DNA of 64,000 nt from Candidatus Poribacteria bacterium (lineage in GTDB: Bacteria > Poribacteria > WGA-4E > PCPOR2b). Position 1 is the first letter of the stretch, and each line of letters opens with the position of its first letter. The stretch covers positions 2,080,001 through 2,144,000 of the forward strand of contig OZ242351.1 in the NCBI GenBank assembly GCA_965208675.1, given 5' to 3'. The notes below the pieces were generated by a model. It did no database searches. It saw nothing but the letters and a program-made list of their open reading frames with translations, and was not told where the DNA came from. This document shows positions 1-64,000 of the stretch, in pieces. A program made the translations under genes and the position numbers.

Positions 1-5
1 AAACG

Positions 6-3000
6 GTGTATTTCACATTCGATACAAGCCCGCCGATTGTGACCAGACTTACTGCCAACGGCGTGGACCTAAAACCCGGAACAGCGTTCAACACGCCGCT
101 GCAGTTTATGCAAGCCTTTCTCGCAGATAACATTGAATTGAATCGCAATGCCTCGACCATCCGCCTGAATGGGCCTAGCGGCGCGGTCGATGGCGGACAG
201 GGGCCCGTCGGCGAGAACGGTATCCAATTCTGGATGAGTTTCCCCTTAGAAACAGATGGAACAGACGACGGAACTTACACCCTCACGGTTGTGCCTGTGG
301 ACCGTGCAGCCAACGAAGGTTCACAGCGGCAGATTTCTTTCATTTATGACACCCAACCACCGCAACTCCTTTCCCTTACCCCGATTGAGAATTCGAAACC
401 GCGGACGTTCCGGAACACGCCGCTTTCTCAGGTAACCGCCGCCTTTGACGATGGGGATGGCAGCGGCATCAATCTTGATTCGACGACAATTGAAATGGTA
501 CGCCAAGTTGAAGGTAGTGATACCGCCCCGATACCCGGTGTGTTGGTTCCGAATGTGAGTGACAGCACACTGGTCTTTCGGTTGAACCAACCGCTGCTGG
601 TCCGCGATGGCAGTCAGGATGGCGCTTATGGGGTTCAGGTCAGCTTTGCGGATAAGGTGGGCAACGCTCACGCAACAGATGCTGTTCTGATTTATGACAC
701 GCAGTCACCTGTGCTAATCTCGACAACTCCTGCAGACAACGCGACGGTTTCATCTCTGTCTCAAGTAACTGTTCGCCTCGGAGATGCGACAAGCGGGATT
801 GATTTTTCATCCACAACCGTGAGATTGCTGCATGGTGGGAATGCGGTCAGCGTTGACACCAGCGATAACGGACAAGACGCTGTGACGCTCACCTTACCGA
901 AACCGCTGACAACCGACGGATCGGACGACGGTGAATACACCATTGAGATTACGCCCGCCGACCGCGCCGGTAACATTGGAACGGTGCGCCACACTCGGTT
1001 CTTCTTTGAAACACGATTCCCTGAGATTCGGCTCAATACCCCCGGTGAATCCCAAGTCAGCACCTTGACGACAATCGAGGTGCAACTGGTCGATTACGTC
1101 GGTCCCGGGATAAGTTTCTTCCCTGTTCTGCAAGACGGCGTCTCGCGCAGCGAATCGACGATTCAGGTGATTGGACCGGATGGAAGTGTTGTTTTACCCA
1201 AAGAAATAACTACCGATGCGGAAAACGCACGGTTGAATTGGACGATTGATACGCCTCTGCCGCGCGACAGCTCGGCAGATGGCGAATACACGGTCACGGT
1301 CAGATTTGTAGATGTAACGGACTCTGCTTTTACGGAAGACTTTACCTTTACTTTTGATACGCAGATTCCGACCGTCGCAAATACAACGCCGGGAGCCGGC
1401 GATATCGTCTCCCAGTTGAATCAGGTAGTTGTAAAATTCGAGTCGGACGTCAGCGGTGTGGACCTCGGTGCTTCCGAAGTGCGTCTAATTCAGCCTGATG
1501 GTTCGCCAATTTTGTCAAACATATCGAATGACGGGTTTGACACGATTACATTGCAATTTAATCCGCTGCGGACAGATGGGGACGCGGACGGTATTTACGC
1601 GATTGAAGTCACGTCCGTCGATCGGGCGGGGAATGCGGCGGAGGCACCATTGCGATTTGAATTTACGTACGCGACGCAAACTCCGGGGATTCGACTGAAT
1701 TCCCCCAGCGAAACTCACATCAGCAACTTAACGACAATTGAGGCGCAACTCTTGGGTTACACCGGTCCCGGCATCAATTTCTCACCCGTGTTGCAAGACG
1801 GCGATTTGCGCCGTAGATCGACAATTCAGGTGACAGGGCCCGATGGACAGGTTGTACGGGCCGAGGAGATTACCGCCGACGCGGAAAACGCGAGTTTAAC
1901 GTGGTCAATTGATACCGCCCTGCCCCGCAACGGATCCGCGGACGGGGAATACACCGTCCATGTTAGGTATGAAGATTTCGCGGGCAGTGCTTTCGCCGAA
2001 GAGTTTACGCTAATTTACGACACGCAGATTCCGACCGTTGCTAACACAAAGCCGAGTTCCGGCGACAACATCTCCGAATTGAGTAAAGTCATTGTTAAAT
2101 TCGAGCCGGACCTTAGCGGTGTCGACCTCGCCGCTTCCCAAGTGCTTCTCATTCGACCTGATGGCACGCCGGTTTTGTCAAACACGTCGAACAACGGTCT
2201 TGAGACAATTACACTGCAGTTTAATCCGCTGCGGACAGATGGGACTGCTGACGGTATTTACGCGATTGAAGTCACGTCCGTGGATGGTGCGGGAAATATC
2301 TCCGAAGCGCCATTTCGATTTGAATTTACGTTCGCAACACAGTCACCGGAGATTGACACGCTGGTACCGCCTGACAACGCGATTGTCAATAGCGTGGAAG
2401 ATATTACGGCGACGCTGATTGACAAAAGCGGAAGCGGCATAGATTTTTCGCAATCGACTATCATATTGAAAAATGCCCTCGGCGAGAGAATAGCGGGCGT
2501 TTTGAGAAATGACGGCGCGCTGGCGCTCACGCTGGAGGCAATACTACCAACCGACGGCGCGGCGGACGGGGAGTACACAATCGAAATCAATCTAGTTAAT
2601 GAACTCGGCACGAGCGCGGATTACACCAGCGTTTTTCTGTATGACAGCCACCCGCCGCAGATTACGCCGGAATCCCGCATGCCAGCGGACAGTGCGACGA
2701 ACTGGAATCAAATTGAAGTTGAATTTGAAGTTATAGACCCGGCGCCTTCCACGGCAAGAGACGGCGTGGAAGGGTCGGGCGTTGATTATTCCGCGTCAGA
2801 GGTTCAATTGCTGGCGCCGGACAGTTCCCCAGTTGACGGCGAAAAGACCTACGACGGAATGAGTCGCATCACCTTTAAATCCGCCGGATTTTCGAGTATT
2901 GGGACGTACACCCTGGTTGTAACACTGGTGGATGCCGCGGGAAACAGCGGGATTCCACAGACATTTACAATCACCTACGACATGGAAAAACCCGTCATTG

Positions 3001-6000
3001 AGGTGTTGAATGCGATCACGCCATTTGGCACCATGCCCCTCGACATTATTGGAGGCGCGTCCAACATCAGCGACCAGTTGACACGGGTCGAGGCCGTCTT
3101 GAGCGACGACAGTGCAGGGATAGATTTTAACCGCTCATTAGTCCAGTTGTTGAACCCTGACGGTGAAGCAACCGCCGGTGTTCTCAATAATGACAACAGC
3201 GAAACAGTTTGGTGGCTGCTTGATACGCCTCTCCCACGAAACGGCGACGCCGACGGCGCGTATTCAATCCGCGTTCAAGCCTTCGATAAAGCCGGGAACC
3301 TTGAAGACGCATCCTTTACGCTTCATTACGACACGCAAGCCCCGAACGTTGATTCAATTCGCGTACAACAGACAGACGGTGTGAGTATTGATGTACTTCA
3401 GGAATCTACTGTCATCATGTCCTCCGTGCACCGTCTAATTGTAAGCTTCTCGGACGAGCGCGGCAGCGGTATGGATTTCTCAAGGACAGCCGTGCGTCTA
3501 ATCGCCCCAAACGGGGACGAGATTGGCGGAAATCAGACCGATGATGGCGCCGGAACTGTGTTGTTCAGTTTTAATCCGCTGCCGGTAGACGGATTGGCTG
3601 ACGGGCGTTACCGCATTCAGGTGACGCCAACCGATTTGGCGGGTAATACGTACACCAGTCCAATCGAATTTCCGTTCTTCTATAGTACCCAGAATCCGGA
3701 GATTGTCTCGACGACACCGGCTGCGTTTTCATATGCTGCCCAACTCATGTCTGTGAGTGCGGCGTTGCTAGATCACAGCGGTGAAGGTATAGATTTCAAT
3801 CGGTCTACTATTCAGCTTACGGGGCCAACGGGCAACCGCGTCGCGGGACGCATTCGCACTGACAAAGCGGCTTCGACACTTACGTTGGAGTTGGCTACCG
3901 CCCTACCTCGAAACGGGGAGGCAGATGGAGAATATATCATCGGCTTGACCGTCACCGATAAAGCTGGCAACCTCGTCGAAGCATCTAGCACGTTTATCTA
4001 CGACACGCAGATTCCGCAGATTCTGTCCGTGACGGCAAATACTGAACCCCCAACGCACATCGAGGGTGACCAGTTAGAAATCATTGATACGTCGTTGAGC
4101 GAGATTACAGTCAGATTCTCTGACATACATAATGAAATAACGCCGGTCAGCGGGGTAGACCTCGCGGGGACAGCGGTCCGATTGATTGCGCCGGACGAGA
4201 CTGAGGTTGACGTACATGCCCGGGACAACGGGGTTGACACGATGACCGTCACTTTTACCCGCTTGAACCGTTCCGGCAACTACACGCTCGAAATCACGCC
4301 GCACGACCTCGCCGGCAACGTCTCAGGGCGTGCCATCCCTTACAACTTCAGAATTGAGTTGGCGCCTCCACGTGTTGATGCACTCACCATTAGCGGACAC
4401 GCTGCGCCAGTGGAGTTTGTCAATGCGCTGGACGCTATCACTGCCACGTTAGATGATGTGAGTGGCGTCGGTTTAGACTTGACCTCGGATGGATCGACCA
4501 TTACCGTGGTTGGACCTGACGGAAATGTAGACGGAATCCAGAACAGGAGCGGAACGAATGAGATTGTCTGGATACCGTTGCAACTGGCGACAGACGGTAC
4601 GATGGATGGCACCTATAGGGTGACAATAACCCCTGTCGATTCAGCGGGTGGCGAGGGTGTTCCGGCACGCCATCAATTCATATTGGATACTCAGACCCCA
4701 ACAGTGAGGCTGAATGCAGTCACTCCATCGCGTGTTATTCCGCTCGACATTACAGGGGATGCTCCCAACATCAGCAACCAGTTGACACGGGTCGAGGCCG
4801 TCTTGAGCGACGACAGTGCAGGGATAGATTTTAACCGCTCATTAGTCCAGTTGTTGAACCCTGACGGTGAAGCAACCGCCGGTGTTCTCAATAATGACAA
4901 CAGCGAAACAGTTTGGTGGCTGCTTGATACGCCTCTCCCACGAAACGGCGACGCCGACGGCGCGTATTCAATCCGCGTTCAAGCCTTCGATAAAGCCGGG
5001 AACCTTGAAGACGCATCCTTTACGCTTCATTACGACACGCAAGCCCCGAACGTTGATTCAATTCGCGTACAACAGACAGACGGTGTGAGTATTGATGTAC
5101 TTCAGGAATCTACTGTCATCATGTCCTCCGTGCACCGTCTAATTGTAAGCTTCTCGGACGAGCGCGGCAGCGGTATGGATTTCTCAAGGACAGCCGTGCG
5201 TCTAATCGCCCCAAACGGGGACGAGATTGGCGGAAATCAGACCGATGATGGCGCCGGAACTGTGTTGTTCAGTTTTAATCCGCTGCCGGTAGACGGATTG
5301 GCTGACGGGCGTTACCGCATTCAGGTGACGCCAACCGATTTGGCGGGTAATACGTACACCAGTCCAATCGAATTTCCGTTCTTCTATAGTACCCAGAATC
5401 CAGAGATTGTCTCGACCACTCCGGCTGCGTTTTCATACGCTGCCCAACTCATGTCTGTGAGTTCGGCGTTGCTAGATCACAGCGGTGAGGGCATAGATTT
5501 TGATCAGTCAACCATTCAGCTTACGGGGCCAACGGGCAACCGCGTCGCGGGACGCATTCGCGCAGACAAAGCGGCTTCGACACTCACGTTGGAGTTGGCT
5601 CCAGCCCTGCCTCGAAACGGGGAGGCAGATGGAGAATACATCATCGGCCTGACCATCGTGGATAAGGCGGGCAACCTCGTCGAATCGTCTAGCTCATTTA
5701 TCTACGACACGCAGATACCGCAGATTCTGTCCGTGACGGCAAATACTGAACCCCCAACGAACATCGAGGCTGACCAGTTAGAAATCATAGATACGTCGTT
5801 GCATGAGATTACTGTCATATTCTCAGACGCACATGATGAAATAACCCCAGTCAGTGGGGTAGACCTCGCGGGGACAGCGGTTCGATTGATTGCGCCTGAC
5901 GAAAGTCAGATCGACGTACATGCCCGCGACGACGGGGTTGACACGATGACCGTCACTTTTACGCGCTTGAACCGTTCCGGCAACTACACGCTCGAAATCA

Positions 6001-8744
6001 CGCCGCATGACCTCGCTGGCAACGTCTCGGGGCGCGCCATCCCTTACAATTTCAGAATTGAGTTGGCGCCTCCCCGCGTAGAAACAGCCAGCATTGGCGG
6101 ACATTCTACGCCGGTTGAGTTTGTCAATGCGCTGGACAGCATCACTGCCTCGCTTGTAGATGTCAGCGGCATCGGTTTAGACTTGACCTCCGACGGCTCG
6201 AGAATTACTGTACTTGGACCTGACGGAGAAGTGGACGGCATTCAGAGCACGCGCGGCACGAATGAGATTGTTTGGACACCGTTGCAACTCGCGACGGACG
6301 GCACGATGGATGGCACCTACACGGCGACAATAACCCCCATTGATTCAGCAGGTGAAGCCGGCATTCCGGTGCGGCATCAATTCATACTAGATACTCAGCC
6401 GCCCGTGGTAAGCGCAGTGTCGCCAATCATTCTCACTGAACCGGTATCCTATATTGGAGAACAGATCTCGCAAATCGCTGCATTGGCGGTCGATGCCGGT
6501 CCGGCTGGACTGAAAATCGATGAACAGCGGATTCACTTATTGGATTCACACGAGAACCTTGTGCCAGGAGATTTAACCAATGACGGAACGGAGCTGATAA
6601 TCTTCACGCTTACTCAATCTCTGGCAACCGATGGCAGCGACGATGGAACATACACCGTGGTTCTTGTTCTCAGCGACAATGCGGGCAATCTAAGCGGCAT
6701 TGCGCATCAGGTGGTGTATGACACGATAGCCCCAACGGTGCAAACGCACCCCGCGGATGGCGAGGCGATCCGTGATGATATCCGTACAATTTCGGCCGAT
6801 TTACAGGATACCGGCGGCAGCGGCATCGATTTTGACGCTTCGACTTTAACCCTTCTGGATGCAAACGGCGAGGAAATTACCGGCGAGCCGAATAACGATG
6901 GCCGCGGGCGGATGACGCTGCAAATCCCGGGGCTTGTGGCGGACGGGAACTATACTATCCGCGTCCTAGCTGTGGATCGGGCGGGAAATGGCGCCGATGC
7001 GCCTTTTACGGCGCGTTTCCTTTATTCGTCAAGTATACCGGCTGTGGTTTCAACCATACCAGCGACTTCGCCTCCTGAAAGAGCAACCACGAATAGACCC
7101 CTTCGCCAGGTCGAAGCCCAACTTCAGTTTGATGGAGACGACTCGGATCGTTCAACGATTACGCTGCTCTCTCCCGATGGCACACCTGTGGCGGGAATAC
7201 AGACTGAAGCTGGCAGCAGATTAGTGTATCGACTGTCGCGCCCTCTCGCTTCGGATGGATCTGACGACGGCATTTATACCATTTCGGTGATACCGGTCAA
7301 TCGCGCCGGACGCCAGGGGGCAACGCGGCAATTTACCTTTGCTTACGATACGATTCCACCCGAGATCGATCCGGATACCGTATCGTTGATTGTAGCGGAA
7401 CCGGGCGTTAACAATGCGCTCAACGAGATTCAGGCACTGATTACCGACGCCGAGCCGGGTTCGGGAATAAATTGGGACGATTTGGCTGAGTCTTGGCTCA
7501 CGTTTGAGAACATTGAGACGGGTCATCGCATTCGCGGAACGTTGTCTAGCGATGAACAGGAAACGCTTTCTTTGCGACTGGCGACGCCGCTTGCCAGCGA
7601 TGGAAGTCAAGATGGCGCATACCGCGTAACCGTAGTTGCTGCGGACCGCGCAAAGAACACCTCGGATCCGGTGATGTACGAATTCACCTACGATACACGT
7701 CCGCCGCTAGTCATTACGCATTCCTTAGAAATCAACGATCTGCCTCTGCTCTACGATAGGGAGCATTCCGACTATCCATCGGCAACTAACAGTATTACCG
7801 GCGTAGTCATTCGGGCGAGACTGGAAGATATTGCCCGCGACGGCGCGCGCGGGCTGGGAGTTGACCTCTCTCAATCAACAATTGCTCTGCATGATCCGGA
7901 GGGAAATCCGATAAACGGGCACATGCGCCAAAACGGAGTGGATACGATTGAGTTCAAATCTGACGCACTATCAATCGAAGGGCTTTATCAGGTTACCATC
8001 ACGAGCGTTGGGTTAGATGAGGCGGATCTCGGTTTTCAACCGATGGATTCAATCTCTACGGAGTTTCTTTATGAAAGAACTGAACCGGTTGCCGCGCTCA
8101 CAGATTTCGGCGGCGTCTCGACGCTTGAAAACGAACCGATTCCGTTGAGTGGCACGGCTTATGATCCGGAAACTGAAGAAGTATCTGCATCTGGAGTTCT
8201 GCAGATTGAAATTATTGGCGTGGGACCTAGCGGCGCCCCGATCAATCCGGTGCCGGCACAAGATGAAAGTGAAGCGGAGGAGGAACCGTGGAGCCGGTGG
8301 GCGGCCGATTTTCTGCCCACGCAATCCGGGGTATACAACCTTGATATTCGCGCCACTGATCAGGCGGGCAACGTTTCGGTGGTTGACGGCGTTACGGCGA
8401 CGTTCTCGGTTTCGCTCTCATTCAAGAGATCGACGTTTGTTTGGCCGAATCCAGTGAGACATTCACTCGGGGATGCGGCTAACTTCTCCTTCGATATCAA
8501 CGCCCCGGACGACGAGCGGATGGACGTTCTCCTTAGCATATACGATTTTGCCGGGGATCTCGTATACTATGAGGAGTTTCAAGAAATTTCCGCGGGCCGT
8601 ACCGACCAACTCGTGACGTGGAATCTAGAAAATCAATCGGGCGCCGACGTTGCGCGCGGGGTTTATATCTTCCGTCTTGAAGCGCAGCGTACCGGTTCAG
8701 AAGAACGTGCAAATGTAGTTGGCAAGGTTCTTGTTGTTGAATGA
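6..8744 (+). CDS. Giant surface protein with tandem ~110-aa bacterial Ig-like modules and a C-terminal T9SS type A/FlgD-like domain (5' end probably upstream of the window)
   Basis: 2912-aa ORF open at the window edge. Repeated module GSGIDF...PL..DGxxDGxY.I.V...D.AGN...F.YDT..P. C-terminus WPNP..IYDFAGDLV..WNLENQSG..VARGVYIFRL..GKVLVVE. Confidence 0.85.
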   Translation: MYFTFDTSPPIVTRLTANGVDLKPGTAFNTPLQFMQAFLADNIELNRNASTIRLNGPSGAVDGGQGPVGENGIQFWMSFPLETDGTDDGTYTLTVVPVDRAANEGSQRQISFIYDTQPPQLLSLTPIENSKPRTFRNTPLSQVTAAFDDGDGSGINLDSTTIEMVRQVEGSDTAPIPGVLVPNVSDSTLVFRLNQPLLVRDGSQDGAYGVQVSFADKVGNAHATDAVLIYDTQSPVLISTTPADNATVSSLSQVTVRLGDATSGIDFSSTTVRLLHGGNAVSVDTSDNGQDAVTLTLPKPLTTDGSDDGEYTIEITPADRAGNIGTVRHTRFFFETRFPEIRLNTPGESQVSTLTTIEVQLVDYVGPGISFFPVLQDGVSRSESTIQVIGPDGSVVLPKEITTDAENARLNWTIDTPLPRDSSADGEYTVTVRFVDVTDSAFTEDFTFTFDTQIPTVANTTPGAGDIVSQLNQVVVKFESDVSGVDLGASEVRLIQPDGSPILSNISNDGFDTITLQFNPLRTDGDADGIYAIEVTSVDRAGNAAEAPLRFEFTYATQTPGIRLNSPSETHISNLTTIEAQLLGYTGPGINFSPVLQDGDLRRRSTIQVTGPDGQVVRAEEITADAENASLTWSIDTALPRNGSADGEYTVHVRYEDFAGSAFAEEFTLIYDTQIPTVANTKPSSGDNISELSKVIVKFEPDLSGVDLAASQVLLIRPDGTPVLSNTSNNGLETITLQFNPLRTDGTADGIYAIEVTSVDGAGNISEAPFRFEFTFATQSPEIDTLVPPDNAIVNSVEDITATLIDKSGSGIDFSQSTIILKNALGERIAGVLRNDGALALTLEAILPTDGAADGEYTIEINLVNELGTSADYTSVFLYDSHPPQITPESRMPADSATNWNQIEVEFEVIDPAPSTARDGVEGSGVDYSASEVQLLAPDSSPVDGEKTYDGMSRITFKSAGFSSIGTYTLVVTLVDAAGNSGIPQTFTITYDMEKPVIEVLNAITPFGTMPLDIIGGASNISDQLTRVEAVLSDDSAGIDFNRSLVQLLNPDGEATAGVLNNDNSETVWWLLDTPLPRNGDADGAYSIRVQAFDKAGNLEDASFTLHYDTQAPNVDSIRVQQTDGVSIDVLQESTVIMSSVHRLIVSFSDERGSGMDFSRTAVRLIAPNGDEIGGNQTDDGAGTVLFSFNPLPVDGLADGRYRIQVTPTDLAGNTYTSPIEFPFFYSTQNPEIVSTTPAAFSYAAQLMSVSAALLDHSGEGIDFNRSTIQLTGPTGNRVAGRIRTDKAASTLTLELATALPRNGEADGEYIIGLTVTDKAGNLVEASSTFIYDTQIPQILSVTANTEPPTHIEGDQLEIIDTSLSEITVRFSDIHNEITPVSGVDLAGTAVRLIAPDETEVDVHARDNGVDTMTVTFTRLNRSGNYTLEITPHDLAGNVSGRAIPYNFRIELAPPRVDALTISGHAAPVEFVNALDAITATLDDVSGVGLDLTSDGSTITVVGPDGNVDGIQNRSGTNEIVWIPLQLATDGTMDGTYRVTITPVDSAGGEGVPARHQFILDTQTPTVRLNAVTPSRVIPLDITGDAPNISNQLTRVEAVLSDDSAGIDFNRSLVQLLNPDGEATAGVLNNDNSETVWWLLDTPLPRNGDADGAYSIRVQAFDKAGNLEDASFTLHYDTQAPNVDSIRVQQTDGVSIDVLQESTVIMSSVHRLIVSFSDERGSGMDFSRTAVRLIAPNGDEIGGNQTDDGAGTVLFSFNPLPVDGLADGRYRIQVTPTDLAGNTYTSPIEFPFFYSTQNPEIVSTTPAAFSYAAQLMSVSSALLDHSGEGIDFDQSTIQLTGPTGNRVAGRIRADKAASTLTLELAPALPRNGEADGEYIIGLTIVDKAGNLVESSSSFIYDTQIPQILSVTANTEPPTNIEADQLEIIDTSLHEITVIFSDAHDEITPVSGVDLAGTAVRLIAPDESQIDVHARDDGVDTMTVTFTRLNRSGNYTLEITPHDLAGNVSGRAIPYNFRIELAPPRVETASIGGHSTPVEFVNALDSITASLVDVSGIGLDLTSDGSRITVLGPDGEVDGIQSTRGTNEIVWTPLQLATDGTMDGTYTATITPIDSAGEAGIPVRHQFILDTQPPVVSAVSPIILTEPVSYIGEQISQIAALAVDAGPAGLKIDEQRIHLLDSHENLVPGDLTNDGTELIIFTLTQSLATDGSDDGTYTVVLVLSDNAGNLSGIAHQVVYDTIAPTVQTHPADGEAIRDDIRTISADLQDTGGSGIDFDASTLTLLDANGEEITGEPNNDGRGRMTLQIPGLVADGNYTIRVLAVDRAGNGADAPFTARFLYSSSIPAVVSTIPATSPPERATTNRPLRQVEAQLQFDGDDSDRSTITLLSPDGTPVAGIQTEAGSRLVYRLSRPLASDGSDDGIYTISVIPVNRAGRQGATRQFTFAYDTIPPEIDPDTVSLIVAEPGVNNALNEIQALITDAEPGSGINWDDLAESWLTFENIETGHRIRGTLSSDEQETLSLRLATPLASDGSQDGAYRVTVVAADRAKNTSDPVMYEFTYDTRPPLVITHSLEINDLPLLYDREHSDYPSATNSITGVVIRARLEDIARDGARGLGVDLSQSTIALHDPEGNPINGHMRQNGVDTIEFKSDALSIEGLYQVTITSVGLDEADLGFQPMDSISTEFLYERTEPVAALTDFGGVSTLENEPIPLSGTAYDPETEEVSASGVLQIEIIGVGPSGAPINPVPAQDESEAEEEPWSRWAADFLPTQSGVYNLDIRATDQAGNVSVVDGVTATFSVSLSFKRSTFVWPNPVRHSLGDAANFSFDINAPDDERMDVLLSIYDFAGDLVYYEEFQEISAGRTDQLVTWNLENQSGADVARGVYIFRLEAQRTGSEERANVVGKVLVVE
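1025..2350 (+). repeat. Older intragenic tandem duplication, period 663 bp (221 aa)
   Basis: IRLNTPGESQVSTLTTIEVQL at 1025 matches IRLNSPSETHISNLTTIEAQL at 1688. LQFNPLRTDG.ADGIYAIEVTSVD occurs in both copies. Confidence 0.8.
3039..6399 (+). repeat. Intragenic tandem duplication, period 1704 bp (568 aa)
   Basis: 3073-3697 and 4777-5401 look identical by eye. The shadow ORFs 3163..3384 and 4867..5088 are identical. Homology continues with mismatches to ~4695/6399. Confidence 0.9.
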
Positions 8745-8763
8745 TGGGGTGTGATTATGCGCG

Positions 8764-9050
8764 TGTAGGTTGGGTAGAGCGGATTTGGTGATTCATGTGT
8801 AGTATTTTGTGGGCAATACCTACGTTGGGATTGATCGGATAATGTAATAGCGGAGCGAAATCCAATGTTTTTGGATATTACGGAGCGTTTGGTATATGTG
8901 AAGCAATACGGATAAAACTATCGCCTTCGCTATTCGCTCAGTTGATCGTTGGGTTTCGCTCTGCGTGTATTGACAACAGCATCATCAGGAATTCGTACCG
9001 TTAATGCTTGTGTGAATCGTTTTGGGATTATCCGCTCTACCCAACCTACA
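8764..9050. repeat. REPIN/MITE-like element with 21-bp terminal inverted repeats
   Basis: TGTAGGTTGGGTAGAGCGGAT (8764-8784) is the exact reverse complement of ATCCGCTCTACCCAACCTACA (9030-9050). Inner arms are GCGAAATCCAA and TTGGGTTTCGC. Confidence 0.85.
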
Positions 9051-9171
9051 AGAGTTCGGTTGCGAATGAGGGTCGCGATTCGGGAATTGGTTCTACAAGA
9101 TACAGTTAGATTAGGATTGAGATACAGGCAAGTTATGCCCAAATATTTATGCACAATTTTATCTGAAAATT

Positions 9172-9180
9172 TGATATAAT
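9172..9180 (+). promoter_or_regulatory. Extended -10 promoter element (TGaTATAAT)
   Basis: TG-N-TATAAT in an AT-rich stretch upstream of the NHL gene. Confidence 0.5.
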
Positions 9181-9200
9181 ATTGGGTTAAGCCCGATGGT

Positions 9201-9236
9201 AAGGGGCAGTCTACTGCAGATTGCCCCTTCGTTTTT
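9201..9236 (+). terminator. Terminator-like hairpin in the leader of the NHL gene
   Basis: 12-bp stem AAGGGGCAGTCT/AGATTGCCCCTT with one G-U pair, followed by CGTTTTT. Confidence 0.55.
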
Positions 9237-9263
9237 GATATCTGATGCATTTTTTATGGGAGA

Positions 9264-10217
9264 ATGATAATGGACCAATCAACATCGAACCGCGGCGCCG
9301 AGGTTGAAATTGAGGGCAGCGGCGGGTTTAGATACGAGGTCGCCCAAGATTGGGAACAGTTGCCGCAAGGATTACGCTTCGGCGAAGTGGCTGGCGTAGC
9401 GGTAGACTCAAACGACCGCGTTTATGTTTTCCACCGCAGCGAGACTCCGGTTGTAATCTTCGAGCGCGACGGCACTTTTGTGAACTCTTGGGGCGAGGGC
9501 GACTTCGCTCGACCGCACGGCATATTTATTGGACCTGACGATTCAGTGTATCTTACCGATGATTTCGACCACACGGTCCGGAAGTTTACGACGGACGGCG
9601 AGCTCCTCTTGACGTTGGGCGTGAGCGGTGAATGCCCGGATACCGGCGTAATAAACATGGATCCCGGCACGGTTGTCCGCGCGGGACCGCCCTTTAATTT
9701 GCCAACGAATTTAGGTCTTTCCCAGAATGGCGACATGTACATCTCAGATGGGTATGGCAATGCCCGCGTCCACAAATTTTCGGCGGACGGCGAACTCCTT
9801 TTATCGTGGGGAGAACCCGGCACTGGGCCCGGGCAGTTTATTCTCCCGCACGGCGTTGCTCTGGACCGGAATGACAAAGTGTACGTCGCGGATCGGTCGA
9901 ACAATCGAATCCAAGTCTTCACGGCTGGCGGCGAGTATCTGACCGAATGGACGGATACAGAATCTCCGTGTCAGCTATTCATTGACGCCGATGACTATGC
10001 TTACGTAGCGGAATTGCCCGGCCGAGTCAGTATTTTTGATCTCAACGGCGCACTCCAAGCACGGTGGGGTACCGGCAGTGGGGCGGACATACCGGGTGAT
10101 TTGCAGGGCGCCCACGGCATATACGTTGATGCGCATGGCGACTTGTACGTGGGAGAAGTCGGTTTACTGCCAGAATCGCCGAATCGACATCATTTGCAGA
10201 AGTTTATCCGAATTTGA
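9264..10217 (+). CDS. NHL-repeat beta-propeller protein (PAL-like)
   Basis: Repeated F..PHGIA.D..D.VYV.DR.NNRIQVF and GEPGTGPGQFILPHG motifs. Confidence 0.9.
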   Translation: MIMDQSTSNRGAEVEIEGSGGFRYEVAQDWEQLPQGLRFGEVAGVAVDSNDRVYVFHRSETPVVIFERDGTFVNSWGEGDFARPHGIFIGPDDSVYLTDDFDHTVRKFTTDGELLLTLGVSGECPDTGVINMDPGTVVRAGPPFNLPTNLGLSQNGDMYISDGYGNARVHKFSADGELLLSWGEPGTGPGQFILPHGVALDRNDKVYVADRSNNRIQVFTAGGEYLTEWTDTESPCQLFIDADDYAYVAELPGRVSIFDLNGALQARWGTGSGADIPGDLQGAHGIYVDAHGDLYVGEVGLLPESPNRHHLQKFIRI

Positions 10218-10237
10218 TAGTGACATGAATATTTTGT

Positions 10238-10266
10238 CCTTCGGAAGGCATTCTGCCTTCCGAAGG
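10238..10266. repeat. Perfect 13-bp-stem intergenic hairpin
   Basis: CCTTCGGAAGGCA-TTC-TGCCTTCCGAAGG. Confidence 0.7.
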
Positions 10267-10327
10267 TTCCACACTTAAGCACGCCGTATTCACCACAATC
10301 AGATTTACCTGAAAAACCAGAGGCGAC

Positions 10328-11158
10328 ATGAGAACGTACGATTGCGAACCGACGTTAAATGACTTACAAGTTTTGGAATTCTGCCATAACGGTTATTTGA
10401 TGCTAGAAGGCGTTGTTCCAGACGAAATTAACAAAAGAACTACCCAGTTTCTTGAAGAACACACAGGAGAGACGTTCGGCAAAATTGTGGATGAAGACTG
10501 GTTTGTGGACAATGTGCTCACCAATCCACAAGCGGCGGGTGCGGTGCGGTCACTGCTCGGCAAGGATTTCTCTCTGACGATGCCTTATATGGCAAATCAT
10601 CAAGCCGAGGGACCGGGACCAGCGCAAGGCTGGCACCGGGACGGCGGTTCTGTATATAGCCACGAACTCGATTCGCTTCAAGTTTTCTACTATCCGCAAG
10701 ATACGCCCTTAGCAATGGGGCCAACTGAAGTAGTGCCGGGCTCCCATTTTCTTTTTGCCTTACAAGGCTTTATGCATCACTACACAGGTATCCGAGATGC
10801 GGTTTCTACCGCGGCGCCGGCTGGATCCATCTTCCTTACCGTTTATTCAATATGGCACCGTCGCGGCGCGTCCACCCTCGGCGGTACCCGCAACTTGCTC
10901 AAATACTGGTACATGCGGACTTCACCTCCGGAACGGGACTGGATAATCGACCCGGAATTTGACTTAGAGCACGCCTATCACGTCCCCGTCAAAAACACCT
11001 TCAACCGAGAAGGGCATCGAGCGCGCAATGACGCCGCGGAGATGTTTTATTGGTTGTGCGGGAGAAAGAGCGAATACCGCGCACGAAGCAACAATCTGCC
11101 CGTGTATTACTATGAAAAGCGAAAGCTCTGTAAATATTGCGGATACCGCGTGCGGTAG
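10328..11158 (+). CDS. Phytanoyl-CoA dioxygenase (PhyH) family Fe(II)/2OG oxygenase
   Basis: F..NGYLMLEGVV, GWHRD (HxD), GPTEVVPGSH, AGSIFL...IWHR. Confidence 0.85.
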   Translation: MRTYDCEPTLNDLQVLEFCHNGYLMLEGVVPDEINKRTTQFLEEHTGETFGKIVDEDWFVDNVLTNPQAAGAVRSLLGKDFSLTMPYMANHQAEGPGPAQGWHRDGGSVYSHELDSLQVFYYPQDTPLAMGPTEVVPGSHFLFALQGFMHHYTGIRDAVSTAAPAGSIFLTVYSIWHRRGASTLGGTRNLLKYWYMRTSPPERDWIIDPEFDLEHAYHVPVKNTFNREGHRARNDAAEMFYWLCGRKSEYRARSNNLPVYYYEKRKLCKYCGYRVR

Positions 11159-11188
11159 ACATGCCAAATGTGGAGATAAGACACAGTT

Positions 11189-11983
11189 ATGAGAACTTAC
11201 GATTGCGCGCCTACGTTGACTGACTCGCAAGTGTTGGATTTTTGCCGTGCGGGCTTTTTGATGCTTGAAGGCGTTGTTCCGGACGAGATTAACACAAGGG
11301 CATTCGATTATCTGGACGAGCATCCCGAACATACGCCGCTCCAAATTTTGGAGGAGGACTGGTTTGTCGACAATGTCATCCTTAATCCAGACGCGGCTGG
11401 TGCGATTCGGTCGGTGTTGGGCAAGAATTTTGCGTTGACCATGCCTTACATGGCAAATCACCGCGTGCAATGTCCGGAGACCGCACAGGGATGGCATCGG
11501 GACAAAGGCTCGGTGTTTACTCATGGGCTGGATTCGCTGCAGGTGTTTTACTATCCACAGGATACGCCTCTGGAGCTTGGCCCGACGGAAATCATACCGG
11601 GGTCGCATTTTCGGTACGCCGATGGAAGCGCTATGAGCCACTACGGCAGCATTCGAAATTCGGTGTCAACTGCGGCGCCTGCCGGCTCGATCTTCCTCAC
11701 TGTCTATTCGATATGGCACCGGCGCACTATGTCCACGGCGAGCGGGACGCGGAACCTGTTGAAGTATTGGTACATGCGGACGGTTCCACCAGAGCGAGAT
11801 TGGATTATGGAGCCGGAGTTTGAACTCGAGCACGCCTATCATGTTTCGATTTCTGACACGGCGGAGATGTTCTATTGGCTTTGCGGGCGGCACAGTGAGT
11901 TCCGTGCGCGGCGTAACAATTTGCCCGCCTACTACTACGAGGCGAGGAAGCTGTGTAAGTATTGCGGATATCGCATTGGGTAG
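11189..11983 (+). CDS. PhyH family dioxygenase, tandem paralog of 10328..11158
   Basis: Same motifs (GWHRD, PGSH, IWHR) and long identical stretches shared with the upstream gene. Confidence 0.85.
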   Translation: MRTYDCAPTLTDSQVLDFCRAGFLMLEGVVPDEINTRAFDYLDEHPEHTPLQILEEDWFVDNVILNPDAAGAIRSVLGKNFALTMPYMANHRVQCPETAQGWHRDKGSVFTHGLDSLQVFYYPQDTPLELGPTEIIPGSHFRYADGSAMSHYGSIRNSVSTAAPAGSIFLTVYSIWHRRTMSTASGTRNLLKYWYMRTVPPERDWIMEPEFELEHAYHVSISDTAEMFYWLCGRHSEFRARRNNLPAYYYEARKLCKYCGYRIG

Positions 11984-12031
11984 ATAAACGGCACAAATGG
12001 GGCAATTAATTGGTTAGATTCTAATTGCTCT

Positions 12032-14401
12032 TTAACGTGCGCCGTAGGTGTTCTGTTCTGATGGAGGGCGCGCCGGTTGGTACAGGTCGAAATCGGCGGT
12101 GTTGAAATCCCCGTCGGCGGGCAAAAGGAAGTAGACCATTCCCGGCACGGTCGCAAATTCCAAAATTGGATTAGTAAACGACTGGACGAATTCTCCTGAA
12201 GAATCGCACAACTTCGCGGGGCTCGCATAAGGGTTCACAATACGGCACCTCCCACCAACTGTGCTTTCGACGCTCACGAATTTGACCTGACCCGCTTTCA
12301 GGCACGAGGAGACCAGAAACGCACCTTCCGTCCGCAGCCGGTAAAAAGCGACATCCTCCCACGCTTTTGGCAGCGCCGGAAAGACGCGGATAATCCCGCC
12401 CCAACTCTGGAGCAGCATCTCCATAATTACCGCAGGCATTCCGAGACTCGGTTCCAACGGCACGCCTTCCGCTGCTTTGCCCCGTTCGTACGGCGCATTG
12501 GTGGCGAGACCAACCGGCGTAACATAGTTCTCATAGGCTTTAAGCGCTTCGACACACTTATCACCTTTTCCAACCCGCGCATAAATCATCGCTAGGTATA
12601 CGTAGGACCAACACTGCCAGTCAGTTACAAATCCGTGGGATTCAACCTGTGCAAGGCTCTGATCGATGAGATAATTCTCTTCGGTTTCGCCGTCAATCGA
12701 AATTTGGTGCATCGGATAAATCGGAAACAGGTGCGTCATATGTCGGTGCGGACGGTCTAGCGGTTGCCCGCTCCAGATGTGAAGCCCATCCGTCCCGTGC
12801 GGGAAGGGTGCGAGATTTGACAGAACATCCCGCCAGCGTTCGGCATCCGGATCGTCGCTTTTGAGAATACCCACCGATTCAAGAAGAGATTCCGTTAGAA
12901 AGCGGATGAGCGCCAAATCTGCGGAGGCGTCAGGTCCCCAAGGAACCCCATTTTCGGGGATGAATTCTGGCGAACATGACCACGGGAGATGCCACAGTCC
13001 ATCGCCGCCTCGTTCAAGCATGCCGAGATAGGTCTTCATGAACTCGCGCATAATCGGGTAGGCGCGTTCCCGCAGAAATTTTTCGTCGAGCGAATAGCGG
13101 TAGCGCAGCCAAAAGAAATGACACACCCATGCACCGCAACCGGGCCAATAGGTGGTGCTAGCATCGCCCATTAGGCTGATTGTCCCGTCCGCGCCAAGCG
13201 CGCCGCCCAGCCACGGCCCTTCCCAGCCGAACTCCCTGCCGCGCCGGCAGAATTCGGGGAGGAGTTTCCAACTCCATTCGCAGAGCGCGTCTAACATCTC
13301 AAGTCGATTCGAGGTGTAGATGGGCCAATAGTACATCGGCAAATCAAAGTGAGGCCGCCCAGCGCCAACCACCATGTCCGTATCCGGCGTCCAGGGCGCC
13401 AGAAGTCCCATGGGCCAATGCTTTTCGGGATTTGAAGCTGAACCGAGCTGGTAGATTCCTAAATGGTAGAGGCTTTCGAGTTGGCAATCCGGTATGGAGA
13501 TAAAAGAACGCGACCAGTATGCACTCCACCATGCGGTATGTGCGTCCAAAAGCGATGCAACGCCCTCCTGTTTTGCTTCTCGGAGCACGGCTCTGGCACG
13601 CAGGTCAGGATTGGGCGCCTCCGCGGAACTTGCCAAAGTTATGTAGAAGACACAACGAGTCGAGGCTGGACGGTCGGTTATACCGCGGACATAGAACTCC
13701 TGCCCGTTCAACATCGCCTGTTTCCAACCCCATTCCCGTCCGCCAAGGTCGAGTTCAGCGGGAGGATACGCTACGGGCTGCTCGGGACCTGCCGCCCGAA
13801 CATCGCCAGGCATACCGCTGAAGCGGAACTGCCCCAATTCCACCTCAGCCGGGTGACAGGCAACTGATGGAGAGAATGTATGCGCATTCGTTTCTATAGT
13901 GATTACAATCACATTTCTTTGCGGCGGGATGAAGGCTGACAGGTTGAGATTCTGTTTTCCTGAAACCATCTGGGCTATTGCCTGCGCGCGACTTAACTGA
14001 AGCCGTCCTCGAAAATCCGTCGGCGTAGAACCGAGGTCAATTTCGATTCGGCCTACCGGCGGATGGTAAACGAGCTGCCAGCTCTTGGAGAAAACTCCTT
14101 CTGTGTCCTTCCACCGTCCAGATTCTAAGCCCGCAACAAGGGTACTCCAATGGAAGTCCGGGTGGATAACTCTAGTCTGCGGGGCGGTTTCGAAAAGGTC
14201 GAGCTTGTCAAGCGAAATGTTCAGTCGTTCCCGTTCAAACCAGAGTACGGCGCCAATGTCGCCGTTGGCGAGTAGCATTCCCTCGTCCCAGATTTCGGGT
14301 GCACGTTCATACAGGAGATGGTGCTGCCTTAACCATCTGTCCATGTCTGGCGATGCTATAGATTTAGGTTGAGATGGCTGCGGATGATCTTCGAATGTCA
14401 C
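12032..14401 (-). CDS. Glycoside hydrolase family 95-like protein (alpha-L-fucosidase-like); alternative ATG at 14344
   Basis: WDEGMLLANGDIGA, D..FLRERAYPIM, SCSPE, HRHMTHLFPIYP, EMLLQSW..IRVFPALP..W...F..LRTEGAFLVS. Confidence 0.8.
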   Translation of the reverse strand: MTFEDHPQPSQPKSIASPDMDRWLRQHHLLYERAPEIWDEGMLLANGDIGAVLWFERERLNISLDKLDLFETAPQTRVIHPDFHWSTLVAGLESGRWKDTEGVFSKSWQLVYHPPVGRIEIDLGSTPTDFRGRLQLSRAQAIAQMVSGKQNLNLSAFIPPQRNVIVITIETNAHTFSPSVACHPAEVELGQFRFSGMPGDVRAAGPEQPVAYPPAELDLGGREWGWKQAMLNGQEFYVRGITDRPASTRCVFYITLASSAEAPNPDLRARAVLREAKQEGVASLLDAHTAWWSAYWSRSFISIPDCQLESLYHLGIYQLGSASNPEKHWPMGLLAPWTPDTDMVVGAGRPHFDLPMYYWPIYTSNRLEMLDALCEWSWKLLPEFCRRGREFGWEGPWLGGALGADGTISLMGDASTTYWPGCGAWVCHFFWLRYRYSLDEKFLRERAYPIMREFMKTYLGMLERGGDGLWHLPWSCSPEFIPENGVPWGPDASADLALIRFLTESLLESVGILKSDDPDAERWRDVLSNLAPFPHGTDGLHIWSGQPLDRPHRHMTHLFPIYPMHQISIDGETEENYLIDQSLAQVESHGFVTDWQCWSYVYLAMIYARVGKGDKCVEALKAYENYVTPVGLATNAPYERGKAAEGVPLEPSLGMPAVIMEMLLQSWGGIIRVFPALPKAWEDVAFYRLRTEGAFLVSSCLKAGQVKFVSVESTVGGRCRIVNPYASPAKLCDSSGEFVQSFTNPILEFATVPGMVYFLLPADGDFNTADFDLYQPARPPSEQNTYGAR

Positions 14402-14647
14402 TGTAAGGTTAATTCAAGCTTAAGTGTAGGGGTGCGGTGCTAACATTTAGTCTTGGGTTTCTATATGAACTGTTACTGCCTCGGATGGCTGTTTATTCCG
14501 GCAAATTTTTGTGCCAGAATATCGATCTTGACAGCGGTTAACGGGTCGGCTATGATATTCGCGAATTGTCCGCTCATTTCTGCATTGAAAAGAGAATAAC
14601 ACCCCTCCACCCAATTGTCTAGAGATTTTTGGCATACTTCATCCGAT

Positions 14648-15211
14648 CTGTGATTTTTGTGATTGAACGATGGGCTATGATTGTGTGAGCACATAATGAT
14701 TCGGTGTTGAAGCGTAGGCGGATTGGCTGCCGCTTACAACAACTAGGACTTCGCCAATTGGTGTTTGGGACAGTGTTCGTGTTGGGTAATCATTTGGGAT
14801 GGGAGAGGTTTTAAAAGCGTTGGGTTTCGCTCCATTCATCGGAATTTGCACGCGGTGAGGTTGACGAAGCGATTCGTGTTGATGGGCGGTTTTTGCCTGA
14901 ATCCGCTCTACCCAACCTACAAGAACTGTCTGAACTGTGATTTTTGTGATTGAACGATGGGCTATGATTGTGGGAGCACATAATGATTCGGTGTTGAAGC
15001 GTAGGCGGATTGGCTACCGCTTACAACAACTAGGACTTCGCCAATTGGTGTTTGGGACAGTGTTCGTGTTGGGTAATCATTTGGGATGGGAGAGGTTTTA
15101 AAAGCGTTGGGTTTCGCTCCAGCCATCGGAGTTTGCACGCGGTAAGGTTGATGGGGCGACTCGTGTTGATGGGCGGTTTTTGGCTGAATCCGCTCTACCC
15201 AACCTACAAGA
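14648..15211. repeat. Tandem duplication of a 287-bp non-coding unit, each copy ending in a REP arm
   Basis: 14648-14924 and 14935-15211 are near-identical. Both end in ATCCGCTCTACCCAACCTACAAGA. Confidence 0.9.
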
Positions 15212-15311
15212 GCAACAAAAGCGGTGGTCGTGATTCGGAGATTGGTCCTACAGCTGATAACAGTTCGACAGATTATTGAGAGATAACTTGTTGATTTAGA
15301 AAGGAACCCGC

Positions 15312-18300
15312 ATGGCCAATTTGAGCCATCCTTATTTGACGTTGTTATCAACCCTCTACACCGCCGGAAACCGTAATGGAGACAGGTCCGAAACCGCTCA
15401 TTTCCCGTATATGTGCCAACCGAGCGTTTCGCCGAGCGGGAACGAAATCGCATTTTGCTATGCCGGTGACGTGTGGATAGTATCTGCAGAAGGCGGGCAG
15501 GCTAGGCGGGTTACGTCTCACCCAAGCCACGATTCACATCCCATTTTCTCACCGGATGGGAGCGAATTGGCGTTTGCCTCTCAGCGCACAGGAGAGGGAA
15601 ATATTTACGTCATCTCGCTAAACTCAAGCGAGCCACCGAGGCGTTTGACATATCACAGCGCATCAGTTCCGCCTGCATGTTGGTCGCCTGACGGAAATTG
15701 GATCTATTTTGCCTCAATGTACGATGGCATCTGCGGCGCGATTTACAAGATATCGGTTGATGGCGGCACGCCAATCCGCATTGCCGGCGACCCTATGGAA
15801 TCCCACTATAACGCAGCTATTTCCCCGGACGGAGGTAGGTTAGCGTTTAACAACAACGGACACGCGTGGTGGCGGCGGGGGCCTAATCCGGCGGGACATT
15901 CCGACATTTGGACGGTGGAGGTTTGTGGAACAGGCTATAAACGGTTAACGCAGTACCTCGGCAAGAATCTGAACCCCATGTGGAACGCGGACGGGGATGG
16001 GGTCTATTATCTCAGCGACCGCAGCGGCCAGGAAAATATCTGGTGTATGCGCTTGGACGGAGACGGAAGCGCCGAGCAAATTACGCATTTTACCGACGGA
16101 CGTGTGTTGCGCCCATCAATCTCCGCGGACAGCGAATGGATTGCGTTTGAGCGCGGCTTTCAGCTCTGGCGGTTAAATCTCAGTAATCGAGAGTGCGATC
16201 CAATAGACATCACTGTGTACACCGACGAAAAATCTAACCCTGTGACGCATCGAACTTACACGGGGGACATCGTCGAATTCCAACTTTCACCGGACGGGAA
16301 AAAGGCTGCGTTCATTGTCCACGGAGACGTTTTTGCGGATCTCGCCGATAAGGGTGAGAAAGTAAAAAAAGGAGGGGATTCATTTAAGGTCACGGATACG
16401 CCCGCCCGTGAGAGTCAGTTGCGCTGGCACCCTGAGAGTAATCGGGTTGTTTATGTGTCGGATTGGTTGGGGAACAACCAAATCTTCGCGTACGATTTTG
16501 TAGCGCATGTAGAGACGCAACTCACCCATTCACCAGAGCAGAAATTCGCGCCGAAATATTCGCCGGATGGCAAAACGCTCGCCTACATGCAGAGCAATAC
16601 CGAAATTTGGTTGATGGACACCGAAACACTCGAAAGCCGCCCCTTCATCACAAATCAGGTATTCGTCAATGTGCCCATACCGGCAGACTTCGGCTGGTCC
16701 CCTGATAGCAAATGGCTTGCGTTTATCGCTCAAGACCAGAATTTCTTTAGCAACCTCTACGTCCAACATGTCGAAGACAGCACGCCGAAACAGACTACTT
16801 TCTTGAGCAACGTCCGTGCTTACAACACGCTTTGGTCGCCCGACGGAAAATTCATCATATTCAATACGGGACAGTACCGGACAGAAAACCAGATTGCGCG
16901 GGTAGACCTTAAGCCGATCCAGCCAATATTCAAGGAAGAGGTTTTTGATAAGCTTTTTGAAGCAGAAAAGGATAACGCTAGCGAAGAAGAAAGACCGGAG
17001 ACTGGCGCCAAACAATCCGAAAATGGCAAGGCATCCGATAAAGAAAACGATACGGACAAAGCGCAAATCGAACCGGTCGAGATTTCTTTTGAGTCTATCA
17101 AGCACCGGCTTCGCTTCCTCACGGATGCTAAACTAAACGCGGCGGCGTTGCGTATTCACCCTGACAGTAAAACCCTAATCTTCCGCGCTGTCATGAATGG
17201 CCATCCCAATCTCTGGAGTATGTTTCTTGAGGATGAAAAGCTGGGTGAACTTCCAAAGCAGCTAACTTCAACTGCAACCGGTAAAGGTAATGTCCATGTC
17301 ATGCCAGATGGCAAAAGAATCTATTACAACGACGGCGGTCGAATTCATACACTTGGGCTTAGTGAAGACGGCGGTAAAGAAGGTGATTCAAGAGTAATTG
17401 AAACTATAGCAGAGGTTGAAATCGATTTTCACCTTCAGAAAATGCAATCATTCAATGAAGCGTGGCGGCTGATACGGGATAGTTTCTACGATTCGCAATT
17501 TCACGGCTGCGATTGGGAGGAGCTGTTGGGGCAATTTCGACCGATTATTCAGGGCGTCCAAACGCAAACGGATTTCCGTGAAGTTTTGAATCTTATGGTC
17601 GGCGAACTGAACGCCTCGCACCTTGGCGCACGGGGCGGTAACGCGAATACATCTGACAGCCACCTCGGTGCGGATTTCGATCAGGAGGCATTGGAGGGCC
17701 GCGGGCATTTCAAAATCACCCATCTCCTACCGGAATCGCCATTGACCCTGCCGAGAGAGCCCGCCGGAGTTGGCGATTATCTGCTCGCGGTGGACGGCGT
17801 CGGACTCAACGGGCAGGTCAATCTCGCCAAGCTACTCCAGCGAAAAAGCGGTAAACGCGTTGGGGTAAAACTCAACGACAAACCGGAACTCGCGGGCGCA
17901 CGCGATCTAACCGTTCAGCCGATTGACGCAAGCCGATACGCCGATCTTCGTTATAAAAATTGGGTGCGATGCAATGGCGCATATGTCAATGAAAAGAGCA
18001 ACGGCCGGCTCGGATACGTCCATATCCCCGCGATGTCCTATGAGGCCTACCTCCAATTCACCGCCGATCTCGATGCCGAAACGCACAACAAAGCGGGCGT
18101 CATCATAGATGTCCGGTTCAACCCTGGCGGACACATCGCACCGTTCATCCTGGACGTGCTGTACCGAAAAGCGTATACGAGTTCAAGTTACCGCGGGCGA
18201 ATCGCCACACCGGACACGCACTTGGCCGGGAGCCGCATCCTTGACAAGCCCCTTATACTGATTGTCAATGAGCATTCGGCAAGCAACGCGGAGATGTTCA

Positions 18301-18581
18301 GCGAAGGTTTCCGCAAATTAGGATTGGGAAAGGTTGTCGGTATGCCCACTGCCGGCGCCGTGATTTGGACAACGAATTTGAGATTGCTCGACGGGACATG
18401 GTTCCGATTGCCGCGGTTTAAGGTAACAACCCTTGAGGGTGAAAATACCGAAGGGGTTGGCAGACCGGTTGATGTGGAGGTCGACCGTCCGCTCGGAGAA
18501 GCCGAACAGGGTGTAGACAGCCAACTTGATGCCGCGGTCGAACAGTTACTTGCACAAATTGATTGCGGAAATGAGGCGTAG
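15312..18581 (+). CDS. Tricorn-like S41 peptidase with PD40/beta-propeller and PDZ regions
   Basis: Many (F/W)SPDG repeats, MVGELNASH, GRLGYVHIP, IIDVRFNPGG, catalytic SASNAE, GVGRPVD. Confidence 0.9.
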   Translation: MANLSHPYLTLLSTLYTAGNRNGDRSETAHFPYMCQPSVSPSGNEIAFCYAGDVWIVSAEGGQARRVTSHPSHDSHPIFSPDGSELAFASQRTGEGNIYVISLNSSEPPRRLTYHSASVPPACWSPDGNWIYFASMYDGICGAIYKISVDGGTPIRIAGDPMESHYNAAISPDGGRLAFNNNGHAWWRRGPNPAGHSDIWTVEVCGTGYKRLTQYLGKNLNPMWNADGDGVYYLSDRSGQENIWCMRLDGDGSAEQITHFTDGRVLRPSISADSEWIAFERGFQLWRLNLSNRECDPIDITVYTDEKSNPVTHRTYTGDIVEFQLSPDGKKAAFIVHGDVFADLADKGEKVKKGGDSFKVTDTPARESQLRWHPESNRVVYVSDWLGNNQIFAYDFVAHVETQLTHSPEQKFAPKYSPDGKTLAYMQSNTEIWLMDTETLESRPFITNQVFVNVPIPADFGWSPDSKWLAFIAQDQNFFSNLYVQHVEDSTPKQTTFLSNVRAYNTLWSPDGKFIIFNTGQYRTENQIARVDLKPIQPIFKEEVFDKLFEAEKDNASEEERPETGAKQSENGKASDKENDTDKAQIEPVEISFESIKHRLRFLTDAKLNAAALRIHPDSKTLIFRAVMNGHPNLWSMFLEDEKLGELPKQLTSTATGKGNVHVMPDGKRIYYNDGGRIHTLGLSEDGGKEGDSRVIETIAEVEIDFHLQKMQSFNEAWRLIRDSFYDSQFHGCDWEELLGQFRPIIQGVQTQTDFREVLNLMVGELNASHLGARGGNANTSDSHLGADFDQEALEGRGHFKITHLLPESPLTLPREPAGVGDYLLAVDGVGLNGQVNLAKLLQRKSGKRVGVKLNDKPELAGARDLTVQPIDASRYADLRYKNWVRCNGAYVNEKSNGRLGYVHIPAMSYEAYLQFTADLDAETHNKAGVIIDVRFNPGGHIAPFILDVLYRKAYTSSSYRGRIATPDTHLAGSRILDKPLILIVNEHSASNAEMFSEGFRKLGLGKVVGMPTAGAVIWTTNLRLLDGTWFRLPRFKVTTLEGENTEGVGRPVDVEVDRPLGEAEQGVDSQLDAAVEQLLAQIDCGNEA

Positions 18582-18835
18582 GGAACAACACCGGTAAGGA
18601 TTACTGGACATCTTTCCCAAATAACTCAATGTTGTGGACGGAACGTACGGGCCTGGGAGTTTTGACGATTGACATTTTTCCCAAGCCAATCGGATCCAGG
18701 GTTGATGCCATCGGGCACCGGTATATTATTGAATAAGTGTCTATAATTTAGTCTATATACCTGCCGCCCCCCTGGGGCTTAATCCGGTAATATTATGGAA
18801 AGGCATCCACTGGTAAAAGCGGCATCAGCAGGGAT

Positions 18836-19771
18836 CTACGGGATGCCCAGCGCTTCAATCTCCTGATGCAGATCGGACGGCAGCGGGCCGTCATAGGCCG
18901 CGATAACGTTCTCTTCTACCTCAGCGGGACTTTTTGGACCGATCAACATCGTGGTCACGTCCGGATCGCCCATGAGATACCGGACGCTTAGTGCAGCAAT
19001 TGAAAGACCGCTCTCGCGCTGTAATTCGTATAGGCGTTCGAATCGCCACCTGATATCCGGAGGGAAAGATTCAGCGACCTCCTGTTGAGATGATGCAAAC
19101 ATCCCGCCCCGAAGCGCGCCGCCCAATACCATGGCTACGCCCCGCTCGCGTGCGAGCGGCAGGGATTCGCGGCGAATGTCACGCCATATCAGGTCGTAGT
19201 GACCTGCAACCAGATAAGCGTCTACATCCACATGGCGTAATGCGTGAGCCGTCTCGGTTGCGCTGTTACCGGTTACGCCGGTAAACCGGCAAAGCCCCTG
19301 CGCTTTCGCCTCATTCAGCGCCTGCATGACAGGGGAATCCGCAAAATCGTAGTCTTGATCTGGATCCACGTATTCGTCGTGCGGTAATTCGTCTGACCAC
19401 CAGGCGCGCCAATCCGCCTCATGCACCTGAAACGCACCAATGCTATCCCGCTGCAGTGTACGCAGGTTTTCTCCAATTTGAACATGAATCGCCTCGACGG
19501 AACGGAAATGCCGCGTGTCGCGGAAATGACCAACTTTCGTCGCCAATACGTACCCTTCAGGGCGGCTCCTCAATGCCACGCCTAAAATCATCTGCGACGG
19601 CCCATAAAGCGGGGAGGTATCGATGTAGGTGATACCCATGTCGAGCGCACAATGCACTGTGGCTACCCCGTCGTTCAGGGAAATATCTCCGAGATGAGAG
19701 CCGCCCAATCCTACGACCGTTACATGTTCGTCCGATTTGCCAAAAGGCCGTTTCTCGATTGTGTTAGCCAA
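18836..19771 (-). CDS. Aldo/keto reductase (likely TTG start at 19771)
   Basis: KRPFGKS..VTVVGLGG, GITYIDTSPLYG, LATKVG, QVHE. AAGGAG RBS before the TTG. Confidence 0.85.
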   Translation of the reverse strand: MANTIEKRPFGKSDEHVTVVGLGGSHLGDISLNDGVATVHCALDMGITYIDTSPLYGPSQMILGVALRSRPEGYVLATKVGHFRDTRHFRSVEAIHVQIGENLRTLQRDSIGAFQVHEADWRAWWSDELPHDEYVDPDQDYDFADSPVMQALNEAKAQGLCRFTGVTGNSATETAHALRHVDVDAYLVAGHYDLIWRDIRRESLPLARERGVAMVLGGALRGGMFASSQQEVAESFPPDIRWRFERLYELQRESGLSIAALSVRYLMGDPDVTTMLIGPKSPAEVEENVIAAYDGPLPSDLHQEIEALGIP

Positions 19772-19850
19772 TGGTGGTTCTCCTTTCATTCTTGAATCTT
19801 AAACCGGTTCCCCCGGCGGTTTAGCGCTTTGTTTGGGGGATGGGCGAAAT

Positions 19851-20699
19851 TCATGCCGCTTGAAAGGCATCAAGCGTCGATTTCAATAATCGAGAGGCGC
19901 GGAACGGGTCCGGGTGGCCCCAGACATCCGCCTGTACCCACCGGTCATATCCGACGTTTCGCAGCGCACTGAGGATTGCGTCAAGATCGAGAATGCCTTC
20001 GCCTGCGCCGAGGTGGCGTGCAACATTTTGAAAGTTGGTGTCGTCCGAGTCGCAGAAGTGCACATGACCAATGTAATCGGCATACTTCGTTACAGCGTCG
20101 AGGGCGTCGCCGTCGAGCATCTGCGCATGGCCGCAGTCGTAAATCAAGCGAAAGTTGGGTGATTCCACCGCGTCCACAACCCGCGCGGCGAGCGCGTAGT
20201 TGTATGCAAGTTGGATAGCCTCCGGCTCAATGGTTGTCATCAGATTTAGTTCCTCTGCGCGCGCAGCGACGGGCCGGAGCGCTTCCGCCATTCTGGACAC
20301 GACTTCGTCCTGCGGCAGGTCGGGCTGTTTCATGGCGGGCCAAAATCCGCATTGAACGCCGCCCATGGCGTGGCAGAACTCGACCTGTTCAACTGCGCAC
20401 CGCCCCCATTCCAATCGGCTCGATTGATCTGGTGAACCGATTTCACCCCGCGCCACGCCTGCCTGAATGCCTACGACTTCCAAGCCGTGCGCAGTGACCT
20501 GCCGGGCATAAACGGCAACAGCCGCCGCATCGTGAACGTCGGGGTAGGGCGCAATTCCAGCCCCGTCCCTGCCGTCGAGTTCGATGCCGTCATAACCCAG
20601 CTCGACTGCATGTTCAAGCACTTCTTCATACGTAACTTTGACGTTGTGGATAGGGCCTAACACGGCGAAGCCATTTATTCCAAGACATATTTTCCACAT
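19851..20699 (-). CDS. Sugar phosphate isomerase/epimerase (xylose-isomerase-like TIM barrel)
   Basis: GYDGIEL, IEPE, YDCGH, IGHVHFCDSD, GEGILD...GYD. Confidence 0.8.
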   Translation of the reverse strand: MWKICLGINGFAVLGPIHNVKVTYEEVLEHAVELGYDGIELDGRDGAGIAPYPDVHDAAAVAVYARQVTAHGLEVVGIQAGVARGEIGSPDQSSRLEWGRCAVEQVEFCHAMGGVQCGFWPAMKQPDLPQDEVVSRMAEALRPVAARAEELNLMTTIEPEAIQLAYNYALAARVVDAVESPNFRLIYDCGHAQMLDGDALDAVTKYADYIGHVHFCDSDDTNFQNVARHLGAGEGILDLDAILSALRNVGYDRWVQADVWGHPDPFRASRLLKSTLDAFQAA

Positions 20700-20803
20700 T
20701 TGCGATACTCCTTCATGTTGTCGGTATGCTCAAACCGAGAGATTGTTTACCGGTTCTTGCGTGCAGAATTGATGGCAAAAACGCCGGATTCCCCCGACTT
20801 CGG

Positions 20804-21598
20804 TCACTCATTTTTGAAGCCGGCGTCGGCGTATCTTTGGGTTGCGGGTGTCCACTGGCTGTAAAAGGCACGCTGCGCCTGATCGGGATGCTGCGCCAAG
20901 CGTTCAGGAATGAGTACCCACTCCGTCAAAACAGGACTTGCGGCGCGGCTATAATAGGTGTGTTGCGTCCGCCTGCCTGCATCGGTTGTCCCAGCGAAAC
21001 GCGCATGATAGGTGGCAATATTGTAAAGGATAGCCGTGCCTGCGGCGCCGCGAATCGCAATTTCGCGATATTCAGCCATCTCGGCTTTGGCATCTTCTGC
21101 CGTGGCGTAGGGGTGGCTATTCGGGACAACGGAGAAACAGGGCGTCTCTTCAGTCACATCCGTCAGGTAGAAAATTCGGCACAGATAGCGGCACTGGTAA
21201 TCGTGTTTTGGATCCCAGTTATCGCGGGTAAGGTAAGAGTGGTCCTGGTGGAAACGCATGGGATTCTTTCCATCGCCGTCCGGCAACTCACGAAAATCGA
21301 ACTGCGCGAAGCGCACATCCTCGCCAAGGATTGCTTCTATGAGCGGATACGTGGTCGGATGCTGGACGAAGGCGTCTAGCTGCGGGTGTTCGACGAGGAT
21401 TTGTCCGTGGTCGTGAATATCGCGGGTGCCAATTCCCCACTCGTCCGGAATCCGCTGTTGGCTTTCCGCCACAAATTCATTGAGAAAATCAATTTCATTT
21501 GACGTTAACCCGTCCGAAATGACCGCATAATTGTTCCGCTGGAAAAAGTCCAGCACGTCTTCCCGCTGATTTGGTGCAAATGAAGGGTGTTCGTGCAT
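20804..21598 (-). CDS. PhyH family dioxygenase
   Basis: FFQRNNYAVI, FHQD (HxD), YLTDV, VVPNSH, AGTAILY...YHAR. Confidence 0.8.
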   Translation of the reverse strand: MHEHPSFAPNQREDVLDFFQRNNYAVISDGLTSNEIDFLNEFVAESQQRIPDEWGIGTRDIHDHGQILVEHPQLDAFVQHPTTYPLIEAILGEDVRFAQFDFRELPDGDGKNPMRFHQDHSYLTRDNWDPKHDYQCRYLCRIFYLTDVTEETPCFSVVPNSHPYATAEDAKAEMAEYREIAIRGAAGTAILYNIATYHARFAGTTDAGRRTQHTYYSRAASPVLTEWVLIPERLAQHPDQAQRAFYSQWTPATQRYADAGFKNE

Positions 21599-21743
21599 AA
21601 TTTTTCTTCGATTGCCAATTCGGGGAGGCAGCAGCCCCCAAACATGTGATAATGTCTGATAGTTTTTGACGGAATTTTAACGATGACGTGTAGTGATTCG
21701 ATGGGTATAGCTTAACGAATAATGGTGCTCGTTGATTTGCGCA

Positions 21744-21772
21744 ATCCTACACCAGATTATGATGGAAGTCAA
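21744..21772 (-). promoter_or_regulatory. Sigma70-type promoter for the PhyH/TIM-barrel/AKR genes
   Basis: Minus strand TTGACT-17 nt-TAGGAT. Confidence 0.5.
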
Positions 21773-21820
21773 GAAAATTGTGATTGCTTTACCGCAGATT
21801 TTACGTACCGCCATTTGTTA

Positions 21821-21848
21821 TTGACACAGATTTGAAAACCGTTATAAT
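21821..21848 (+). promoter_or_regulatory. Sigma70-type promoter
   Basis: TTGACA-16 nt-TATAAT, consensus hexamers. Confidence 0.7.
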
Positions 21849-21953
21849 CAGTACATTGCGGGCTGTGCAATTGCACCGACGTTCGGATCCCGGAAAGCAC
21901 CGTAACGGCGAAACTGCGAAAATCTACCTTCCTTCAATCCAACTCCTCCAATT

Positions 21954-23882
21954 ATGAGAACATCTCCTCAATCCAAATCCGCCGCCTCGACCGGTGTTAC
22001 GCCGCGTGCGGTTGTCATCGGGCTGATCTTGGTTGTCTTAAACGCCTACTGGCTGAATCATGTAATCTGGCGCGGGTTATTGCACACCTACATGTCACTG
22101 TTCGCCAATACGGTCTTCAGCCTATTTGTGGTTGTGGTGCTATTCCATCTTCTATTGAAACGAATCCTGCCCCGGTACGCGTTGCACAATACGGAGGTTC
22201 TCGTTATTTATGTAATGGTGCTTATGGTTTCGACGGTGGGCGGCAACACAAACATGGGCTATCTCGTCTATATCCTGGCGCACCCGTTTTGGTTTGCCGA
22301 CGCGGAAAACGACTGGAACCAGCTGTTTGGCGGGTACATCCCTCAATGGTTTAACGTTCGGGAAAGGTCAGTTCTAAAAGGGTTTTTTGAGGGAGATTCG
22401 ATTTTCCTAACTGCCACTCATATCTACAACTGGCTGGTGCCGTTTCTCGTCTGGTCGGCTTTTGTGTTTGTGCTCTACTTCGTGTTAATTTGCATAAATG
22501 CCGTCCTGCGACGGCAGTTCTCGGAACATGAACGGTTGAGTTTTCCCATCGCCCGGCTGCCGCTGGAGATAGGGAAGAATCCGGAGGGGTTTTTCAAGAA
22601 CAGACTGATGTGGATTGGATTCAGCGCGGCTGGCGGAATCGAGATCCTCAACGGCGTAAGCTACCTGTATCCTTCCTTTCCGTATATTCCAATCAAACCG
22701 TGGGACAACATCCACCTGTTCCCCGACGAGCCGTGGGACGCGCTTGGGACGATGCTGCTGTCTTTCAATCCGTTCATCATCGGCCTCACCTTTTTCATGC
22801 CGCTGGACCTGTCATTCTCCGCACTGTTCTTTTTCGCTCTCGGGAAAGCGTTACTCTTGGGGCGACGCGTTTTGGGCTGGCACACCGGATTCTACCTTGA
22901 TGAACAGGCGCAGGGAGCTTGGATCGGCTTGGGTATTCTCGCCTTATGGGTGGGGCGAAGGCATTTGAAAGGCGTGTTCAAGCACGCGGTTGGAAAGGCG
23001 CGAACTGCCGATGATGTAGCCGAACCCATGCGGTACAAATGGGCGATTTACGGGATTGTTGCCGGGCTCATTTTTATCGCTCTATTTGCCTGCCATGCGG
23101 GCATTTCGCTCTGGGCGGCGCTAATCTTTTTTGGCTGTTACTTCCTGATGGCTGTCGGATTAACGAAGGTACGGGCAGGACTCGGTCCGCCGCTGCACGA
23201 AACCATCGGGAAAGACCCTGCGAGTACGATGGTCGCGGCGCTAGGCACACGCACGATTGGCGCGCGGAATTTAACGTTGCTCTCCTTTTTTTTCTGGATG
23301 AACCGCGTCAACACGGCGCACCCGATGCCCAACCAGCTCGAAGCCTTTCACATCGGACGCCAAGGCGGCATCGACAATCGAAAGCTGCTTTCGGCGATGC
23401 TCCTCGCGCTCGCGGTCGGCATTCCGTGGACGTTTCTCGTATATCTGGGCATGGCTTATGATATCGGCGGCGGTGCCGCGTTTCATACAGTCGGAATCGG
23501 TTGGCAGAACTTTAGGTTGTTAGAAAGCCGACTGAGCAACCCGACGGAGGTGGACAGCTTCGCAATGATTGCTATGGGCACGGGATTCGGTGTGACGACG
23601 TTGCTGTCTGCGTTGAAGCTAAGGTTTCTGTGGTGGCCTCTGCATCCCATTGGCTACGTAATAGGGACGGGCAATTGGGGCGACATGTCGTTCATCTGGC
23701 TTCCGGTACTATTCACTTGGGTGGTCAAGTCCTTGCTGTTGACGCACGGCGGTTTGCGGGTATACCGGAGCGCAATACCGTTTTTTGCGGGACTCATTCT
23801 CGGCGATTTTGTTGTGGGCGGTATGTGGAGTCTTGCCGGTATTGCGTTCAACACGCCGACGTATGCCATCTGGACGCGGTAA
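21954..23882 (+). CDS. Polytopic membrane protein, DUF6785/DUF6784-like putative transporter
   Basis: Many hydrophobic helices. RRQF..HERLSFPIARLP, WWPLHPIGY, GGLRVYR.A.PFF.GLILG. Confidence 0.7.
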   Translation: MRTSPQSKSAASTGVTPRAVVIGLILVVLNAYWLNHVIWRGLLHTYMSLFANTVFSLFVVVVLFHLLLKRILPRYALHNTEVLVIYVMVLMVSTVGGNTNMGYLVYILAHPFWFADAENDWNQLFGGYIPQWFNVRERSVLKGFFEGDSIFLTATHIYNWLVPFLVWSAFVFVLYFVLICINAVLRRQFSEHERLSFPIARLPLEIGKNPEGFFKNRLMWIGFSAAGGIEILNGVSYLYPSFPYIPIKPWDNIHLFPDEPWDALGTMLLSFNPFIIGLTFFMPLDLSFSALFFFALGKALLLGRRVLGWHTGFYLDEQAQGAWIGLGILALWVGRRHLKGVFKHAVGKARTADDVAEPMRYKWAIYGIVAGLIFIALFACHAGISLWAALIFFGCYFLMAVGLTKVRAGLGPPLHETIGKDPASTMVAALGTRTIGARNLTLLSFFFWMNRVNTAHPMPNQLEAFHIGRQGGIDNRKLLSAMLLALAVGIPWTFLVYLGMAYDIGGGAAFHTVGIGWQNFRLLESRLSNPTEVDSFAMIAMGTGFGVTTLLSALKLRFLWWPLHPIGYVIGTGNWGDMSFIWLPVLFTWVVKSLLLTHGGLRVYRSAIPFFAGLILGDFVVGGMWSLAGIAFNTPTYAIWTR

Positions 23883-24091
23883 AGTAGGATTAATTCCCAC
23901 AACTGAAGCGTCCAGAGCGCGCCAAAATCTTGTTGCGTTCATTTTTATGCTGTGATAGGATAGTGCAACGTCCGATTTGGGCAAGCTATCGATTTAGCAA
24001 TCATCCGAGCGGTTAGCGAGAGCATTAGTGTTCAAGTCTTTACCTGATTTAGCAGCTCACACCCCCTTTTGACTCTACGAAGGAGAACAAT

Positions 24092-25138
24092 ATGCACTAC
24101 ACCCTTGAAATGCGCGGAAGGTACATACAGGGGCCGGGGGCAATTCATGAGATAGGACGGTTCACCGCGGGATTGGGGGATAAAACCCTCCTCATGGGTG
24201 GGCCCACGGCGTTGTCACTAACTCAGGTTGCGATATCCGACAGTCTGAAAGAACATAATGTTGACACCGTTGTGAACCGGTTCCGAGGAACACACAACGA
24301 CGATGAGATTGAGCGGTTGGCGAAGATTGCGGATGAATCCGGCGCCAACGTCGTCATCGGGATTGGCGGCGGCCAAGCGTTGGACACCTCAAAAGGCATA
24401 TCCCACAGCAGAGGACTTCCGCTGGTACAGGTACCGACAGTCGCGTCAACAGATGCGCCTTGCGCGGGCGGTCCGCTTCTAGTCATCGCCGATACGGAGA
24501 TTATCGTAAAGAGTCCTCCGCGATACACGGTTGCCGGAATGGGTGACGCGCTCTCCACGCCGTTCGAGGCGGAGGCATGCATCAAATCGTCCGCGCCGAA
24601 TTTCCGAGAGGGGCGCGCCACAGAATTAGCGTACGCAGCGGCGAAATTGTGCTATGACATCGTTATGGAACACGGGATAGAGGCGAAGCGCTGTAACGAA
24701 GAGGGGCGCTTGTCCGAGGCGTTCGAAAAAATCGTTGAAGCAAACACGCTCTTGAGCGGGGTGGGATACGAAAACTGCGGACTATCTATCGCGCACGGGC
24801 TATGGAACGGATTTAAGCTTGTCGACGGCTTCCGGGAAAGCGGCACACTGCACGGCGAGGCGGTCGCTTGGTTCACGCTTGTCCAATTGGTTCTTGAAGG
24901 ACGTTCTGACGAATTTATTGATGACATGCTCGCCTTCTACAATGCCGTCGATCTTCCGGTCGCCCTAGACGATAGCCGGCTGGTGAACGTTAGCCGAGAC
25001 ATGATTGACGCCGGCGTGGAATTCACGATGGAGCCGGGCAGCTCAATATATTATACACCGCTATCGCTAGATGCAAATACGGTTCACGACGCAATCCGCC
25101 AAACGGACGCCATCGGGCGCGCTTCCAGAAACAGTTGA
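24092..25138 (+). CDS. Glycerol dehydrogenase-like alcohol dehydrogenase (divergent GldA-like)
   Basis: RYIQGPGA, GIGGG..LD..K, PTVASTDAPC, AGMGDAL, EANTLLSGVG.E..GL..AH, LHGE.VA. Confidence 0.8.
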   Translation: MHYTLEMRGRYIQGPGAIHEIGRFTAGLGDKTLLMGGPTALSLTQVAISDSLKEHNVDTVVNRFRGTHNDDEIERLAKIADESGANVVIGIGGGQALDTSKGISHSRGLPLVQVPTVASTDAPCAGGPLLVIADTEIIVKSPPRYTVAGMGDALSTPFEAEACIKSSAPNFREGRATELAYAAAKLCYDIVMEHGIEAKRCNEEGRLSEAFEKIVEANTLLSGVGYENCGLSIAHGLWNGFKLVDGFRESGTLHGEAVAWFTLVQLVLEGRSDEFIDDMLAFYNAVDLPVALDDSRLVNVSRDMIDAGVEFTMEPGSSIYYTPLSLDANTVHDAIRQTDAIGRASRNS

Positions 25139-25431
25139 CCGCGGCATTCACCGGAAACAACAGCCTGAAGCCTGTCTAAATGATTGACGAAAATTTAACA
25201 TGTGCGAAGTAGATTGTTCATGCTTTCGAGCATTTTGCGGGGCAAGATGCGCCGCCTACAGGCCGTGACGGCACACCCGAGGCAAGGAAGATCTCTATCG
25301 TACACCCTATTCAATTGCTTCATCCCCGCCTAGGGAGGGTAGTGTGGTATTATACACCTGCCGTCCCGCTGGGGCTGTATAAAATGAATTTTCAAACAGG
25401 TTTAAAATGAACGCGCTATACTAGTGAAAGG

Positions 25432-26421
25432 GTGAATATGATTCTTGAAATACTGGTTGCAGCGTTTGTGTTGGTGCTCATCTCGACATCCGTGAGTCAC
25501 GCGGCTTCTATTATTGTCGCAGCTTCAAATTCTTCGACCGAATCAAAAGACCGCGCAGACTTCATCTGTGACGGCACGAACGACCAGGTTAAGCTGCTAG
25601 AGTCCATAACCCGTGCGAACCGCGTCACGACTAAAGTAGACACCGCCCCTGCGGTTCAAAAGAGCGTGGAGTGTTATGGCAGGCATTCGGTTGAATGGGT
25701 ACCCGGAGACTACTATTTAGGAGAGACGCTAACTATCCCCGACGCCGCGGATGTTTCCATTCAGGCGGAGGGAACATACTTTCATTACATACCCAAGGAA
25801 GGCGATGCGGTCGTTGTCACTGGAATGAACCGGTGCCGATACTACTTTGGGACAATCGAGTCCAATTCCAGCGGGACAGCAATCCTAGTGAAACCCACCG
25901 CAGAGATGCCGGCGCTCATGAGTTTTCTGAACTTTACCGGCTTGCTTGGAAGCGAACAGCGCGGAACAGGGCTATACCTCAATTCTACCCAGTCGGGCGT
26001 CTGCTGCAACCGGTTTGAAGGCACCGACATTATGGGCTTCGATACCGGCGTGTTCGTCAGCGATGCAATCGCAAAATGTGATACGAATTGGTTCTGGTTC
26101 AGCTACATCCGGATGTGCAACACCGGTATCCAAGAACTCGGAAAGGGCGTCGATGACAATGTCTGGAACGTAAATGTCGACGCTAGCATCCCCGATTCCC
26201 TTTCGCTCCGCACCGCGGCGACGCACGGGAAATGGTACGTTATCATGGGCACTTGGACTTTCGAAGGCGTCAACAAAGCGGTAATCCTCGATCCGGGTGC
26301 AAGCCAAAACGTAATCGAAGTCCATCCGCCGCTGGAGGATTTCGCTTGGGAGGACAACAGCGGCAACGAAACAAACATCATTCTTACGGCAAAGAAGTAT
26401 CTCAACGCCCAATGCTGTTAG
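25432..26421 (+). CDS. Secreted hypothetical protein, probable right-handed beta-helix
   Basis: Signal-peptide-like N-terminus, ADFICDGTNDQ motif, Asn/Gly-rich beta pattern. Homologous to 59215..60444. Confidence 0.6.
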   Translation: MNMILEILVAAFVLVLISTSVSHAASIIVAASNSSTESKDRADFICDGTNDQVKLLESITRANRVTTKVDTAPAVQKSVECYGRHSVEWVPGDYYLGETLTIPDAADVSIQAEGTYFHYIPKEGDAVVVTGMNRCRYYFGTIESNSSGTAILVKPTAEMPALMSFLNFTGLLGSEQRGTGLYLNSTQSGVCCNRFEGTDIMGFDTGVFVSDAIAKCDTNWFWFSYIRMCNTGIQELGKGVDDNVWNVNVDASIPDSLSLRTAATHGKWYVIMGTWTFEGVNKAVILDPGASQNVIEVHPPLEDFAWEDNSGNETNIILTAKKYLNAQCC

Positions 26422-26475
26422 TGCGCACCATGTGTAATGAATAAGCCCTAACGCTATGAAAGGGAGGGACAAATA

Positions 26476-27273
26476 TTGAAAACGTTAGTTTCGACTTTTT
26501 TGATGACGGTTCTAGCTACGGCGTTTTATGTTCCAGAAGCCGATGCAGCCCTCGACGAAGATATTGTACTCGCCATGTCATTTGATGAAGGCAAAGGCGA
26601 AACCACGAAAGATCTCTCTGCACACGCTAACCACGGCACCCTCATGCAGAACGCAGGATGGGCAAAGGGTAAATTTGGCAACGGCATAATCGTTGAACCG
26701 GTTGGCTATGTAGATGCCGGAAACGATCCAAGTCTGAGTCTGTCCAAAACAGATTTCACGCTTGCCGCGTGGGTCCACATGAAAGACACCGTCGTCCACC
26801 AACACGGGTTCATGGGGCACGATGAAGGCGGCGGGACAACGAACAAATGGATATTTCGATACAATAAAGGCGGCAGTCAGAGCATCAATTTTCATATCAA
26901 TAGAGCCGACGGTGCAGGCGTTAATCAACTTGAACCCGGTGTTTGGAAAACAAAACCCAATACATGGTATCAGGCCGCTGTGGTTCGATCCGGGAACAAG
27001 TATACGTTTTACACCGACGGCACAAGGAATGGGCAGATAGAGAGCGATGTGGCCGTCCCAAAATTCATCGACGCCCCAGTCACGATCGGTTGGGCAGAAG
27101 GCCCCATTGCGCTCGACGGCCGTATTGACGAAGCCCTAATCGCTAAGCGAGCCTTCACCGCCGATGAAATTAAATCGCACTTCCAAGGCGGCGTCAAACA
27201 GGTGTTGGCGGTCCAGCCCGTAGGCAAAGCCGCTTCCATCTGGGGCACCATCAAGACGCGGACATTGCGTTAG
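26476..27273 (+). CDS. Secreted LamG/ConA-like domain protein
   Basis: Signal peptide, FDEGKG...D.S..NHG, GKFG, FTLAAW, G.IDE. C-terminal LAVQPVGKAASIWGTIK. GGAGGG RBS before a TTG start. Confidence 0.85.
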   Translation: MKTLVSTFLMTVLATAFYVPEADAALDEDIVLAMSFDEGKGETTKDLSAHANHGTLMQNAGWAKGKFGNGIIVEPVGYVDAGNDPSLSLSKTDFTLAAWVHMKDTVVHQHGFMGHDEGGGTTNKWIFRYNKGGSQSINFHINRADGAGVNQLEPGVWKTKPNTWYQAAVVRSGNKYTFYTDGTRNGQIESDVAVPKFIDAPVTIGWAEGPIALDGRIDEALIAKRAFTADEIKSHFQGGVKQVLAVQPVGKAASIWGTIKTRTLR

Positions 27274-27310
27274 ATCTCCGATGAAAGCCTTTTTCGGGTA
27301 GAGACAGCCT

Positions 27311-28108
27311 ATGAAAGCAGTGGTTTCGGCTACTCTGATTACCGCATTGTGCGGCGCCTTCTGCACTGGATATGCTCAAGCAGCCGGCATCGGCGACATC
27401 GTGCTTGCCATGCCGTTTGATGAAGGCGAAGGAGAGGTCACGATGGACATCTCCCCTCACCGGAACCACGGCACGCTCATGGAAAATGCGGGTTGGGGAA
27501 TTGGCAAATTTGGCAACGCTCTACAGGTCGAACCAGTTGGTTATGTGGATGCCGGCACTGATCCAAGTCTGAGTCTGTTTGACACAGACTTCACGCTTGC
27601 CGTTTGGGTCAACATGAAGGAAACTGTCGCCCACCAACACGGGTTCATGGCTCAGGATGAAGGCGGCGGGCCGGAGAACAACAAATGGATGCTGCGATAC
27701 AATAAAGGCGGGGTTCGGAGCGTCAACTTCCACATCCATAGAGCCGACGGCGGTTCTATGCAGCTTGAACCCGGCTTTTGGCGAGCCAAGCCCGAAACAT
27801 GGTATCAGGTCGCCGTGGTTAGATTCGGAAACAAGTACACGTTTTACAGCGACGGGAAACGGGCTCTGGCGTTAGAGAGCGATCTGGCTGTTGCAAAATT
27901 CATTGACGCACCGGTAACAATTGGTTGGGCAGAGGGCCCAATTGCGACGGACGGACTTATTGACGAGGCTTTGATTGTGAAGCGGGCTTTTACCCCCGAT
28001 GAAATAAAAACGCATTTTGAAGGGGGAGTTCACGACGTGTTGGCAGTTCAGCCACAAGGCAAATCTGCTGCAGTCTGGGGCAAAATCAAGGCGCAAATGT
28101 TACGCTGA
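27311..28108 (+). CDS. Secreted LamG domain protein (paralog)
   Basis: Same architecture. C-terminal LAVQPQGKSAAVWGKIK. Confidence 0.85.
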   Translation: MKAVVSATLITALCGAFCTGYAQAAGIGDIVLAMPFDEGEGEVTMDISPHRNHGTLMENAGWGIGKFGNALQVEPVGYVDAGTDPSLSLFDTDFTLAVWVNMKETVAHQHGFMAQDEGGGPENNKWMLRYNKGGVRSVNFHIHRADGGSMQLEPGFWRAKPETWYQVAVVRFGNKYTFYSDGKRALALESDLAVAKFIDAPVTIGWAEGPIATDGLIDEALIVKRAFTPDEIKTHFEGGVHDVLAVQPQGKSAAVWGKIKAQMLR

Positions 28109-28144
28109 GATTTCCCGCATTAATCCCATGAAGGAGGAATTCCA

Positions 28145-28945
28145 ATGAAAACCTTAATTTCGATTTTTGCGATTGCGGCTATAGCCGCCGTCTTTTGTGT
28201 TGGCGAGACAGCAGCGGCCGGCGGAGATGAAGACATTGTGCTCGCCATGCCTTTTGAAGAAGGTGAAGGCAATTCCACCATGGACATCTCTCCCCACGGT
28301 AACCACGGTACGCTTATGGACAACGCGAGTTGGGGTGCAGGTAAATTTGGTAACGCCGTACAGTTTGAACCGGTCGGCTATGTGAATGCCGGAAATGATG
28401 AAAGTTTGAGTCTGTCTGGCACAGACTTCACACTTGCTGTGTGGGTCAACATGACAGATACCGTCGGCCACCAACACGGGTTCATGGCTCAAGATGAAGG
28501 TGGCGGGCCGCGTAACAAATGGATTTTCCGGTACAATAGGGGCGCCAGCCAGAGTGTTAACATCCATATAAATACAGCCGACGGCGAGTCTATGCAGCTT
28601 GAACCCGGCCTATGGGATGTGCAGCCTAACACATGGCATCAGGTCGCCGTCGTTAGAGCGGGAAACGCGTACACGTTTTTCACCGATGGCGAGCAGAGCG
28701 CGCAGTTAGAGAACGACCTCGCCGTTCCGCCTGTTATCGACGCACCGGTCACTGTCGGTTGGGCGGAAGGTCCCATTGCTATGAGCGGCCTTATTGACGA
28801 AGCCCTAATCGCGAGGCGAGCCTTCACATCCGATGAAATCAAGATGCACTACGACGGCGGAGTGCAACAACTACTCGTCGCAGTTCAGCCCGCAGGCAAA
28901 TCTGCTGCCGTTTGGGGAAACATCAAGGCGAAGGCATCGCGCTGA
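28145..28945 (+). CDS. Secreted LamG domain protein (paralog)
   Basis: Same architecture, AGGAGG RBS. C-terminal VAVQPAGKSAAVWGNIK. Confidence 0.85.
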   Translation: MKTLISIFAIAAIAAVFCVGETAAAGGDEDIVLAMPFEEGEGNSTMDISPHGNHGTLMDNASWGAGKFGNAVQFEPVGYVNAGNDESLSLSGTDFTLAVWVNMTDTVGHQHGFMAQDEGGGPRNKWIFRYNRGASQSVNIHINTADGESMQLEPGLWDVQPNTWHQVAVVRAGNAYTFFTDGEQSAQLENDLAVPPVIDAPVTVGWAEGPIAMSGLIDEALIARRAFTSDEIKMHYDGGVQQLLVAVQPAGKSAAVWGNIKAKASR

Positions 28946-29045
28946 AAATCCCAACGGCAATCTTATAGGGGAGTTCTTGTAGGATCAACCGAGTGAATAA
29001 CGAGGGCGATAGTCTTCTCCCCGCATCAAATCCTCATCCTTTATA

Positions 29046-29270
29046 AGCTTTCTATTACCCACAAGTGTCTGGAGGTAGACGCCGTCTATGTTGGGACTAA
29101 CAACGATTGTTCATTTCGGTATGGTGTAAACTGTGGGAGGGACATCACTGTCCCGATAATCAGGACTAGGCAGCCCTTCCCACAGGCGCTTCACAGCATG
29201 GTAACGTCAAGAATGAGGGGAAAAACCCTTAAACTATTCGACCTTGCGGACTTGTGGGTAATAGTAAGCT
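29046..29270. mobile_element. MITE-like element (~225 bp) with 21-bp TIRs and target duplication, inserted in a CCCCCTT/AAGGGGG repeat
   Basis: AGCTTTCTATTACCCACAAGT ... ACTTGTGGGTAATAGTAAGCT (1 mismatch), flanked by TTATA at 29041-29045 and 29271-29275. Confidence 0.7.
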
Positions 29271-29354
29271 TTATAAAGGGGAGCGAGAGGGGGGTTGCGT
29301 GCTTTCCGCCCGCGTTTTATCTGAAATCTAATCTGAATTTGCAATGTAGCTCTT

Positions 29355-29533
29355 GTAGGTTGGGTTGAGCGGTGTTAACGCACCAACGCATGTATGCCGC
29401 GTATGTTACGTGTTCTGGTTGCGTTCAAAATTTGAACTGATGAAGCGTAACCCAACGTTTTTTGTTAAATGCGAAATGTATCGTTGACCGGTAGTTGCAG
29501 AAAACTATCGACTTCGCTATCCGTTCAGTTGAT
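29355..29533. repeat. Partial REPIN-like element
   Basis: GTAGGTTGGGTTGAGCGG, then GCGTAACCCAACG, then the ACTATCG..TTCGCTAT..G.TCAGTTGAT module. Confidence 0.7.
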
Positions 29534-29656
29534 TCTCTAAAATCGGGAGAAAGGTCTCCCTCCCACAGCGTTGCGGCGCGCGGCATTTTACCCTTGTGGG
29601 AAATAGTAAGCTGATTGGAACCGATTGCGCAATTGCGCGTATACGTCGTATTGCAG

Positions 29657-30475
29657 ATGTTATCCCAAAGACAACGACAACACTTTGATTCCTTCGGATT
29701 CGTGCTGTTGCGCCAGTTGTTTGATACCGGCGAAATGGACACGCTGCGCAGCGAGTTTGAAATCGGGCTTGAGAGTAAGTATCGCCATGCCCCCTTCGAC
29801 GGCACCCGGATGCACCACACCTACCTGATGGAATCGAACACGCCGTTCTTTGCGTCCCTGCTCGAAGACGATCGATTCGTCTCAGTTGCTGAGTCGCTCG
29901 GCGGATCGGACATCCTCGGTATCAACGCGACCGGCAACCGGCACGTCGGCAATACGCCTTGGCATGCTGACACCGACAGCTACCATCAATACGGCGTAAA
30001 GTTCGTATTCTATTTCGATTCCCTCACCGCTGCGAACGGAGCGCTCCGCGTTGTCCCCGGTTCGCATCGCCGCCCATACTTCGATCAGATGCGCGAGTTT
30101 ACAAGCATTCACCAAAATCCGGACGGTTCTACTATAGATGAGGTCCCCGCTTTCGGCATCGAGTCTGAGCCGGGCGATGTGATTGTCTTCGACCATCGCC
30201 TTTCGCATGCGAGCCGCGGCGGTCAGGACGACCGGCGGCTTGGCGCCGTTGTGTATTACCACAACCCCGCAACTCCTGAAGAAGAGAAAGCGCTCCGTTG
30301 GGCGTTCCACAAACGCAAAAAATCCGATCTGGAAAAATTTGGCCTGCCCGTCGGTCCATGGTACGATGCGGACTGGTGGTCGGCTCCGATCCCCAGCCCA
30401 AGACGGTTGCGATGGCGCCAACGCCTTGAATCCCTCGACTTCTTCTCCCCGCTCAACGACCAAGTCACTGAATAG
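29657..30475 (+). CDS. PhyH family dioxygenase
   Basis: MLSQRQRQHFDSFGFVLLRQLF, WHAD (HxD), GALRVVPGSH, PGDVIVFDHRLSHAS. Confidence 0.85.
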   Translation: MLSQRQRQHFDSFGFVLLRQLFDTGEMDTLRSEFEIGLESKYRHAPFDGTRMHHTYLMESNTPFFASLLEDDRFVSVAESLGGSDILGINATGNRHVGNTPWHADTDSYHQYGVKFVFYFDSLTAANGALRVVPGSHRRPYFDQMREFTSIHQNPDGSTIDEVPAFGIESEPGDVIVFDHRLSHASRGGQDDRRLGAVVYYHNPATPEEEKALRWAFHKRKKSDLEKFGLPVGPWYDADWWSAPIPSPRRLRWRQRLESLDFFSPLNDQVTE

Positions 30476-30566
30476 ATTCGTATCGGTTGGTTTGTGCGGG
30501 CTTGCGAAACCCAACGACCAGACCCGCCATTGGACATACGGTGCCGAACGAAAGGAGAATTTCAAA

Positions 30567-31358
30567 ATGAAGCTAATTAAACTGTGTGTCATTTGTATTC
30601 CGTTTCTGTTATCTGCAGCCGGATGCGCAAAGCCAAAGTCGTCCGACTACCCCATAATCAGTCCGGATAAGGTTGTCGCCATGTGGCTTTTTGACGAAGA
30701 CCACAAAGAAATCGCCTATGATTCGTCCGGCAATGGACACGATGGGGCACTGATGGTGCGCACCACGCGAGTCCCCGGCAAGTTTGGCGCAGCTTTGCAA
30801 TTTGGTGGTGCGGGCGATGTCGTCGTCGTCCCCGATTTTGGTGAGTCCGTACCCAGCAGCGAAGTAACCGTGGCGGCATGGATCAAACTTGAAGAGATCA
30901 AAAATCACGACCTTTTCAGTTTGGTTCCCATTAGCCGCGTTGGTCATTGGAGACCCGACATCGTCGATCGCTTTACCGTGCACTTCCCGTGGAATAGGCC
31001 CCATCCGAACACCATTCACTGGCAATTTGGCGGGGAACAGATTTGGATGCATCGACCCTCGGAAACTCTGGGCAGGTGGGAACATTGGGCATTTGTAAGC
31101 AGCGCCAGCCAAAATTTCATGAAAATCTACAGAAACGGGTCCGAGGTGGCGTGGTATAAGAGTGCGGGCGAATATTCTCCCCGTACTGCGGAATTGCACA
31201 TCGGCGGGCGGCCTAGAGACTTATTGGGCGGCACTCCCGGAGGAACCTTTGGCGGTATTATCGACGAGTTCGCCGTTTTCAACGTTGCGCTAAATGAGCG
31301 CGAAATCGTATCGCTGATGGGCGGGATTCGAAATACCGTCTCGCCGATGAAACCGTGA
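30567..31358 (+). CDS. LamG domain lipoprotein
   Basis: AAGGAG RBS then ATG at 30567. Lipobox-like LSAAGC, WLFDE, DSSGNGHDG, GKFG.AL.F, GIIDEFAVFN.AL. Confidence 0.85.
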   Translation: MKLIKLCVICIPFLLSAAGCAKPKSSDYPIISPDKVVAMWLFDEDHKEIAYDSSGNGHDGALMVRTTRVPGKFGAALQFGGAGDVVVVPDFGESVPSSEVTVAAWIKLEEIKNHDLFSLVPISRVGHWRPDIVDRFTVHFPWNRPHPNTIHWQFGGEQIWMHRPSETLGRWEHWAFVSSASQNFMKIYRNGSEVAWYKSAGEYSPRTAELHIGGRPRDLLGGTPGGTFGGIIDEFAVFNVALNEREIVSLMGGIRNTVSPMKP

Positions 31359-31470
31359 TGCGGGCTGGCGCGGTAGTTTTTGTAGGATCAAGTGACCGAA
31401 TAGGGAACGCGATAGTCTTGTAGTTCTTCTTAGAAGCCTTCTGCGATATTCTTCTCTGCCCATCAAATTC

Positions 31471-31500
31471 TCCCCCTTGCCAAGGGGGAGCGAGAGGGGG
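31471..31500. repeat. CCCCCTT-N-AAGGGGGAG palindromic repeat family (also 37551-37580, 37751-37780, and a disrupted copy at ~29036-29295)
   Basis: TCCCCCTTGCCAAGGGGGAGCGAGAGGGGG, CCCCCTTACCGAGGGGGAGTTAGAGGGGGT, TCCCCCTTTACAAGGGGGAGCTAGAGGGGG. Confidence 0.8.
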
Positions 31501-31649
31501 TCGGGTGAGTCTTTTAGTTCTTCACACCGGTCTCGGGCGATAACCTATCCTAAACTTCATCATCATCCCTCTCGTCCGTCCCTTTCAAACGAAACTCGAC
31601 TTGGATTTCACCATTTTAAATCCGGCACCGTACGAAAGGAGAGGTTAAA

Positions 31650-32429
31650 ATGAAGCTATATAAACTGTGTGTTATAGGTATTCCGTTTCTGTTATCTGCC
31701 ACAGGATGCGCAAAGCCGAAATCGTCCGACTACCCCATGATCAGTCCGGATAAGGTCGTCGCCATGTGGCTTTTTGACGAAGACCACAAAGAAATCGCCT
31801 ATGATTCGTCCGGCAATGGACACGATGGGGCACTGATGGTGCGCACCATGCGAGTCCCCGGCAAGTTTGGCACAGCTTTACAATTTGGCGACGACGGCGA
31901 TGCCGTCGTCGTCCCTGATTTTGGTAATTTTATTCCTAGTAGCGAAGTAACCGTGGCGGCGTGGATCAAACTTGAAGAGGTCAGGAATCAGGACCTTTTC
32001 AGTTTGGTCCCACTTAATCGAAGGGGTCATTGGCAAAGCGAGATAGATGATCGCTTCGCCGTGCACTTCCCGTGGAATACGCCCATGCGGAATGCTATTC
32101 ACTGGCAATTTGGCGGGGAACAGATTTGGATGCATCGACCCTCGGAAACTCTGGGCAGGTGGGAACATTGGGCATTTGTATGCAGCGCACGCCGAAATTT
32201 CATGAAAATATACAGAAATGGGTCCGAGGTGGCGTGGTATAAGAGTGCGGACCAATATTCTCCCCGTACTGCGGATTTGCACATCGGCGGGCGGCCTGCA
32301 TCCTTGTGGGGTGGTACGTTTGGCGGTATTATCGACGAGTTCGCTGTTTTCAACGTTGCGCTTAGCGAGCGCGAAATCGTAGCCTTGATGGGCGGAATTC
32401 GAAATACCGTCTCGCCGTTGAAACCGTGA
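31650..32429 (+). CDS. LamG domain lipoprotein, close paralog of 30567..31358
   Basis: Near-identical framework and 3' flank. Lipobox-like LSATGC. Confidence 0.85.
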   Translation: MKLYKLCVIGIPFLLSATGCAKPKSSDYPMISPDKVVAMWLFDEDHKEIAYDSSGNGHDGALMVRTMRVPGKFGTALQFGDDGDAVVVPDFGNFIPSSEVTVAAWIKLEEVRNQDLFSLVPLNRRGHWQSEIDDRFAVHFPWNTPMRNAIHWQFGGEQIWMHRPSETLGRWEHWAFVCSARRNFMKIYRNGSEVAWYKSADQYSPRTADLHIGGRPASLWGGTFGGIIDEFAVFNVALSEREIVALMGGIRNTVSPLKP

Positions 32430-32452
32430 TGCGGGCTGGCGCGGTAGTTTTT

Positions 32453-32550
32453 GTAGGTTGGGTCAAGCGATCAACTCATCGGATAAAACAAGCGACGGCA
32501 TAAGGAGTGCGATAGCGATTTTAGGCGATAGTTTTCTGCGAAACCCAACC
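32453..32550. repeat. REP-like element
   Basis: GTAGGTTGGGTCAAGCGATCAAC ... GCGAAACCCAAC. Confidence 0.7.
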
Positions 32551-32580
32551 CATCACTGTCCTTGATAAACCGCTGCGAAC

Positions 32581-33897
32581 TCATCGCAAATTGCCTCGCT
32601 TCAGCCAATTAGACATACTTCGATCCCACCTCCACGAGGACAATTCACCTTTATAACCAAATTCGTTCCGGTTGAATCCTAGCTTCACCCATTCCGAGCT
32701 GTCCGTGCTAAAGATACTGGCGACTCCCCCGTTTTCATTGACGCCGATCCCAGCTATCGAAAGCCCGTCCTTGCCAAAAGCAACGACACGCCCGCCGTGG
32801 TCGTCAGTACCCAGAACCGACTGCGATTCCCCGTCTTTTCCAAAGGCAGCAACCTCGCCGCCGTATTCTGCGATCGCTAACCCCGCCTTCGAAAACCCGT
32901 CCTTGCCAATAGCAACGACGCTCCCGCCATGTTCACCAATGCCTAGCGCCGCCCGCAATTCCCCGTCCTTGTCAAAGGCAGAAACACGCCCGCCGTATTC
33001 TCCAATTCCGAGCACCGCTCCCGATTTGCCGTCCTTGCCAAAGGCCGCAACACCCGTGCCGTGTTCTGTGCCCCCAAGCATCGCCCCCGATTCCCCGTCT
33101 TTTCCAACGGCATCAACGCTCCCGCCGTAATCTGTGATTCCCATCCCCGCCCGATATTTCCCGTCCTTGTCAAAGGCAACAACACTCCCGCCGTGTTCAT
33201 CAATACCGAGCACCGACTGCGATTTCCCGTCTTTGCCGATTGCGGCAACACTCCCGCCGTGTTCACGGGTAGCGAGCATCGCCCTCGGTTTCCCGTTTTT
33301 GCTTAAGGCAACTACGCGCCCGCCATGTTCATCAACACCGAGCCCCGCCCGCAATTTCCCGTCCCTGCCAGCGGCGGCAACACTCCCGCCGTGTTCATTA
33401 ACACCGAAAACCGCTCCCGATATCCCATCCTTGCCAAAGGCTTCAAAACTCCCGCCGTATTCTCCGATTCGGAGCCCCGCCATCGGCTTCCCGCCCTTGT
33501 CAAAGGCACCTACGCTCCCGCCGTTTTCATCAGTACCGAGAACCGCCTTCGATTTCCCGTCTTTGCCGATTGCGGCGACACCGCCGCCGTACTCTGTGAC
33601 TAATAACCCCGCCTTCGAAAACCCGTCTTTGCCAACGGCAGCAACGCCTCCGCCATGTTCAAGAACGACGAGGTTTATTACAGGAACACCCGCTTTATCA
33701 AAAACGACCACCTCGCCCCCGTCCTCAGACATCCCCAAGCTAACGACTGTCTTGCCCTCGTCGTCAACAATATTTAGCCGTTCACAACTAAACGTCTTTG
33801 CACTGTTCATCGTGCGGCTACACCCGCTCAACACTCCAGCACCTACAATCATGCCTCCAATCACCATAGTTGCCATTATCTCTCTCGTTACCTTCAT
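32581..33897 (-). CDS. Putative lipoprotein with ~16 tandem 22-aa Gly-rich beta repeats
   Basis: AGGAGG RBS, hydrophobic N-terminus ending VLSGC, repeat xV.AFGKDGK..A.LG..E(H/Y)GG. Confidence 0.8.
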   Translation of the reverse strand: MKVTREIMATMVIGGMIVGAGVLSGCSRTMNSAKTFSCERLNIVDDEGKTVVSLGMSEDGGEVVVFDKAGVPVINLVVLEHGGGVAAVGKDGFSKAGLLVTEYGGGVAAIGKDGKSKAVLGTDENGGSVGAFDKGGKPMAGLRIGEYGGSFEAFGKDGISGAVFGVNEHGGSVAAAGRDGKLRAGLGVDEHGGRVVALSKNGKPRAMLATREHGGSVAAIGKDGKSQSVLGIDEHGGSVVAFDKDGKYRAGMGITDYGGSVDAVGKDGESGAMLGGTEHGTGVAAFGKDGKSGAVLGIGEYGGRVSAFDKDGELRAALGIGEHGGSVVAIGKDGFSKAGLAIAEYGGEVAAFGKDGESQSVLGTDDHGGRVVAFGKDGLSIAGIGVNENGGVASIFSTDSSEWVKLGFNRNEFGYKGELSSWRWDRSMSNWLKRGNLR

Positions 33898-33930
33898 CGA
33901 ATGTCCTCCTAGAGTTTGTAGTTTGCGCTA

Positions 33931-34500
33931 CTACCGCCGATAACCGTTCTTATCCCACGTGTACACAGTACCGTTGCCGTATTCGTTGATGCCCATGCTA
34001 GCCCCGCCCTCGCTTTTACCCGTAACGTCTATACGACCGCCGTCCTCATCGATACCGAGTCCCACAAGCGATTTCCCATCCTTACCCCAAACGCCTATAT
34101 GGCCGCCGTTCTCAGCGCTACGGAGTCCCACAAGCGATTTCCCATCTTTACCCATAACGTCTATACGGCCGCCGTACTCATTGGTACCGAGGCCCGCACC
34201 CGGTTTCCCGTCTTTACCCTTAACAGTTATAATGCCGCCGTACTCTTCTTTGGTAAAGAGTCCCACAACCGGTTTCCCATCATTGCCACAGACGGCTATA
34301 TACCCGCCATCTTCCTCCGTCATAAGTACCACCAGTGGTCTCTCGCTGCCGTCTTTACTCACGACCGTCAACTTAGTACACTCAATCTCCCCTAACTTAT
34401 CCCGCTGCGCCGTTACCGGCGACACCAACAACGCCGTCAACAAACTCCCGATGACCCCGCCAACAATCCCGCTTAAAACCAGATAGTGTTTTGAATTCAC
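33931..34500 (-). CDS. Exported or membrane-anchored protein with ~6 of the same 22-aa repeats (likely GTG start at 34500)
   Basis: AAAGGAGG RBS before the GTG, N-terminal hydrophobic helix, RIDV.GKDGKSLVGL...E.GG repeats. Confidence 0.8.
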   Translation of the reverse strand: MNSKHYLVLSGIVGGVIGSLLTALLVSPVTAQRDKLGEIECTKLTVVSKDGSERPLVVLMTEEDGGYIAVCGNDGKPVVGLFTKEEYGGIITVKGKDGKPGAGLGTNEYGGRIDVMGKDGKSLVGLRSAENGGHIGVWGKDGKSLVGLGIDEDGGRIDVTGKSEGGASMGINEYGNGTVYTWDKNGYRR

Positions 34501-34637
34501 TGCAAATCCTCCTTTGTGGAATAACATTCCCTAGCGTCTGGCGTCCCGTTTGTTTTGACATTGTCTCGCCGCCGCCGTTGGCGCTGTTTGAAATCTCCCT
34601 GCGAAATTAGAAAGTTAGTTTTATCCGTCCACGCAAA

Positions 34638-34667
34638 ATTATACTATACAAATGTTTAGTCTGTCCA
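34638..34667 (-). promoter_or_regulatory. Putative promoter of the repeat-protein operon
   Basis: Minus strand TGGACA-18 nt-TATAAT. Confidence 0.5.
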
Positions 34668-34897
34668 CCAGATTTTCATTTTTTTTCGGCATCACTGTAT
34701 GCGGTGTCGCGTTCGTAAGTTGCGCAAAGTCTACGGTGCGATAACCAACCCTCCTTACCGCAAATTAAAAAACGCCCGGTGTAAATATTTTGTGTGTAAT
34801 GTAAAGTTTTTTCTTATTATTTAAAAAAAAGAGCCTACATGGCTATTTCATACACTATTAAATTGTCCAGTGTCTTACATTTTGAATGAAAACACCC

Positions 34898-34926
34898 TTG
34901 ACAGATCTCTTTCCATCGAGTATTAT
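34898..34926 (+). promoter_or_regulatory. Sigma70-type promoter facing the terminase genes
   Basis: TTGACA-17 nt-TATTAT with AT-rich upstream sequence. Confidence 0.7.
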
Positions 34927-34990
34927 ATCAACAGTAGCGTACGCGCCGGGTAACCGCGCCGCGATTTACAACTAAATATAAAACTATTCG

Positions 34991-35050
34991 AAAAGGCAAA
35001 CCCGCGAGGCAGCCTTATCAAGTGATGCTGAGGGTTTGCCTTTTTTTTTT
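34991..35050 (+). terminator. Intrinsic, possibly bidirectional, terminator
   Basis: AAAAGGCAAACCC ... GGGTTTGCC followed by T10, with an inner CAGC/GCTG stem. Confidence 0.7.
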
Positions 35051-35090
35051 GAATTGCGCATCGAGGTTTGGGCGGCATGTGCTAATCCAT

Positions 35091-35213
35091 GTATCTAGGT
35101 GGGAAAAGTATCTAGGTGGGGAAAAAACAATCCGTTGTAATTTGTAATTCGATAATCCGCTCTACGACTAGCATTCGGCGATCCCGAAATTACAACGTTG
35201 TAAGGCGTTGTAA
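35091..35213. repeat. Direct and inverted repeat cluster upstream of the terminase genes
   Basis: GTATCTAGGTGGG(G)AAAA twice in tandem. CGTTGTAA at 35133, 35196, 35206 and inverted at 35190. Palindrome TTACAACGTTGTAA at 35190-35203. Confidence 0.75.
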
Positions 35214-35250
35214 ATTTAATCATAACCAATCGCCTCGCTGAGGTCATAAA

Positions 35251-35814
35251 ATGTGCGATAAATCAACTTGGTTGGAAGCCTTGAAAGGCGAAGACATTCG
35301 AAAAAACATCGCCTACAACATTCAGCGGTACGGTACCAAAAATACCGTTGAAGCCATCTACGATGATCCGAACTTCGCGACTTGCAGAACCGGTAACGCC
35401 GCGCAGGATCGGCGCGCAATCCATAACGCAATCCAAGTCTGCAATCCCAAAAACCGAGACCGGTTCAACTCACAGAAATATGGCGCCGCCGTCGCGGACG
35501 CCGTCAGAGATCAGCTCGAATTCGCAGTCGCTGAACACCTGCCGGACATTGAACAGTCCCTCAAGCGCATGCGCGACGTTGACGACTTGGCTGTCACAGC
35601 AGAAAATATTGATGAACTTAAGCTGCTTAGATTGAGGTTGCAGATTCATGAGAAATATAGATCAGCCTTATTCTCCCTCACCGGGCCTATTCGCGTCTAC
35701 GAGCGCCAACCTGGCGACTCGGGCGCCGGTGCAGCCCGACCCCAAATTAATTCGGGAGATTCGGGCGAAAGACTCCCTGAGCCCCCGAAATCGTTACGAG
35801 TCGATTCGGAGTAA
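35251..35814 (+). CDS. Hypothetical helical protein, candidate terminase small subunit
   Basis: GAGGT RBS, 187 aa, directly upstream of and overlapping TerL. Assignment is positional only. Confidence 0.45.
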   Translation: MCDKSTWLEALKGEDIRKNIAYNIQRYGTKNTVEAIYDDPNFATCRTGNAAQDRRAIHNAIQVCNPKNRDRFNSQKYGAAVADAVRDQLEFAVAEHLPDIEQSLKRMRDVDDLAVTAENIDELKLLRLRLQIHEKYRSALFSLTGPIRVYERQPGDSGAGAARPQINSGDSGERLPEPPKSLRVDSE

Positions 35815-37537
35815 AGGCTTGATTCATAACAAGGAAGAACGTAAGCTAGTCGTCCACATGGCTTACATCGATCCGGAGTTCTTTGTCGAACGCTATCTGC
35901 TCGACCCGCACGACATGTCGCCGTTGCAGCCGCATCATGTCGAACTCCTAAACCTCATCCCGTATAATGAAACCGGCGTCAAAGTCAACGTCCAAGCGCC
36001 GCGCGGCTCAGCGAAGACAACCTGCTGCGCTATCTGGTACCCGCTCTGGAGAATCTGTTTCAAAGACTTTCAGCTCGCTGAAGGCGTTCCGGACGAAAAA
36101 TTTATCCTCCTAATCAGTCGAAACGAAGGAATGGCGCAAGGTATACTTCGTGACATCAAGGAACTAATGGATACACCGGGAATTGTCGAAGACTTTGGAA
36201 TTCTGCGCGGCCCCGTATGGAAAATGGATGAATGCGAGACCGCAAACGGCGTCACCCTCGTGCCCCGCGGACGTAACCAATCACCGCGCGGCTCGCTCGT
36301 CCGCGGCAAACGCCCGTCGCTGCTCATCGTCGATGACCTAGAAGACACCGAACGCTGCATGAACCCCAAGCTGCGTCAAAACGATTGGGATTGGCTGTTC
36401 TCGGATGTCATGTTTACGTCCGACATCAGCGGGAACATCAACTGTATCTACGTCGACACCGTCAAACACCCGGAAAGCATTTCCATGCGGTTGACCAAGA
36501 CGCCCGGATGGAAAAATGTCCACTTCAAAGCCATTAAAGAACCCGAAGACCTCTACCACCCGACCCACGAACATCTCTGGAAAGAATGGGCAGGAATTTA
36601 TGGAGACATGACGCTCAATGACGTAGAGCGAGACGCGAAGGCTGACGAATTCTATAACGCCCACGCTGCAGAAATGAACGCTGGCGTCATTGCGCTCTGG
36701 CCCGAACGGTTGCCGTTTCTCGAAGTCCGTAAGATGGTTGTTGAGCGTGGATATCACTTCTGTTTGAGGGAACTGCAAAATATCGCCCGCGATCCCAGTA
36801 TGTCGCTGTTTGATATGGAAAACGCCATGACGTTCCGGGTGCATGAGCGCGGCTTGTTACGGAAGGACGGTCGAATCGTCGAATGGAGCCAAATCAGCGG
36901 CTTCACCACCTACCTCGACACCATGGGCGGGCGCGACGTACCCGATAATTCGTACGCTTGTGCCGTCGTCCTCGCCTGGGAGCCGTTGCCGGGTGATAAC
37001 TGGTCCAACTCCAACTCGATGGCGGGTATGAACGGGTATGTCCTGCTCTGCTGGCTGGATCGTAAAGGGCTAACCGAACAGTTCGACTACGCCATCCAGT
37101 ACCACCAGCGCGCGCATGCCATGCTGCACAAAGCCGTGCCGGAATCCAAGTTTTTCGTTGAATTGCCGCCTGACAAAGATTACACCATCCGCAGCGCTTA
37201 CTATTCCGCATTCAATTCCATGCGGCAAAAGCACCGGTTCGAAACGCCATTGGGTTTCCATTCCCAAACGCAGAAGAAGGAGGCGCGTATCGAAACGCTG
37301 GAACCCTCGATAAAAAACGGCTGGCTCGCCTTCAACGGGGTCGGCCTTCCCGGCGAGTTCTGGCAACAGTTCCGCGAGTTCCCGACCGCCGATCACAACG
37401 ACGCCCCGGACGCCGTGCAGGGCGCGTGCCGCGCGCGTATCTACAAATCTGAACGAATCCGCAACGCTAGACGGTATCAAGACCCCGATCTCGAAGAATG
37501 GTACCGTGCAACCCGATACAGAACCGTGCGCTTTTAA
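35648..37537 (+). CDS. terL: Phage terminase large subunit
   Basis: Walker A APRGSAKTT, ILLIS, RG...RPSLLIVDDLED (Walker B), KKEARIETLEP.IKNG, C-terminal FP...HNDAPDA nuclease motif. GAGGT RBS before the ATG. Confidence 0.85.
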   Translation: MRNIDQPYSPSPGLFASTSANLATRAPVQPDPKLIREIRAKDSLSPRNRYESIRSKGLIHNKEERKLVVHMAYIDPEFFVERYLLDPHDMSPLQPHHVELLNLIPYNETGVKVNVQAPRGSAKTTCCAIWYPLWRICFKDFQLAEGVPDEKFILLISRNEGMAQGILRDIKELMDTPGIVEDFGILRGPVWKMDECETANGVTLVPRGRNQSPRGSLVRGKRPSLLIVDDLEDTERCMNPKLRQNDWDWLFSDVMFTSDISGNINCIYVDTVKHPESISMRLTKTPGWKNVHFKAIKEPEDLYHPTHEHLWKEWAGIYGDMTLNDVERDAKADEFYNAHAAEMNAGVIALWPERLPFLEVRKMVVERGYHFCLRELQNIARDPSMSLFDMENAMTFRVHERGLLRKDGRIVEWSQISGFTTYLDTMGGRDVPDNSYACAVVLAWEPLPGDNWSNSNSMAGMNGYVLLCWLDRKGLTEQFDYAIQYHQRAHAMLHKAVPESKFFVELPPDKDYTIRSAYYSAFNSMRQKHRFETPLGFHSQTQKKEARIETLEPSIKNGWLAFNGVGLPGEFWQQFREFPTADHNDAPDAVQGACRARIYKSERIRNARRYQDPDLEEWYRATRYRTVRF

Positions 37538-37908
37538 CCCGCAAAAATCTCCCCCTTACCGAGGGGGAGTTAGAGGGGGTTCGGTGCAACACATTGATGT
37601 AGGAGCGGCTTCCCAGCCTCGATTGTCAATTAGGCGATTCCTCCTCGCGCAAACATGAACCGACATGACGATAGAAGGGATTCGGTACAACTCAAATTTT
37701 CAGCCCAATTCTTAAATTAAACCCTCGCTGTGCCGGCAATCGCAAAATCCTCCCCCTTTACAAGGGGGAGCTAGAGGGGGTTGGGTTCAAGATTAAATCC
37801 GAGATCGAACCTTCAATTTAAGCCAGTATACTTGATGTCTCTCTGCCTTCACCCTTGACTTATGTTTAGCCACAATGCAATAATCTAGTAAAACCAATCC
37901 GAAAAACA

Positions 37909-40900
37909 ATGCCAACCCTCAACCTAAAACCCACCCACAAACCCATCAAGAATTACTACGCCGCACTCGATCAATTCGACCGCCTCGGCGTTACGCACGA
38001 AACCGCTGTCCGCTCGGCATTTCAATCCCTGCTTCAACACTACGGGGGAAAACTAAAATGGACCCTAGTCCCGGAATATCCGATTAATCGTCAAGGCAGC
38101 CGAATTGTCGTTGACGGCGCACTGATTGACATCTTTAACTTAAATCACGGCTACTGGGAGGCGAAAGACATCCACGACGACCTGCCGTCCGAGGTGATGC
38201 GAAAATTTGAGGCCGGCTATCCGCGTGACAACATCCTCTTCCAGACCCCGCATCGCGCAATCCTCTGGCAAAACGCCCAGCCGGTGCTTGATGCTGACCT
38301 CACAAACTCGAAAGACCTGATAGGAACGCTTGAAACCTTCTTCTCCCACCACGCTCCGGAATACACAGATTGGGAAGAGGCGGTCGCGCACTTCAAAACG
38401 GTTGTGCCCGAACTCGGTGAATCCTTGGCAAACCTCATAAAATCCGAGCGGGAGTCAAATGATCGGCTTAAACCCGCTTTCAGAGCGTTCTACGAGAAAT
38501 GTCGTCAAGCCATCAATCCAAACCTCTCCGAAGCCGCAGTCGAGGAGATGCTAATCCAGCACCTCTTGACCGAACGCATCTTTCGCACCGTCTTCGACAA
38601 CCCCGATTTCACCCGCCGCAACGTCATCGCCGTAGAAATAGAAAAGGTTATTGATGCACTCACGTCGGCGTCGTTCAGCCGCGATAGCTTTCTACACAGC
38701 CTCGACCACTTCTACGCTGCGATCGAACGCACCGCTGCGACCATCAGTGACTTTTCCCAAAAACAAGGTTTTCTCAACACCGTATACGAGCAGTTTTTTC
38801 AAGGCTTCTCGGTGAAGGTTGCAGACACGCACGGAATTGTCTACACCCCGCAGCCGATTGTCGATTTCATGGTGAGTAGCGTTGAGGAGATTCTAAAAGC
38901 AGAATTCAATCGATCGCTCTCCGATTCCGGCGTCCACATTATTGACCCGTTTGTGGGCACCGGAAATTTCATCGTGCGAATCATGCGCGAGATTCGACGC
39001 ACCGCGCTAGCGGAAAAGTATCAGTCCGAACTCCACTGCAATGAGGTGATGCTGCTGCCGTACTACATCGCCTCAATGAATATCGAGCATGAGTATTTCA
39101 TGGCTACCGGAAGGTATCACCCTTTTGAGGGCATCTGTTTCGTTGATACCTTTGAGTTAGTAGAAGACCCCGATGACTATCAATCTCTGTTTGAAGCGGA
39201 AAATACCCGCCGCATTGAAAATCAGAACGAGTCTCCGATGTTTGTTGTTGTCGGAAATCCCCCTTACAACGCCGGTCAGATTAACGAAAACGACAACAAC
39301 AAAAATCGAGACTATGACGCGATGAACGAACGGATTAAGACAACTTATGCCAAAAGATTCAAAGCGAGCCAAACAAGAAAAGTTTACGACCCCTATGTAA
39401 AAGCAATTCGGTGGGCATCGGACCGCATTGAAAACGAAGGCATTGTCGCATTCATAACGAATAACAGCTTTATTGATGATTTGAGTTTTGATGGAATGAG
39501 GAAACTACTAGCGGACGATTTTGGCGCAATTTACATCTTGGACCTCGGTGGCAACGCGCGCAAGGGGTTGAAGGTCTCCGACTCCAATGTGTTCGGGATT
39601 CAGGTTGGCGTAAGCATCACTTTTTTCATCAAATCTCGTGGCACTTCAAACTCCAAAGCCGAAATCTTCTATGCTCGTACAGACGAATCTTGGCGAAAGA
39701 TAGACACGTTTCGGTATCTGAATTCTAAGCGACACTACCGTAACATCGAATGGGAGCCAATCGCGCCAGACCGTCGACATACATGGCTCACCAAAGGGCT
39801 CCTATATGAATTTGAAACTTTTATCCCGTTAGGTGATAAGGAAGTAAAAGCAGCGAATGGTGAAGCCGTGGATTTGATTTTTAAGTCATTTAGTCTCGGT
39901 GTCAGCACGAATCGAGATTCGTGGTGTTACAATTTCAACCGAAACGCCTTGGTTGAAAACATAAGCCGGATGATGGATACCTACAATGCTGAGCTTGACA
40001 GGTGGAGGCGTCGTGAGAATCGGCAAATAACCGTTGATAATTTTGTGGATAATGATGTCACGAAGATTAAGTGGAGTGAAGGCTTAAAAAAGAAACTGCT
40101 GAGCGGACATATCTCTGAATTCAACAACGCAAAAATCCGACAATCCCTTTATCGCCCTTTTACAAAATTAAATCTCTACTTTGATCGAATGATGAACGAC
40201 CGAGTGCTCCTATTTCCATCCATTTTCCCCACACTGAAAAGTCAAACGGAAAATCTAGTGATTTGCCTGACTGACAAGGGTTCCGAGAAACCCTTTATGA
40301 TCATTATGAACCACCAACCAACAGATCTTCATGCTGTGGGCCCGGGTTGTGGTACCCAATGCTTCCCCTTCTACACCTACGATGAGGATGGCACAAACCG
40401 CCGGGAGAACATCACGAATTGGGCGTTGTCGCAATTCCGGACATATTACAGAGACAATACCATCGGCAAATGGGACATCTTTCATTACGTATATGGTCTG
40501 CTCCACCACCCGGAATATCGGGAGCGGTATGCTGCCAACCTCAAGCGCGACCTGCCCCGCCTCCCCTACGCGCCCGACTTCTGGGGGTTCGCCAATGCCG
40601 GCAAGCGCTTAGGAGAAATCCACGTCGGCTATGAAGACGTGAATGAATTTCCACTTGCCCAGATCGAAACACCAGATACACAGCTCGATTGGCGCGTTGA
40701 AAAGATGAAACTGTCCAAAGACAAAACCCAAATAAAATACAACGACTTCCTTACCCTCGACGGCATACCGGCAAAGGTGCTTGACTATCGCCTAGGAAAT
40801 AGATCTGCTTTGGAATGGGTAATTGACCAGTACCGCGTCAAAACCGACAAACGCAGCGGCATCGTCAATGACCCCAACCGCCTCGACGACCCAACATACA

Positions 40901-40986
40901 TCGTCAACCTCATCTCCAAAGTAATCACCGTCAGCCTCGAAACCGTTGACATCGTGGAAAGTTTGCCGGAATTGGGTTTAGAATAG
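37909..40986 (+). CDS. Single-chain restriction-modification enzyme: PD-(D/E)xK nuclease + N6-adenine methyltransferase + Type ISP-like specificity domain, no helicase
   Basis: VDG...GYWEAK, GIVYTPQPIVDF, IIDPFVGTGNF (motif I), GNPPY (motif IV), YRPF, YVYGLLH...YR.RY..NLK..LPR, Y.LG.RSALEWVIDQY. Confidence 0.85.
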   Translation: MPTLNLKPTHKPIKNYYAALDQFDRLGVTHETAVRSAFQSLLQHYGGKLKWTLVPEYPINRQGSRIVVDGALIDIFNLNHGYWEAKDIHDDLPSEVMRKFEAGYPRDNILFQTPHRAILWQNAQPVLDADLTNSKDLIGTLETFFSHHAPEYTDWEEAVAHFKTVVPELGESLANLIKSERESNDRLKPAFRAFYEKCRQAINPNLSEAAVEEMLIQHLLTERIFRTVFDNPDFTRRNVIAVEIEKVIDALTSASFSRDSFLHSLDHFYAAIERTAATISDFSQKQGFLNTVYEQFFQGFSVKVADTHGIVYTPQPIVDFMVSSVEEILKAEFNRSLSDSGVHIIDPFVGTGNFIVRIMREIRRTALAEKYQSELHCNEVMLLPYYIASMNIEHEYFMATGRYHPFEGICFVDTFELVEDPDDYQSLFEAENTRRIENQNESPMFVVVGNPPYNAGQINENDNNKNRDYDAMNERIKTTYAKRFKASQTRKVYDPYVKAIRWASDRIENEGIVAFITNNSFIDDLSFDGMRKLLADDFGAIYILDLGGNARKGLKVSDSNVFGIQVGVSITFFIKSRGTSNSKAEIFYARTDESWRKIDTFRYLNSKRHYRNIEWEPIAPDRRHTWLTKGLLYEFETFIPLGDKEVKAANGEAVDLIFKSFSLGVSTNRDSWCYNFNRNALVENISRMMDTYNAELDRWRRRENRQITVDNFVDNDVTKIKWSEGLKKKLLSGHISEFNNAKIRQSLYRPFTKLNLYFDRMMNDRVLLFPSIFPTLKSQTENLVICLTDKGSEKPFMIIMNHQPTDLHAVGPGCGTQCFPFYTYDEDGTNRRENITNWALSQFRTYYRDNTIGKWDIFHYVYGLLHHPEYRERYAANLKRDLPRLPYAPDFWGFANAGKRLGEIHVGYEDVNEFPLAQIETPDTQLDWRVEKMKLSKDKTQIKYNDFLTLDGIPAKVLDYRLGNRSALEWVIDQYRVKTDKRSGIVNDPNRLDDPTYIVNLISKVITVSLETVDIVESLPELGLE

Positions 40987-41005
40987 AAAAGGAGGACATT
41001 CAGCC

Positions 41006-41887
41006 GTGTCAAATTCTATTGTGAACTTGGGCGACCCAACGAAGCCCCTAGATACACTAATCAATAAAATTAGTGATGCAACCGGAGTGCTATTTGAACC
41101 TACACGAATTAGGCGCAAGGCTAAAGCAGAATCGGATGCTGCAATTATATCCGCTAAGGCAGAGGCTGCGGTTGACAAAATAAAGGCAGAATCTGCGATG
41201 GAAATTACCGACTTACATAAACGAGCCGCGCAGCGTCGAATCGAAGAAGATGCACGTCAACAAAAGAACATGGAGGACATAATCACTAAAGCGGCACCTC
41301 ATTTGAAAGAAGAAGCAAAACCCGACGCCATGGATGACGACTGGATCTCCAACTTCTTTGATAAATCTCGGATTGTATCTGACAGTGAGATGCAGAGCCT
41401 TTGGTCACGAGTTTTAGCTGGCGAAGCAAATGCTCCTGGCACCTACTCTAAGCGGACTGTTAATTTTGTCGCCGCGCTTGAAAAGAGCGAAGCACATCTG
41501 TTCACCAAACTATGCGGCTTTGTTTGGAAGATACACGACTTTGTGCCGCTGGTATTTGATTTACAGGCGGCAGTCTACAACCGACACGGTATTGACTTTG
41601 GGCCCCTCAGTCACCTTGAGAGTATTGGACTTGTTAAGCTTGCCGCCCCTAACGATTTTAGACAAACTCACCTACCCCGTAGATTTCCTGTGTATTACTA
41701 TGGAAAGTCGCTGTTCTTAGAAATACCTCCCAATTCCGAAAACGAAATAATGACTGGTAAGGCACGATTCACAAAAATCGGACAGGAACTTGCACCGATA
41801 TGCGGTAGTAAGCCAGTGGAAGGTTTCTACGAATACGTGAAGAGCCAATGGCGTCAATATTTACCCAAGGATGAAAATAAGGAATAG
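41006..41887 (+). CDS. DUF2806-like protein
   Basis: AAGGAGG RBS then GTG. RQQKNME.I..KA, DDDWI.NFFD..R.VSD.EMQ.LW..VLAGE...PG.YSKRT. Confidence 0.7.
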   Translation: MSNSIVNLGDPTKPLDTLINKISDATGVLFEPTRIRRKAKAESDAAIISAKAEAAVDKIKAESAMEITDLHKRAAQRRIEEDARQQKNMEDIITKAAPHLKEEAKPDAMDDDWISNFFDKSRIVSDSEMQSLWSRVLAGEANAPGTYSKRTVNFVAALEKSEAHLFTKLCGFVWKIHDFVPLVFDLQAAVYNRHGIDFGPLSHLESIGLVKLAAPNDFRQTHLPRRFPVYYYGKSLFLEIPPNSENEIMTGKARFTKIGQELAPICGSKPVEGFYEYVKSQWRQYLPKDENKE

Positions 41888-41899
41888 CAGAAGCGAGTC

Positions 41900-42195
41900 C
41901 TTGTAGGTTGGGTTAAGCGGAGTAAATAATAGACGCAAAATTGACGAATGGATATCGGTATTTGAATGTGTTTGGAATTTGTCAAGATGTAGCGAACGCA
42001 ACGATCAACTGAGCGAATAGCGAAGGCGATAGTCTTGTCTTAATTGCGCTGTGTTTGGTTTTTTGGAGGCGGATCGGAAATACGAAAAGCGTTGGGTTAC
42101 GCTCCGCACATCGAATCCTGGACGTCGTTATACTTGCGTAGCGCAAAGTAAAATTGCACGTTATTTGGTGAAATCCGCTCAACCCAACCTACAAG
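41900..42195. repeat. REPIN/MITE-like element with 22-bp terminal inverted repeats
   Basis: CTTGTAGGTTGGGTTAAGCGGA and TCCGCTCAACCCAACCTACAAG (1 mismatch). Contains a 35-bp module identical to the reverse complement of 8917-8951. Confidence 0.85.
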
Positions 42196-42201
42196 AACTA
42201 C

Positions 42202-42444
42202 CCAGCCTATAAAGTCTTTTACCATGTTGTGGTGGATTTTGAATATTCTCAATAGGATAACCTTTCTTTTAAGGATTCTGAACAACCTGAAACGGCGGAG
42301 GTTGGGTCGGCTGCTCTGGTGGGGCGTCTCGAGCCCGAGACTGACTAGAATGGGAGGACGGTTAACGTACTTTCGGAGCAGGCTCAGATTCATATCGCGC
42401 GGTTGGCGGCGGCTGCGCAGAAAGCTGTCGCGTTCGTGAAATAG
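42202..42444 (+). pseudogene. Possible 3' gene remnant with two in-frame TAG codons
   Basis: Reads PAYKVFYHVVVDFEYSQ*DNLSF...PETD*NGRTVNVLSEQAQIHIARLAAAAQKAVAFVK*. Begins right after the REPIN. Confidence 0.35.
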
Positions 42445-42746
42445 TTAGGACTTACGTAGTGCAGTTTGTAGCGGCGGAATGTATTGCACGTCCGGCAGGC
42501 CGTGCTCGTCCTTGGCATGATATATCGTTTTATGTAGAAACGGGGGATGAATTGCCCTACTACGAACCTTTAGACGTTAACTAGGCACCTCCAAACAGTT
42601 TTAACAATTGCGTTCCAATTTGGAGTTGGATATAATAAGAATAAACTGCAGCACAAAAAGAGGAGGTGCGGTTTCCACCCTGTCCCAGTCAATTCCGAAC
42701 CTAGAGAATGAAGTGATTTGGACGAGATTCCTACCGCGAAGAGTAG

Positions 42747-43151
42747 ATGATAAAAGGAATGTGGAACTACGGCGTCAAAGTCGAAAATATTGAAGAAACC
42801 ACGGAATTTTACACCCGCTACATGGGCGCAGAAGTGCGTATTCAAAGCGAAGTTTTGGGGTGCCAATATACGCTGATTCGCATGGGCGAGACACGAATCA
42901 TTCTCTTCGACAAAGCCCCTTATGAAGATGACATGGGTCTGAACCTGCCGCTGGGCTTTCTGCACGTCGTCTACGAAACGGACGACTTCGAAGTTGAAAT
43001 AGCCAAGCTGCGCGAATCGGGTGTGAATTTCATCATGGGGCCCATGGTCATTGAGAGCGACTTTGGCAAACGGAAATTTGCATTTTTTGAAGCCCCTGAC
43101 GGCATCCGTACCGAAGTTATGCAGGTGTACGAAGACACGGGAATCGCATGA
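42747..43151 (+). CDS. VOC/glyoxalase family protein
   Basis: V.NIEET.EFY, GFLHVVYETDD, FAFFEAPDGIRTE. Confidence 0.8.
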   Translation: MIKGMWNYGVKVENIEETTEFYTRYMGAEVRIQSEVLGCQYTLIRMGETRIILFDKAPYEDDMGLNLPLGFLHVVYETDDFEVEIAKLRESGVNFIMGPMVIESDFGKRKFAFFEAPDGIRTEVMQVYEDTGIA

Positions 43152-43257
43152 CACCGCTCCAGAACCCATAGAGATAGCCCGTAAATCTGCCAGATAAACT
43201 GTTACATCTGCCGCAGTTCGGCAAAATAGAACGCAGCAACGAGAAAGGAAGCATTGA

Positions 43258-43719
43258 ATGAGGGTTAACGGAATCCATCACGTGACGCTTCTTGTGGATG
43301 ATGAAGAGCGCGCCGCTTGGTTTTACGGCGAGGTTTTGGGATTGACAGAAAAATCGCGTCCCAGTTTCAAGTTTCCCGGCATTTTTTATACCTCCGGAAA
43401 CCAGGAAATTCATATCATCATCGCTTCACGTCCGCTCTCCTATGAAGACCTGTACATTGACATTGGCGGCGTGTCCGACATTACCCGCCGCCACATCCAT
43501 CGCCATGTAGCGCTAGCGGTTTCCGATTCGGACGGGCTTGAAGCGCGTTTGGAGGAGAACGGCATCGAAATACTTTTCGGTCCCAATCGTGTTGAACCCG
43601 ACGATGAACTCTCACGGAACATGATTGACGGATGGATGCGGATGTACGGCGGCGTACCCGTCTTCTGTTTAGACCCTTTCAAAAACCTGGTTGAACTTGT
43701 CCCGATCGGGTTGGAGTGA
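43258..43719 (+). CDS. VOC/glyoxalase family protein
   Basis: GIHHVTLLV.D.ERA..FYGEVLGL, RHVALAV, FCLDPFKNLVEL. Confidence 0.85.
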   Translation: MRVNGIHHVTLLVDDEERAAWFYGEVLGLTEKSRPSFKFPGIFYTSGNQEIHIIIASRPLSYEDLYIDIGGVSDITRRHIHRHVALAVSDSDGLEARLEENGIEILFGPNRVEPDDELSRNMIDGWMRMYGGVPVFCLDPFKNLVELVPIGLE

Positions 43720-43782
43720 GATTGCGTCAGCAACGTAAAACGTCTTAAATGCTGGATTCTGACAGTTAAGAAAGTTGCGATT

Positions 43783-44796
43783 ATGTCCGCAAACATCCAA
43801 AAGATTTTTGTCGCCGGGGGCGGGGCTTGGGGGACGACGGTCGCAAACTTGCTTGCTGAAAAGGGGTTGCAGGTCTCTATCTGGGCGCGCGAGGCGTGGT
43901 TGACACGCCACATTGCGGAACATAAAGACAATCCCAAGTATCTGCCCGGCGTTTCGTTAAATCAGAATCTACACGCTGCGCACAGCATATCGGAAGGCAT
44001 GTACAATGCGGGGATAATTATCTACGCCATTCCCGCCCAATCCTTGCGCGGCGTCGTTCAACAGACACAGCCCTACCTTCAAGAAGAGGTCATCTTGCTC
44101 AACCTCGCGAAAGGAATTGAAGAGGGAACGGGGCTGCGCTGCTCTGAGATTGTTCAGCAGGAAACGAACGGGGTTCATCCGATTGCAGCGTTGTCGGGTC
44201 CGAACATCGCTTATGAAATTGCCCGGAAAATCCCATCAAAGACGGTCGTGTCGTGCAACAATTACCGGTACCTCGGTATACTCCGGGATCTGTTTTCGAC
44301 GCCGCATCTGAAGGTTTACGAAAACCCGGATTTGGTGGGCACCGAGTTAGGCGGCGCATTGAAGAACATCGTTGCAATCATGGGGGGAATCGGCGACGGC
44401 CTCGGTTTCGGCGTCAACACAAAGGCGGCAATCATCACACGCGGACTAAGAGAGATGATTAAGGTCGGTACGATGATGGGCGCAAATCCGGACACCTTCT
44501 TCGGATTGTCCGGCATTGGTGACCTGATGGCGACGTGCTTGAGCCCCCACAGCCGGAATCGAACGTTGGGTGAAAACTTAGGGCGCGGCATGGCGCTTGA
44601 AGAGGCGGAAGCTGCACTGAACGGGCGTGTCGCCGAAGGCATACGGACAGCGAAGGCGCTTTATGAGGTGAAGGGCGAATTGAACCTCGAAATGCCAATC
44701 GTGGACCAGTTGTACCGAGTGTTATACAAGGGGCAGCCGCCGAGCGAAGGCTATCTCGCCATCTGGAACCCCGGCGAAGCACATGAACTGAATTGA
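43783..44796 (+). CDS. gpsA: NAD(P)H-dependent glycerol-3-phosphate dehydrogenase
   Basis: GGGAWGT, N.KYLPG, KGIE, LSGPN.A.E, ELGGALKN, GLSGIGDL..TC.S.HSRNR, VAEG. Confidence 0.92.
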   Translation: MSANIQKIFVAGGGAWGTTVANLLAEKGLQVSIWAREAWLTRHIAEHKDNPKYLPGVSLNQNLHAAHSISEGMYNAGIIIYAIPAQSLRGVVQQTQPYLQEEVILLNLAKGIEEGTGLRCSEIVQQETNGVHPIAALSGPNIAYEIARKIPSKTVVSCNNYRYLGILRDLFSTPHLKVYENPDLVGTELGGALKNIVAIMGGIGDGLGFGVNTKAAIITRGLREMIKVGTMMGANPDTFFGLSGIGDLMATCLSPHSRNRTLGENLGRGMALEEAEAALNGRVAEGIRTAKALYEVKGELNLEMPIVDQLYRVLYKGQPPSEGYLAIWNPGEAHELN

Positions 44797-44806
44797 GGGG
44801 CGAGGG

Positions 44807-45535
44807 ATGTCAGCGACGATTGGAATCATCTTGGCGGCTGGCGTCGGTTCACGCCTGCGGCCGATGACGAATCAGGTGCCGAAATGCCTGATCCCGGTGG
44901 CTGGAATCCCAATCCTTCAACGGCAAATCGAAGCGATGCTGGCTTGCGGCATCCGAAAAATTGTTGTGGTCGCCGGTTATAAGTGCAATCTGGTCGTCAG
45001 TTTTTGCCGGCGTTATACGGAAACCGTCAGGGTGGTAATCAAGGAGGAGTATGCGAACACGAACAACATGTATTCGTTCTATACGGCGGCTAAAAATATT
45101 GGTGAGGCGCCCGTATTGTTATGTAACGGAGATGTTGTTTTTGATTGTGAAATTATATCATCGCTGTTGGAATCGGACTGGGGTAATCTAATAGGCGTGC
45201 AGCCCAACCGGTACGATGAAGAAGCGATGAAAGTCTCCGTTGATTCACAGGGCAGGGTGCTTGAATTGAGCAAAGTGGTACCCGCTTCCAGCGCTTTTGG
45301 GGTTTCAATTGATGTGTATAAATTCTGCCTTACTGCGTTTAAAGAGACTGTGAAAATAGCAACCCGAATCATCGTTGACGAGGGGAAAAGAAACCTGTGG
45401 ACCGAGGTTGCAATTAACGAAGCTTTGCAGCGCATAGAGTTTAGGACGTTTGACATTGGAACACATCGTTGGGTCGAGATTGACGATTTCGCTGATCTGA
45501 AAGGCGCAAATGATTCATTCGCACCTACCGGCTGA
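44807..45535 (+). CDS. Nucleotidyltransferase (LicC/phosphocholine cytidylyltransferase-like)
   Basis: ILAAGVGSRLRPMT..PKCL, TNNMYS, NGDVVF, WVEIDD..DL. Confidence 0.8.
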   Translation: MSATIGIILAAGVGSRLRPMTNQVPKCLIPVAGIPILQRQIEAMLACGIRKIVVVAGYKCNLVVSFCRRYTETVRVVIKEEYANTNNMYSFYTAAKNIGEAPVLLCNGDVVFDCEIISSLLESDWGNLIGVQPNRYDEEAMKVSVDSQGRVLELSKVVPASSAFGVSIDVYKFCLTAFKETVKIATRIIVDEGKRNLWTEVAINEALQRIEFRTFDIGTHRWVEIDDFADLKGANDSFAPTG

Positions 45536-46334
45536 AGTCATTCGGGAGATATTAACCCAGCTTGAAGGGTTTCTCATAGATCTTGATGGGACGACATATT
45601 TAGGCGATGACCTAATTCCAGGCGCCCTAATGTTCATTGAAACCCTGCAAAAATTGGGGAAACCACATTTGTTCTTGACGAACAACTCTTCTGAGTCGGC
45701 GCACACATATGTGGAAAAGCTGCGCCGCCTCGGAATTGATGCGCAGGATGGAAGCGTCTTAACCTCCGGCGACGCCACAGCCATGCATCTTGCGGACGCG
45801 GGTTATACCAAGTTATTTGTTTTGGGGACGCCGAGTTTTGAAAATGAGCTAAAAGAATTTGGATTTATCCTCACATCTGAACGTCCGGATTGCGTTGTTC
45901 TTGGATTCGATAAAACACTGAATTATCAAAAGCTCGAGATTGCAACGGATTTAATCCGGCGGAAAATTCCGTTTGTCGCAACCCATCCAGATAAGGTCTG
46001 CCCTACGGAAGACGGTTTTATTCCAGATTGCGGCGCGATTGCAGCGCTGCTTTCGGCTGCGACTGATGTCGATCCACTTGTCATCGGAAAACCCAAGCCG
46101 CAAATGGTTCAGATGGCGCTGAAGCGTTTGAATCTCGACTCGCGAAAGATCGCCATAATCGGCGACAGGCTGTACACGGATATACGAATGGGACGCGACG
46201 CCGGACTCGTAACGGTGCTTGTACTCACCGGTGAAACTACGCCCGAAATGCTTCCGCCGGAAATTGAGATGCGCCCCCTTATCGTTGTAGAGCGCCTCGG
46301 GACACTATGCGGTTATTTATTAGAACTGTATTAG
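45510..46334 (+). CDS. HAD subfamily IIA hydrolase (NagD-like)
   Basis: DLDGT, FLTNNS, ATHPD, GKP, IGDRLYTDI, VLTG. Confidence 0.88.
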   Translation: MIHSHLPAEVIREILTQLEGFLIDLDGTTYLGDDLIPGALMFIETLQKLGKPHLFLTNNSSESAHTYVEKLRRLGIDAQDGSVLTSGDATAMHLADAGYTKLFVLGTPSFENELKEFGFILTSERPDCVVLGFDKTLNYQKLEIATDLIRRKIPFVATHPDKVCPTEDGFIPDCGAIAALLSAATDVDPLVIGKPKPQMVQMALKRLNLDSRKIAIIGDRLYTDIRMGRDAGLVTVLVLTGETTPEMLPPEIEMRPLIVVERLGTLCGYLLELY

Positions 46335-46518
46335 TTCGGTTAAAGACACCGAGTTTTCAAGAAAAACTCGGACGCAAATGAGGGTCGCGATACGGAGATC
46401 GCTCCTACGGCGCGTGGGTTTTGGCAGGTGCAGTTAGGAAGCTAAACCTACCGCAGTTAAAAAAATTTTTGGCGTTATTATAATTTTGGTGCAAGTCCTT
46501 GTTCGGAAGGATCTATTC

Positions 46519-48351
46519 ATGGAATACATGGTGTGTTTAATTGGAATTTGTGTGGTTGGCAGTCTAGGTTTGGCTGCCGTATGCGCAGCCGAACAGGGCT
46601 ATCGGGAGGCGCAGCTTCATAAGCAAGTCGTAGAACGCATCTACGAAGACGGCCGCCGGGTTTTGATGGTGAACTGGGATGAAATCGAAGATAGAACTCC
46701 GAAACCAGACCCGGCTCCACAGGATATTACGGCCGAGGAACAAGAACGCGGTTACATCGTATATCGACGATCGGATTCTGACGGCGTCTTTCGTTTCAGC
46801 AGCCCCCAATCCGGTGAGCGAACTGCCTCACTCTCTACGGCTGCTAGTCTGGACGAGAAACGGCACGTGCAGTTTGCCATACGTGCGCTCCGAGATTTGG
46901 GGAGGGTAGAGGTAGAACTAGGGGTTATGTCGAACGGCGATGGGGTCACGCTGCCGGCTTCCGCTGTTTCGGTTCGACCGGTGCGTATCGGAATTTGGAG
47001 AGACTATTGGGACCCGTTCTTTGTCGAGGCGCCCAAACTCTTAGACCATTATGACGCCATAACCCGCGTGCTCCGCGGACAGAGCCAGCAGTTTTGGATT
47101 AAATTTCACGTACCGCCGGGGACACCGGCCGGCAGATTTACAGGGGACGTTTTTGTTCGTACCGAGCATGGCGGCGAAGCGTCGCTAAGGCTGGAATTGG
47201 AGGTCTATCCTTTTTCCCTGGCGCCCGGGCGTTGGTGGGGCGTCTACTACTACGGTTTGACAGGCGAGAAAACCGCACAGGACTTCGCGGACATGAAAGC
47301 ACACGGCGTCAATTCGATGCTTATCTGTCCTCCGGGGCACGTAGTGCCCGTGCTTGAGCGCGTCGGCGACCGTGTCGTTGCTAGTTTTCCGCACACTGAC
47401 AAGCTGATGGCTGAACTTAAACGTCAGGGGTTTAACAGGCAGGTGCCGTATTATCCCCGCATGATAAGCTGCCGCGTGCTCGATCTCTTCGACCGAGTGG
47501 ACGGTGTGAAATTCAAGCCCGGTGACTATTACGGCCAACGCTGCATCGACTATAAAGCTGAAGACTATCCCGAAGATCTGAAGGAGGTACTCAAAGATAT
47601 TTTTCGCCAAATGGTTCAACACGCTAAGGAAGCAGATTGGCCGGAAATCCTCTGGTTCCTCGTGGATGAACCCGGTGCTGCGGCTTTGCACGAGCGTGAA
47701 CTTGAATGGGCGAAGGTAGAATTCCCCCTGTTTGCAGAAGCATGCCCCGGCGAGAAATTGCTCTGTACGGCGTACTCACGCGACGTGATTGACGCTATCG
47801 GTGTCCCGCTTGATGTGCGTGTCGGGGAGTTGTGGCGCTTTACCGACGACGACCTGCAGCGTACCGACGCTGACGATTCACAGCTCTGGGGAATCCGTTG
47901 GCTGTGTCAGCACAATGCCTACCGTTTTCCGCGGCACTTCGCCGGGTTTGGGCTCGACCGTATGGGGCTTGACGGTTTTACCGAATGGACGTACTACGGC
48001 GCGCCCGTCTATCGACCCTACGACCAGATTATTGACTGGCAGGGTTGCAGTTACGCCTTTGAAGATGAACATGGGAATCTCCTCAGCACGATTACTTGGG
48101 AAGCGGCGCAGGAAGGCATTGACGATGCCCGCTACGCCGCTACGCTGCGTGCACTAATTTCCAATGGTGAGTCCTCGATGAACCGGGAGCATCAGCGGCT
48201 TGCCGGAGATGCGTCGGACTGGCTCGCAACGCGCATCTCGGAAATTCCGAATCGCCCGGTTACCATGCCCGAAGCGGAACTCGACGCGCTGCGGAGCGAG
48301 ATTGCGAATCAGATTTTTGTGTTGATGGATGCGGGATTGTCAGTAGAATAG
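46519..48351 (+). CDS. Exported putative glycoside hydrolase (GH123/DUF4091-like)
   Basis: Signal-like N-terminus, QFWI..HVP..TPAG...G, VDEP, S..WEA.QEGIDDARY. Confidence 0.6.
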   Translation: MEYMVCLIGICVVGSLGLAAVCAAEQGYREAQLHKQVVERIYEDGRRVLMVNWDEIEDRTPKPDPAPQDITAEEQERGYIVYRRSDSDGVFRFSSPQSGERTASLSTAASLDEKRHVQFAIRALRDLGRVEVELGVMSNGDGVTLPASAVSVRPVRIGIWRDYWDPFFVEAPKLLDHYDAITRVLRGQSQQFWIKFHVPPGTPAGRFTGDVFVRTEHGGEASLRLELEVYPFSLAPGRWWGVYYYGLTGEKTAQDFADMKAHGVNSMLICPPGHVVPVLERVGDRVVASFPHTDKLMAELKRQGFNRQVPYYPRMISCRVLDLFDRVDGVKFKPGDYYGQRCIDYKAEDYPEDLKEVLKDIFRQMVQHAKEADWPEILWFLVDEPGAAALHERELEWAKVEFPLFAEACPGEKLLCTAYSRDVIDAIGVPLDVRVGELWRFTDDDLQRTDADDSQLWGIRWLCQHNAYRFPRHFAGFGLDRMGLDGFTEWTYYGAPVYRPYDQIIDWQGCSYAFEDEHGNLLSTITWEAAQEGIDDARYAATLRALISNGESSMNREHQRLAGDASDWLATRISEIPNRPVTMPEAELDALRSEIANQIFVLMDAGLSVE

Positions 48352-48525
48352 TGCCGAGATTTGATTACAATGGTTGGGCCCGTCCATTTGAAAGCCGTTG
48401 AAAGACGTGGTGCAAGCAGCAGTTAATCGCCTATGAATACCGACGTTATAGCCAATTCCATGCATATTTAAAAGTGTTTCAGAGCGTGCGGTTTGAAGCC
48501 GCACCTACGGGGTTGAGAAAAATTG

Positions 48526-49827
48526 ATGCCTTCAGCAAGAAAAATCATACTTGCCGTGTGCTTTACTTTCACGATAGCGTGCAGTGCCTTCGCCCAATGG
48601 CTGCTTGTGCCGATGGATAAGGCGCAGACCAACCACCTAAAGGCTTACGGATTGACCTACTGGACACTGCAAACGCCGCGGGAATACCGGGCGATGTGGC
48701 TATTGAATTACCGCGGCGGCGCCTTTCTTTTGCACGATTCACCTGACGTACATGTCAAGGCGAAGGCGATGGGAGTTCATGTTGAACCTATGTCTGATCC
48801 CGACTACGGCGTAATTCTCATTGAGATGGAAAACTCCAACATGGATGAAATCTTGTTGGAAAAGGCGCCAAAGATTGCGGTTTACGCCCCACCGGACAAC
48901 ACTCCCTACCGTGACCCGTGGGGCGATGCGGTAAAGATTGCTTTGGATTACGCCCAAATTCCCTATCATGTCATCTGGGACAAGGAGGTCGAAAACCAGT
49001 TCCTGCTCACGGAAGGGTTCGACTGGTTACACCTGCACCACGAGGATTTCACCGGACAGCACGGCAAATTCTATGGCTCTTTCAGGGGGCAGGTGTGGTA
49101 TAAGCAGCGAGTCCGACTGTTTGAGCAAGCGGCTTCCGAGGCGGGCTTTTCCCGCGTGCCGAGACACAAAGGGCATATTGCGCAACTGATTCAGGATTAT
49201 GTCCTCAACGGAGGATTTTTGTTTGCGATGTGTTCGGCGCCAGAAACGTTGGATATCGCCATTGCGGCGGATGGCGGGCACGTCGATATTGTCGCACCCG
49301 AACTTGATGGATCGCCCACTCAGCCGGACTATCAATCCAAATTGAATTTTAAAAAGACGTTCGGTTTCGAAAATTTCACGCTGCATACAAGCCCCTATCT
49401 ATATGAATTTTCTGATATTGACGACCCGAAACCAGAGCCCGACCCGCTATCGGGCTTAGAAGACTTCACGCTGTTCGAGTTTTCGGCAAAGCACGACCCA
49501 ATCCCAACGATGCTTACGCAGAATCATGTAGGAAAGGTACGGGGATTTCTTGGCCAGACGACTTCCTTCAATCGAGACACCATTCGCGATTCGGTGACCA
49601 TATTGGGCGACATCGAAGGCACGCCATATGCAAAATACATCCATGGGAAATTAGGCAAGGGGACATTCACGTTCCTCGGCGGACACGATCCGGAGGATTA
49701 CCGGCATCTCGTCGGGGAGGGAAGGATTCCGACCAATCTGGATCTGCACAAGCACTCTCCGGGCTATCGCCTAATACTGAACAATATTCTGTTTCCCGCT
49801 GCGAAGAAGAAGCCTCAGAAGACGTAG
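48526..49827 (+). CDS. Exported conserved protein of a family often mislabelled 'asparagine synthetase B' in Bacteroidota
   Basis: Signal peptide, PMD..Q.NHLKAYG, WLLNYRGG, DWLHLHHEDFTGQ.GKFY, GGFLFAMCSA, SPGYRLILNNILFPAA. Confidence 0.65.
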   Translation: MPSARKIILAVCFTFTIACSAFAQWLLVPMDKAQTNHLKAYGLTYWTLQTPREYRAMWLLNYRGGAFLLHDSPDVHVKAKAMGVHVEPMSDPDYGVILIEMENSNMDEILLEKAPKIAVYAPPDNTPYRDPWGDAVKIALDYAQIPYHVIWDKEVENQFLLTEGFDWLHLHHEDFTGQHGKFYGSFRGQVWYKQRVRLFEQAASEAGFSRVPRHKGHIAQLIQDYVLNGGFLFAMCSAPETLDIAIAADGGHVDIVAPELDGSPTQPDYQSKLNFKKTFGFENFTLHTSPYLYEFSDIDDPKPEPDPLSGLEDFTLFEFSAKHDPIPTMLTQNHVGKVRGFLGQTTSFNRDTIRDSVTILGDIEGTPYAKYIHGKLGKGTFTFLGGHDPEDYRHLVGEGRIPTNLDLHKHSPGYRLILNNILFPAAKKKPQKT

Positions 49828-49963
49828 TCTGAATCAGGATACTCAGGATTGAAGGATTTGATTTGTGTAAATTTGAAATGACTATTGGGCCGCATTACGT
49901 TAACGACAAGGCGAGGTTGCATGCCTAACTGATTTACGTTTAACACTTGGAAAGAGAATTGAA

Positions 49964-51340
49964 ATGGCGAACAATCAGAGTGAATTTTCCACCGAAGATT
50001 ACCGAGAAATTGATCGGGCGCACGTTTGGCACCCGCTCTTTCAGCATGAACTTTTGAATCAGACTAATCTGATTGTGTTCAAGGAGGCGCACGGGACAAC
50101 CGTAGTTGACTCGGACGGACACGAATATTTGGATGCGTATTCAGGTTTGTGGAATGTCATCGTCGGATATGGACGGCAGGAGATTGCCCAAGCGGTGTAT
50201 GAGCAGACTCAGCAGTTGCACTACTATCCACATACGCAGATAAACATCCCCGCAACGTTACTGTCGGAACGGCTGGCTGAGCTACTTCCGGGGAACCTCA
50301 ACCACGTCTATTTCAGCAACAGCGGATCTGAAGCCAATGAAACGGCAATAAAAATTTCGCGGCAGTACGGCAGGCAAAAGTATCCCGGGCAGAACCGGTA
50401 CAAGATTATTGCACGGTACCGCGGCTATCACGGATTTACCTACGGGGCAATGTCTGCAACCGGGCAGGTGCTGCGGAAAAAACCTTTTGAACCGCTCGCG
50501 CCCGGTTTCCTGCACGTCCAGCCACCCTATTGCTATCGGTGTCCGTTTGAATTGAGTAATTCGGACTGCGCCATGTTTTGTGCGGACGAAATCGAACGAG
50601 TCATTCAGTGGGAGGGCGCGGAAACCGTCATTGCAGTAATTGCCGAACCCATCATCGGCGGCGGCGGAGTGATTGTTCCGCCGGACGACTATCTTCCAAG
50701 ACTGAGGGAAATCTGCGACCGCTATGGAATATTGCTCATCCTTGATGAAGTGATTACGGGGTTTGGAAGAACTGGCACGCTGTTCGCGTGTGAACGGTGG
50801 GGAGTGCTGCCGGACATCATTACATTGGCGAAAGGGTTGACGAGCGGCTACGTTCCGCTGGGCGCATGCGTCGTCAGCGATGAGGTCTTTGAAGGATTTC
50901 TCGGTACGCCGGAGGAGGAACGGGAATTCGCGCAAGTCTGCACGTATGCTGGGCACCCTGTGGCTTGCGCTGCGGGTTTGGCGAACCTGAAAATTATCTC
51001 AGACGAACGGTTATGGGAAAACGCCGAGCGCGTAGGAACCTACCTTCTTGACAAACTTGATACTCTGCGATCGTTGCCAGTTGTGGGAGATGTCCGAGGC
51101 AAAGGACTCATGCTGGCGATTGAGTTGGTGAAAAACGGCAAATCACATTTAGACACCGCGAAAACAAATCAGATTGTTGCGGCAGTCCGAGAAAAAGGCA
51201 TCCTAATCGGAAAAATCAGCCGCGCTGTAGATGAGCCGGAAAATATCATTTTCGTTGCCCCGCCGCTAATTCTGACGGATGAAGAGGCGGATCGCATCTT
51301 CGAAACACTCCGCGAGGTACTTGCTGATTTTAAGGGTTGA
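49964..51340 (+). CDS. Class III PLP-dependent aminotransferase (omega-amino acid/polyamine type)
   Basis: HVWHP, YLD..SGLWNV..GYG, SGSEANE, YHG.T, EPIIG.GG, DEVITGFGRTG, AKGLTSGY.P. Confidence 0.9.
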   Translation: MANNQSEFSTEDYREIDRAHVWHPLFQHELLNQTNLIVFKEAHGTTVVDSDGHEYLDAYSGLWNVIVGYGRQEIAQAVYEQTQQLHYYPHTQINIPATLLSERLAELLPGNLNHVYFSNSGSEANETAIKISRQYGRQKYPGQNRYKIIARYRGYHGFTYGAMSATGQVLRKKPFEPLAPGFLHVQPPYCYRCPFELSNSDCAMFCADEIERVIQWEGAETVIAVIAEPIIGGGGVIVPPDDYLPRLREICDRYGILLILDEVITGFGRTGTLFACERWGVLPDIITLAKGLTSGYVPLGACVVSDEVFEGFLGTPEEEREFAQVCTYAGHPVACAAGLANLKIISDERLWENAERVGTYLLDKLDTLRSLPVVGDVRGKGLMLAIELVKNGKSHLDTAKTNQIVAAVREKGILIGKISRAVDEPENIIFVAPPLILTDEEADRIFETLREVLADFKG

Positions 51341-51404
51341 TAGAGATTCACAATCCTACGGCAATTTTTCGCGATAAACAACTGTCCCTGACGGCTTTTC
51401 ACGA

Positions 51405-51498
51405 TGGCGGGAGAGGGTGGGAGTCGAACCCACCTACCCACTTGCATGGGCAAGCTGGTTTTGAAGACCAGTAGAGCCACCGGACCCTATCCTCTCCC
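51405..51498 (-). tRNA. selC: tRNA-Sec (anticodon UCA)
   Basis: 94 nt, GGGAGAGG...CTGGTCTTCAAAACCAG, long variable arm, GGTTCGACTCC, ends CCTCTCCCGCCA. Lies downstream of selB. Confidence 0.95.
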
Positions 51499-51552
51499 AA
51501 AATGAACGGTTAACATTGGACGCACGAGCGCCGTGTTAGTGTGCGTAACGGA

Positions 51553-53478
51553 TTATGAACTCTTTTGCGGAGATTTCCGCAGACGGCGGTGGTTTCCCTC
51601 GCGAATCGTGAACCCTTTGCCGTCGCAGTATTCCAAGAACGGCACGGCATATTTGCGGCTAGTCTGCGCAAACTCCCGAAATTCAGCGACGGTAATCACG
51701 GGTTTTTCTTCGAGATAACGGGAAAGCAGATTCATGGTGTTTTCTAAAGTCCGGATATGGACAAAGAAGTCATCTGCAATCTTGACAAGTTGTCCAAGAT
51801 TTACGAGCGCGTAGAATGTCTCTCGAACCGATTGCGCGGAATATTCCGGAAGTTGCTCGGTTAGCGCTTTCATATTGGGGACGTTTATTCCTGCATCCAA
51901 AAAGGCGGCTTCAACTTTCTCTTTGATTGCCTCCTCTTGTTCAGTGAATTGGATCTGATGGGACGCCAAACGCAGGAGATTTCCGTCTTTAACGACCCGC
52001 TTCTGCCGGATTAAATCTCCCACAATCTTCTCGAAAGCAATTTCATCAAGGTCAAGTTGTAGACGGAGTTGCGCCGTGTTCTGACCGGGTGCGAGCGGCG
52101 TCTCTGCGTGGAAACCCTCCAAGGCGTTGATGAGATTAGTTTGCGCCCTTTGCAATCGATCCCTAGCGGCAATAAGCCGGCTGCCACCGTTCCAACGCGT
52201 TATTTTAAGCTCACGTTCCAGCGCTTTCAGGATTTTTTCCATCGTTGAATTCGGATGGCTGAGATAATACCGCAGAGAGTCTTCCGACAAGCAGAGTTCA
52301 CTCCTTTGCGCTAGCAGCAGATTTATCACGCCGACATCGTCAGCCATTTTCCATTGATTGAGCGTTTGTGCAGTCGCTTTCGCAAACCGCTTGTGGCGCG
52401 GCGCAAACGGATTTATCACCGTACCACCTCCGACGGTATACTGCGATGCGAAATCGCGGACGATAAGCCGATCTCCCCTGAATGTGAGAATTGGCTTCTC
52501 TAAGCGCAATTGGATTTGCGCCGTATCGCCCGGCAAAACCGCTTCATCCACAAGCAGTATCGCCCGACAAAACGCTTCGCTTGTACCGAGATAAAACCGC
52601 AGCCGCGTCCAGTGTTCTAACATTCGCGGAAAGGACGACAGCACATGGAGTGAAACATCAATGTTATCCGTCACGCTTGACAAGCCGATTGTGCAAAGCA
52701 CATCTCCGCGGCGAATTTCTTCCGTCGTAATGCCCGAAAGGTTCAATGCGGTCCGCTGTCCGGCGTGCGCTTCGTCCGCTGGACGATTGTGAACTTGTAT
52801 ACCGCGCACACGAATTTCGCGCCCCTGCGGCAATATCATAAGCCGTTGTTCGCGGTGTATGGAACCGTCAATCAGCGTTCCGGTAACGACGGCGCCAAAC
52901 CCCGGCATGGTAAAAATCCGATCCACATAGAGGCGTGGAATACCGTTGCGGCTCCCTTTTCCTGCAACAGCTCTTACTCTATCGACAATTGCCTGCTTAA
53001 GGCGGGCGACGCCTTCTTCCGTCTCAGCCGATACTTGCACAGTCGGTGCGCCTTCAAGCGCGGTACCCGCCAACATCTCTTGTGCCATCTCGGTAGATTC
53101 AGCTAAATCTTCCGCCGTCACCAGATCAATTTTGGTCATCACCAATATGCCGGTTGAGATGCCGAGGAGATCGAGAATTTCCAAGTGTTCCAAGGTCTGC
53201 TCCTGTACACCCTCCTTCGCATCCACGACTAGCAGCACAACGTCCATTCCGTAAGCGCCCGAGAGCATATTCCGGATGAACCTTTCATGCCCTGGCACGT
53301 CCACGATTCCGGCGCGTGAACCGTCGGGGAGGTCGAAATAGGCAAACCCCAACTCGACTGACAGTCCTCGTTCTTGTTCCTCTTTGAGCCGGTCGGTTTC
53401 GATTCCTGTGAGTGCGCGAATGAGCGCTGTTTTGCCGTGGTCGACATGTCCGGCGGTGCCGATGATGACGTGCCGCAT
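51553..53478 (-). CDS. selB: Selenocysteine-specific elongation factor
   Basis: [24 protein letters not shown]-terminal winged helices with [12 protein letters not shown]. Confidence 0.96.
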
Positions 53479-53482
53479 AGCG

Positions 53483-54922
53483 TTATCCTGAATTACAGCT
53501 CAGGCCTCCCATGACATTTTTGGCCGCATCGGCGATACAATCCAGTTCCTGCTCGCCAATCGTTCGAACGTCCATCCAAAACCGATTATCCTGCGTTCGA
53601 CCGATTATCGGCCTTGACTGAGTGCGGAAACTGGCAGCGAGCGCTTCCGCGGAGGTGTGTTTCGACTCCAAGACTACTGCGAGGCTGGGTAAAGTTTCAA
53701 TCGGGAGCGAACCGCTGCCAATCTGTGCGTGACTCTCTTCGATTGCGACAGCCATCTCTTCACCAAAGACTTGCCGTAGGCACATTTCTAATTTTTCGGC
53801 AACCGTTCGTAGCTCATGCATTGATCGTGTACAGCGGTAAAGCATAGGGAGGTTATCGATTAGGCTGTCTTCATTGAGATAGAGACGTAAAGTCGCTTCG
53901 AGCGCGGCGATTGTCAGTTTTCCGACGCGGAACGCCCGCATCAGCGGATTTTTACGAATTTGCTGGATTAAATTCGATTTACCGGCGATAATCCCCGCCT
54001 GCGGACCGCCGAGCAGCTTATCTCCGCTAAATGTTAGGATATCGACGCCCGCCTCAATGCGCTCACGAACGACTGGCTCATAAGGTAAATTGTACTTGGT
54101 CAAATCGATTAGCGATCCGCTGCCGAGATCTTCCATGGTTGGGATGTCATTCCGATGCCCAAGTTCGGCGACCTCTTCTATGCTTGGTGCGGCGGTAAAG
54201 CCGACGATTTTGTAGTTGCTTGGATGCACTTTCAGGAGGAGTGCCGTATTCTCGTTGATTGCATTTTCGTAATCCTTAAGATGGGTCCGGTTCGTCGTGC
54301 CCACTTCCCTCAGGATTGCCCCACTGGCTTCCATTACATCGGGAATTCGAAATGCACCGCCGATTTCAATCAATTCTCCGCGCGAGACGATGACCTCCTT
54401 GCCTCGCCCCAATGTGTTCAACGTCAGTAAAACTGCCGCGGCGTTGTTGTTAACGACGGTTGACGCGCCACAGCCGGTCAACCGCTGAAGAATAGGTTCA
54501 GTGATAAGATCACGGTGTCCACGATTTCCACTCTCAAGATTGTACTCTAGGTTGACATAGTTACTGGCGGTTTGACGAATCCCTTCACACGCGGATGTGC
54601 TGAGAAGCGATCTACCAAGATTGGTGTGGATGATTGTCCCGGTCACGTTTATTACAGGCAGGATAGAGGAAGCGGTCATGGCTTCAAGTTTAGTGCGCGT
54701 AATACCGGCAAGTTGCGCATCATCGGGTACATGCGAGATTTCACTCTTGGCGAGAATTTGTGTACGAATCTCCGCAACCACTGAACGCAGCGTTTCGGTG
54801 ACGAGATCTCGGGAATACTGTTCCTGAATGTCGAGAAACAATCCACGAACCAACAACTGCTCAATGGCAGGTATGCGGCGTAAAGCGGCATGTTGTTTTT
54901 CGGTCAGGTCATTTTCGGTCAT
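53483..54922 (-). CDS. selA: L-seryl-tRNA(Sec) selenium transferase
   Basis: [57 protein letters not shown]. Confidence 0.96.
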
Positions 54923-55144
54923 TTGTGATTGAGGGGATACAAGGGGTGCGAATCCAAATTGTCAGCGCTCGTTTAGAATACGGTGATTATCCCTTTTAGG
55001 AGTGGCAATGGCATTTTAGGGCTTCAATATTATATAATATTTCGGTGCATTAAACAACCAAGTAACTCCACTGCCGTAGACCTTGTACTGACCTTCTCGT
55101 ATGGGTCCGTCCGGGAATATGGGTTTACCGATAGCAGCGCTGTG

Positions 55145-55153
55145 TGCTATAAT
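55145..55153 (+). promoter_or_regulatory. Extended -10 element upstream of the heme cluster
   Basis: TGcTATAAT. Confidence 0.45.
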
Positions 55154-55260
55154 ATGGCTGTCTTCAACCAAATAGATGCGGGATTTTTGAAGACTAGCTG
55201 CGAGTAAAATCACATTATTCCGGGCACCTATGTTCCAGTATCTTACTGACGGATAAACCG

Positions 55261-55569
55261 ATGGGCATACAATTTTTTGTTGTTTTTGCGCTATCAATTA
55301 TTTTCCTATCCATAGGGGTGACCGGGTGCCGTGACTTCGCTTCCGTAATTTGGGATAATGGAACACCCAAGCTGAGTTTCGTTTCGAATACCTCAGCGAT
55401 TATCCAGTGTGCACTTGGGTTTTTACTATTTTTAATCAGTCTGTACGTTATGGGATTCTTTCTGTATCTTGAGGAGCGGGAAAGCGGCCGAATTATGAAA
55501 AACATCAGGAGTTTCGTGAAGCTCAGGGAGTTTCTTGAACGACATCAGAAAGAGGAAACTAGGGAATGA
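55261..55569 (+). CDS. Small two-helix membrane protein
   Basis: Two hydrophobic segments and a charged tail. Ends 15 nt before hemE. Confidence 0.55.
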   Translation: MGIQFFVVFALSIIFLSIGVTGCRDFASVIWDNGTPKLSFVSNTSAIIQCALGFLLFLISLYVMGFFLYLEERESGRIMKNIRSFVKLREFLERHQKEETRE

Positions 55570-55584
55570 GGATATGGAAAAATC

Positions 55585-56712
55585 ATGAACCCGCCTTCAA
55601 CGCAAAAACGATTCGCCCACCCGCCAAAAAACGACCTCCTGCTTCGTGCTGCACGCCGTCTTCCGGTTGAACGGGTGCCCGTCTGGATGATGCGGCAGGC
55701 CGGACGTTCAGATCCGGCTTATCGGGCACTACGTAACCGCCTACAACTCCCTTTGGAGCAGTTGTTTCGGGATGTCGAGCGAGCGATTGAAATTTCGCTA
55801 TTGCCGCAACGTATTGGCGTTGATGCAATCATCATGTATCAGGATATTCTTACCCCGCTCACCCCGATGGGGGCGCACTTCCAATTCGCTCCGGGCCCCG
55901 TGTTGACGACACCGATTCGATCGCGAGCACAAGTCGAGGCGTTACGACCGGTGCAGCCGCCGTCAGAATTGAAATTTGTAGGGGAAATCTTGAACGGGTT
56001 GCGTCAGAGTTTAGCTGGCCAATTACCGGTAGTCGGTTTTGCCGGCGCCCCGTTGACGCTGGCATTTTTTATGGTTGCCGGCAAAAGCCCCATGAATCCG
56101 GGAAATGGAGTCTCTAATGCGGCGAGCCCTGTGTTTCAGTTTATGCGTGAGGAACCGCGTCTTTTTCATAATTTATTGGAACGCCTGACACGGCTGACGA
56201 TTGATTATCTCAACTACCAGATTTCAGAAGGTGCGCAAGCGGTGCAACTCTTTGAATCCATCGCGGATATTATCGATCGTATGTGCTATGAAACCTTTGT
56301 TCAGCCTTATCACGAACAGATTTTCGCTGAGTTAAATTCGAATTCGATATCTATTCTATTTTCGAAGGAATGTCCTCATTTAGATCTCATGCTAAAAGCC
56401 GGTGCGGACGTATTGAGCGTCGGCACATGCGTAAATCTCGCAAAAGCGCAGGCGCAAGCTGCGGGGGAAGCCGCGTTTCAAGGAAACGTGGATAATAAAA
56501 CCTTACGAGACGGTACTGCCGATGACATTACGGCTGCTGTCAACCGATGCTTGGAAGAAGGCGGCAAAATTGGGCATATCCTAAACCTCAGCCACGGACT
56601 TTTCCGCGATACTCCATTTGAAAATGTGAAACATTTTGTGAAGGCCGCCAAAGCGTATGATTGGAACAATGAAACCGCCAAAAAACATAGCCATTTTGAG
56701 GCAAGTACATGA
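55585..56712 (+). CDS. hemE: Uroporphyrinogen decarboxylase
   Basis: PVWMMRQAGR, DA.I...DIL, GFAGAP.TLA, GAQAVQLFES, QGNVD, HILNL.HG. Confidence 0.93.
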   Translation: MNPPSTQKRFAHPPKNDLLLRAARRLPVERVPVWMMRQAGRSDPAYRALRNRLQLPLEQLFRDVERAIEISLLPQRIGVDAIIMYQDILTPLTPMGAHFQFAPGPVLTTPIRSRAQVEALRPVQPPSELKFVGEILNGLRQSLAGQLPVVGFAGAPLTLAFFMVAGKSPMNPGNGVSNAASPVFQFMREEPRLFHNLLERLTRLTIDYLNYQISEGAQAVQLFESIADIIDRMCYETFVQPYHEQIFAELNSNSISILFSKECPHLDLMLKAGADVLSVGTCVNLAKAQAQAAGEAAFQGNVDNKTLRDGTADDITAAVNRCLEEGGKIGHILNLSHGLFRDTPFENVKHFVKAAKAYDWNNETAKKHSHFEAST

Positions 56713-58166
56713 TATCACCCCGAGAAAATCCCTTTGCCCCAAGAGTTTATGGGAACCTCGAAAAGGTCACTGACCGTGTTTATCTCTTTCGGAATATTGT
56801 CAATTCATCAATTGTTATCGGTGAAAACGGGGCGGCTGTGATTGATACGCAAGTCAATCAACCGATGGCTCGCCGCTTGCTTCAGGCGGTTCGTACTGTA
56901 ACCGACAAACCGATTCTTTACACGATTAATACGCATTACCACTGGGACCACACCAATGGGAATATCGTCTTCCACAACGAGGGGTCAACGATTCTCTCAA
57001 GGGCAATGACAAAAGAATTCATCGTCAACCGAGCCCCCCGGCAAAAAGCGTTCCTCCAATCGCGCGGGTTTGAATTGGGCGATGATCCCTATCTGCCCGA
57101 TGAGACCTTCTCAATGGAAACGGAAATCGATCTCGGCGGTCAGCCAATCCATCTCATTCACCTCGGCAAAGCAGAAACCGATGATGCCACTGCGGTTCGA
57201 ATCCCTAGGGAAGGCTGTATCGTTTCTGGCGATACAATCATGACGGGCAGCTTTCCCATTTTTGGTCAACCGGTGATGAATGAAGGGTTAACGGCAAATC
57301 ATGATTGGATTAATACGATTCGGGAGTTGAGAGAATATGGGCCGAAACATGTGTTGCCGGGGCATGGTCCACTCGCGTATGACGAGGAGATTGATTTATT
57401 GATACAGATTGAGGCTTATTTCCTCAAGGAGGTCGAGTTGCGAGTTGAGCGCGGCATGAAGTTGCCTGAACTCATGGCAGATTTGGAAAGTGCATTGCCC
57501 GGCTGGATTACACAAATCGCTGAAGTCTGGGGAACACCCCGTTATGCCATCCTGCGCGTGTATCGAGGCCTGATTGACGATTCGGAGCCGGGTTGGCAAC
57601 ACCTGAAACCCTCGGCGATTCCTTCGGCAGATAAAACTGCAGTCGAGGCAAGAACGGTTGGGCTTGAGAATTACGAAGGATACCGCCAAGCGTCTGAAGA
57701 GGCGGAGGAAGGCGGTGATGTCGGATTGGCGGTTGAGATGCTGCGTGAGTCGACACAACGGTATCCCGACAAACCCGCCGCATGGGTGGAACTTGCCGAA
57801 CTGTTGTATCGGAGCGCCCGAAGTATATCTAGTATCTTAGAAAAGGGAGATTTTTTCACGGAGGCGAAAACCGCCATAAGAAAAGCGTTGGAATTAGACC
57901 CGACCTATGCCCCGGCACTGCTCTTGATTGGGCAGTCACTCATTATAACTGCACATCGTAATGGGGACGATCCAACGCCTGGATTGCGGTATATTCGTCG
58001 AGCGTTGGATTTGAACCTCACAGATGCACAACACGCTCAAGCCAACTTTTGTATTGGACTTGCGCACCGCACCAATGGTGATGAAACGCAGGCGAAAGCC
58101 TTTTTTGCCAAAGCCGTTGCGGCGGATGCGAAGTTTATTCCGGCTCAGTTGGCGAATATCGCTTGA
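56709..58166 (+). CDS. Metallo-beta-lactamase-fold hydrolase with a C-terminal TPR domain
   Basis: INTHYHWDHTNGN (HxHxDH), SGD, PGHG, TPR-like helices (KALELDP.Y). ATGA overlap with hemE. Confidence 0.85.
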   Translation: MISPRENPFAPRVYGNLEKVTDRVYLFRNIVNSSIVIGENGAAVIDTQVNQPMARRLLQAVRTVTDKPILYTINTHYHWDHTNGNIVFHNEGSTILSRAMTKEFIVNRAPRQKAFLQSRGFELGDDPYLPDETFSMETEIDLGGQPIHLIHLGKAETDDATAVRIPREGCIVSGDTIMTGSFPIFGQPVMNEGLTANHDWINTIRELREYGPKHVLPGHGPLAYDEEIDLLIQIEAYFLKEVELRVERGMKLPELMADLESALPGWITQIAEVWGTPRYAILRVYRGLIDDSEPGWQHLKPSAIPSADKTAVEARTVGLENYEGYRQASEEAEEGGDVGLAVEMLRESTQRYPDKPAAWVELAELLYRSARSISSILEKGDFFTEAKTAIRKALELDPTYAPALLLIGQSLIITAHRNGDDPTPGLRYIRRALDLNLTDAQHAQANFCIGLAHRTNGDETQAKAFFAKAVAADAKFIPAQLANIA

Positions 58167-58229
58167 ACTAACCACTACGCCAACTTCATCAAATACTCCT
58201 AAAATTTAACGTAAAGAGAAAATAACAGA

Positions 58230-59192
58230 ATGACCATTGCCAACGGATTTGATAGTATATTATTGATTGCATTTGGCGGTCCAACACCCGGATGCTGCAA
58301 AAAATATGACGCCTGCCCAGGAGAAGCGCACTGTTTCGTTGAGGGAATTGTCGGGACATCTGAGTCGCAGGCCGATCGGCTCAGAGAGGTTGCCAGCCAC
58401 TACACGGCGCTCGGCGGTTTTTCTCCTTTTAACGAGCTAACGTTCAAACAGGCTCGCGCACTTGAAACGACTCTACAAAATGGCGGTATTGATATTCCCG
58501 TTTACGCCGGGTTTCGGCACTGGACGCCGTACATTCGCGAAGTCATAGCGGCGATGGAAGAGAAGAAGCATAGTAGTATTCTTGGCATCATCATGGCGCC
58601 CCACCAGTCCAAAGTAAGCTGGGATTGGTATCAGCAGACAGTTAGAGAAGCGATTGATGCGATAGATGCGCAGTTAACAATCAGTTATTTAGATCCCTGG
58701 TATACGAATCCAGGCTACATTCAAGCTATTACAAACGAAATTAAAGTTGCCTGTCAACACCTGTCGAAGGACGGCTTCGATAACGCGTCTTTGATTTTTA
58801 CGGCACATGCTGTGCCGCAATCTGTGGCGAAAGCCTCGCCATATATCCAGCAGTTCGCGGAAACTGCGAGGGTTGCAGCTACCCTCATTGGCAAGAAGGA
58901 CTACAATCTGGCATATCAGAGCCAAGCCGAAAATGCGAAGATTCCTTGGACGCAGCCCGATATCAATGACCTGATTCGCGAAAAAAAACAGGCAGGCGTT
59001 AGTGACGTTATTGTGTCTCCGATTGGGTTCTTGTGCGATCACGTCGAGGTACTCTACGACCTAGACATAGAAGCCAGAACGACTGCCGAGGAATGTGGAA
59101 TGCGGTTTATCCGCGCCAAGACAGTCGGCGATCATCCCGAATTTATCAGTATGCTCGCGGAACTTGTACGCGAACGATGCAGCACGGTTTAA
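58230..59192 (+). CDS. hemH: Ferrochelatase (HemH/CpfC family)
   Basis: LLIAFGGP, HY...GG.SP, GFRHW.PYI, FTAH, YQS...PW..PDI, PIGFLCDHVEVLYDLD.E. Confidence 0.92.
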   Translation: MTIANGFDSILLIAFGGPTPGCCKKYDACPGEAHCFVEGIVGTSESQADRLREVASHYTALGGFSPFNELTFKQARALETTLQNGGIDIPVYAGFRHWTPYIREVIAAMEEKKHSSILGIIMAPHQSKVSWDWYQQTVREAIDAIDAQLTISYLDPWYTNPGYIQAITNEIKVACQHLSKDGFDNASLIFTAHAVPQSVAKASPYIQQFAETARVAATLIGKKDYNLAYQSQAENAKIPWTQPDINDLIREKKQAGVSDVIVSPIGFLCDHVEVLYDLDIEARTTAEECGMRFIRAKTVGDHPEFISMLAELVRERCSTV

Positions 59193-59214
59193 CGACAAAC
59201 ACGGAGGTAATAAA

Positions 59215-60444
59215 ATGAGCGAAAGGCGCAAACCTTATGTCTTTGTAACACTCGAGGGGCCAGATGACGGCGGCGATTTTGGCCCGAACACACCGGGCAC
59301 CAAAACGAGCGGCCTTCAAGAGGCGATAAACTACGCGCATGAAAACTGTAGAGATGTATATATCTACGGCGGCCGAGGCGGCATGCATAAAGGAGAGGGC
59401 ATCAACCTTAACGTTTATACGCTTGAGGAAACGTTGAAAATTCCTTGGAGCCAGGATTTCCGATTGGATGGCGGTAATTACTTGCTATCATATCCAAAAA
59501 GCACCGGCGATGCTATACAAATCGACAGCCAAATGAACTGCAGATACAAGTTTGGCCTCATTGCCAGCGCCACCGAAGACGCGGCGGTGCGTTTTAAACC
59601 GGAAACCCCGGGACCTGATGATTTTGTTGTAATCACCGCCAGCGTATTTGATTTTTCAGCAGCATGCTCGCGCGGCACGGGTATTTTGATCGACACGTCC
59701 GAGGGACCGATTATCAATAGCAAAATTTTCGCCGAAGAAACAAACACCTTTAAAAACGGGGTCTATATACGCGATGACGGTACGGGGAAAGGGGCTTTTA
59801 GCAATAATTGGTTACAAGTAATGTTTACGAACCAATGCCACGCTACCGAAGACGCCATTGGATTCCGCATAGGGGACCCCGGATCTAGCAAAATTGCCCA
59901 TAACCGTTTTTTTTCGTCTCTACATGCGCCCACGGGTGTGTATTTTGATGAAGAGACAAAAAGGTTTACGACCCCGGAAGTATTTGAACCGTCACCGGGT
60001 GCGATTGGGGCGGATATTTTCGCCCAAAATAACCGCTTCGAATTTGCGTTCCATGGTAGTAGAGCGCCGGGAAATGACGTTGTGTTTGAAGAGGAGGCGA
60101 GAAACAACACGGTTTCTGTTTGGAATCTGCCGCACGGCATTACAAATAAGGCTAAGATTCCGACTAATCGAATCATACAGAATGAGCCTGTCGGTTTTAA
60201 CGTTTCCACGCCTGCGATTCCGGCTTCAGGAACGTACCTCGTAAACACTTCCGCTTATCTCGTGGAGGTATTCATTCTATCGCCGGGCCAAGTTGTAGAT
60301 TGGACAATTGTAGACGGCGTTGGTAACGCGCAAACACTGTCAGCCGGGCTTTTCGCCGGTCAAACATTTCTCCTAGAGCCGGGCGACAAAGTCAAGTTCA
60401 ACTATACCGACGCCCCAACTTGGCGCTGGAGAGCGTTCAGGTAA
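59215..60444 (+). CDS. Hypothetical protein, probable beta-helix with a small C-terminal beta domain
   Basis: GGAGG RBS then ATG at 59215. DFGPNTPGTKTSGLQEAINYA, C-terminal STPAIPASG...LEPGD...Y..APTW.W. Confidence 0.65.
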   Translation: MSERRKPYVFVTLEGPDDGGDFGPNTPGTKTSGLQEAINYAHENCRDVYIYGGRGGMHKGEGINLNVYTLEETLKIPWSQDFRLDGGNYLLSYPKSTGDAIQIDSQMNCRYKFGLIASATEDAAVRFKPETPGPDDFVVITASVFDFSAACSRGTGILIDTSEGPIINSKIFAEETNTFKNGVYIRDDGTGKGAFSNNWLQVMFTNQCHATEDAIGFRIGDPGSSKIAHNRFFSSLHAPTGVYFDEETKRFTTPEVFEPSPGAIGADIFAQNNRFEFAFHGSRAPGNDVVFEEEARNNTVSVWNLPHGITNKAKIPTNRIIQNEPVGFNVSTPAIPASGTYLVNTSAYLVEVFILSPGQVVDWTIVDGVGNAQTLSAGLFAGQTFLLEPGDKVKFNYTDAPTWRWRAFR

Positions 60445-60486
60445 AGATTAAGAATACCGGCAGTGTTACGCTGAGAGGAAAGCGGC

Positions 60487-61272
60487 ATGACCAGGGTCAA
60501 GCAATCTGCGGCGGCATGGTGTTTTGTTCGAAACGGCGTTACCCCGGAGCAGTTTATCCAAGGCGCGGCCGAGATTGGCCTGTCAGCGGTTGAGATGATT
60601 GATCAAAAATACTGGCCGTTGGCGAAATCGCTCGGACTTCGGATTGCGATTATCTACCGTTCAGGGTTCCGATCGGGTCAACCGGTGCACTCAATCGGGC
60701 TAAACAGGCGCGAAAACCACGGTTGGTTAGGTCAAGAGCTTATCGAATACATAAAACTCGCGGCTGAAAACGACGTTCTAGGCGTAATCTGTTTCGCCGG
60801 AAACCGGTACGACGACATCTCCGATGAAGAAGGAATCGATATTACGGCGGAAGGATTGCGCCGGATTATTGGGGTTGCAGAGGAGAAAGGGGTGAATCTC
60901 TGCCTGGAACTGCTCAATAGCAAGATTGATTGCCCCGGATACCAGTGCGACCGTGTCAAATGGGGTGCATCGGTTTGTGAGCGCGTGAACTCGCCGCGGA
61001 TGAAACTTCTCTTTGACATCTACCATATGCAGATTATGGAGGGAGATCTCATCCGAAATATTAAGGAGAACATCCAGCATATCGGGCACTTCCACATCGC
61101 AGGGAACCCTGGGCGGCGGGATACGGACGAGACACAAGAGATTAACTGCCGGGCTGTGATACAAGCTATCGCTGAGACCGGCTACGACCTATATGTTAGC
61201 CACGAATTCATCCCCAAGGACGATCCGATTCAAGGGTTGAGAGCGGCGTTTAACCGGTGCGATTTGGGTTAG
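60487..61272 (+). CDS. Hydroxypyruvate isomerase-like TIM barrel protein
   Basis: LELLNSK.D.PGYQCD, KLLFDIYHMQIMEGD, GHFH.AGNPGR, QEIN, HEFIP. Confidence 0.85.
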   Translation: MTRVKQSAAAWCFVRNGVTPEQFIQGAAEIGLSAVEMIDQKYWPLAKSLGLRIAIIYRSGFRSGQPVHSIGLNRRENHGWLGQELIEYIKLAAENDVLGVICFAGNRYDDISDEEGIDITAEGLRRIIGVAEEKGVNLCLELLNSKIDCPGYQCDRVKWGASVCERVNSPRMKLLFDIYHMQIMEGDLIRNIKENIQHIGHFHIAGNPGRRDTDETQEINCRAVIQAIAETGYDLYVSHEFIPKDDPIQGLRAAFNRCDLG

Positions 61273-61309
61273 GTTTTAAGCCGATGAGAAGCGGTTACGG
61301 AGAGACACA

Positions 61310-62755
61310 ATGGCAGTGAAGCGCGGCGACGCGCGTCGTGTTGTCGTCATCGGCGGCGGCATCACAGGACTGGCGGCTTGTTACCGTTTGATAACTGAAT
61401 CCCATAAGCGCGGTGTTCCACTTGATGTTAAACTGTTGGAAGCGAGTGAGCGGCTGGGAGGCGTAATTCGCACCTCAAAGCAAGACGGTTATATCATCGA
61501 ACACGGTCCCGATGCCTTTATCTCCACAAAGCCGTGGGCGAAAGCATTGTGCGAGGAGCTTGGGATTGGGGATAGACTCATCGGCACAAACCCGAAGCAG
61601 AGACGCAGCTATATCCTTCACAAAGGCGCGCTGCATCCCGTTCCTGAAGGCTTTTATTTGATGGCACCAGCGTCATTTCTACCATTTGTGAAGTCGCCAA
61701 TTTTCACTTGGCGAGGGAAGTTGCGAATGGCGCTGGATCTCTGCATTCCCCGCCATCGACACGGCGAAGAGGAATCGGTGGAACACTTCGTTAAGCGCCG
61801 GTTGGGGACCGAGGCGTTCACTCGGATGGCACAACCGATGATCGGCGGGGTCTACACAGGGGATGCAAAACATCTGAGTCTGAAAGCGACGCTGCCGCAA
61901 TTTCTTGAAATGGAGCAAGCGCACGGAAGCATCATCAAAGCGTTGATTCGGCGGAAGAAACAATCCAAGGCGGAAATCACCGGCACGAGCGGTCCGCGTT
62001 ACAGCTTGTTCCTTACGCTTGAACCGGGAATGCAGACGCTCGTTGACGCCCTCGTTGAGCGCTTGCCGCCCGATTCTATACAGCTAGGCGCGGAAGCCTG
62101 TCGGATTGAACAGCCTGCTAACCGGGAAGGTTGGCGTGTTCACCTCAATAATCAAGAGACCATTAAAACCGATATCGTCTGTCTTGCGCTCCCCGCCACA
62201 CGAGCTGCGTCATTTATCAAGACAGTTGCCCCCGATCTTTCGGTACTTCTTGCGTCCATTCCATACGCATCCTCCGCTGCAGTGAATTTGGCGTTTCATC
62301 GAAAGCAGATTGACCATCCCCTAAATGGTACAGGTTTTGTTGTTCCGGCTACGGAAGGGCGTTCGATATTGGGGTGTACATTCAGCAGCGTCAAGTTTGC
62401 AGGACGCGCCCCTACAGATAAAGTGTTATTGAGAGCATTTGTAGGAGGCGCATTACAACCGAACCATCTTCTTCAATCAGATTCCGATATGGTTGAATCT
62501 GTGCTAAAGGATTTGCGTGAAACCCTCGGAATTCACGGAGAACCGACGCTGTCCATCGTGAGCCATCACAGGAACGCTATGGCGCAGTATCATGCGGGGC
62601 ATCTTGACAAAGCGGCAACGATTAAAGTGCAAGCGGGAAAACTCCCGGGACTTGCATTTGCGGGTAACGCTTACCACGGTATCGGTATTCCCGATTGCAT
62701 TCACAGCGGAGAGCAAGCAGCGTATACTCTATTGGAATACCTTGAAACCGTGTAA
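61310..62755 (+). CDS. hemY: FAD-dependent protoporphyrinogen/coproporphyrinogen oxidase (HemY family)
   Basis: VVIGGGITGLA, EAS.RLGG.I, EHGPDAF, GGVY.GD...LS....P, G.GFVVP..E, GIGIPDCI. Confidence 0.92.
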   Translation: MAVKRGDARRVVVIGGGITGLAACYRLITESHKRGVPLDVKLLEASERLGGVIRTSKQDGYIIEHGPDAFISTKPWAKALCEELGIGDRLIGTNPKQRRSYILHKGALHPVPEGFYLMAPASFLPFVKSPIFTWRGKLRMALDLCIPRHRHGEEESVEHFVKRRLGTEAFTRMAQPMIGGVYTGDAKHLSLKATLPQFLEMEQAHGSIIKALIRRKKQSKAEITGTSGPRYSLFLTLEPGMQTLVDALVERLPPDSIQLGAEACRIEQPANREGWRVHLNNQETIKTDIVCLALPATRAASFIKTVAPDLSVLLASIPYASSAAVNLAFHRKQIDHPLNGTGFVVPATEGRSILGCTFSSVKFAGRAPTDKVLLRAFVGGALQPNHLLQSDSDMVESVLKDLRETLGIHGEPTLSIVSHHRNAMAQYHAGHLDKAATIKVQAGKLPGLAFAGNAYHGIGIPDCIHSGEQAAYTLLEYLETV

Positions 62756-62837
62756 ACGCTCGTCTCACGGCGCTGCAACGATTCAAACGTGGGCACGTTA
62801 AGTTTAGCAAGCTACGGGGCTGAGGAAATCGGGGTAA

Positions 62838-63938
62838 ATGGGAGACCTGGAAAGATTTATACCGTGTTTTGCTTTTTGCAATTCGAGAATACCGCATTTC
62901 GCATTGCTTGTTACATTGATTAACTTAATAATCTTGATATGTGTCTGTCCGATTTCCGTTGTGCACACGCAACAGTCGATCGAGATTGAGGCGGGGGAGA
63001 ATCAAAATCTCGGCAGCACCTATTTGGGGTACGATGATATTTATGACGAATTTAGGCGAGGCAGATGCAGGAATTGTCACCCGGCAATCTGGCGGGAGTG
63101 GGAGAAATCGCGGCATGCACAGGCATGGAAAAATCCAATTTATCAAAAAGCTGCGAGTGAAATCCCTGATCGGGAAGAGAGTTGCGATCCATGTCATGCA
63201 CCGCAGCCGATTCTAATCACCGGCATCGGAAAGATGCCGAAATTGCGAGAGGCAGATCGAGACTCTGGCGTATCCTGCATGGTGTGCCATGTCGATTCGA
63301 ATGGCGGGATGCACGGTCCGCCCGCAAGCATTGACGCAGTTGTACATGCGAACATTACCGACGAGTTTCATCAGACACCTATTGAACTTTGCGGCACATG
63401 CCACGGTCAGCCCGGCGTTCCCGAATACAATCAATTGGCTAGCTTCAAGCATAGTCCTGCCGCAAAAGCAGGAAAACACTGTGCGACCTGCCACATGCCC
63501 GCCATTAAACGGTTACAGAGCCTTCGGAGCAACGAGCCGATTCTGGGCGGACGTCACATTTGGATTGCGAGCCGCAGTGTTGACATGCTACAAAGCGCGG
63601 CGGACCTGAAAATTTCGCTCTCCGAGAATAAGGCGGTGATTCGCATTTCCAACAAGTCCGGGCATGCACTTCCCGGCGGGGGGTTGCGCATCGTCGTTCT
63701 TGATGTGAAAATCTACGATAATAGCGGTTCGGTTATTGGGCATGAACAGCGTTCCATTTCCGCTAAGTCAGGGGAAGGCGGCGATGACAACCGCATCCAG
63801 CCGGGTGTGACTCGGCAATTCAGCTATGGATTTGGCAATGGAGCAAAGATTGAGGCGAAGTTGCGTTATAGACTGCTACCGACAACGCCGGAATCAGAAT
63901 GGATTACGATGGCGGAGGCTCGTCAGATTGTGCAATGA
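62838..63938 (+). CDS. Multiheme c-type cytochrome (5 CxxCH, cytochrome c554-like); start uncertain
   Basis: CRNCH, CDPCH, CMVCH, CGTCH, CATCH. W..S.HA motif and an N-terminal hydrophobic segment. Confidence 0.85.
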   Translation: MGDLERFIPCFAFCNSRIPHFALLVTLINLIILICVCPISVVHTQQSIEIEAGENQNLGSTYLGYDDIYDEFRRGRCRNCHPAIWREWEKSRHAQAWKNPIYQKAASEIPDREESCDPCHAPQPILITGIGKMPKLREADRDSGVSCMVCHVDSNGGMHGPPASIDAVVHANITDEFHQTPIELCGTCHGQPGVPEYNQLASFKHSPAAKAGKHCATCHMPAIKRLQSLRSNEPILGGRHIWIASRSVDMLQSAADLKISLSENKAVIRISNKSGHALPGGGLRIVVLDVKIYDNSGSVIGHEQRSISAKSGEGGDDNRIQPGVTRQFSYGFGNGAKIEAKLRYRLLPTTPESEWITMAEARQIVQ

Positions 63939-64000
63939 ACTAGCGGCTGCCGTATGACTACATTCAGGTCATTCATTATCAGGACAGAATGACCGAAACG

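What the first reader, a model, noticed from the sequence alone, without database searches (positions are those of the whole stretch)
35251..37537. Stand-alone, intact terminase pair with no other phage genes
Seen: a full-length, uninterrupted TerL (Walker A/B, C-terminal nuclease motif, good RBS) preceded by a TerS-sized helical ORF. No portal, capsid, tail, integrase or lysis gene is recognisable anywhere in 64 kb. Known: in tailed phages terL is almost always followed by the portal gene; here it is followed by host-type repeats and an RM gene. Inference: a domesticated packaging motor (dispersed gene-transfer agent, satellite-like hijacking of helper capsids, or an anti-phage decoy/nuclease) rather than a decaying prophage.
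Basis: partly seen in the sequence, partly recalled or inferred. Interest (0 to 1): 0.8.

Follow-up and report, generated by a model that had tools for sequence, protein, structure and literature searches.

The report
Multi-copy orphan terminase pairs, Poribacteria
A sponge-symbiont bacterium keeps six intact copies of a phage DNA-packaging enzyme and its small partner gene without any detectable phage shell genes, which suggests the pair has a life of its own, as a hitch-hiker on other phages or as a defence against them.

Summary
Window 35251-35814 is a 187-aa helical ORF. Window 35648-37537 is an intact 629-aa large terminase (TerL): phrog_38 E=2.6e-54, AlphaFold model matching solved TerLs, Walker A/B and nuclease acidic residues conserved.

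It is not a singleton. The 4.89-Mb single-contig genome (Candidatus Poribacteria, judged from relatives' record titles) holds six diverged, intact small-ORF+TerL pairs. None lies next to virion genes. HMM searches of the genome found no portal (four families with working controls) and no HK97-type capsid.

The family appeared only in Poribacteria: 33 of 176 genomes, 6 of 31 genera, up to 7 copies per genome. 74 of 88 places are full-length and uninterrupted. TerL dN/dS is 0.02-0.37.

Some copies are syntenic across species. Others share only the 2.2-2.8 kb pair. One sits at the edge of a 10-kb island missing from two congeners. One clade in another genus still has a P22-like portal and an internal virion protein nearby, so the origin is a phage.

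Best reading (0.4): a selected, self-contained packaging module that uses capsids of infecting phages, as a satellite-like hitcher. Anti-phage defence is the main rival (0.25). TerS identity of the small ORF is unproven. The same stretch was also noted from an overlapping window of this genome.

The parts
35251..35814 (+). Small ORF, 187 aa, in the TerS position. Helix bundle (res 7-60), two long helices (74-144), disordered tail (147-187). Invariant N65-P66 motif.
   Evidence: A homologous small ORF lies upstream of and overlaps the TerL start in 41 of 42 loci. No Pfam, PHROG, PADLOC or PDB match.
35240..35244 (+). GAGGT ribosome-binding site, 6 nt before the ATG of the small ORF
   Evidence: Read from the sequence
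35634..35638 (+). GAGGT ribosome-binding site, 9 nt before the TerL ATG at 35648, inside the small ORF
   Evidence: Read from the sequence. The N-terminal residues of TerL are conserved as protein among c1, c2 and c3.
35648..37537 (+). TerL, 629 aa, packaging ATPase plus nuclease, intact
   Evidence: phrog_38 E=2.6e-54. AF2 pLDDT 86.1. Foldseek hits to solved TerLs.
35648..35814 (+). 167-nt overlap of the two genes, with TerL in the +1 frame. It encodes the low-confidence tails of both proteins.
   Evidence: small ORF 147-187 pLDDT<50; TerL 1-23 pLDDT<50
35996..36019 (+). Walker A, APRGSAKT (residues 117-124)
   Evidence: R119 and K123 invariant in 46 of 46
36320..36337 (+). Walker B, LLIVDD (residues 225-230)
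   Evidence: D230 invariant, D229 at least 90%
36917..36919 (+). D424, first acidic residue of the RNase H-like nuclease domain
   Evidence: at least 90% conserved. Nuclease-domain fold matches.
37400..37411 (+). DAPD (residues 585-588), C-terminal nuclease acidic motif
   Evidence: D588 invariant, D585 at least 90%
37549..37569 (.). REP-like hairpin CTCCCCC-N-GGGGGAG just after the TerL stop. A second copy starts at 37750.
34898..34926 (+). Promoter-like site TTGACA-17-TATTAT (11 of 12), about 325 nt upstream of the small ORF, followed by a hairpin plus T-run near 35000-35050
   Evidence: A link to the pair is not shown.
33931..34527 (-). GG-repeat exported protein, 198 aa. Its family is associated with the pairs in this genome.
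32581..33897 (-). GG-repeat lipoprotein-like paralog, 438 aa
   Evidence: no Pfam match
37909..40986 (+). Type IIG/ISP-like restriction-modification enzyme, 1025 aa. A neighbour, syntenic with c1 in congeners.
41006..41887 (+). DUF2806 protein, 293 aa, neighbour

Best explanation
The two genes are a phage-derived, self-contained terminase module. A small DNA-recognition-type subunit sits with a catalytically intact TerL ATPase-nuclease. Selection keeps the module functional as a multi-copy, accessory, horizontally moving unit of Poribacteria chromosomes.

Proposed mechanism (inferred, not shown): when a phage infects and supplies procapsids, the small protein marks DNA at or near its own locus. 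TerL cuts there, docks on the foreign portal and pumps the adjacent chromosomal DNA into the capsid. That DNA includes the module and its neighbouring cargo. The module therefore spreads like a minimal, integrase-less satellite or 'hitcher', by in-situ lateral-transduction-like packaging, and it competes with the phage's own packaging.

Shown: the identity and integrity of TerL, the paired architecture, multi-copy purifying selection, the lack of detectable portal or capsid genes, patchy and partly mobile distribution, and phage ancestry.

Inferred: DNA recognition by the small ORF, the use of helper capsids, and transfer.
For: 1. TerL is real and complete. ATPase and nuclease residues are conserved across 46 relatives, so both translocation and cutting appear to be under constraint, as packaging requires.

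2. There are six intact pairs in one 4.89-Mb contig. 41 of 42 loci have a full-length TerL and an overlapping upstream small ORF. 74 of 88 places in the phylum scan are full-length without stops.

3. dN/dS is 0.02-0.37 for TerL and 0.15-0.71 for the small ORF, in 18 pairs.

4. The genome lacks detectable portal families PF04860, PF05133, PF16510 and phrog_156 and capsid family PF05065, all with positive controls. It also lacks homologues of the virion-like proteins of the related g9 element. Capsids would therefore have to come from outside.

5. Phage ancestry. The nearest phage TerLs are about 27% identical and come from Mu-like Pseudomonas phages and Paenibacillus phages. One TerL clade in genus g9 has further phage-like genes nearby: 5 of its 8 loci (L017, L019, L021, L022, L025) keep a P22-like portal (PF16510 E=5e-7, phrog_156 E=5e-14) within 10 kb upstream, and the one locus extended further (L019/G027) also holds an internal virion protein (phrog_511 E=1e-16).

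6. Accessory and mobile behaviour.
- 33 of 176 genomes, patchy within genera.
- c2, c4 and c5 share only 2.2-2.8 kb with their closest relatives.
- c2 sits 148 bp from the edge of a 10.05-kb island that is absent in G034 and G035.
- Small-ORF types are shuffled against the TerL tree.
Against: - No helper phage is known. The best of 167 IMG/VR relatives is only 34% identical.
- No integrase, replication gene or att repeat accompanies most copies. There is no tyrosine recombinase in the window, and no direct repeat longer than 9 bp at the ends of the c2 island.
- No pac site was identified.
- The small ORF matches no TerS family or fold.
- The c1, c3 and c6 loci are syntenic across species, which also fits a vertically kept host or defence gene.
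- Many neighbours are defence-type genes, which fits the defence rival equally well.
- No expression or packaging data could be obtained.
Confidence: 0.4

Rival explanations
1. Dedicated anti-phage defence. The small subunit recognises phage DNA or a packaging intermediate. TerL then cleaves it, or occupies the phage portal, and aborts packaging. The several diverged types would give several specificities.
For: - Patchy, multi-copy and island-located, as defence genes usually are.
- The small ORF evolves fast and is swapped between types: between c1 and L009, TerL is 71% identical but the small ORF only 34%.
- c1 lies next to a Type IIG RM enzyme.
- Among 127 nearest neighbours of 32 loci, PADLOC finds IIG RM, type III RM, Dsr1, ThsB, QatC, AriA/ATPase-Toprim (3), mad3 (5) and mad8 (5).
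- Antitoxin-type SocA_Panacea (3) and AAA_21 (3) domains also occur among these neighbours.
Against: - Neither protein matches any PADLOC model.
- No control set was run for the neighbour counts.
- Many neighbours are housekeeping genes such as ABC transporters, DNA polymerase III alpha and GpsA.
- A pure decoy would not need both catalytic centres conserved.
Confidence: 0.25
2. Part of a dispersed particle-forming system, either a GTA or a prophage with scattered genes. Its capsid, portal and tail genes are too divergent to be recognised, or lie on an unassembled replicon.
For: - The related g9 element has several ORFs with no family match, for example a 526-aa protein directly after TerL in 7 loci. 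Unrecognisable virion genes therefore exist in this lineage.
- The genome is 96.4% complete and only one contig is held, so an extrachromosomal element could be missing.
Against: - Five portal or capsid HMM searches with positive controls were empty.
- tblastn with all g9 phage-like proteins found nothing in the genome at E<=1e-3 apart from TerL, an HNH protein and a 196+146-aa pair.
- Only the two genes recur among the neighbours of the 42 loci.
- Six paralogous terminases are not expected for one particle system.
Confidence: 0.12
3. Functionless leftovers of several old prophages that happen to be intact.
For: - The ancestry is phage.
- Decayed fragments do exist: 12 of 88 places are partial and 4 carry stops. 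L036 is frameshifted.
Against: - dN/dS is well below 1 in all 18 TerL comparisons.
- 74 of 88 places are full-length and open.
- The same two genes survive at every locus while all other phage genes are gone.
- Syntenic orthologues are retained at 76-93% identity.
Confidence: 0.08
4. A selfish cut-and-paste-like element in which TerL's RNase H-like nuclease acts as the mobilising enzyme, with short non-autonomous derivatives.
For: - The unit that moves is just the pair plus 0.2-0.4 kb of flank.
- The roughly 200-bp segment after type-B TerL has 9 solitary copies. Two of these keep the TerL 3' end. One locus in G034 and G035 joins the 5' end of the unit to this segment.
- Foldseek also matches RuvC.
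Against: - No terminal inverted repeats or target duplications were found.
- The paralogues are old (34-68% aa identity) and not recent copies.
- Type-A units such as the one in the window have no such repeat.
- No terminase is known to transpose (recalled).
Confidence: 0.08

Closest known systems
TerL of Mu-like (D3112/Casadabanvirus) Pseudomonas phages and of Paenibacillus phages (phrog_38)
   Same: Same protein family and two-domain fold. 26-28% identity over 83-89% of the query.
   Different: In phage PaMx73, TerL is followed directly by portal, Mu-F-like, protease/scaffold and major head genes. Here none of these is present in the genome.
Phage satellites that carry packaging genes (PICI with TerS; capsid-forming PICIs with TerS, TerL, capsid and portal)
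   Same: Chromosomal elements that carry terminase genes and depend on a helper phage for the missing virion parts. This is the proposed logic here. Papers were seen only as search listings with the start of the abstract: 10.1101/2022.09.08.507074 and PMC10085698.
   Different: Those elements have an integrase, regulators, replication genes and att sites, and cf-PICIs also have capsid and portal genes (recalled plus abstract starts). Most units here are the two genes alone: no tyrosine recombinase in the window, and 4 of 127 nearest neighbours are integrases.
Gene transfer agents
   Same: Phage-derived packaging genes kept under purifying selection in a cellular genome (recalled).
   Different: GTAs encode their own capsid, portal and tail (recalled). 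None was detected here. Presence is patchy rather than clade-wide.
Cryptic prophage remnants with orphan terminase genes
   Same: Phage ancestry and the lack of neighbouring virion genes.
   Different: Six intact paralogues per genome, dN/dS 0.02-0.37, and the same gene pair retained at 41 of 42 loci.
Defence systems that act at DNA packaging or sense TerL (prophage system targeting the terminase complex; Avs3, which binds TerL)
   Same: They concern the same step of infection. The top structural match of this TerL is the PhiV-1 terminase in complex with Avs3, PDB 8dgc. Paper 10.1101/2025.02.27.640495 was seen only as a listing with the start of its abstract.
   Different: Those systems target a phage's terminase and are not themselves terminases. 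No PADLOC model matches either protein here.

Membership tests
Large terminase subunit (TerL) of tailed phages | Profile match to a TerL family | tested here: met
   phrog_38 E=2.6e-54, residues 61-608. Pfam gave no family at E<=0.01.
Large terminase subunit (TerL) of tailed phages | N-terminal ASCE ATPase with Walker A and Walker B | tested here: met
   APRGSAKT and LLIVDD. K123 and D230 are invariant in 46 of 46. ATPase-domain fold matches T4 gp17 and P74-26.
Large terminase subunit (TerL) of tailed phages | C-terminal RNase H-like nuclease with conserved acidic residues | tested here: met
   D424 and D585 at least 90% conserved, D588 invariant. Fold matches HSV pUL15 and HCMV UL89 nuclease domains and RuvC.
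Large terminase subunit (TerL) of tailed phages | Packages DNA into a procapsid through a portal | not testable with these tools
   No portal was detected in the genome. Activity needs an experiment.
Small terminase subunit (TerS) | Sequence or profile match to a TerS family | tested here: not met
   No Pfam family for any of 31 members below E=0.009 and none recurrent. No PHROG. No PDB sequence match to a TerS. The atlas gave only leads under 0.9: viral clusters, and Terminase_5 at 0.85.
Small terminase subunit (TerS) | Fold similar to a solved or predicted TerS | tested here: not met
   Foldseek on PDB and on BFVD: 0 matches at E<=0.001. A Pseudomonas phage TerS appears only at E=2.1.
Small terminase subunit (TerS) | Gene immediately upstream of TerL; architecture of a helical DNA-binding-type head, a coiled-coil core and a flexible tail | tested here: met
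   Upstream and overlapping in 41 of 42 loci. AF2 shows a helix bundle at 7-60, long helices at 74-144 and a disordered tail at 147-187. This is suggestive, not defining.
Small terminase subunit (TerS) | Binds TerL and a pac/cos site | not testable with these tools
   Needs an experiment. See Tried and rejected for the one modelling attempt.
Phage satellite (PICI, cf-PICI, P4-like, PLE) | Integrase and attachment repeats bounding the element | tested here: not met
   No PF00589 match in the window. The four in the genome lie at 1.12, 1.78, 2.43 and 3.08 Mb, and the nearest is 9.6 kb from c5. The c2 island has no integrase and no end repeat longer than 9 bp. 8 of 42 loci have a recombinase within 10 kb.
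Phage satellite (PICI, cf-PICI, P4-like, PLE) | Helper-dependent packaging and transfer | not testable with these tools
   No helper phage is known, and no virome data could be laid on the loci.
Gene transfer agent | Own capsid, portal and tail genes in the genome | tested here: not met
   PF04860, PF05133, PF16510, phrog_156 and PF05065 gave no match, with controls positive. Tail families were not tested.
Known anti-phage defence systems (PADLOC-DB 2.0) | Match of either protein to a defence model | tested here: not met
   0 families for both proteins at E<=0.01.

The most novel reading that the evidence does not exclude
A previously undescribed class of minimal 'terminase-only' hitcher. It is a two-gene unit with no integrase, replication or capsid genes. 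It starts headful packaging in situ on the chromosome and loads itself and the neighbouring accessory island (defence genes, surface GG-repeat proteins) into capsids of infecting phages. That would make it a natural driver of lateral transduction in an uncultured sponge-symbiont phylum. The diversified small subunits and the three deep TerL types would then match different helper phages. The dispersed 200-bp element after type-B TerL would be a candidate cis packaging site.
Probability: 0.25. Interest if true: 0.85.

Novelty: new variant of a known kind. Interest (0 to 1): 0.66.

Why it matters
Terminases are treated as hallmark genes of complete tailed phages, and prophage finders use them as such. 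Here a lineage-specific terminase family persists for long periods as a bare two-gene unit. It occurs in up to seven selected copies per genome, and the genome has no detectable capsid or portal.

If the unit pirates helper capsids, it would be the smallest satellite-like element known. It would also be a route of gene transfer for Poribacteria, which cannot be cultured. If instead it is a defence, it would be a case of a phage packaging motor turned against phages.

Either way, this pair gives a concrete, testable entry point. It is also a caution for virus-detection pipelines, which would score these loci as viral.

Tried and rejected
Searches that found nothing:
- Pfam on TerL and on the small ORF: no family at E<=0.01. 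PADLOC on both: none.
- PDB sequence searches: single TerL gave only chance hits at E about 0.9. The TerL profile A3 gave 0 at E<=0.01. The small-ORF profile gave only syntaxin-type coiled-coil noise at E>=0.1.
- Foldseek of the small-ORF model against PDB and BFVD: nothing at E<=0.001.
- Rfam on L001, L004 and L005 at E<=1: two chance-level hits, nothing at the 200-bp element.
- PF06074 (Mu portal) in the genome: no match, but the control genomes were silent too, so it says nothing.
- Literature: searches for 'Poribacteria'+'terminase' (6 papers, none on this), for 'terminase large subunit'/'orphan'/'no other phage genes', and for satellite/terminase terms found no description of stand-alone multi-copy terminase pairs. 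Only listings and abstract starts were seen and no paper was opened. Supplements are closed.

Attempts without a usable result:
- Complex prediction of TerL with the small ORF: 'no answer' (score 0.29, mark 0.32). This is neither for nor against binding.
- The look-up of sequencing runs: no RNA holder was listed, so expression could not be examined.
- Read laying of contigs from four runs: contigs from other sponge metagenomes cover the pair together with its upstream neighbour. No informative joint across the pair was seen. Uncovered parts are not evidence.
- IMG/VR scan: 167 relatives, best 34% identity, none of this family.
- Metagenome-contig scan with intermediate relatives: only relatives at 34% identity or less, so the contexts of the 30-48%-identical representatives P0122-P0144 remain unknown. 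Their clusters carry no names.
- CRISPR: one array in the genome with 46 spacers, none matching any of the 42 loci beyond 16-18-nt chance matches.
- Empty-site search for c5: the region is a mosaic of IS and repeat copies and gave no clean junction.

Caveats on results used:
- The neighbour PADLOC and Pfam counts have no control set and are only suggestive.
- The careful tree search did not finish. The quick IQ-TREE tree was used.
- dS exceeds 1 in several small-ORF comparisons, so those ratios are unreliable.
- Before the neighbour scan I dropped loci L011, L013, L021 and L029, which are close orthologues of L010, L009, L034 and L028, to stay under the residue limit. The own-genome loci c1-c6 were not in that set.

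Considered and rejected:
- A programmed frameshift fusing the small ORF to TerL. There is no need for it, because TerL has its own RBS and ATG that are conserved in c1 and c2.
- A TerL start at M71 (35858), as many gene callers chose (559-aa forms). Residues 30-70 are conserved as protein, and no RBS precedes 35858.
Full report
THE OBSERVATION. The window holds, on the + strand, a 187-aa ORF (35251-35814) and a 629-aa ORF (35648-37537) that overlap by 167 nt. The large one is a terminase large subunit.
- It matches phrog_38 at E=2.6e-54 over residues 61-608.
- Its AlphaFold model (46-row alignment, pLDDT 86.1, pTM 0.82) finds solved TerLs as best PDB matches: PhiV-1 terminase 2.2e-15, T4 gp17 3.4e-12, a T7 model, then herpesvirus terminase nuclease domains, the P74-26 ATPase domain and RuvC.
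- Walker A (APRGSAKT), Walker B (LLIVDD) and the acidic nuclease residues (D424, DAPD 585-588) are present. They are invariant or at least 90% conserved in 46 relatives.
- Each gene has a GAGGT at a proper distance from its ATG.
- Pfam gave no family at E<=0.01. A sequence search of the PDB gave nothing.

NOT A SINGLETON. A six-frame search of the window's own genome (one contig of 4,892,038 bases, completeness 96.4%) found six TerL paralogues, all open. They are 100, 68, 64, 40, 39 and 38% identical to the query. I call them c1 (the window) to c6. Each is preceded by a small ORF of 162-205 aa that overlaps its start. Between c1, c2 and c3, DNA similarity (70-73%) begins 5-10 nt before the small ORF and ends about 100 nt before the TerL stop. 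No flank is shared.

A scan of one genome per species of GTDB found 36 further loci. All are in records titled Candidatus Poribacteria, with several loci per genome. The 120 closest database proteins listed (of 133 with E<=0.001 among 5232 candidates) come largely from megabase contigs; 22 of the 120 lie on contigs longer than 2 Mb. The one named hit is Poribacteria.

WHAT IS CONSERVED AROUND IT. I clustered all ORFs of at least 90 aa within 10 kb in 42 loci. Only TerL (42 of 42) and the upstream small ORF recur. The small ORFs fall into clusters of 22, 16 and 4 loci, 41 loci in all, and the 42nd locus is frameshifted. No portal, capsid or tail cluster recurs.

SELECTION. 41 of 42 TerLs are full length. 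Nei-Gojobori dN/dS in 18 pairs is 0.023-0.365 for TerL and 0.152-0.709 for the small ORF. Several small-ORF comparisons are saturated in dS.

In a scan of 176 genomes of the phylum, 33 have the family. That is 30 of the 133 high-quality genomes and 6 of 31 genera. Counts within genera are 3 of 3 besides the window's genome, then 9 of 10, 6 of 20, 9 of 40, 4 of 65 and 1 of 3. The own genus has 5-7 places per genome. Of the 88 places listed, 74 are near full-length with no stop, 2 are full-length with one TAG, and 12 are partial. So the genes are kept working, but they are accessory.

VERTICAL AND MOBILE AT ONCE. The quick maximum-likelihood tree has three deep types: A (c1-c3 and the large clade of genus g9), B (c4, c5) and C (c6). 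Within the own genus there are sub-clades of one copy per genome (the careful search did not finish).
- c1 is syntenic with its orthologues in three congeners, including the PhyH and Laminin_G genes upstream and the RM enzyme plus DUF2806 downstream. TerL (77% nt identity) diverges about as fast as the flanks (76-84%).
- c3 and c6 are also syntenic with their orthologues.
- c2, c4 and c5 share only 2.2-2.8 kb with their closest relatives.
- For c2 the flanks are contiguous in G034 and G035, 88 bp apart. The window's genome has 10.05 kb there, with the TerL stop 148 bp from the island edge. The island also holds the small ORF, a GG-repeat protein and four ORFs without Pfam matches. It has no integrase and no end repeats longer than 9 bp.
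- Small-ORF types are exchanged between TerL lineages. Between c1 and L009, TerL is 71% identical and the small ORF 34%. The deepest TerL branch, c6, carries a small ORF that clusters with g9 loci.

NO VIRION GENES IN THIS GENOME, BUT A PHAGE PAST. HMM searches of the whole genome found no match to Phage_portal, SPP1_portal, P22_portal, phrog_156 or Phage_capsid, while each rang in control genomes. The Mu-portal search is uninformative, because its control was silent.

The nearest phage TerLs are 26-28% identical. They come from Mu-like Pseudomonas phages, Paenibacillus phages and others. In PaMx73, TerL is followed at once by portal, Mu-F-like, protease/scaffold and major head genes.

One TerL clade of genus g9 (8 rows in the tree) keeps a larger context. 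Five of its loci (L017, L019, L021, L022, L025) hold a P22-like portal within 10 kb upstream of TerL. Up to seven of its loci share other genes of the block, including a conserved 526-aa unknown right after TerL. The block holds:
- the 573-aa P22-like portal, 7-10 kb upstream of TerL (PF16510 E=5.3e-7, above the cut-off; phrog_156 E=5.2e-14);
- a 576-aa protein matching internal virion protein phrog_511 (E=9.5e-17), seen in the one locus I extended (L019/G027) and by tblastn in L022;
- a weak structural-protein hit, in the extended locus only;
- an HNH gene (3 loci).
None of these proteins has a tblastn match in the window's genome at E<=1e-3. The portal has none even at E<=10 inside the window. 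The family therefore descends from a Poribacteria phage, and the stand-alone pairs are what persists.

No member of the family was found among 2.9 million viral contigs; the best of 167 relatives is 34% identical. An exhaustive profile-free search of 1.84 billion representatives found 2701 relatives at E<=0.001, and 99 of these have E<=1e-30. About two dozen of them are 30-48% identical, and their contexts I could not obtain.

THE SMALL ORF. Thirty-one homologues align with an invariant Asn-Pro (N65-P66) and an N-terminal region typical of small helical DNA-binding heads. The model (pLDDT 75.7) has a five-helix bundle at residues 7-60 (pLDDT above 90), two long helices at 74-144 and a disordered tail. 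That is the general build of a small terminase.

Even so, no Pfam, PHROG or PDB profile match and no Foldseek match supports membership. The language-model atlas gives only sub-threshold leads, to viral clusters and to Terminase_5. I therefore call it TerS-like by position and build only.

NEIGHBOURHOOD. In this genome 4 of 6 pairs have a GG-repeat exported protein within 5 kb. That family has 28 tblastn hits at about 16 places genome-wide. None of 20,000 random placements reached 4.

Among the two nearest ORFs of at least 150 aa on each side of 32 loci (127 proteins), PADLOC at E<=1e-5 finds Type IIG and Type III RM, Dsr1, ThsB, QatC, AriA/ATPase-Toprim (3), mad3 (5), mad8 (5) and others. Pfam adds integrases (4), SocA_Panacea (3) and AAA_21 (3), next to plain housekeeping genes. 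No control set was run. c1 itself lies between host-type genes: PhyH, Laminin_G_3 paralogues and GG-repeat proteins on one side, and the RM enzyme, DUF2806, glyoxalases and GpsA on the other.

HOW IT MOST LIKELY WORKS. Both catalytic centres are conserved. The partner gene is always retained. The copies are multiple, diverged and selected. The genome has no capsid or portal of its own. The units behave as accessory and sometimes mobile DNA.

The simplest mechanism that uses all of this is a terminase holoenzyme that works on procapsids supplied by an infecting phage, that is, a minimal satellite-like hitcher that packages from its chromosomal site. I give this 0.4. All steps after 'intact terminase pair under selection without virion genes' are inference.

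The main rival is defence (0.25). It explains the island context and the fast, shuffled small subunit equally well. The two readings are not exclusive, since satellites interfere with their helpers. The remaining rivals get lower odds:
- A dispersed GTA or unrecognised virion genes: 0.12.
- Neutral remnants: 0.08.
- A TerL-driven transposon-like element: 0.08. This last is prompted by the dispersed 200-bp element after type-B TerL and its truncated derivatives.

COMPARISON WITH WHAT IS KNOWN. The protein is an ordinary member of the TerL family. The arrangement is not ordinary.
- Phages couple TerL to a portal.
- Capsid-forming PICIs carry TerS and TerL, but together with capsid, portal, integrase and regulators.
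- Other PICIs carry only TerS.
- GTAs carry full head and tail sets.
- Cryptic prophages decay.
My literature searches (listings and abstract starts only) found no account of multi-copy, selected, stand-alone terminase pairs. I rate it a new variant of a known kind.

LIMITS.
- The genome is a metagenome-assembled single contig, so extrachromosomal replicons would be missed.
- Tail and lysis families were not searched.
- The tree is the quick one.
- Neighbour enrichment is uncontrolled.
- No expression, particle or binding data exist.
- Supplements of papers could not be seen, though no claim here rests on them.

Noticed in passing
window 32581-34527 (- strand); also G000 around 1.075, 1.764-1.771, 3.830-3.838 Mb: Exported proteins built from a 22-aa Gly-rich repeat behind a conserved SPVTAQ-DKFGEIEC head lie within 5 kb of 4 of the 6 terminase pairs (0 of 20,000 random placements reach this). 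There are 28 hits at about 16 places in the genome. They have no Pfam family. The atlas gives only a weak lead to a cluster in which 13% of members carry gp37_trimer.
   Followed up: partly
G000:C1:1770470-1770714 and 3835381-3835588 (after c5 and c4); solitary copies at 710468, 2428804, 2606234, 3021327, 3395696, 4300225, 4390185, 4729490, 4729819: A roughly 200-bp non-coding element directly follows the stop of every type-B TerL (c4, c5, L037, L040). It also occurs 9 times alone. Two solitary copies keep the last ~140 nt of TerL. In G034 and G035 one locus joins the start of the small ORF to this element. It has no Rfam match. It could be a remnant, a MITE-like derivative or a cis site.
   Followed up: partly
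L019 with L124 (G027:C1:919438-939866): A roughly 20-kb phage-like block. In the one genome I extended (L019/G027) it runs: unknown ORFs, a phrog_511 internal virion protein, a P22-like portal, an HNH gene, the small ORF, TerL, and a conserved 526-aa unknown. The part from the portal to the 526-aa unknown recurs in genus g9: the portal in 5 loci, the 526-aa unknown in 7. No recognisable major capsid was found. It could be a persistent partial prophage, a satellite or a GTA-like element.
   Followed up: partly
L129:8815-18868 (G000:C1:1071315-1081368): A 10.05-kb island carrying c2 is absent from two congeners (flanks 88 bp apart there), and 2.9 kb of repeats replace it in a third. It has no integrase and no end repeats. 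Its cargo ORFs of 857, 318, 226 and 157 aa have no Pfam match.
   Followed up: yes
window 34898-35050: A strong promoter-like site (TTGACA-17-TATTAT, 11 of 12) is followed after about 100 nt by a long GC hairpin with a T10 run, with no ORF.
   Followed up: partly
window 37909-41887: A 1025-aa Type IIG/ISP-like RM enzyme (Type_ISP_C 3e-106, coupler, N6_Mtase; PADLOC REase_MTase_IIG 4e-242) without the N-terminal nuclease-helicase part of Type ISP enzymes. A DUF2806 protein follows it. The pair is syntenic with c1 in three congeners.
   Followed up: partly
G000:C1:2425356, 3084743, 1780096: Three of the genome's four tyrosine recombinase genes lie within 12 kb of a GG-repeat gene. One of these also lies near a solitary 200-bp element, and another is 9.6 kb from pair c5.
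   Followed up: no
window 26476-32429: A run of Laminin_G_3 (concanavalin-like) lipoprotein paralogues of about 260 aa sits beside a PhyH dioxygenase. Only 28145-28945 and 31650-32429 were scanned against Pfam; the 265-aa ORFs at 26476-27273 and 27311-28108 and the ORF at 30183-31358 are placed here by size and, for the last, sequence likeness alone. The array is also present upstream of the c1 orthologues.
   Followed up: no
window 51405-51498 (- strand): A tRNA-SeC gene (anticodon TCA), the only tRNA found in the window.
   Followed up: no
window 3-8744: A giant ORF of more than 2900 aa runs off the window start. It was not examined.
   Followed up: no
G000:C1:102876-105950: The genome's only detected CRISPR array: 47 repeats of 30 nt and 46 spacers. 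No spacer matches the terminase loci.
   Followed up: yes
G033:C1:3138083, G034:C1:3134531 and 209082, G035:C1:3035121 and 2256798: A further TerL sub-type (open frames of 616 aa, E about 1e-200 to the profile) is present in the three congeners but absent from the window's genome.
   Followed up: no
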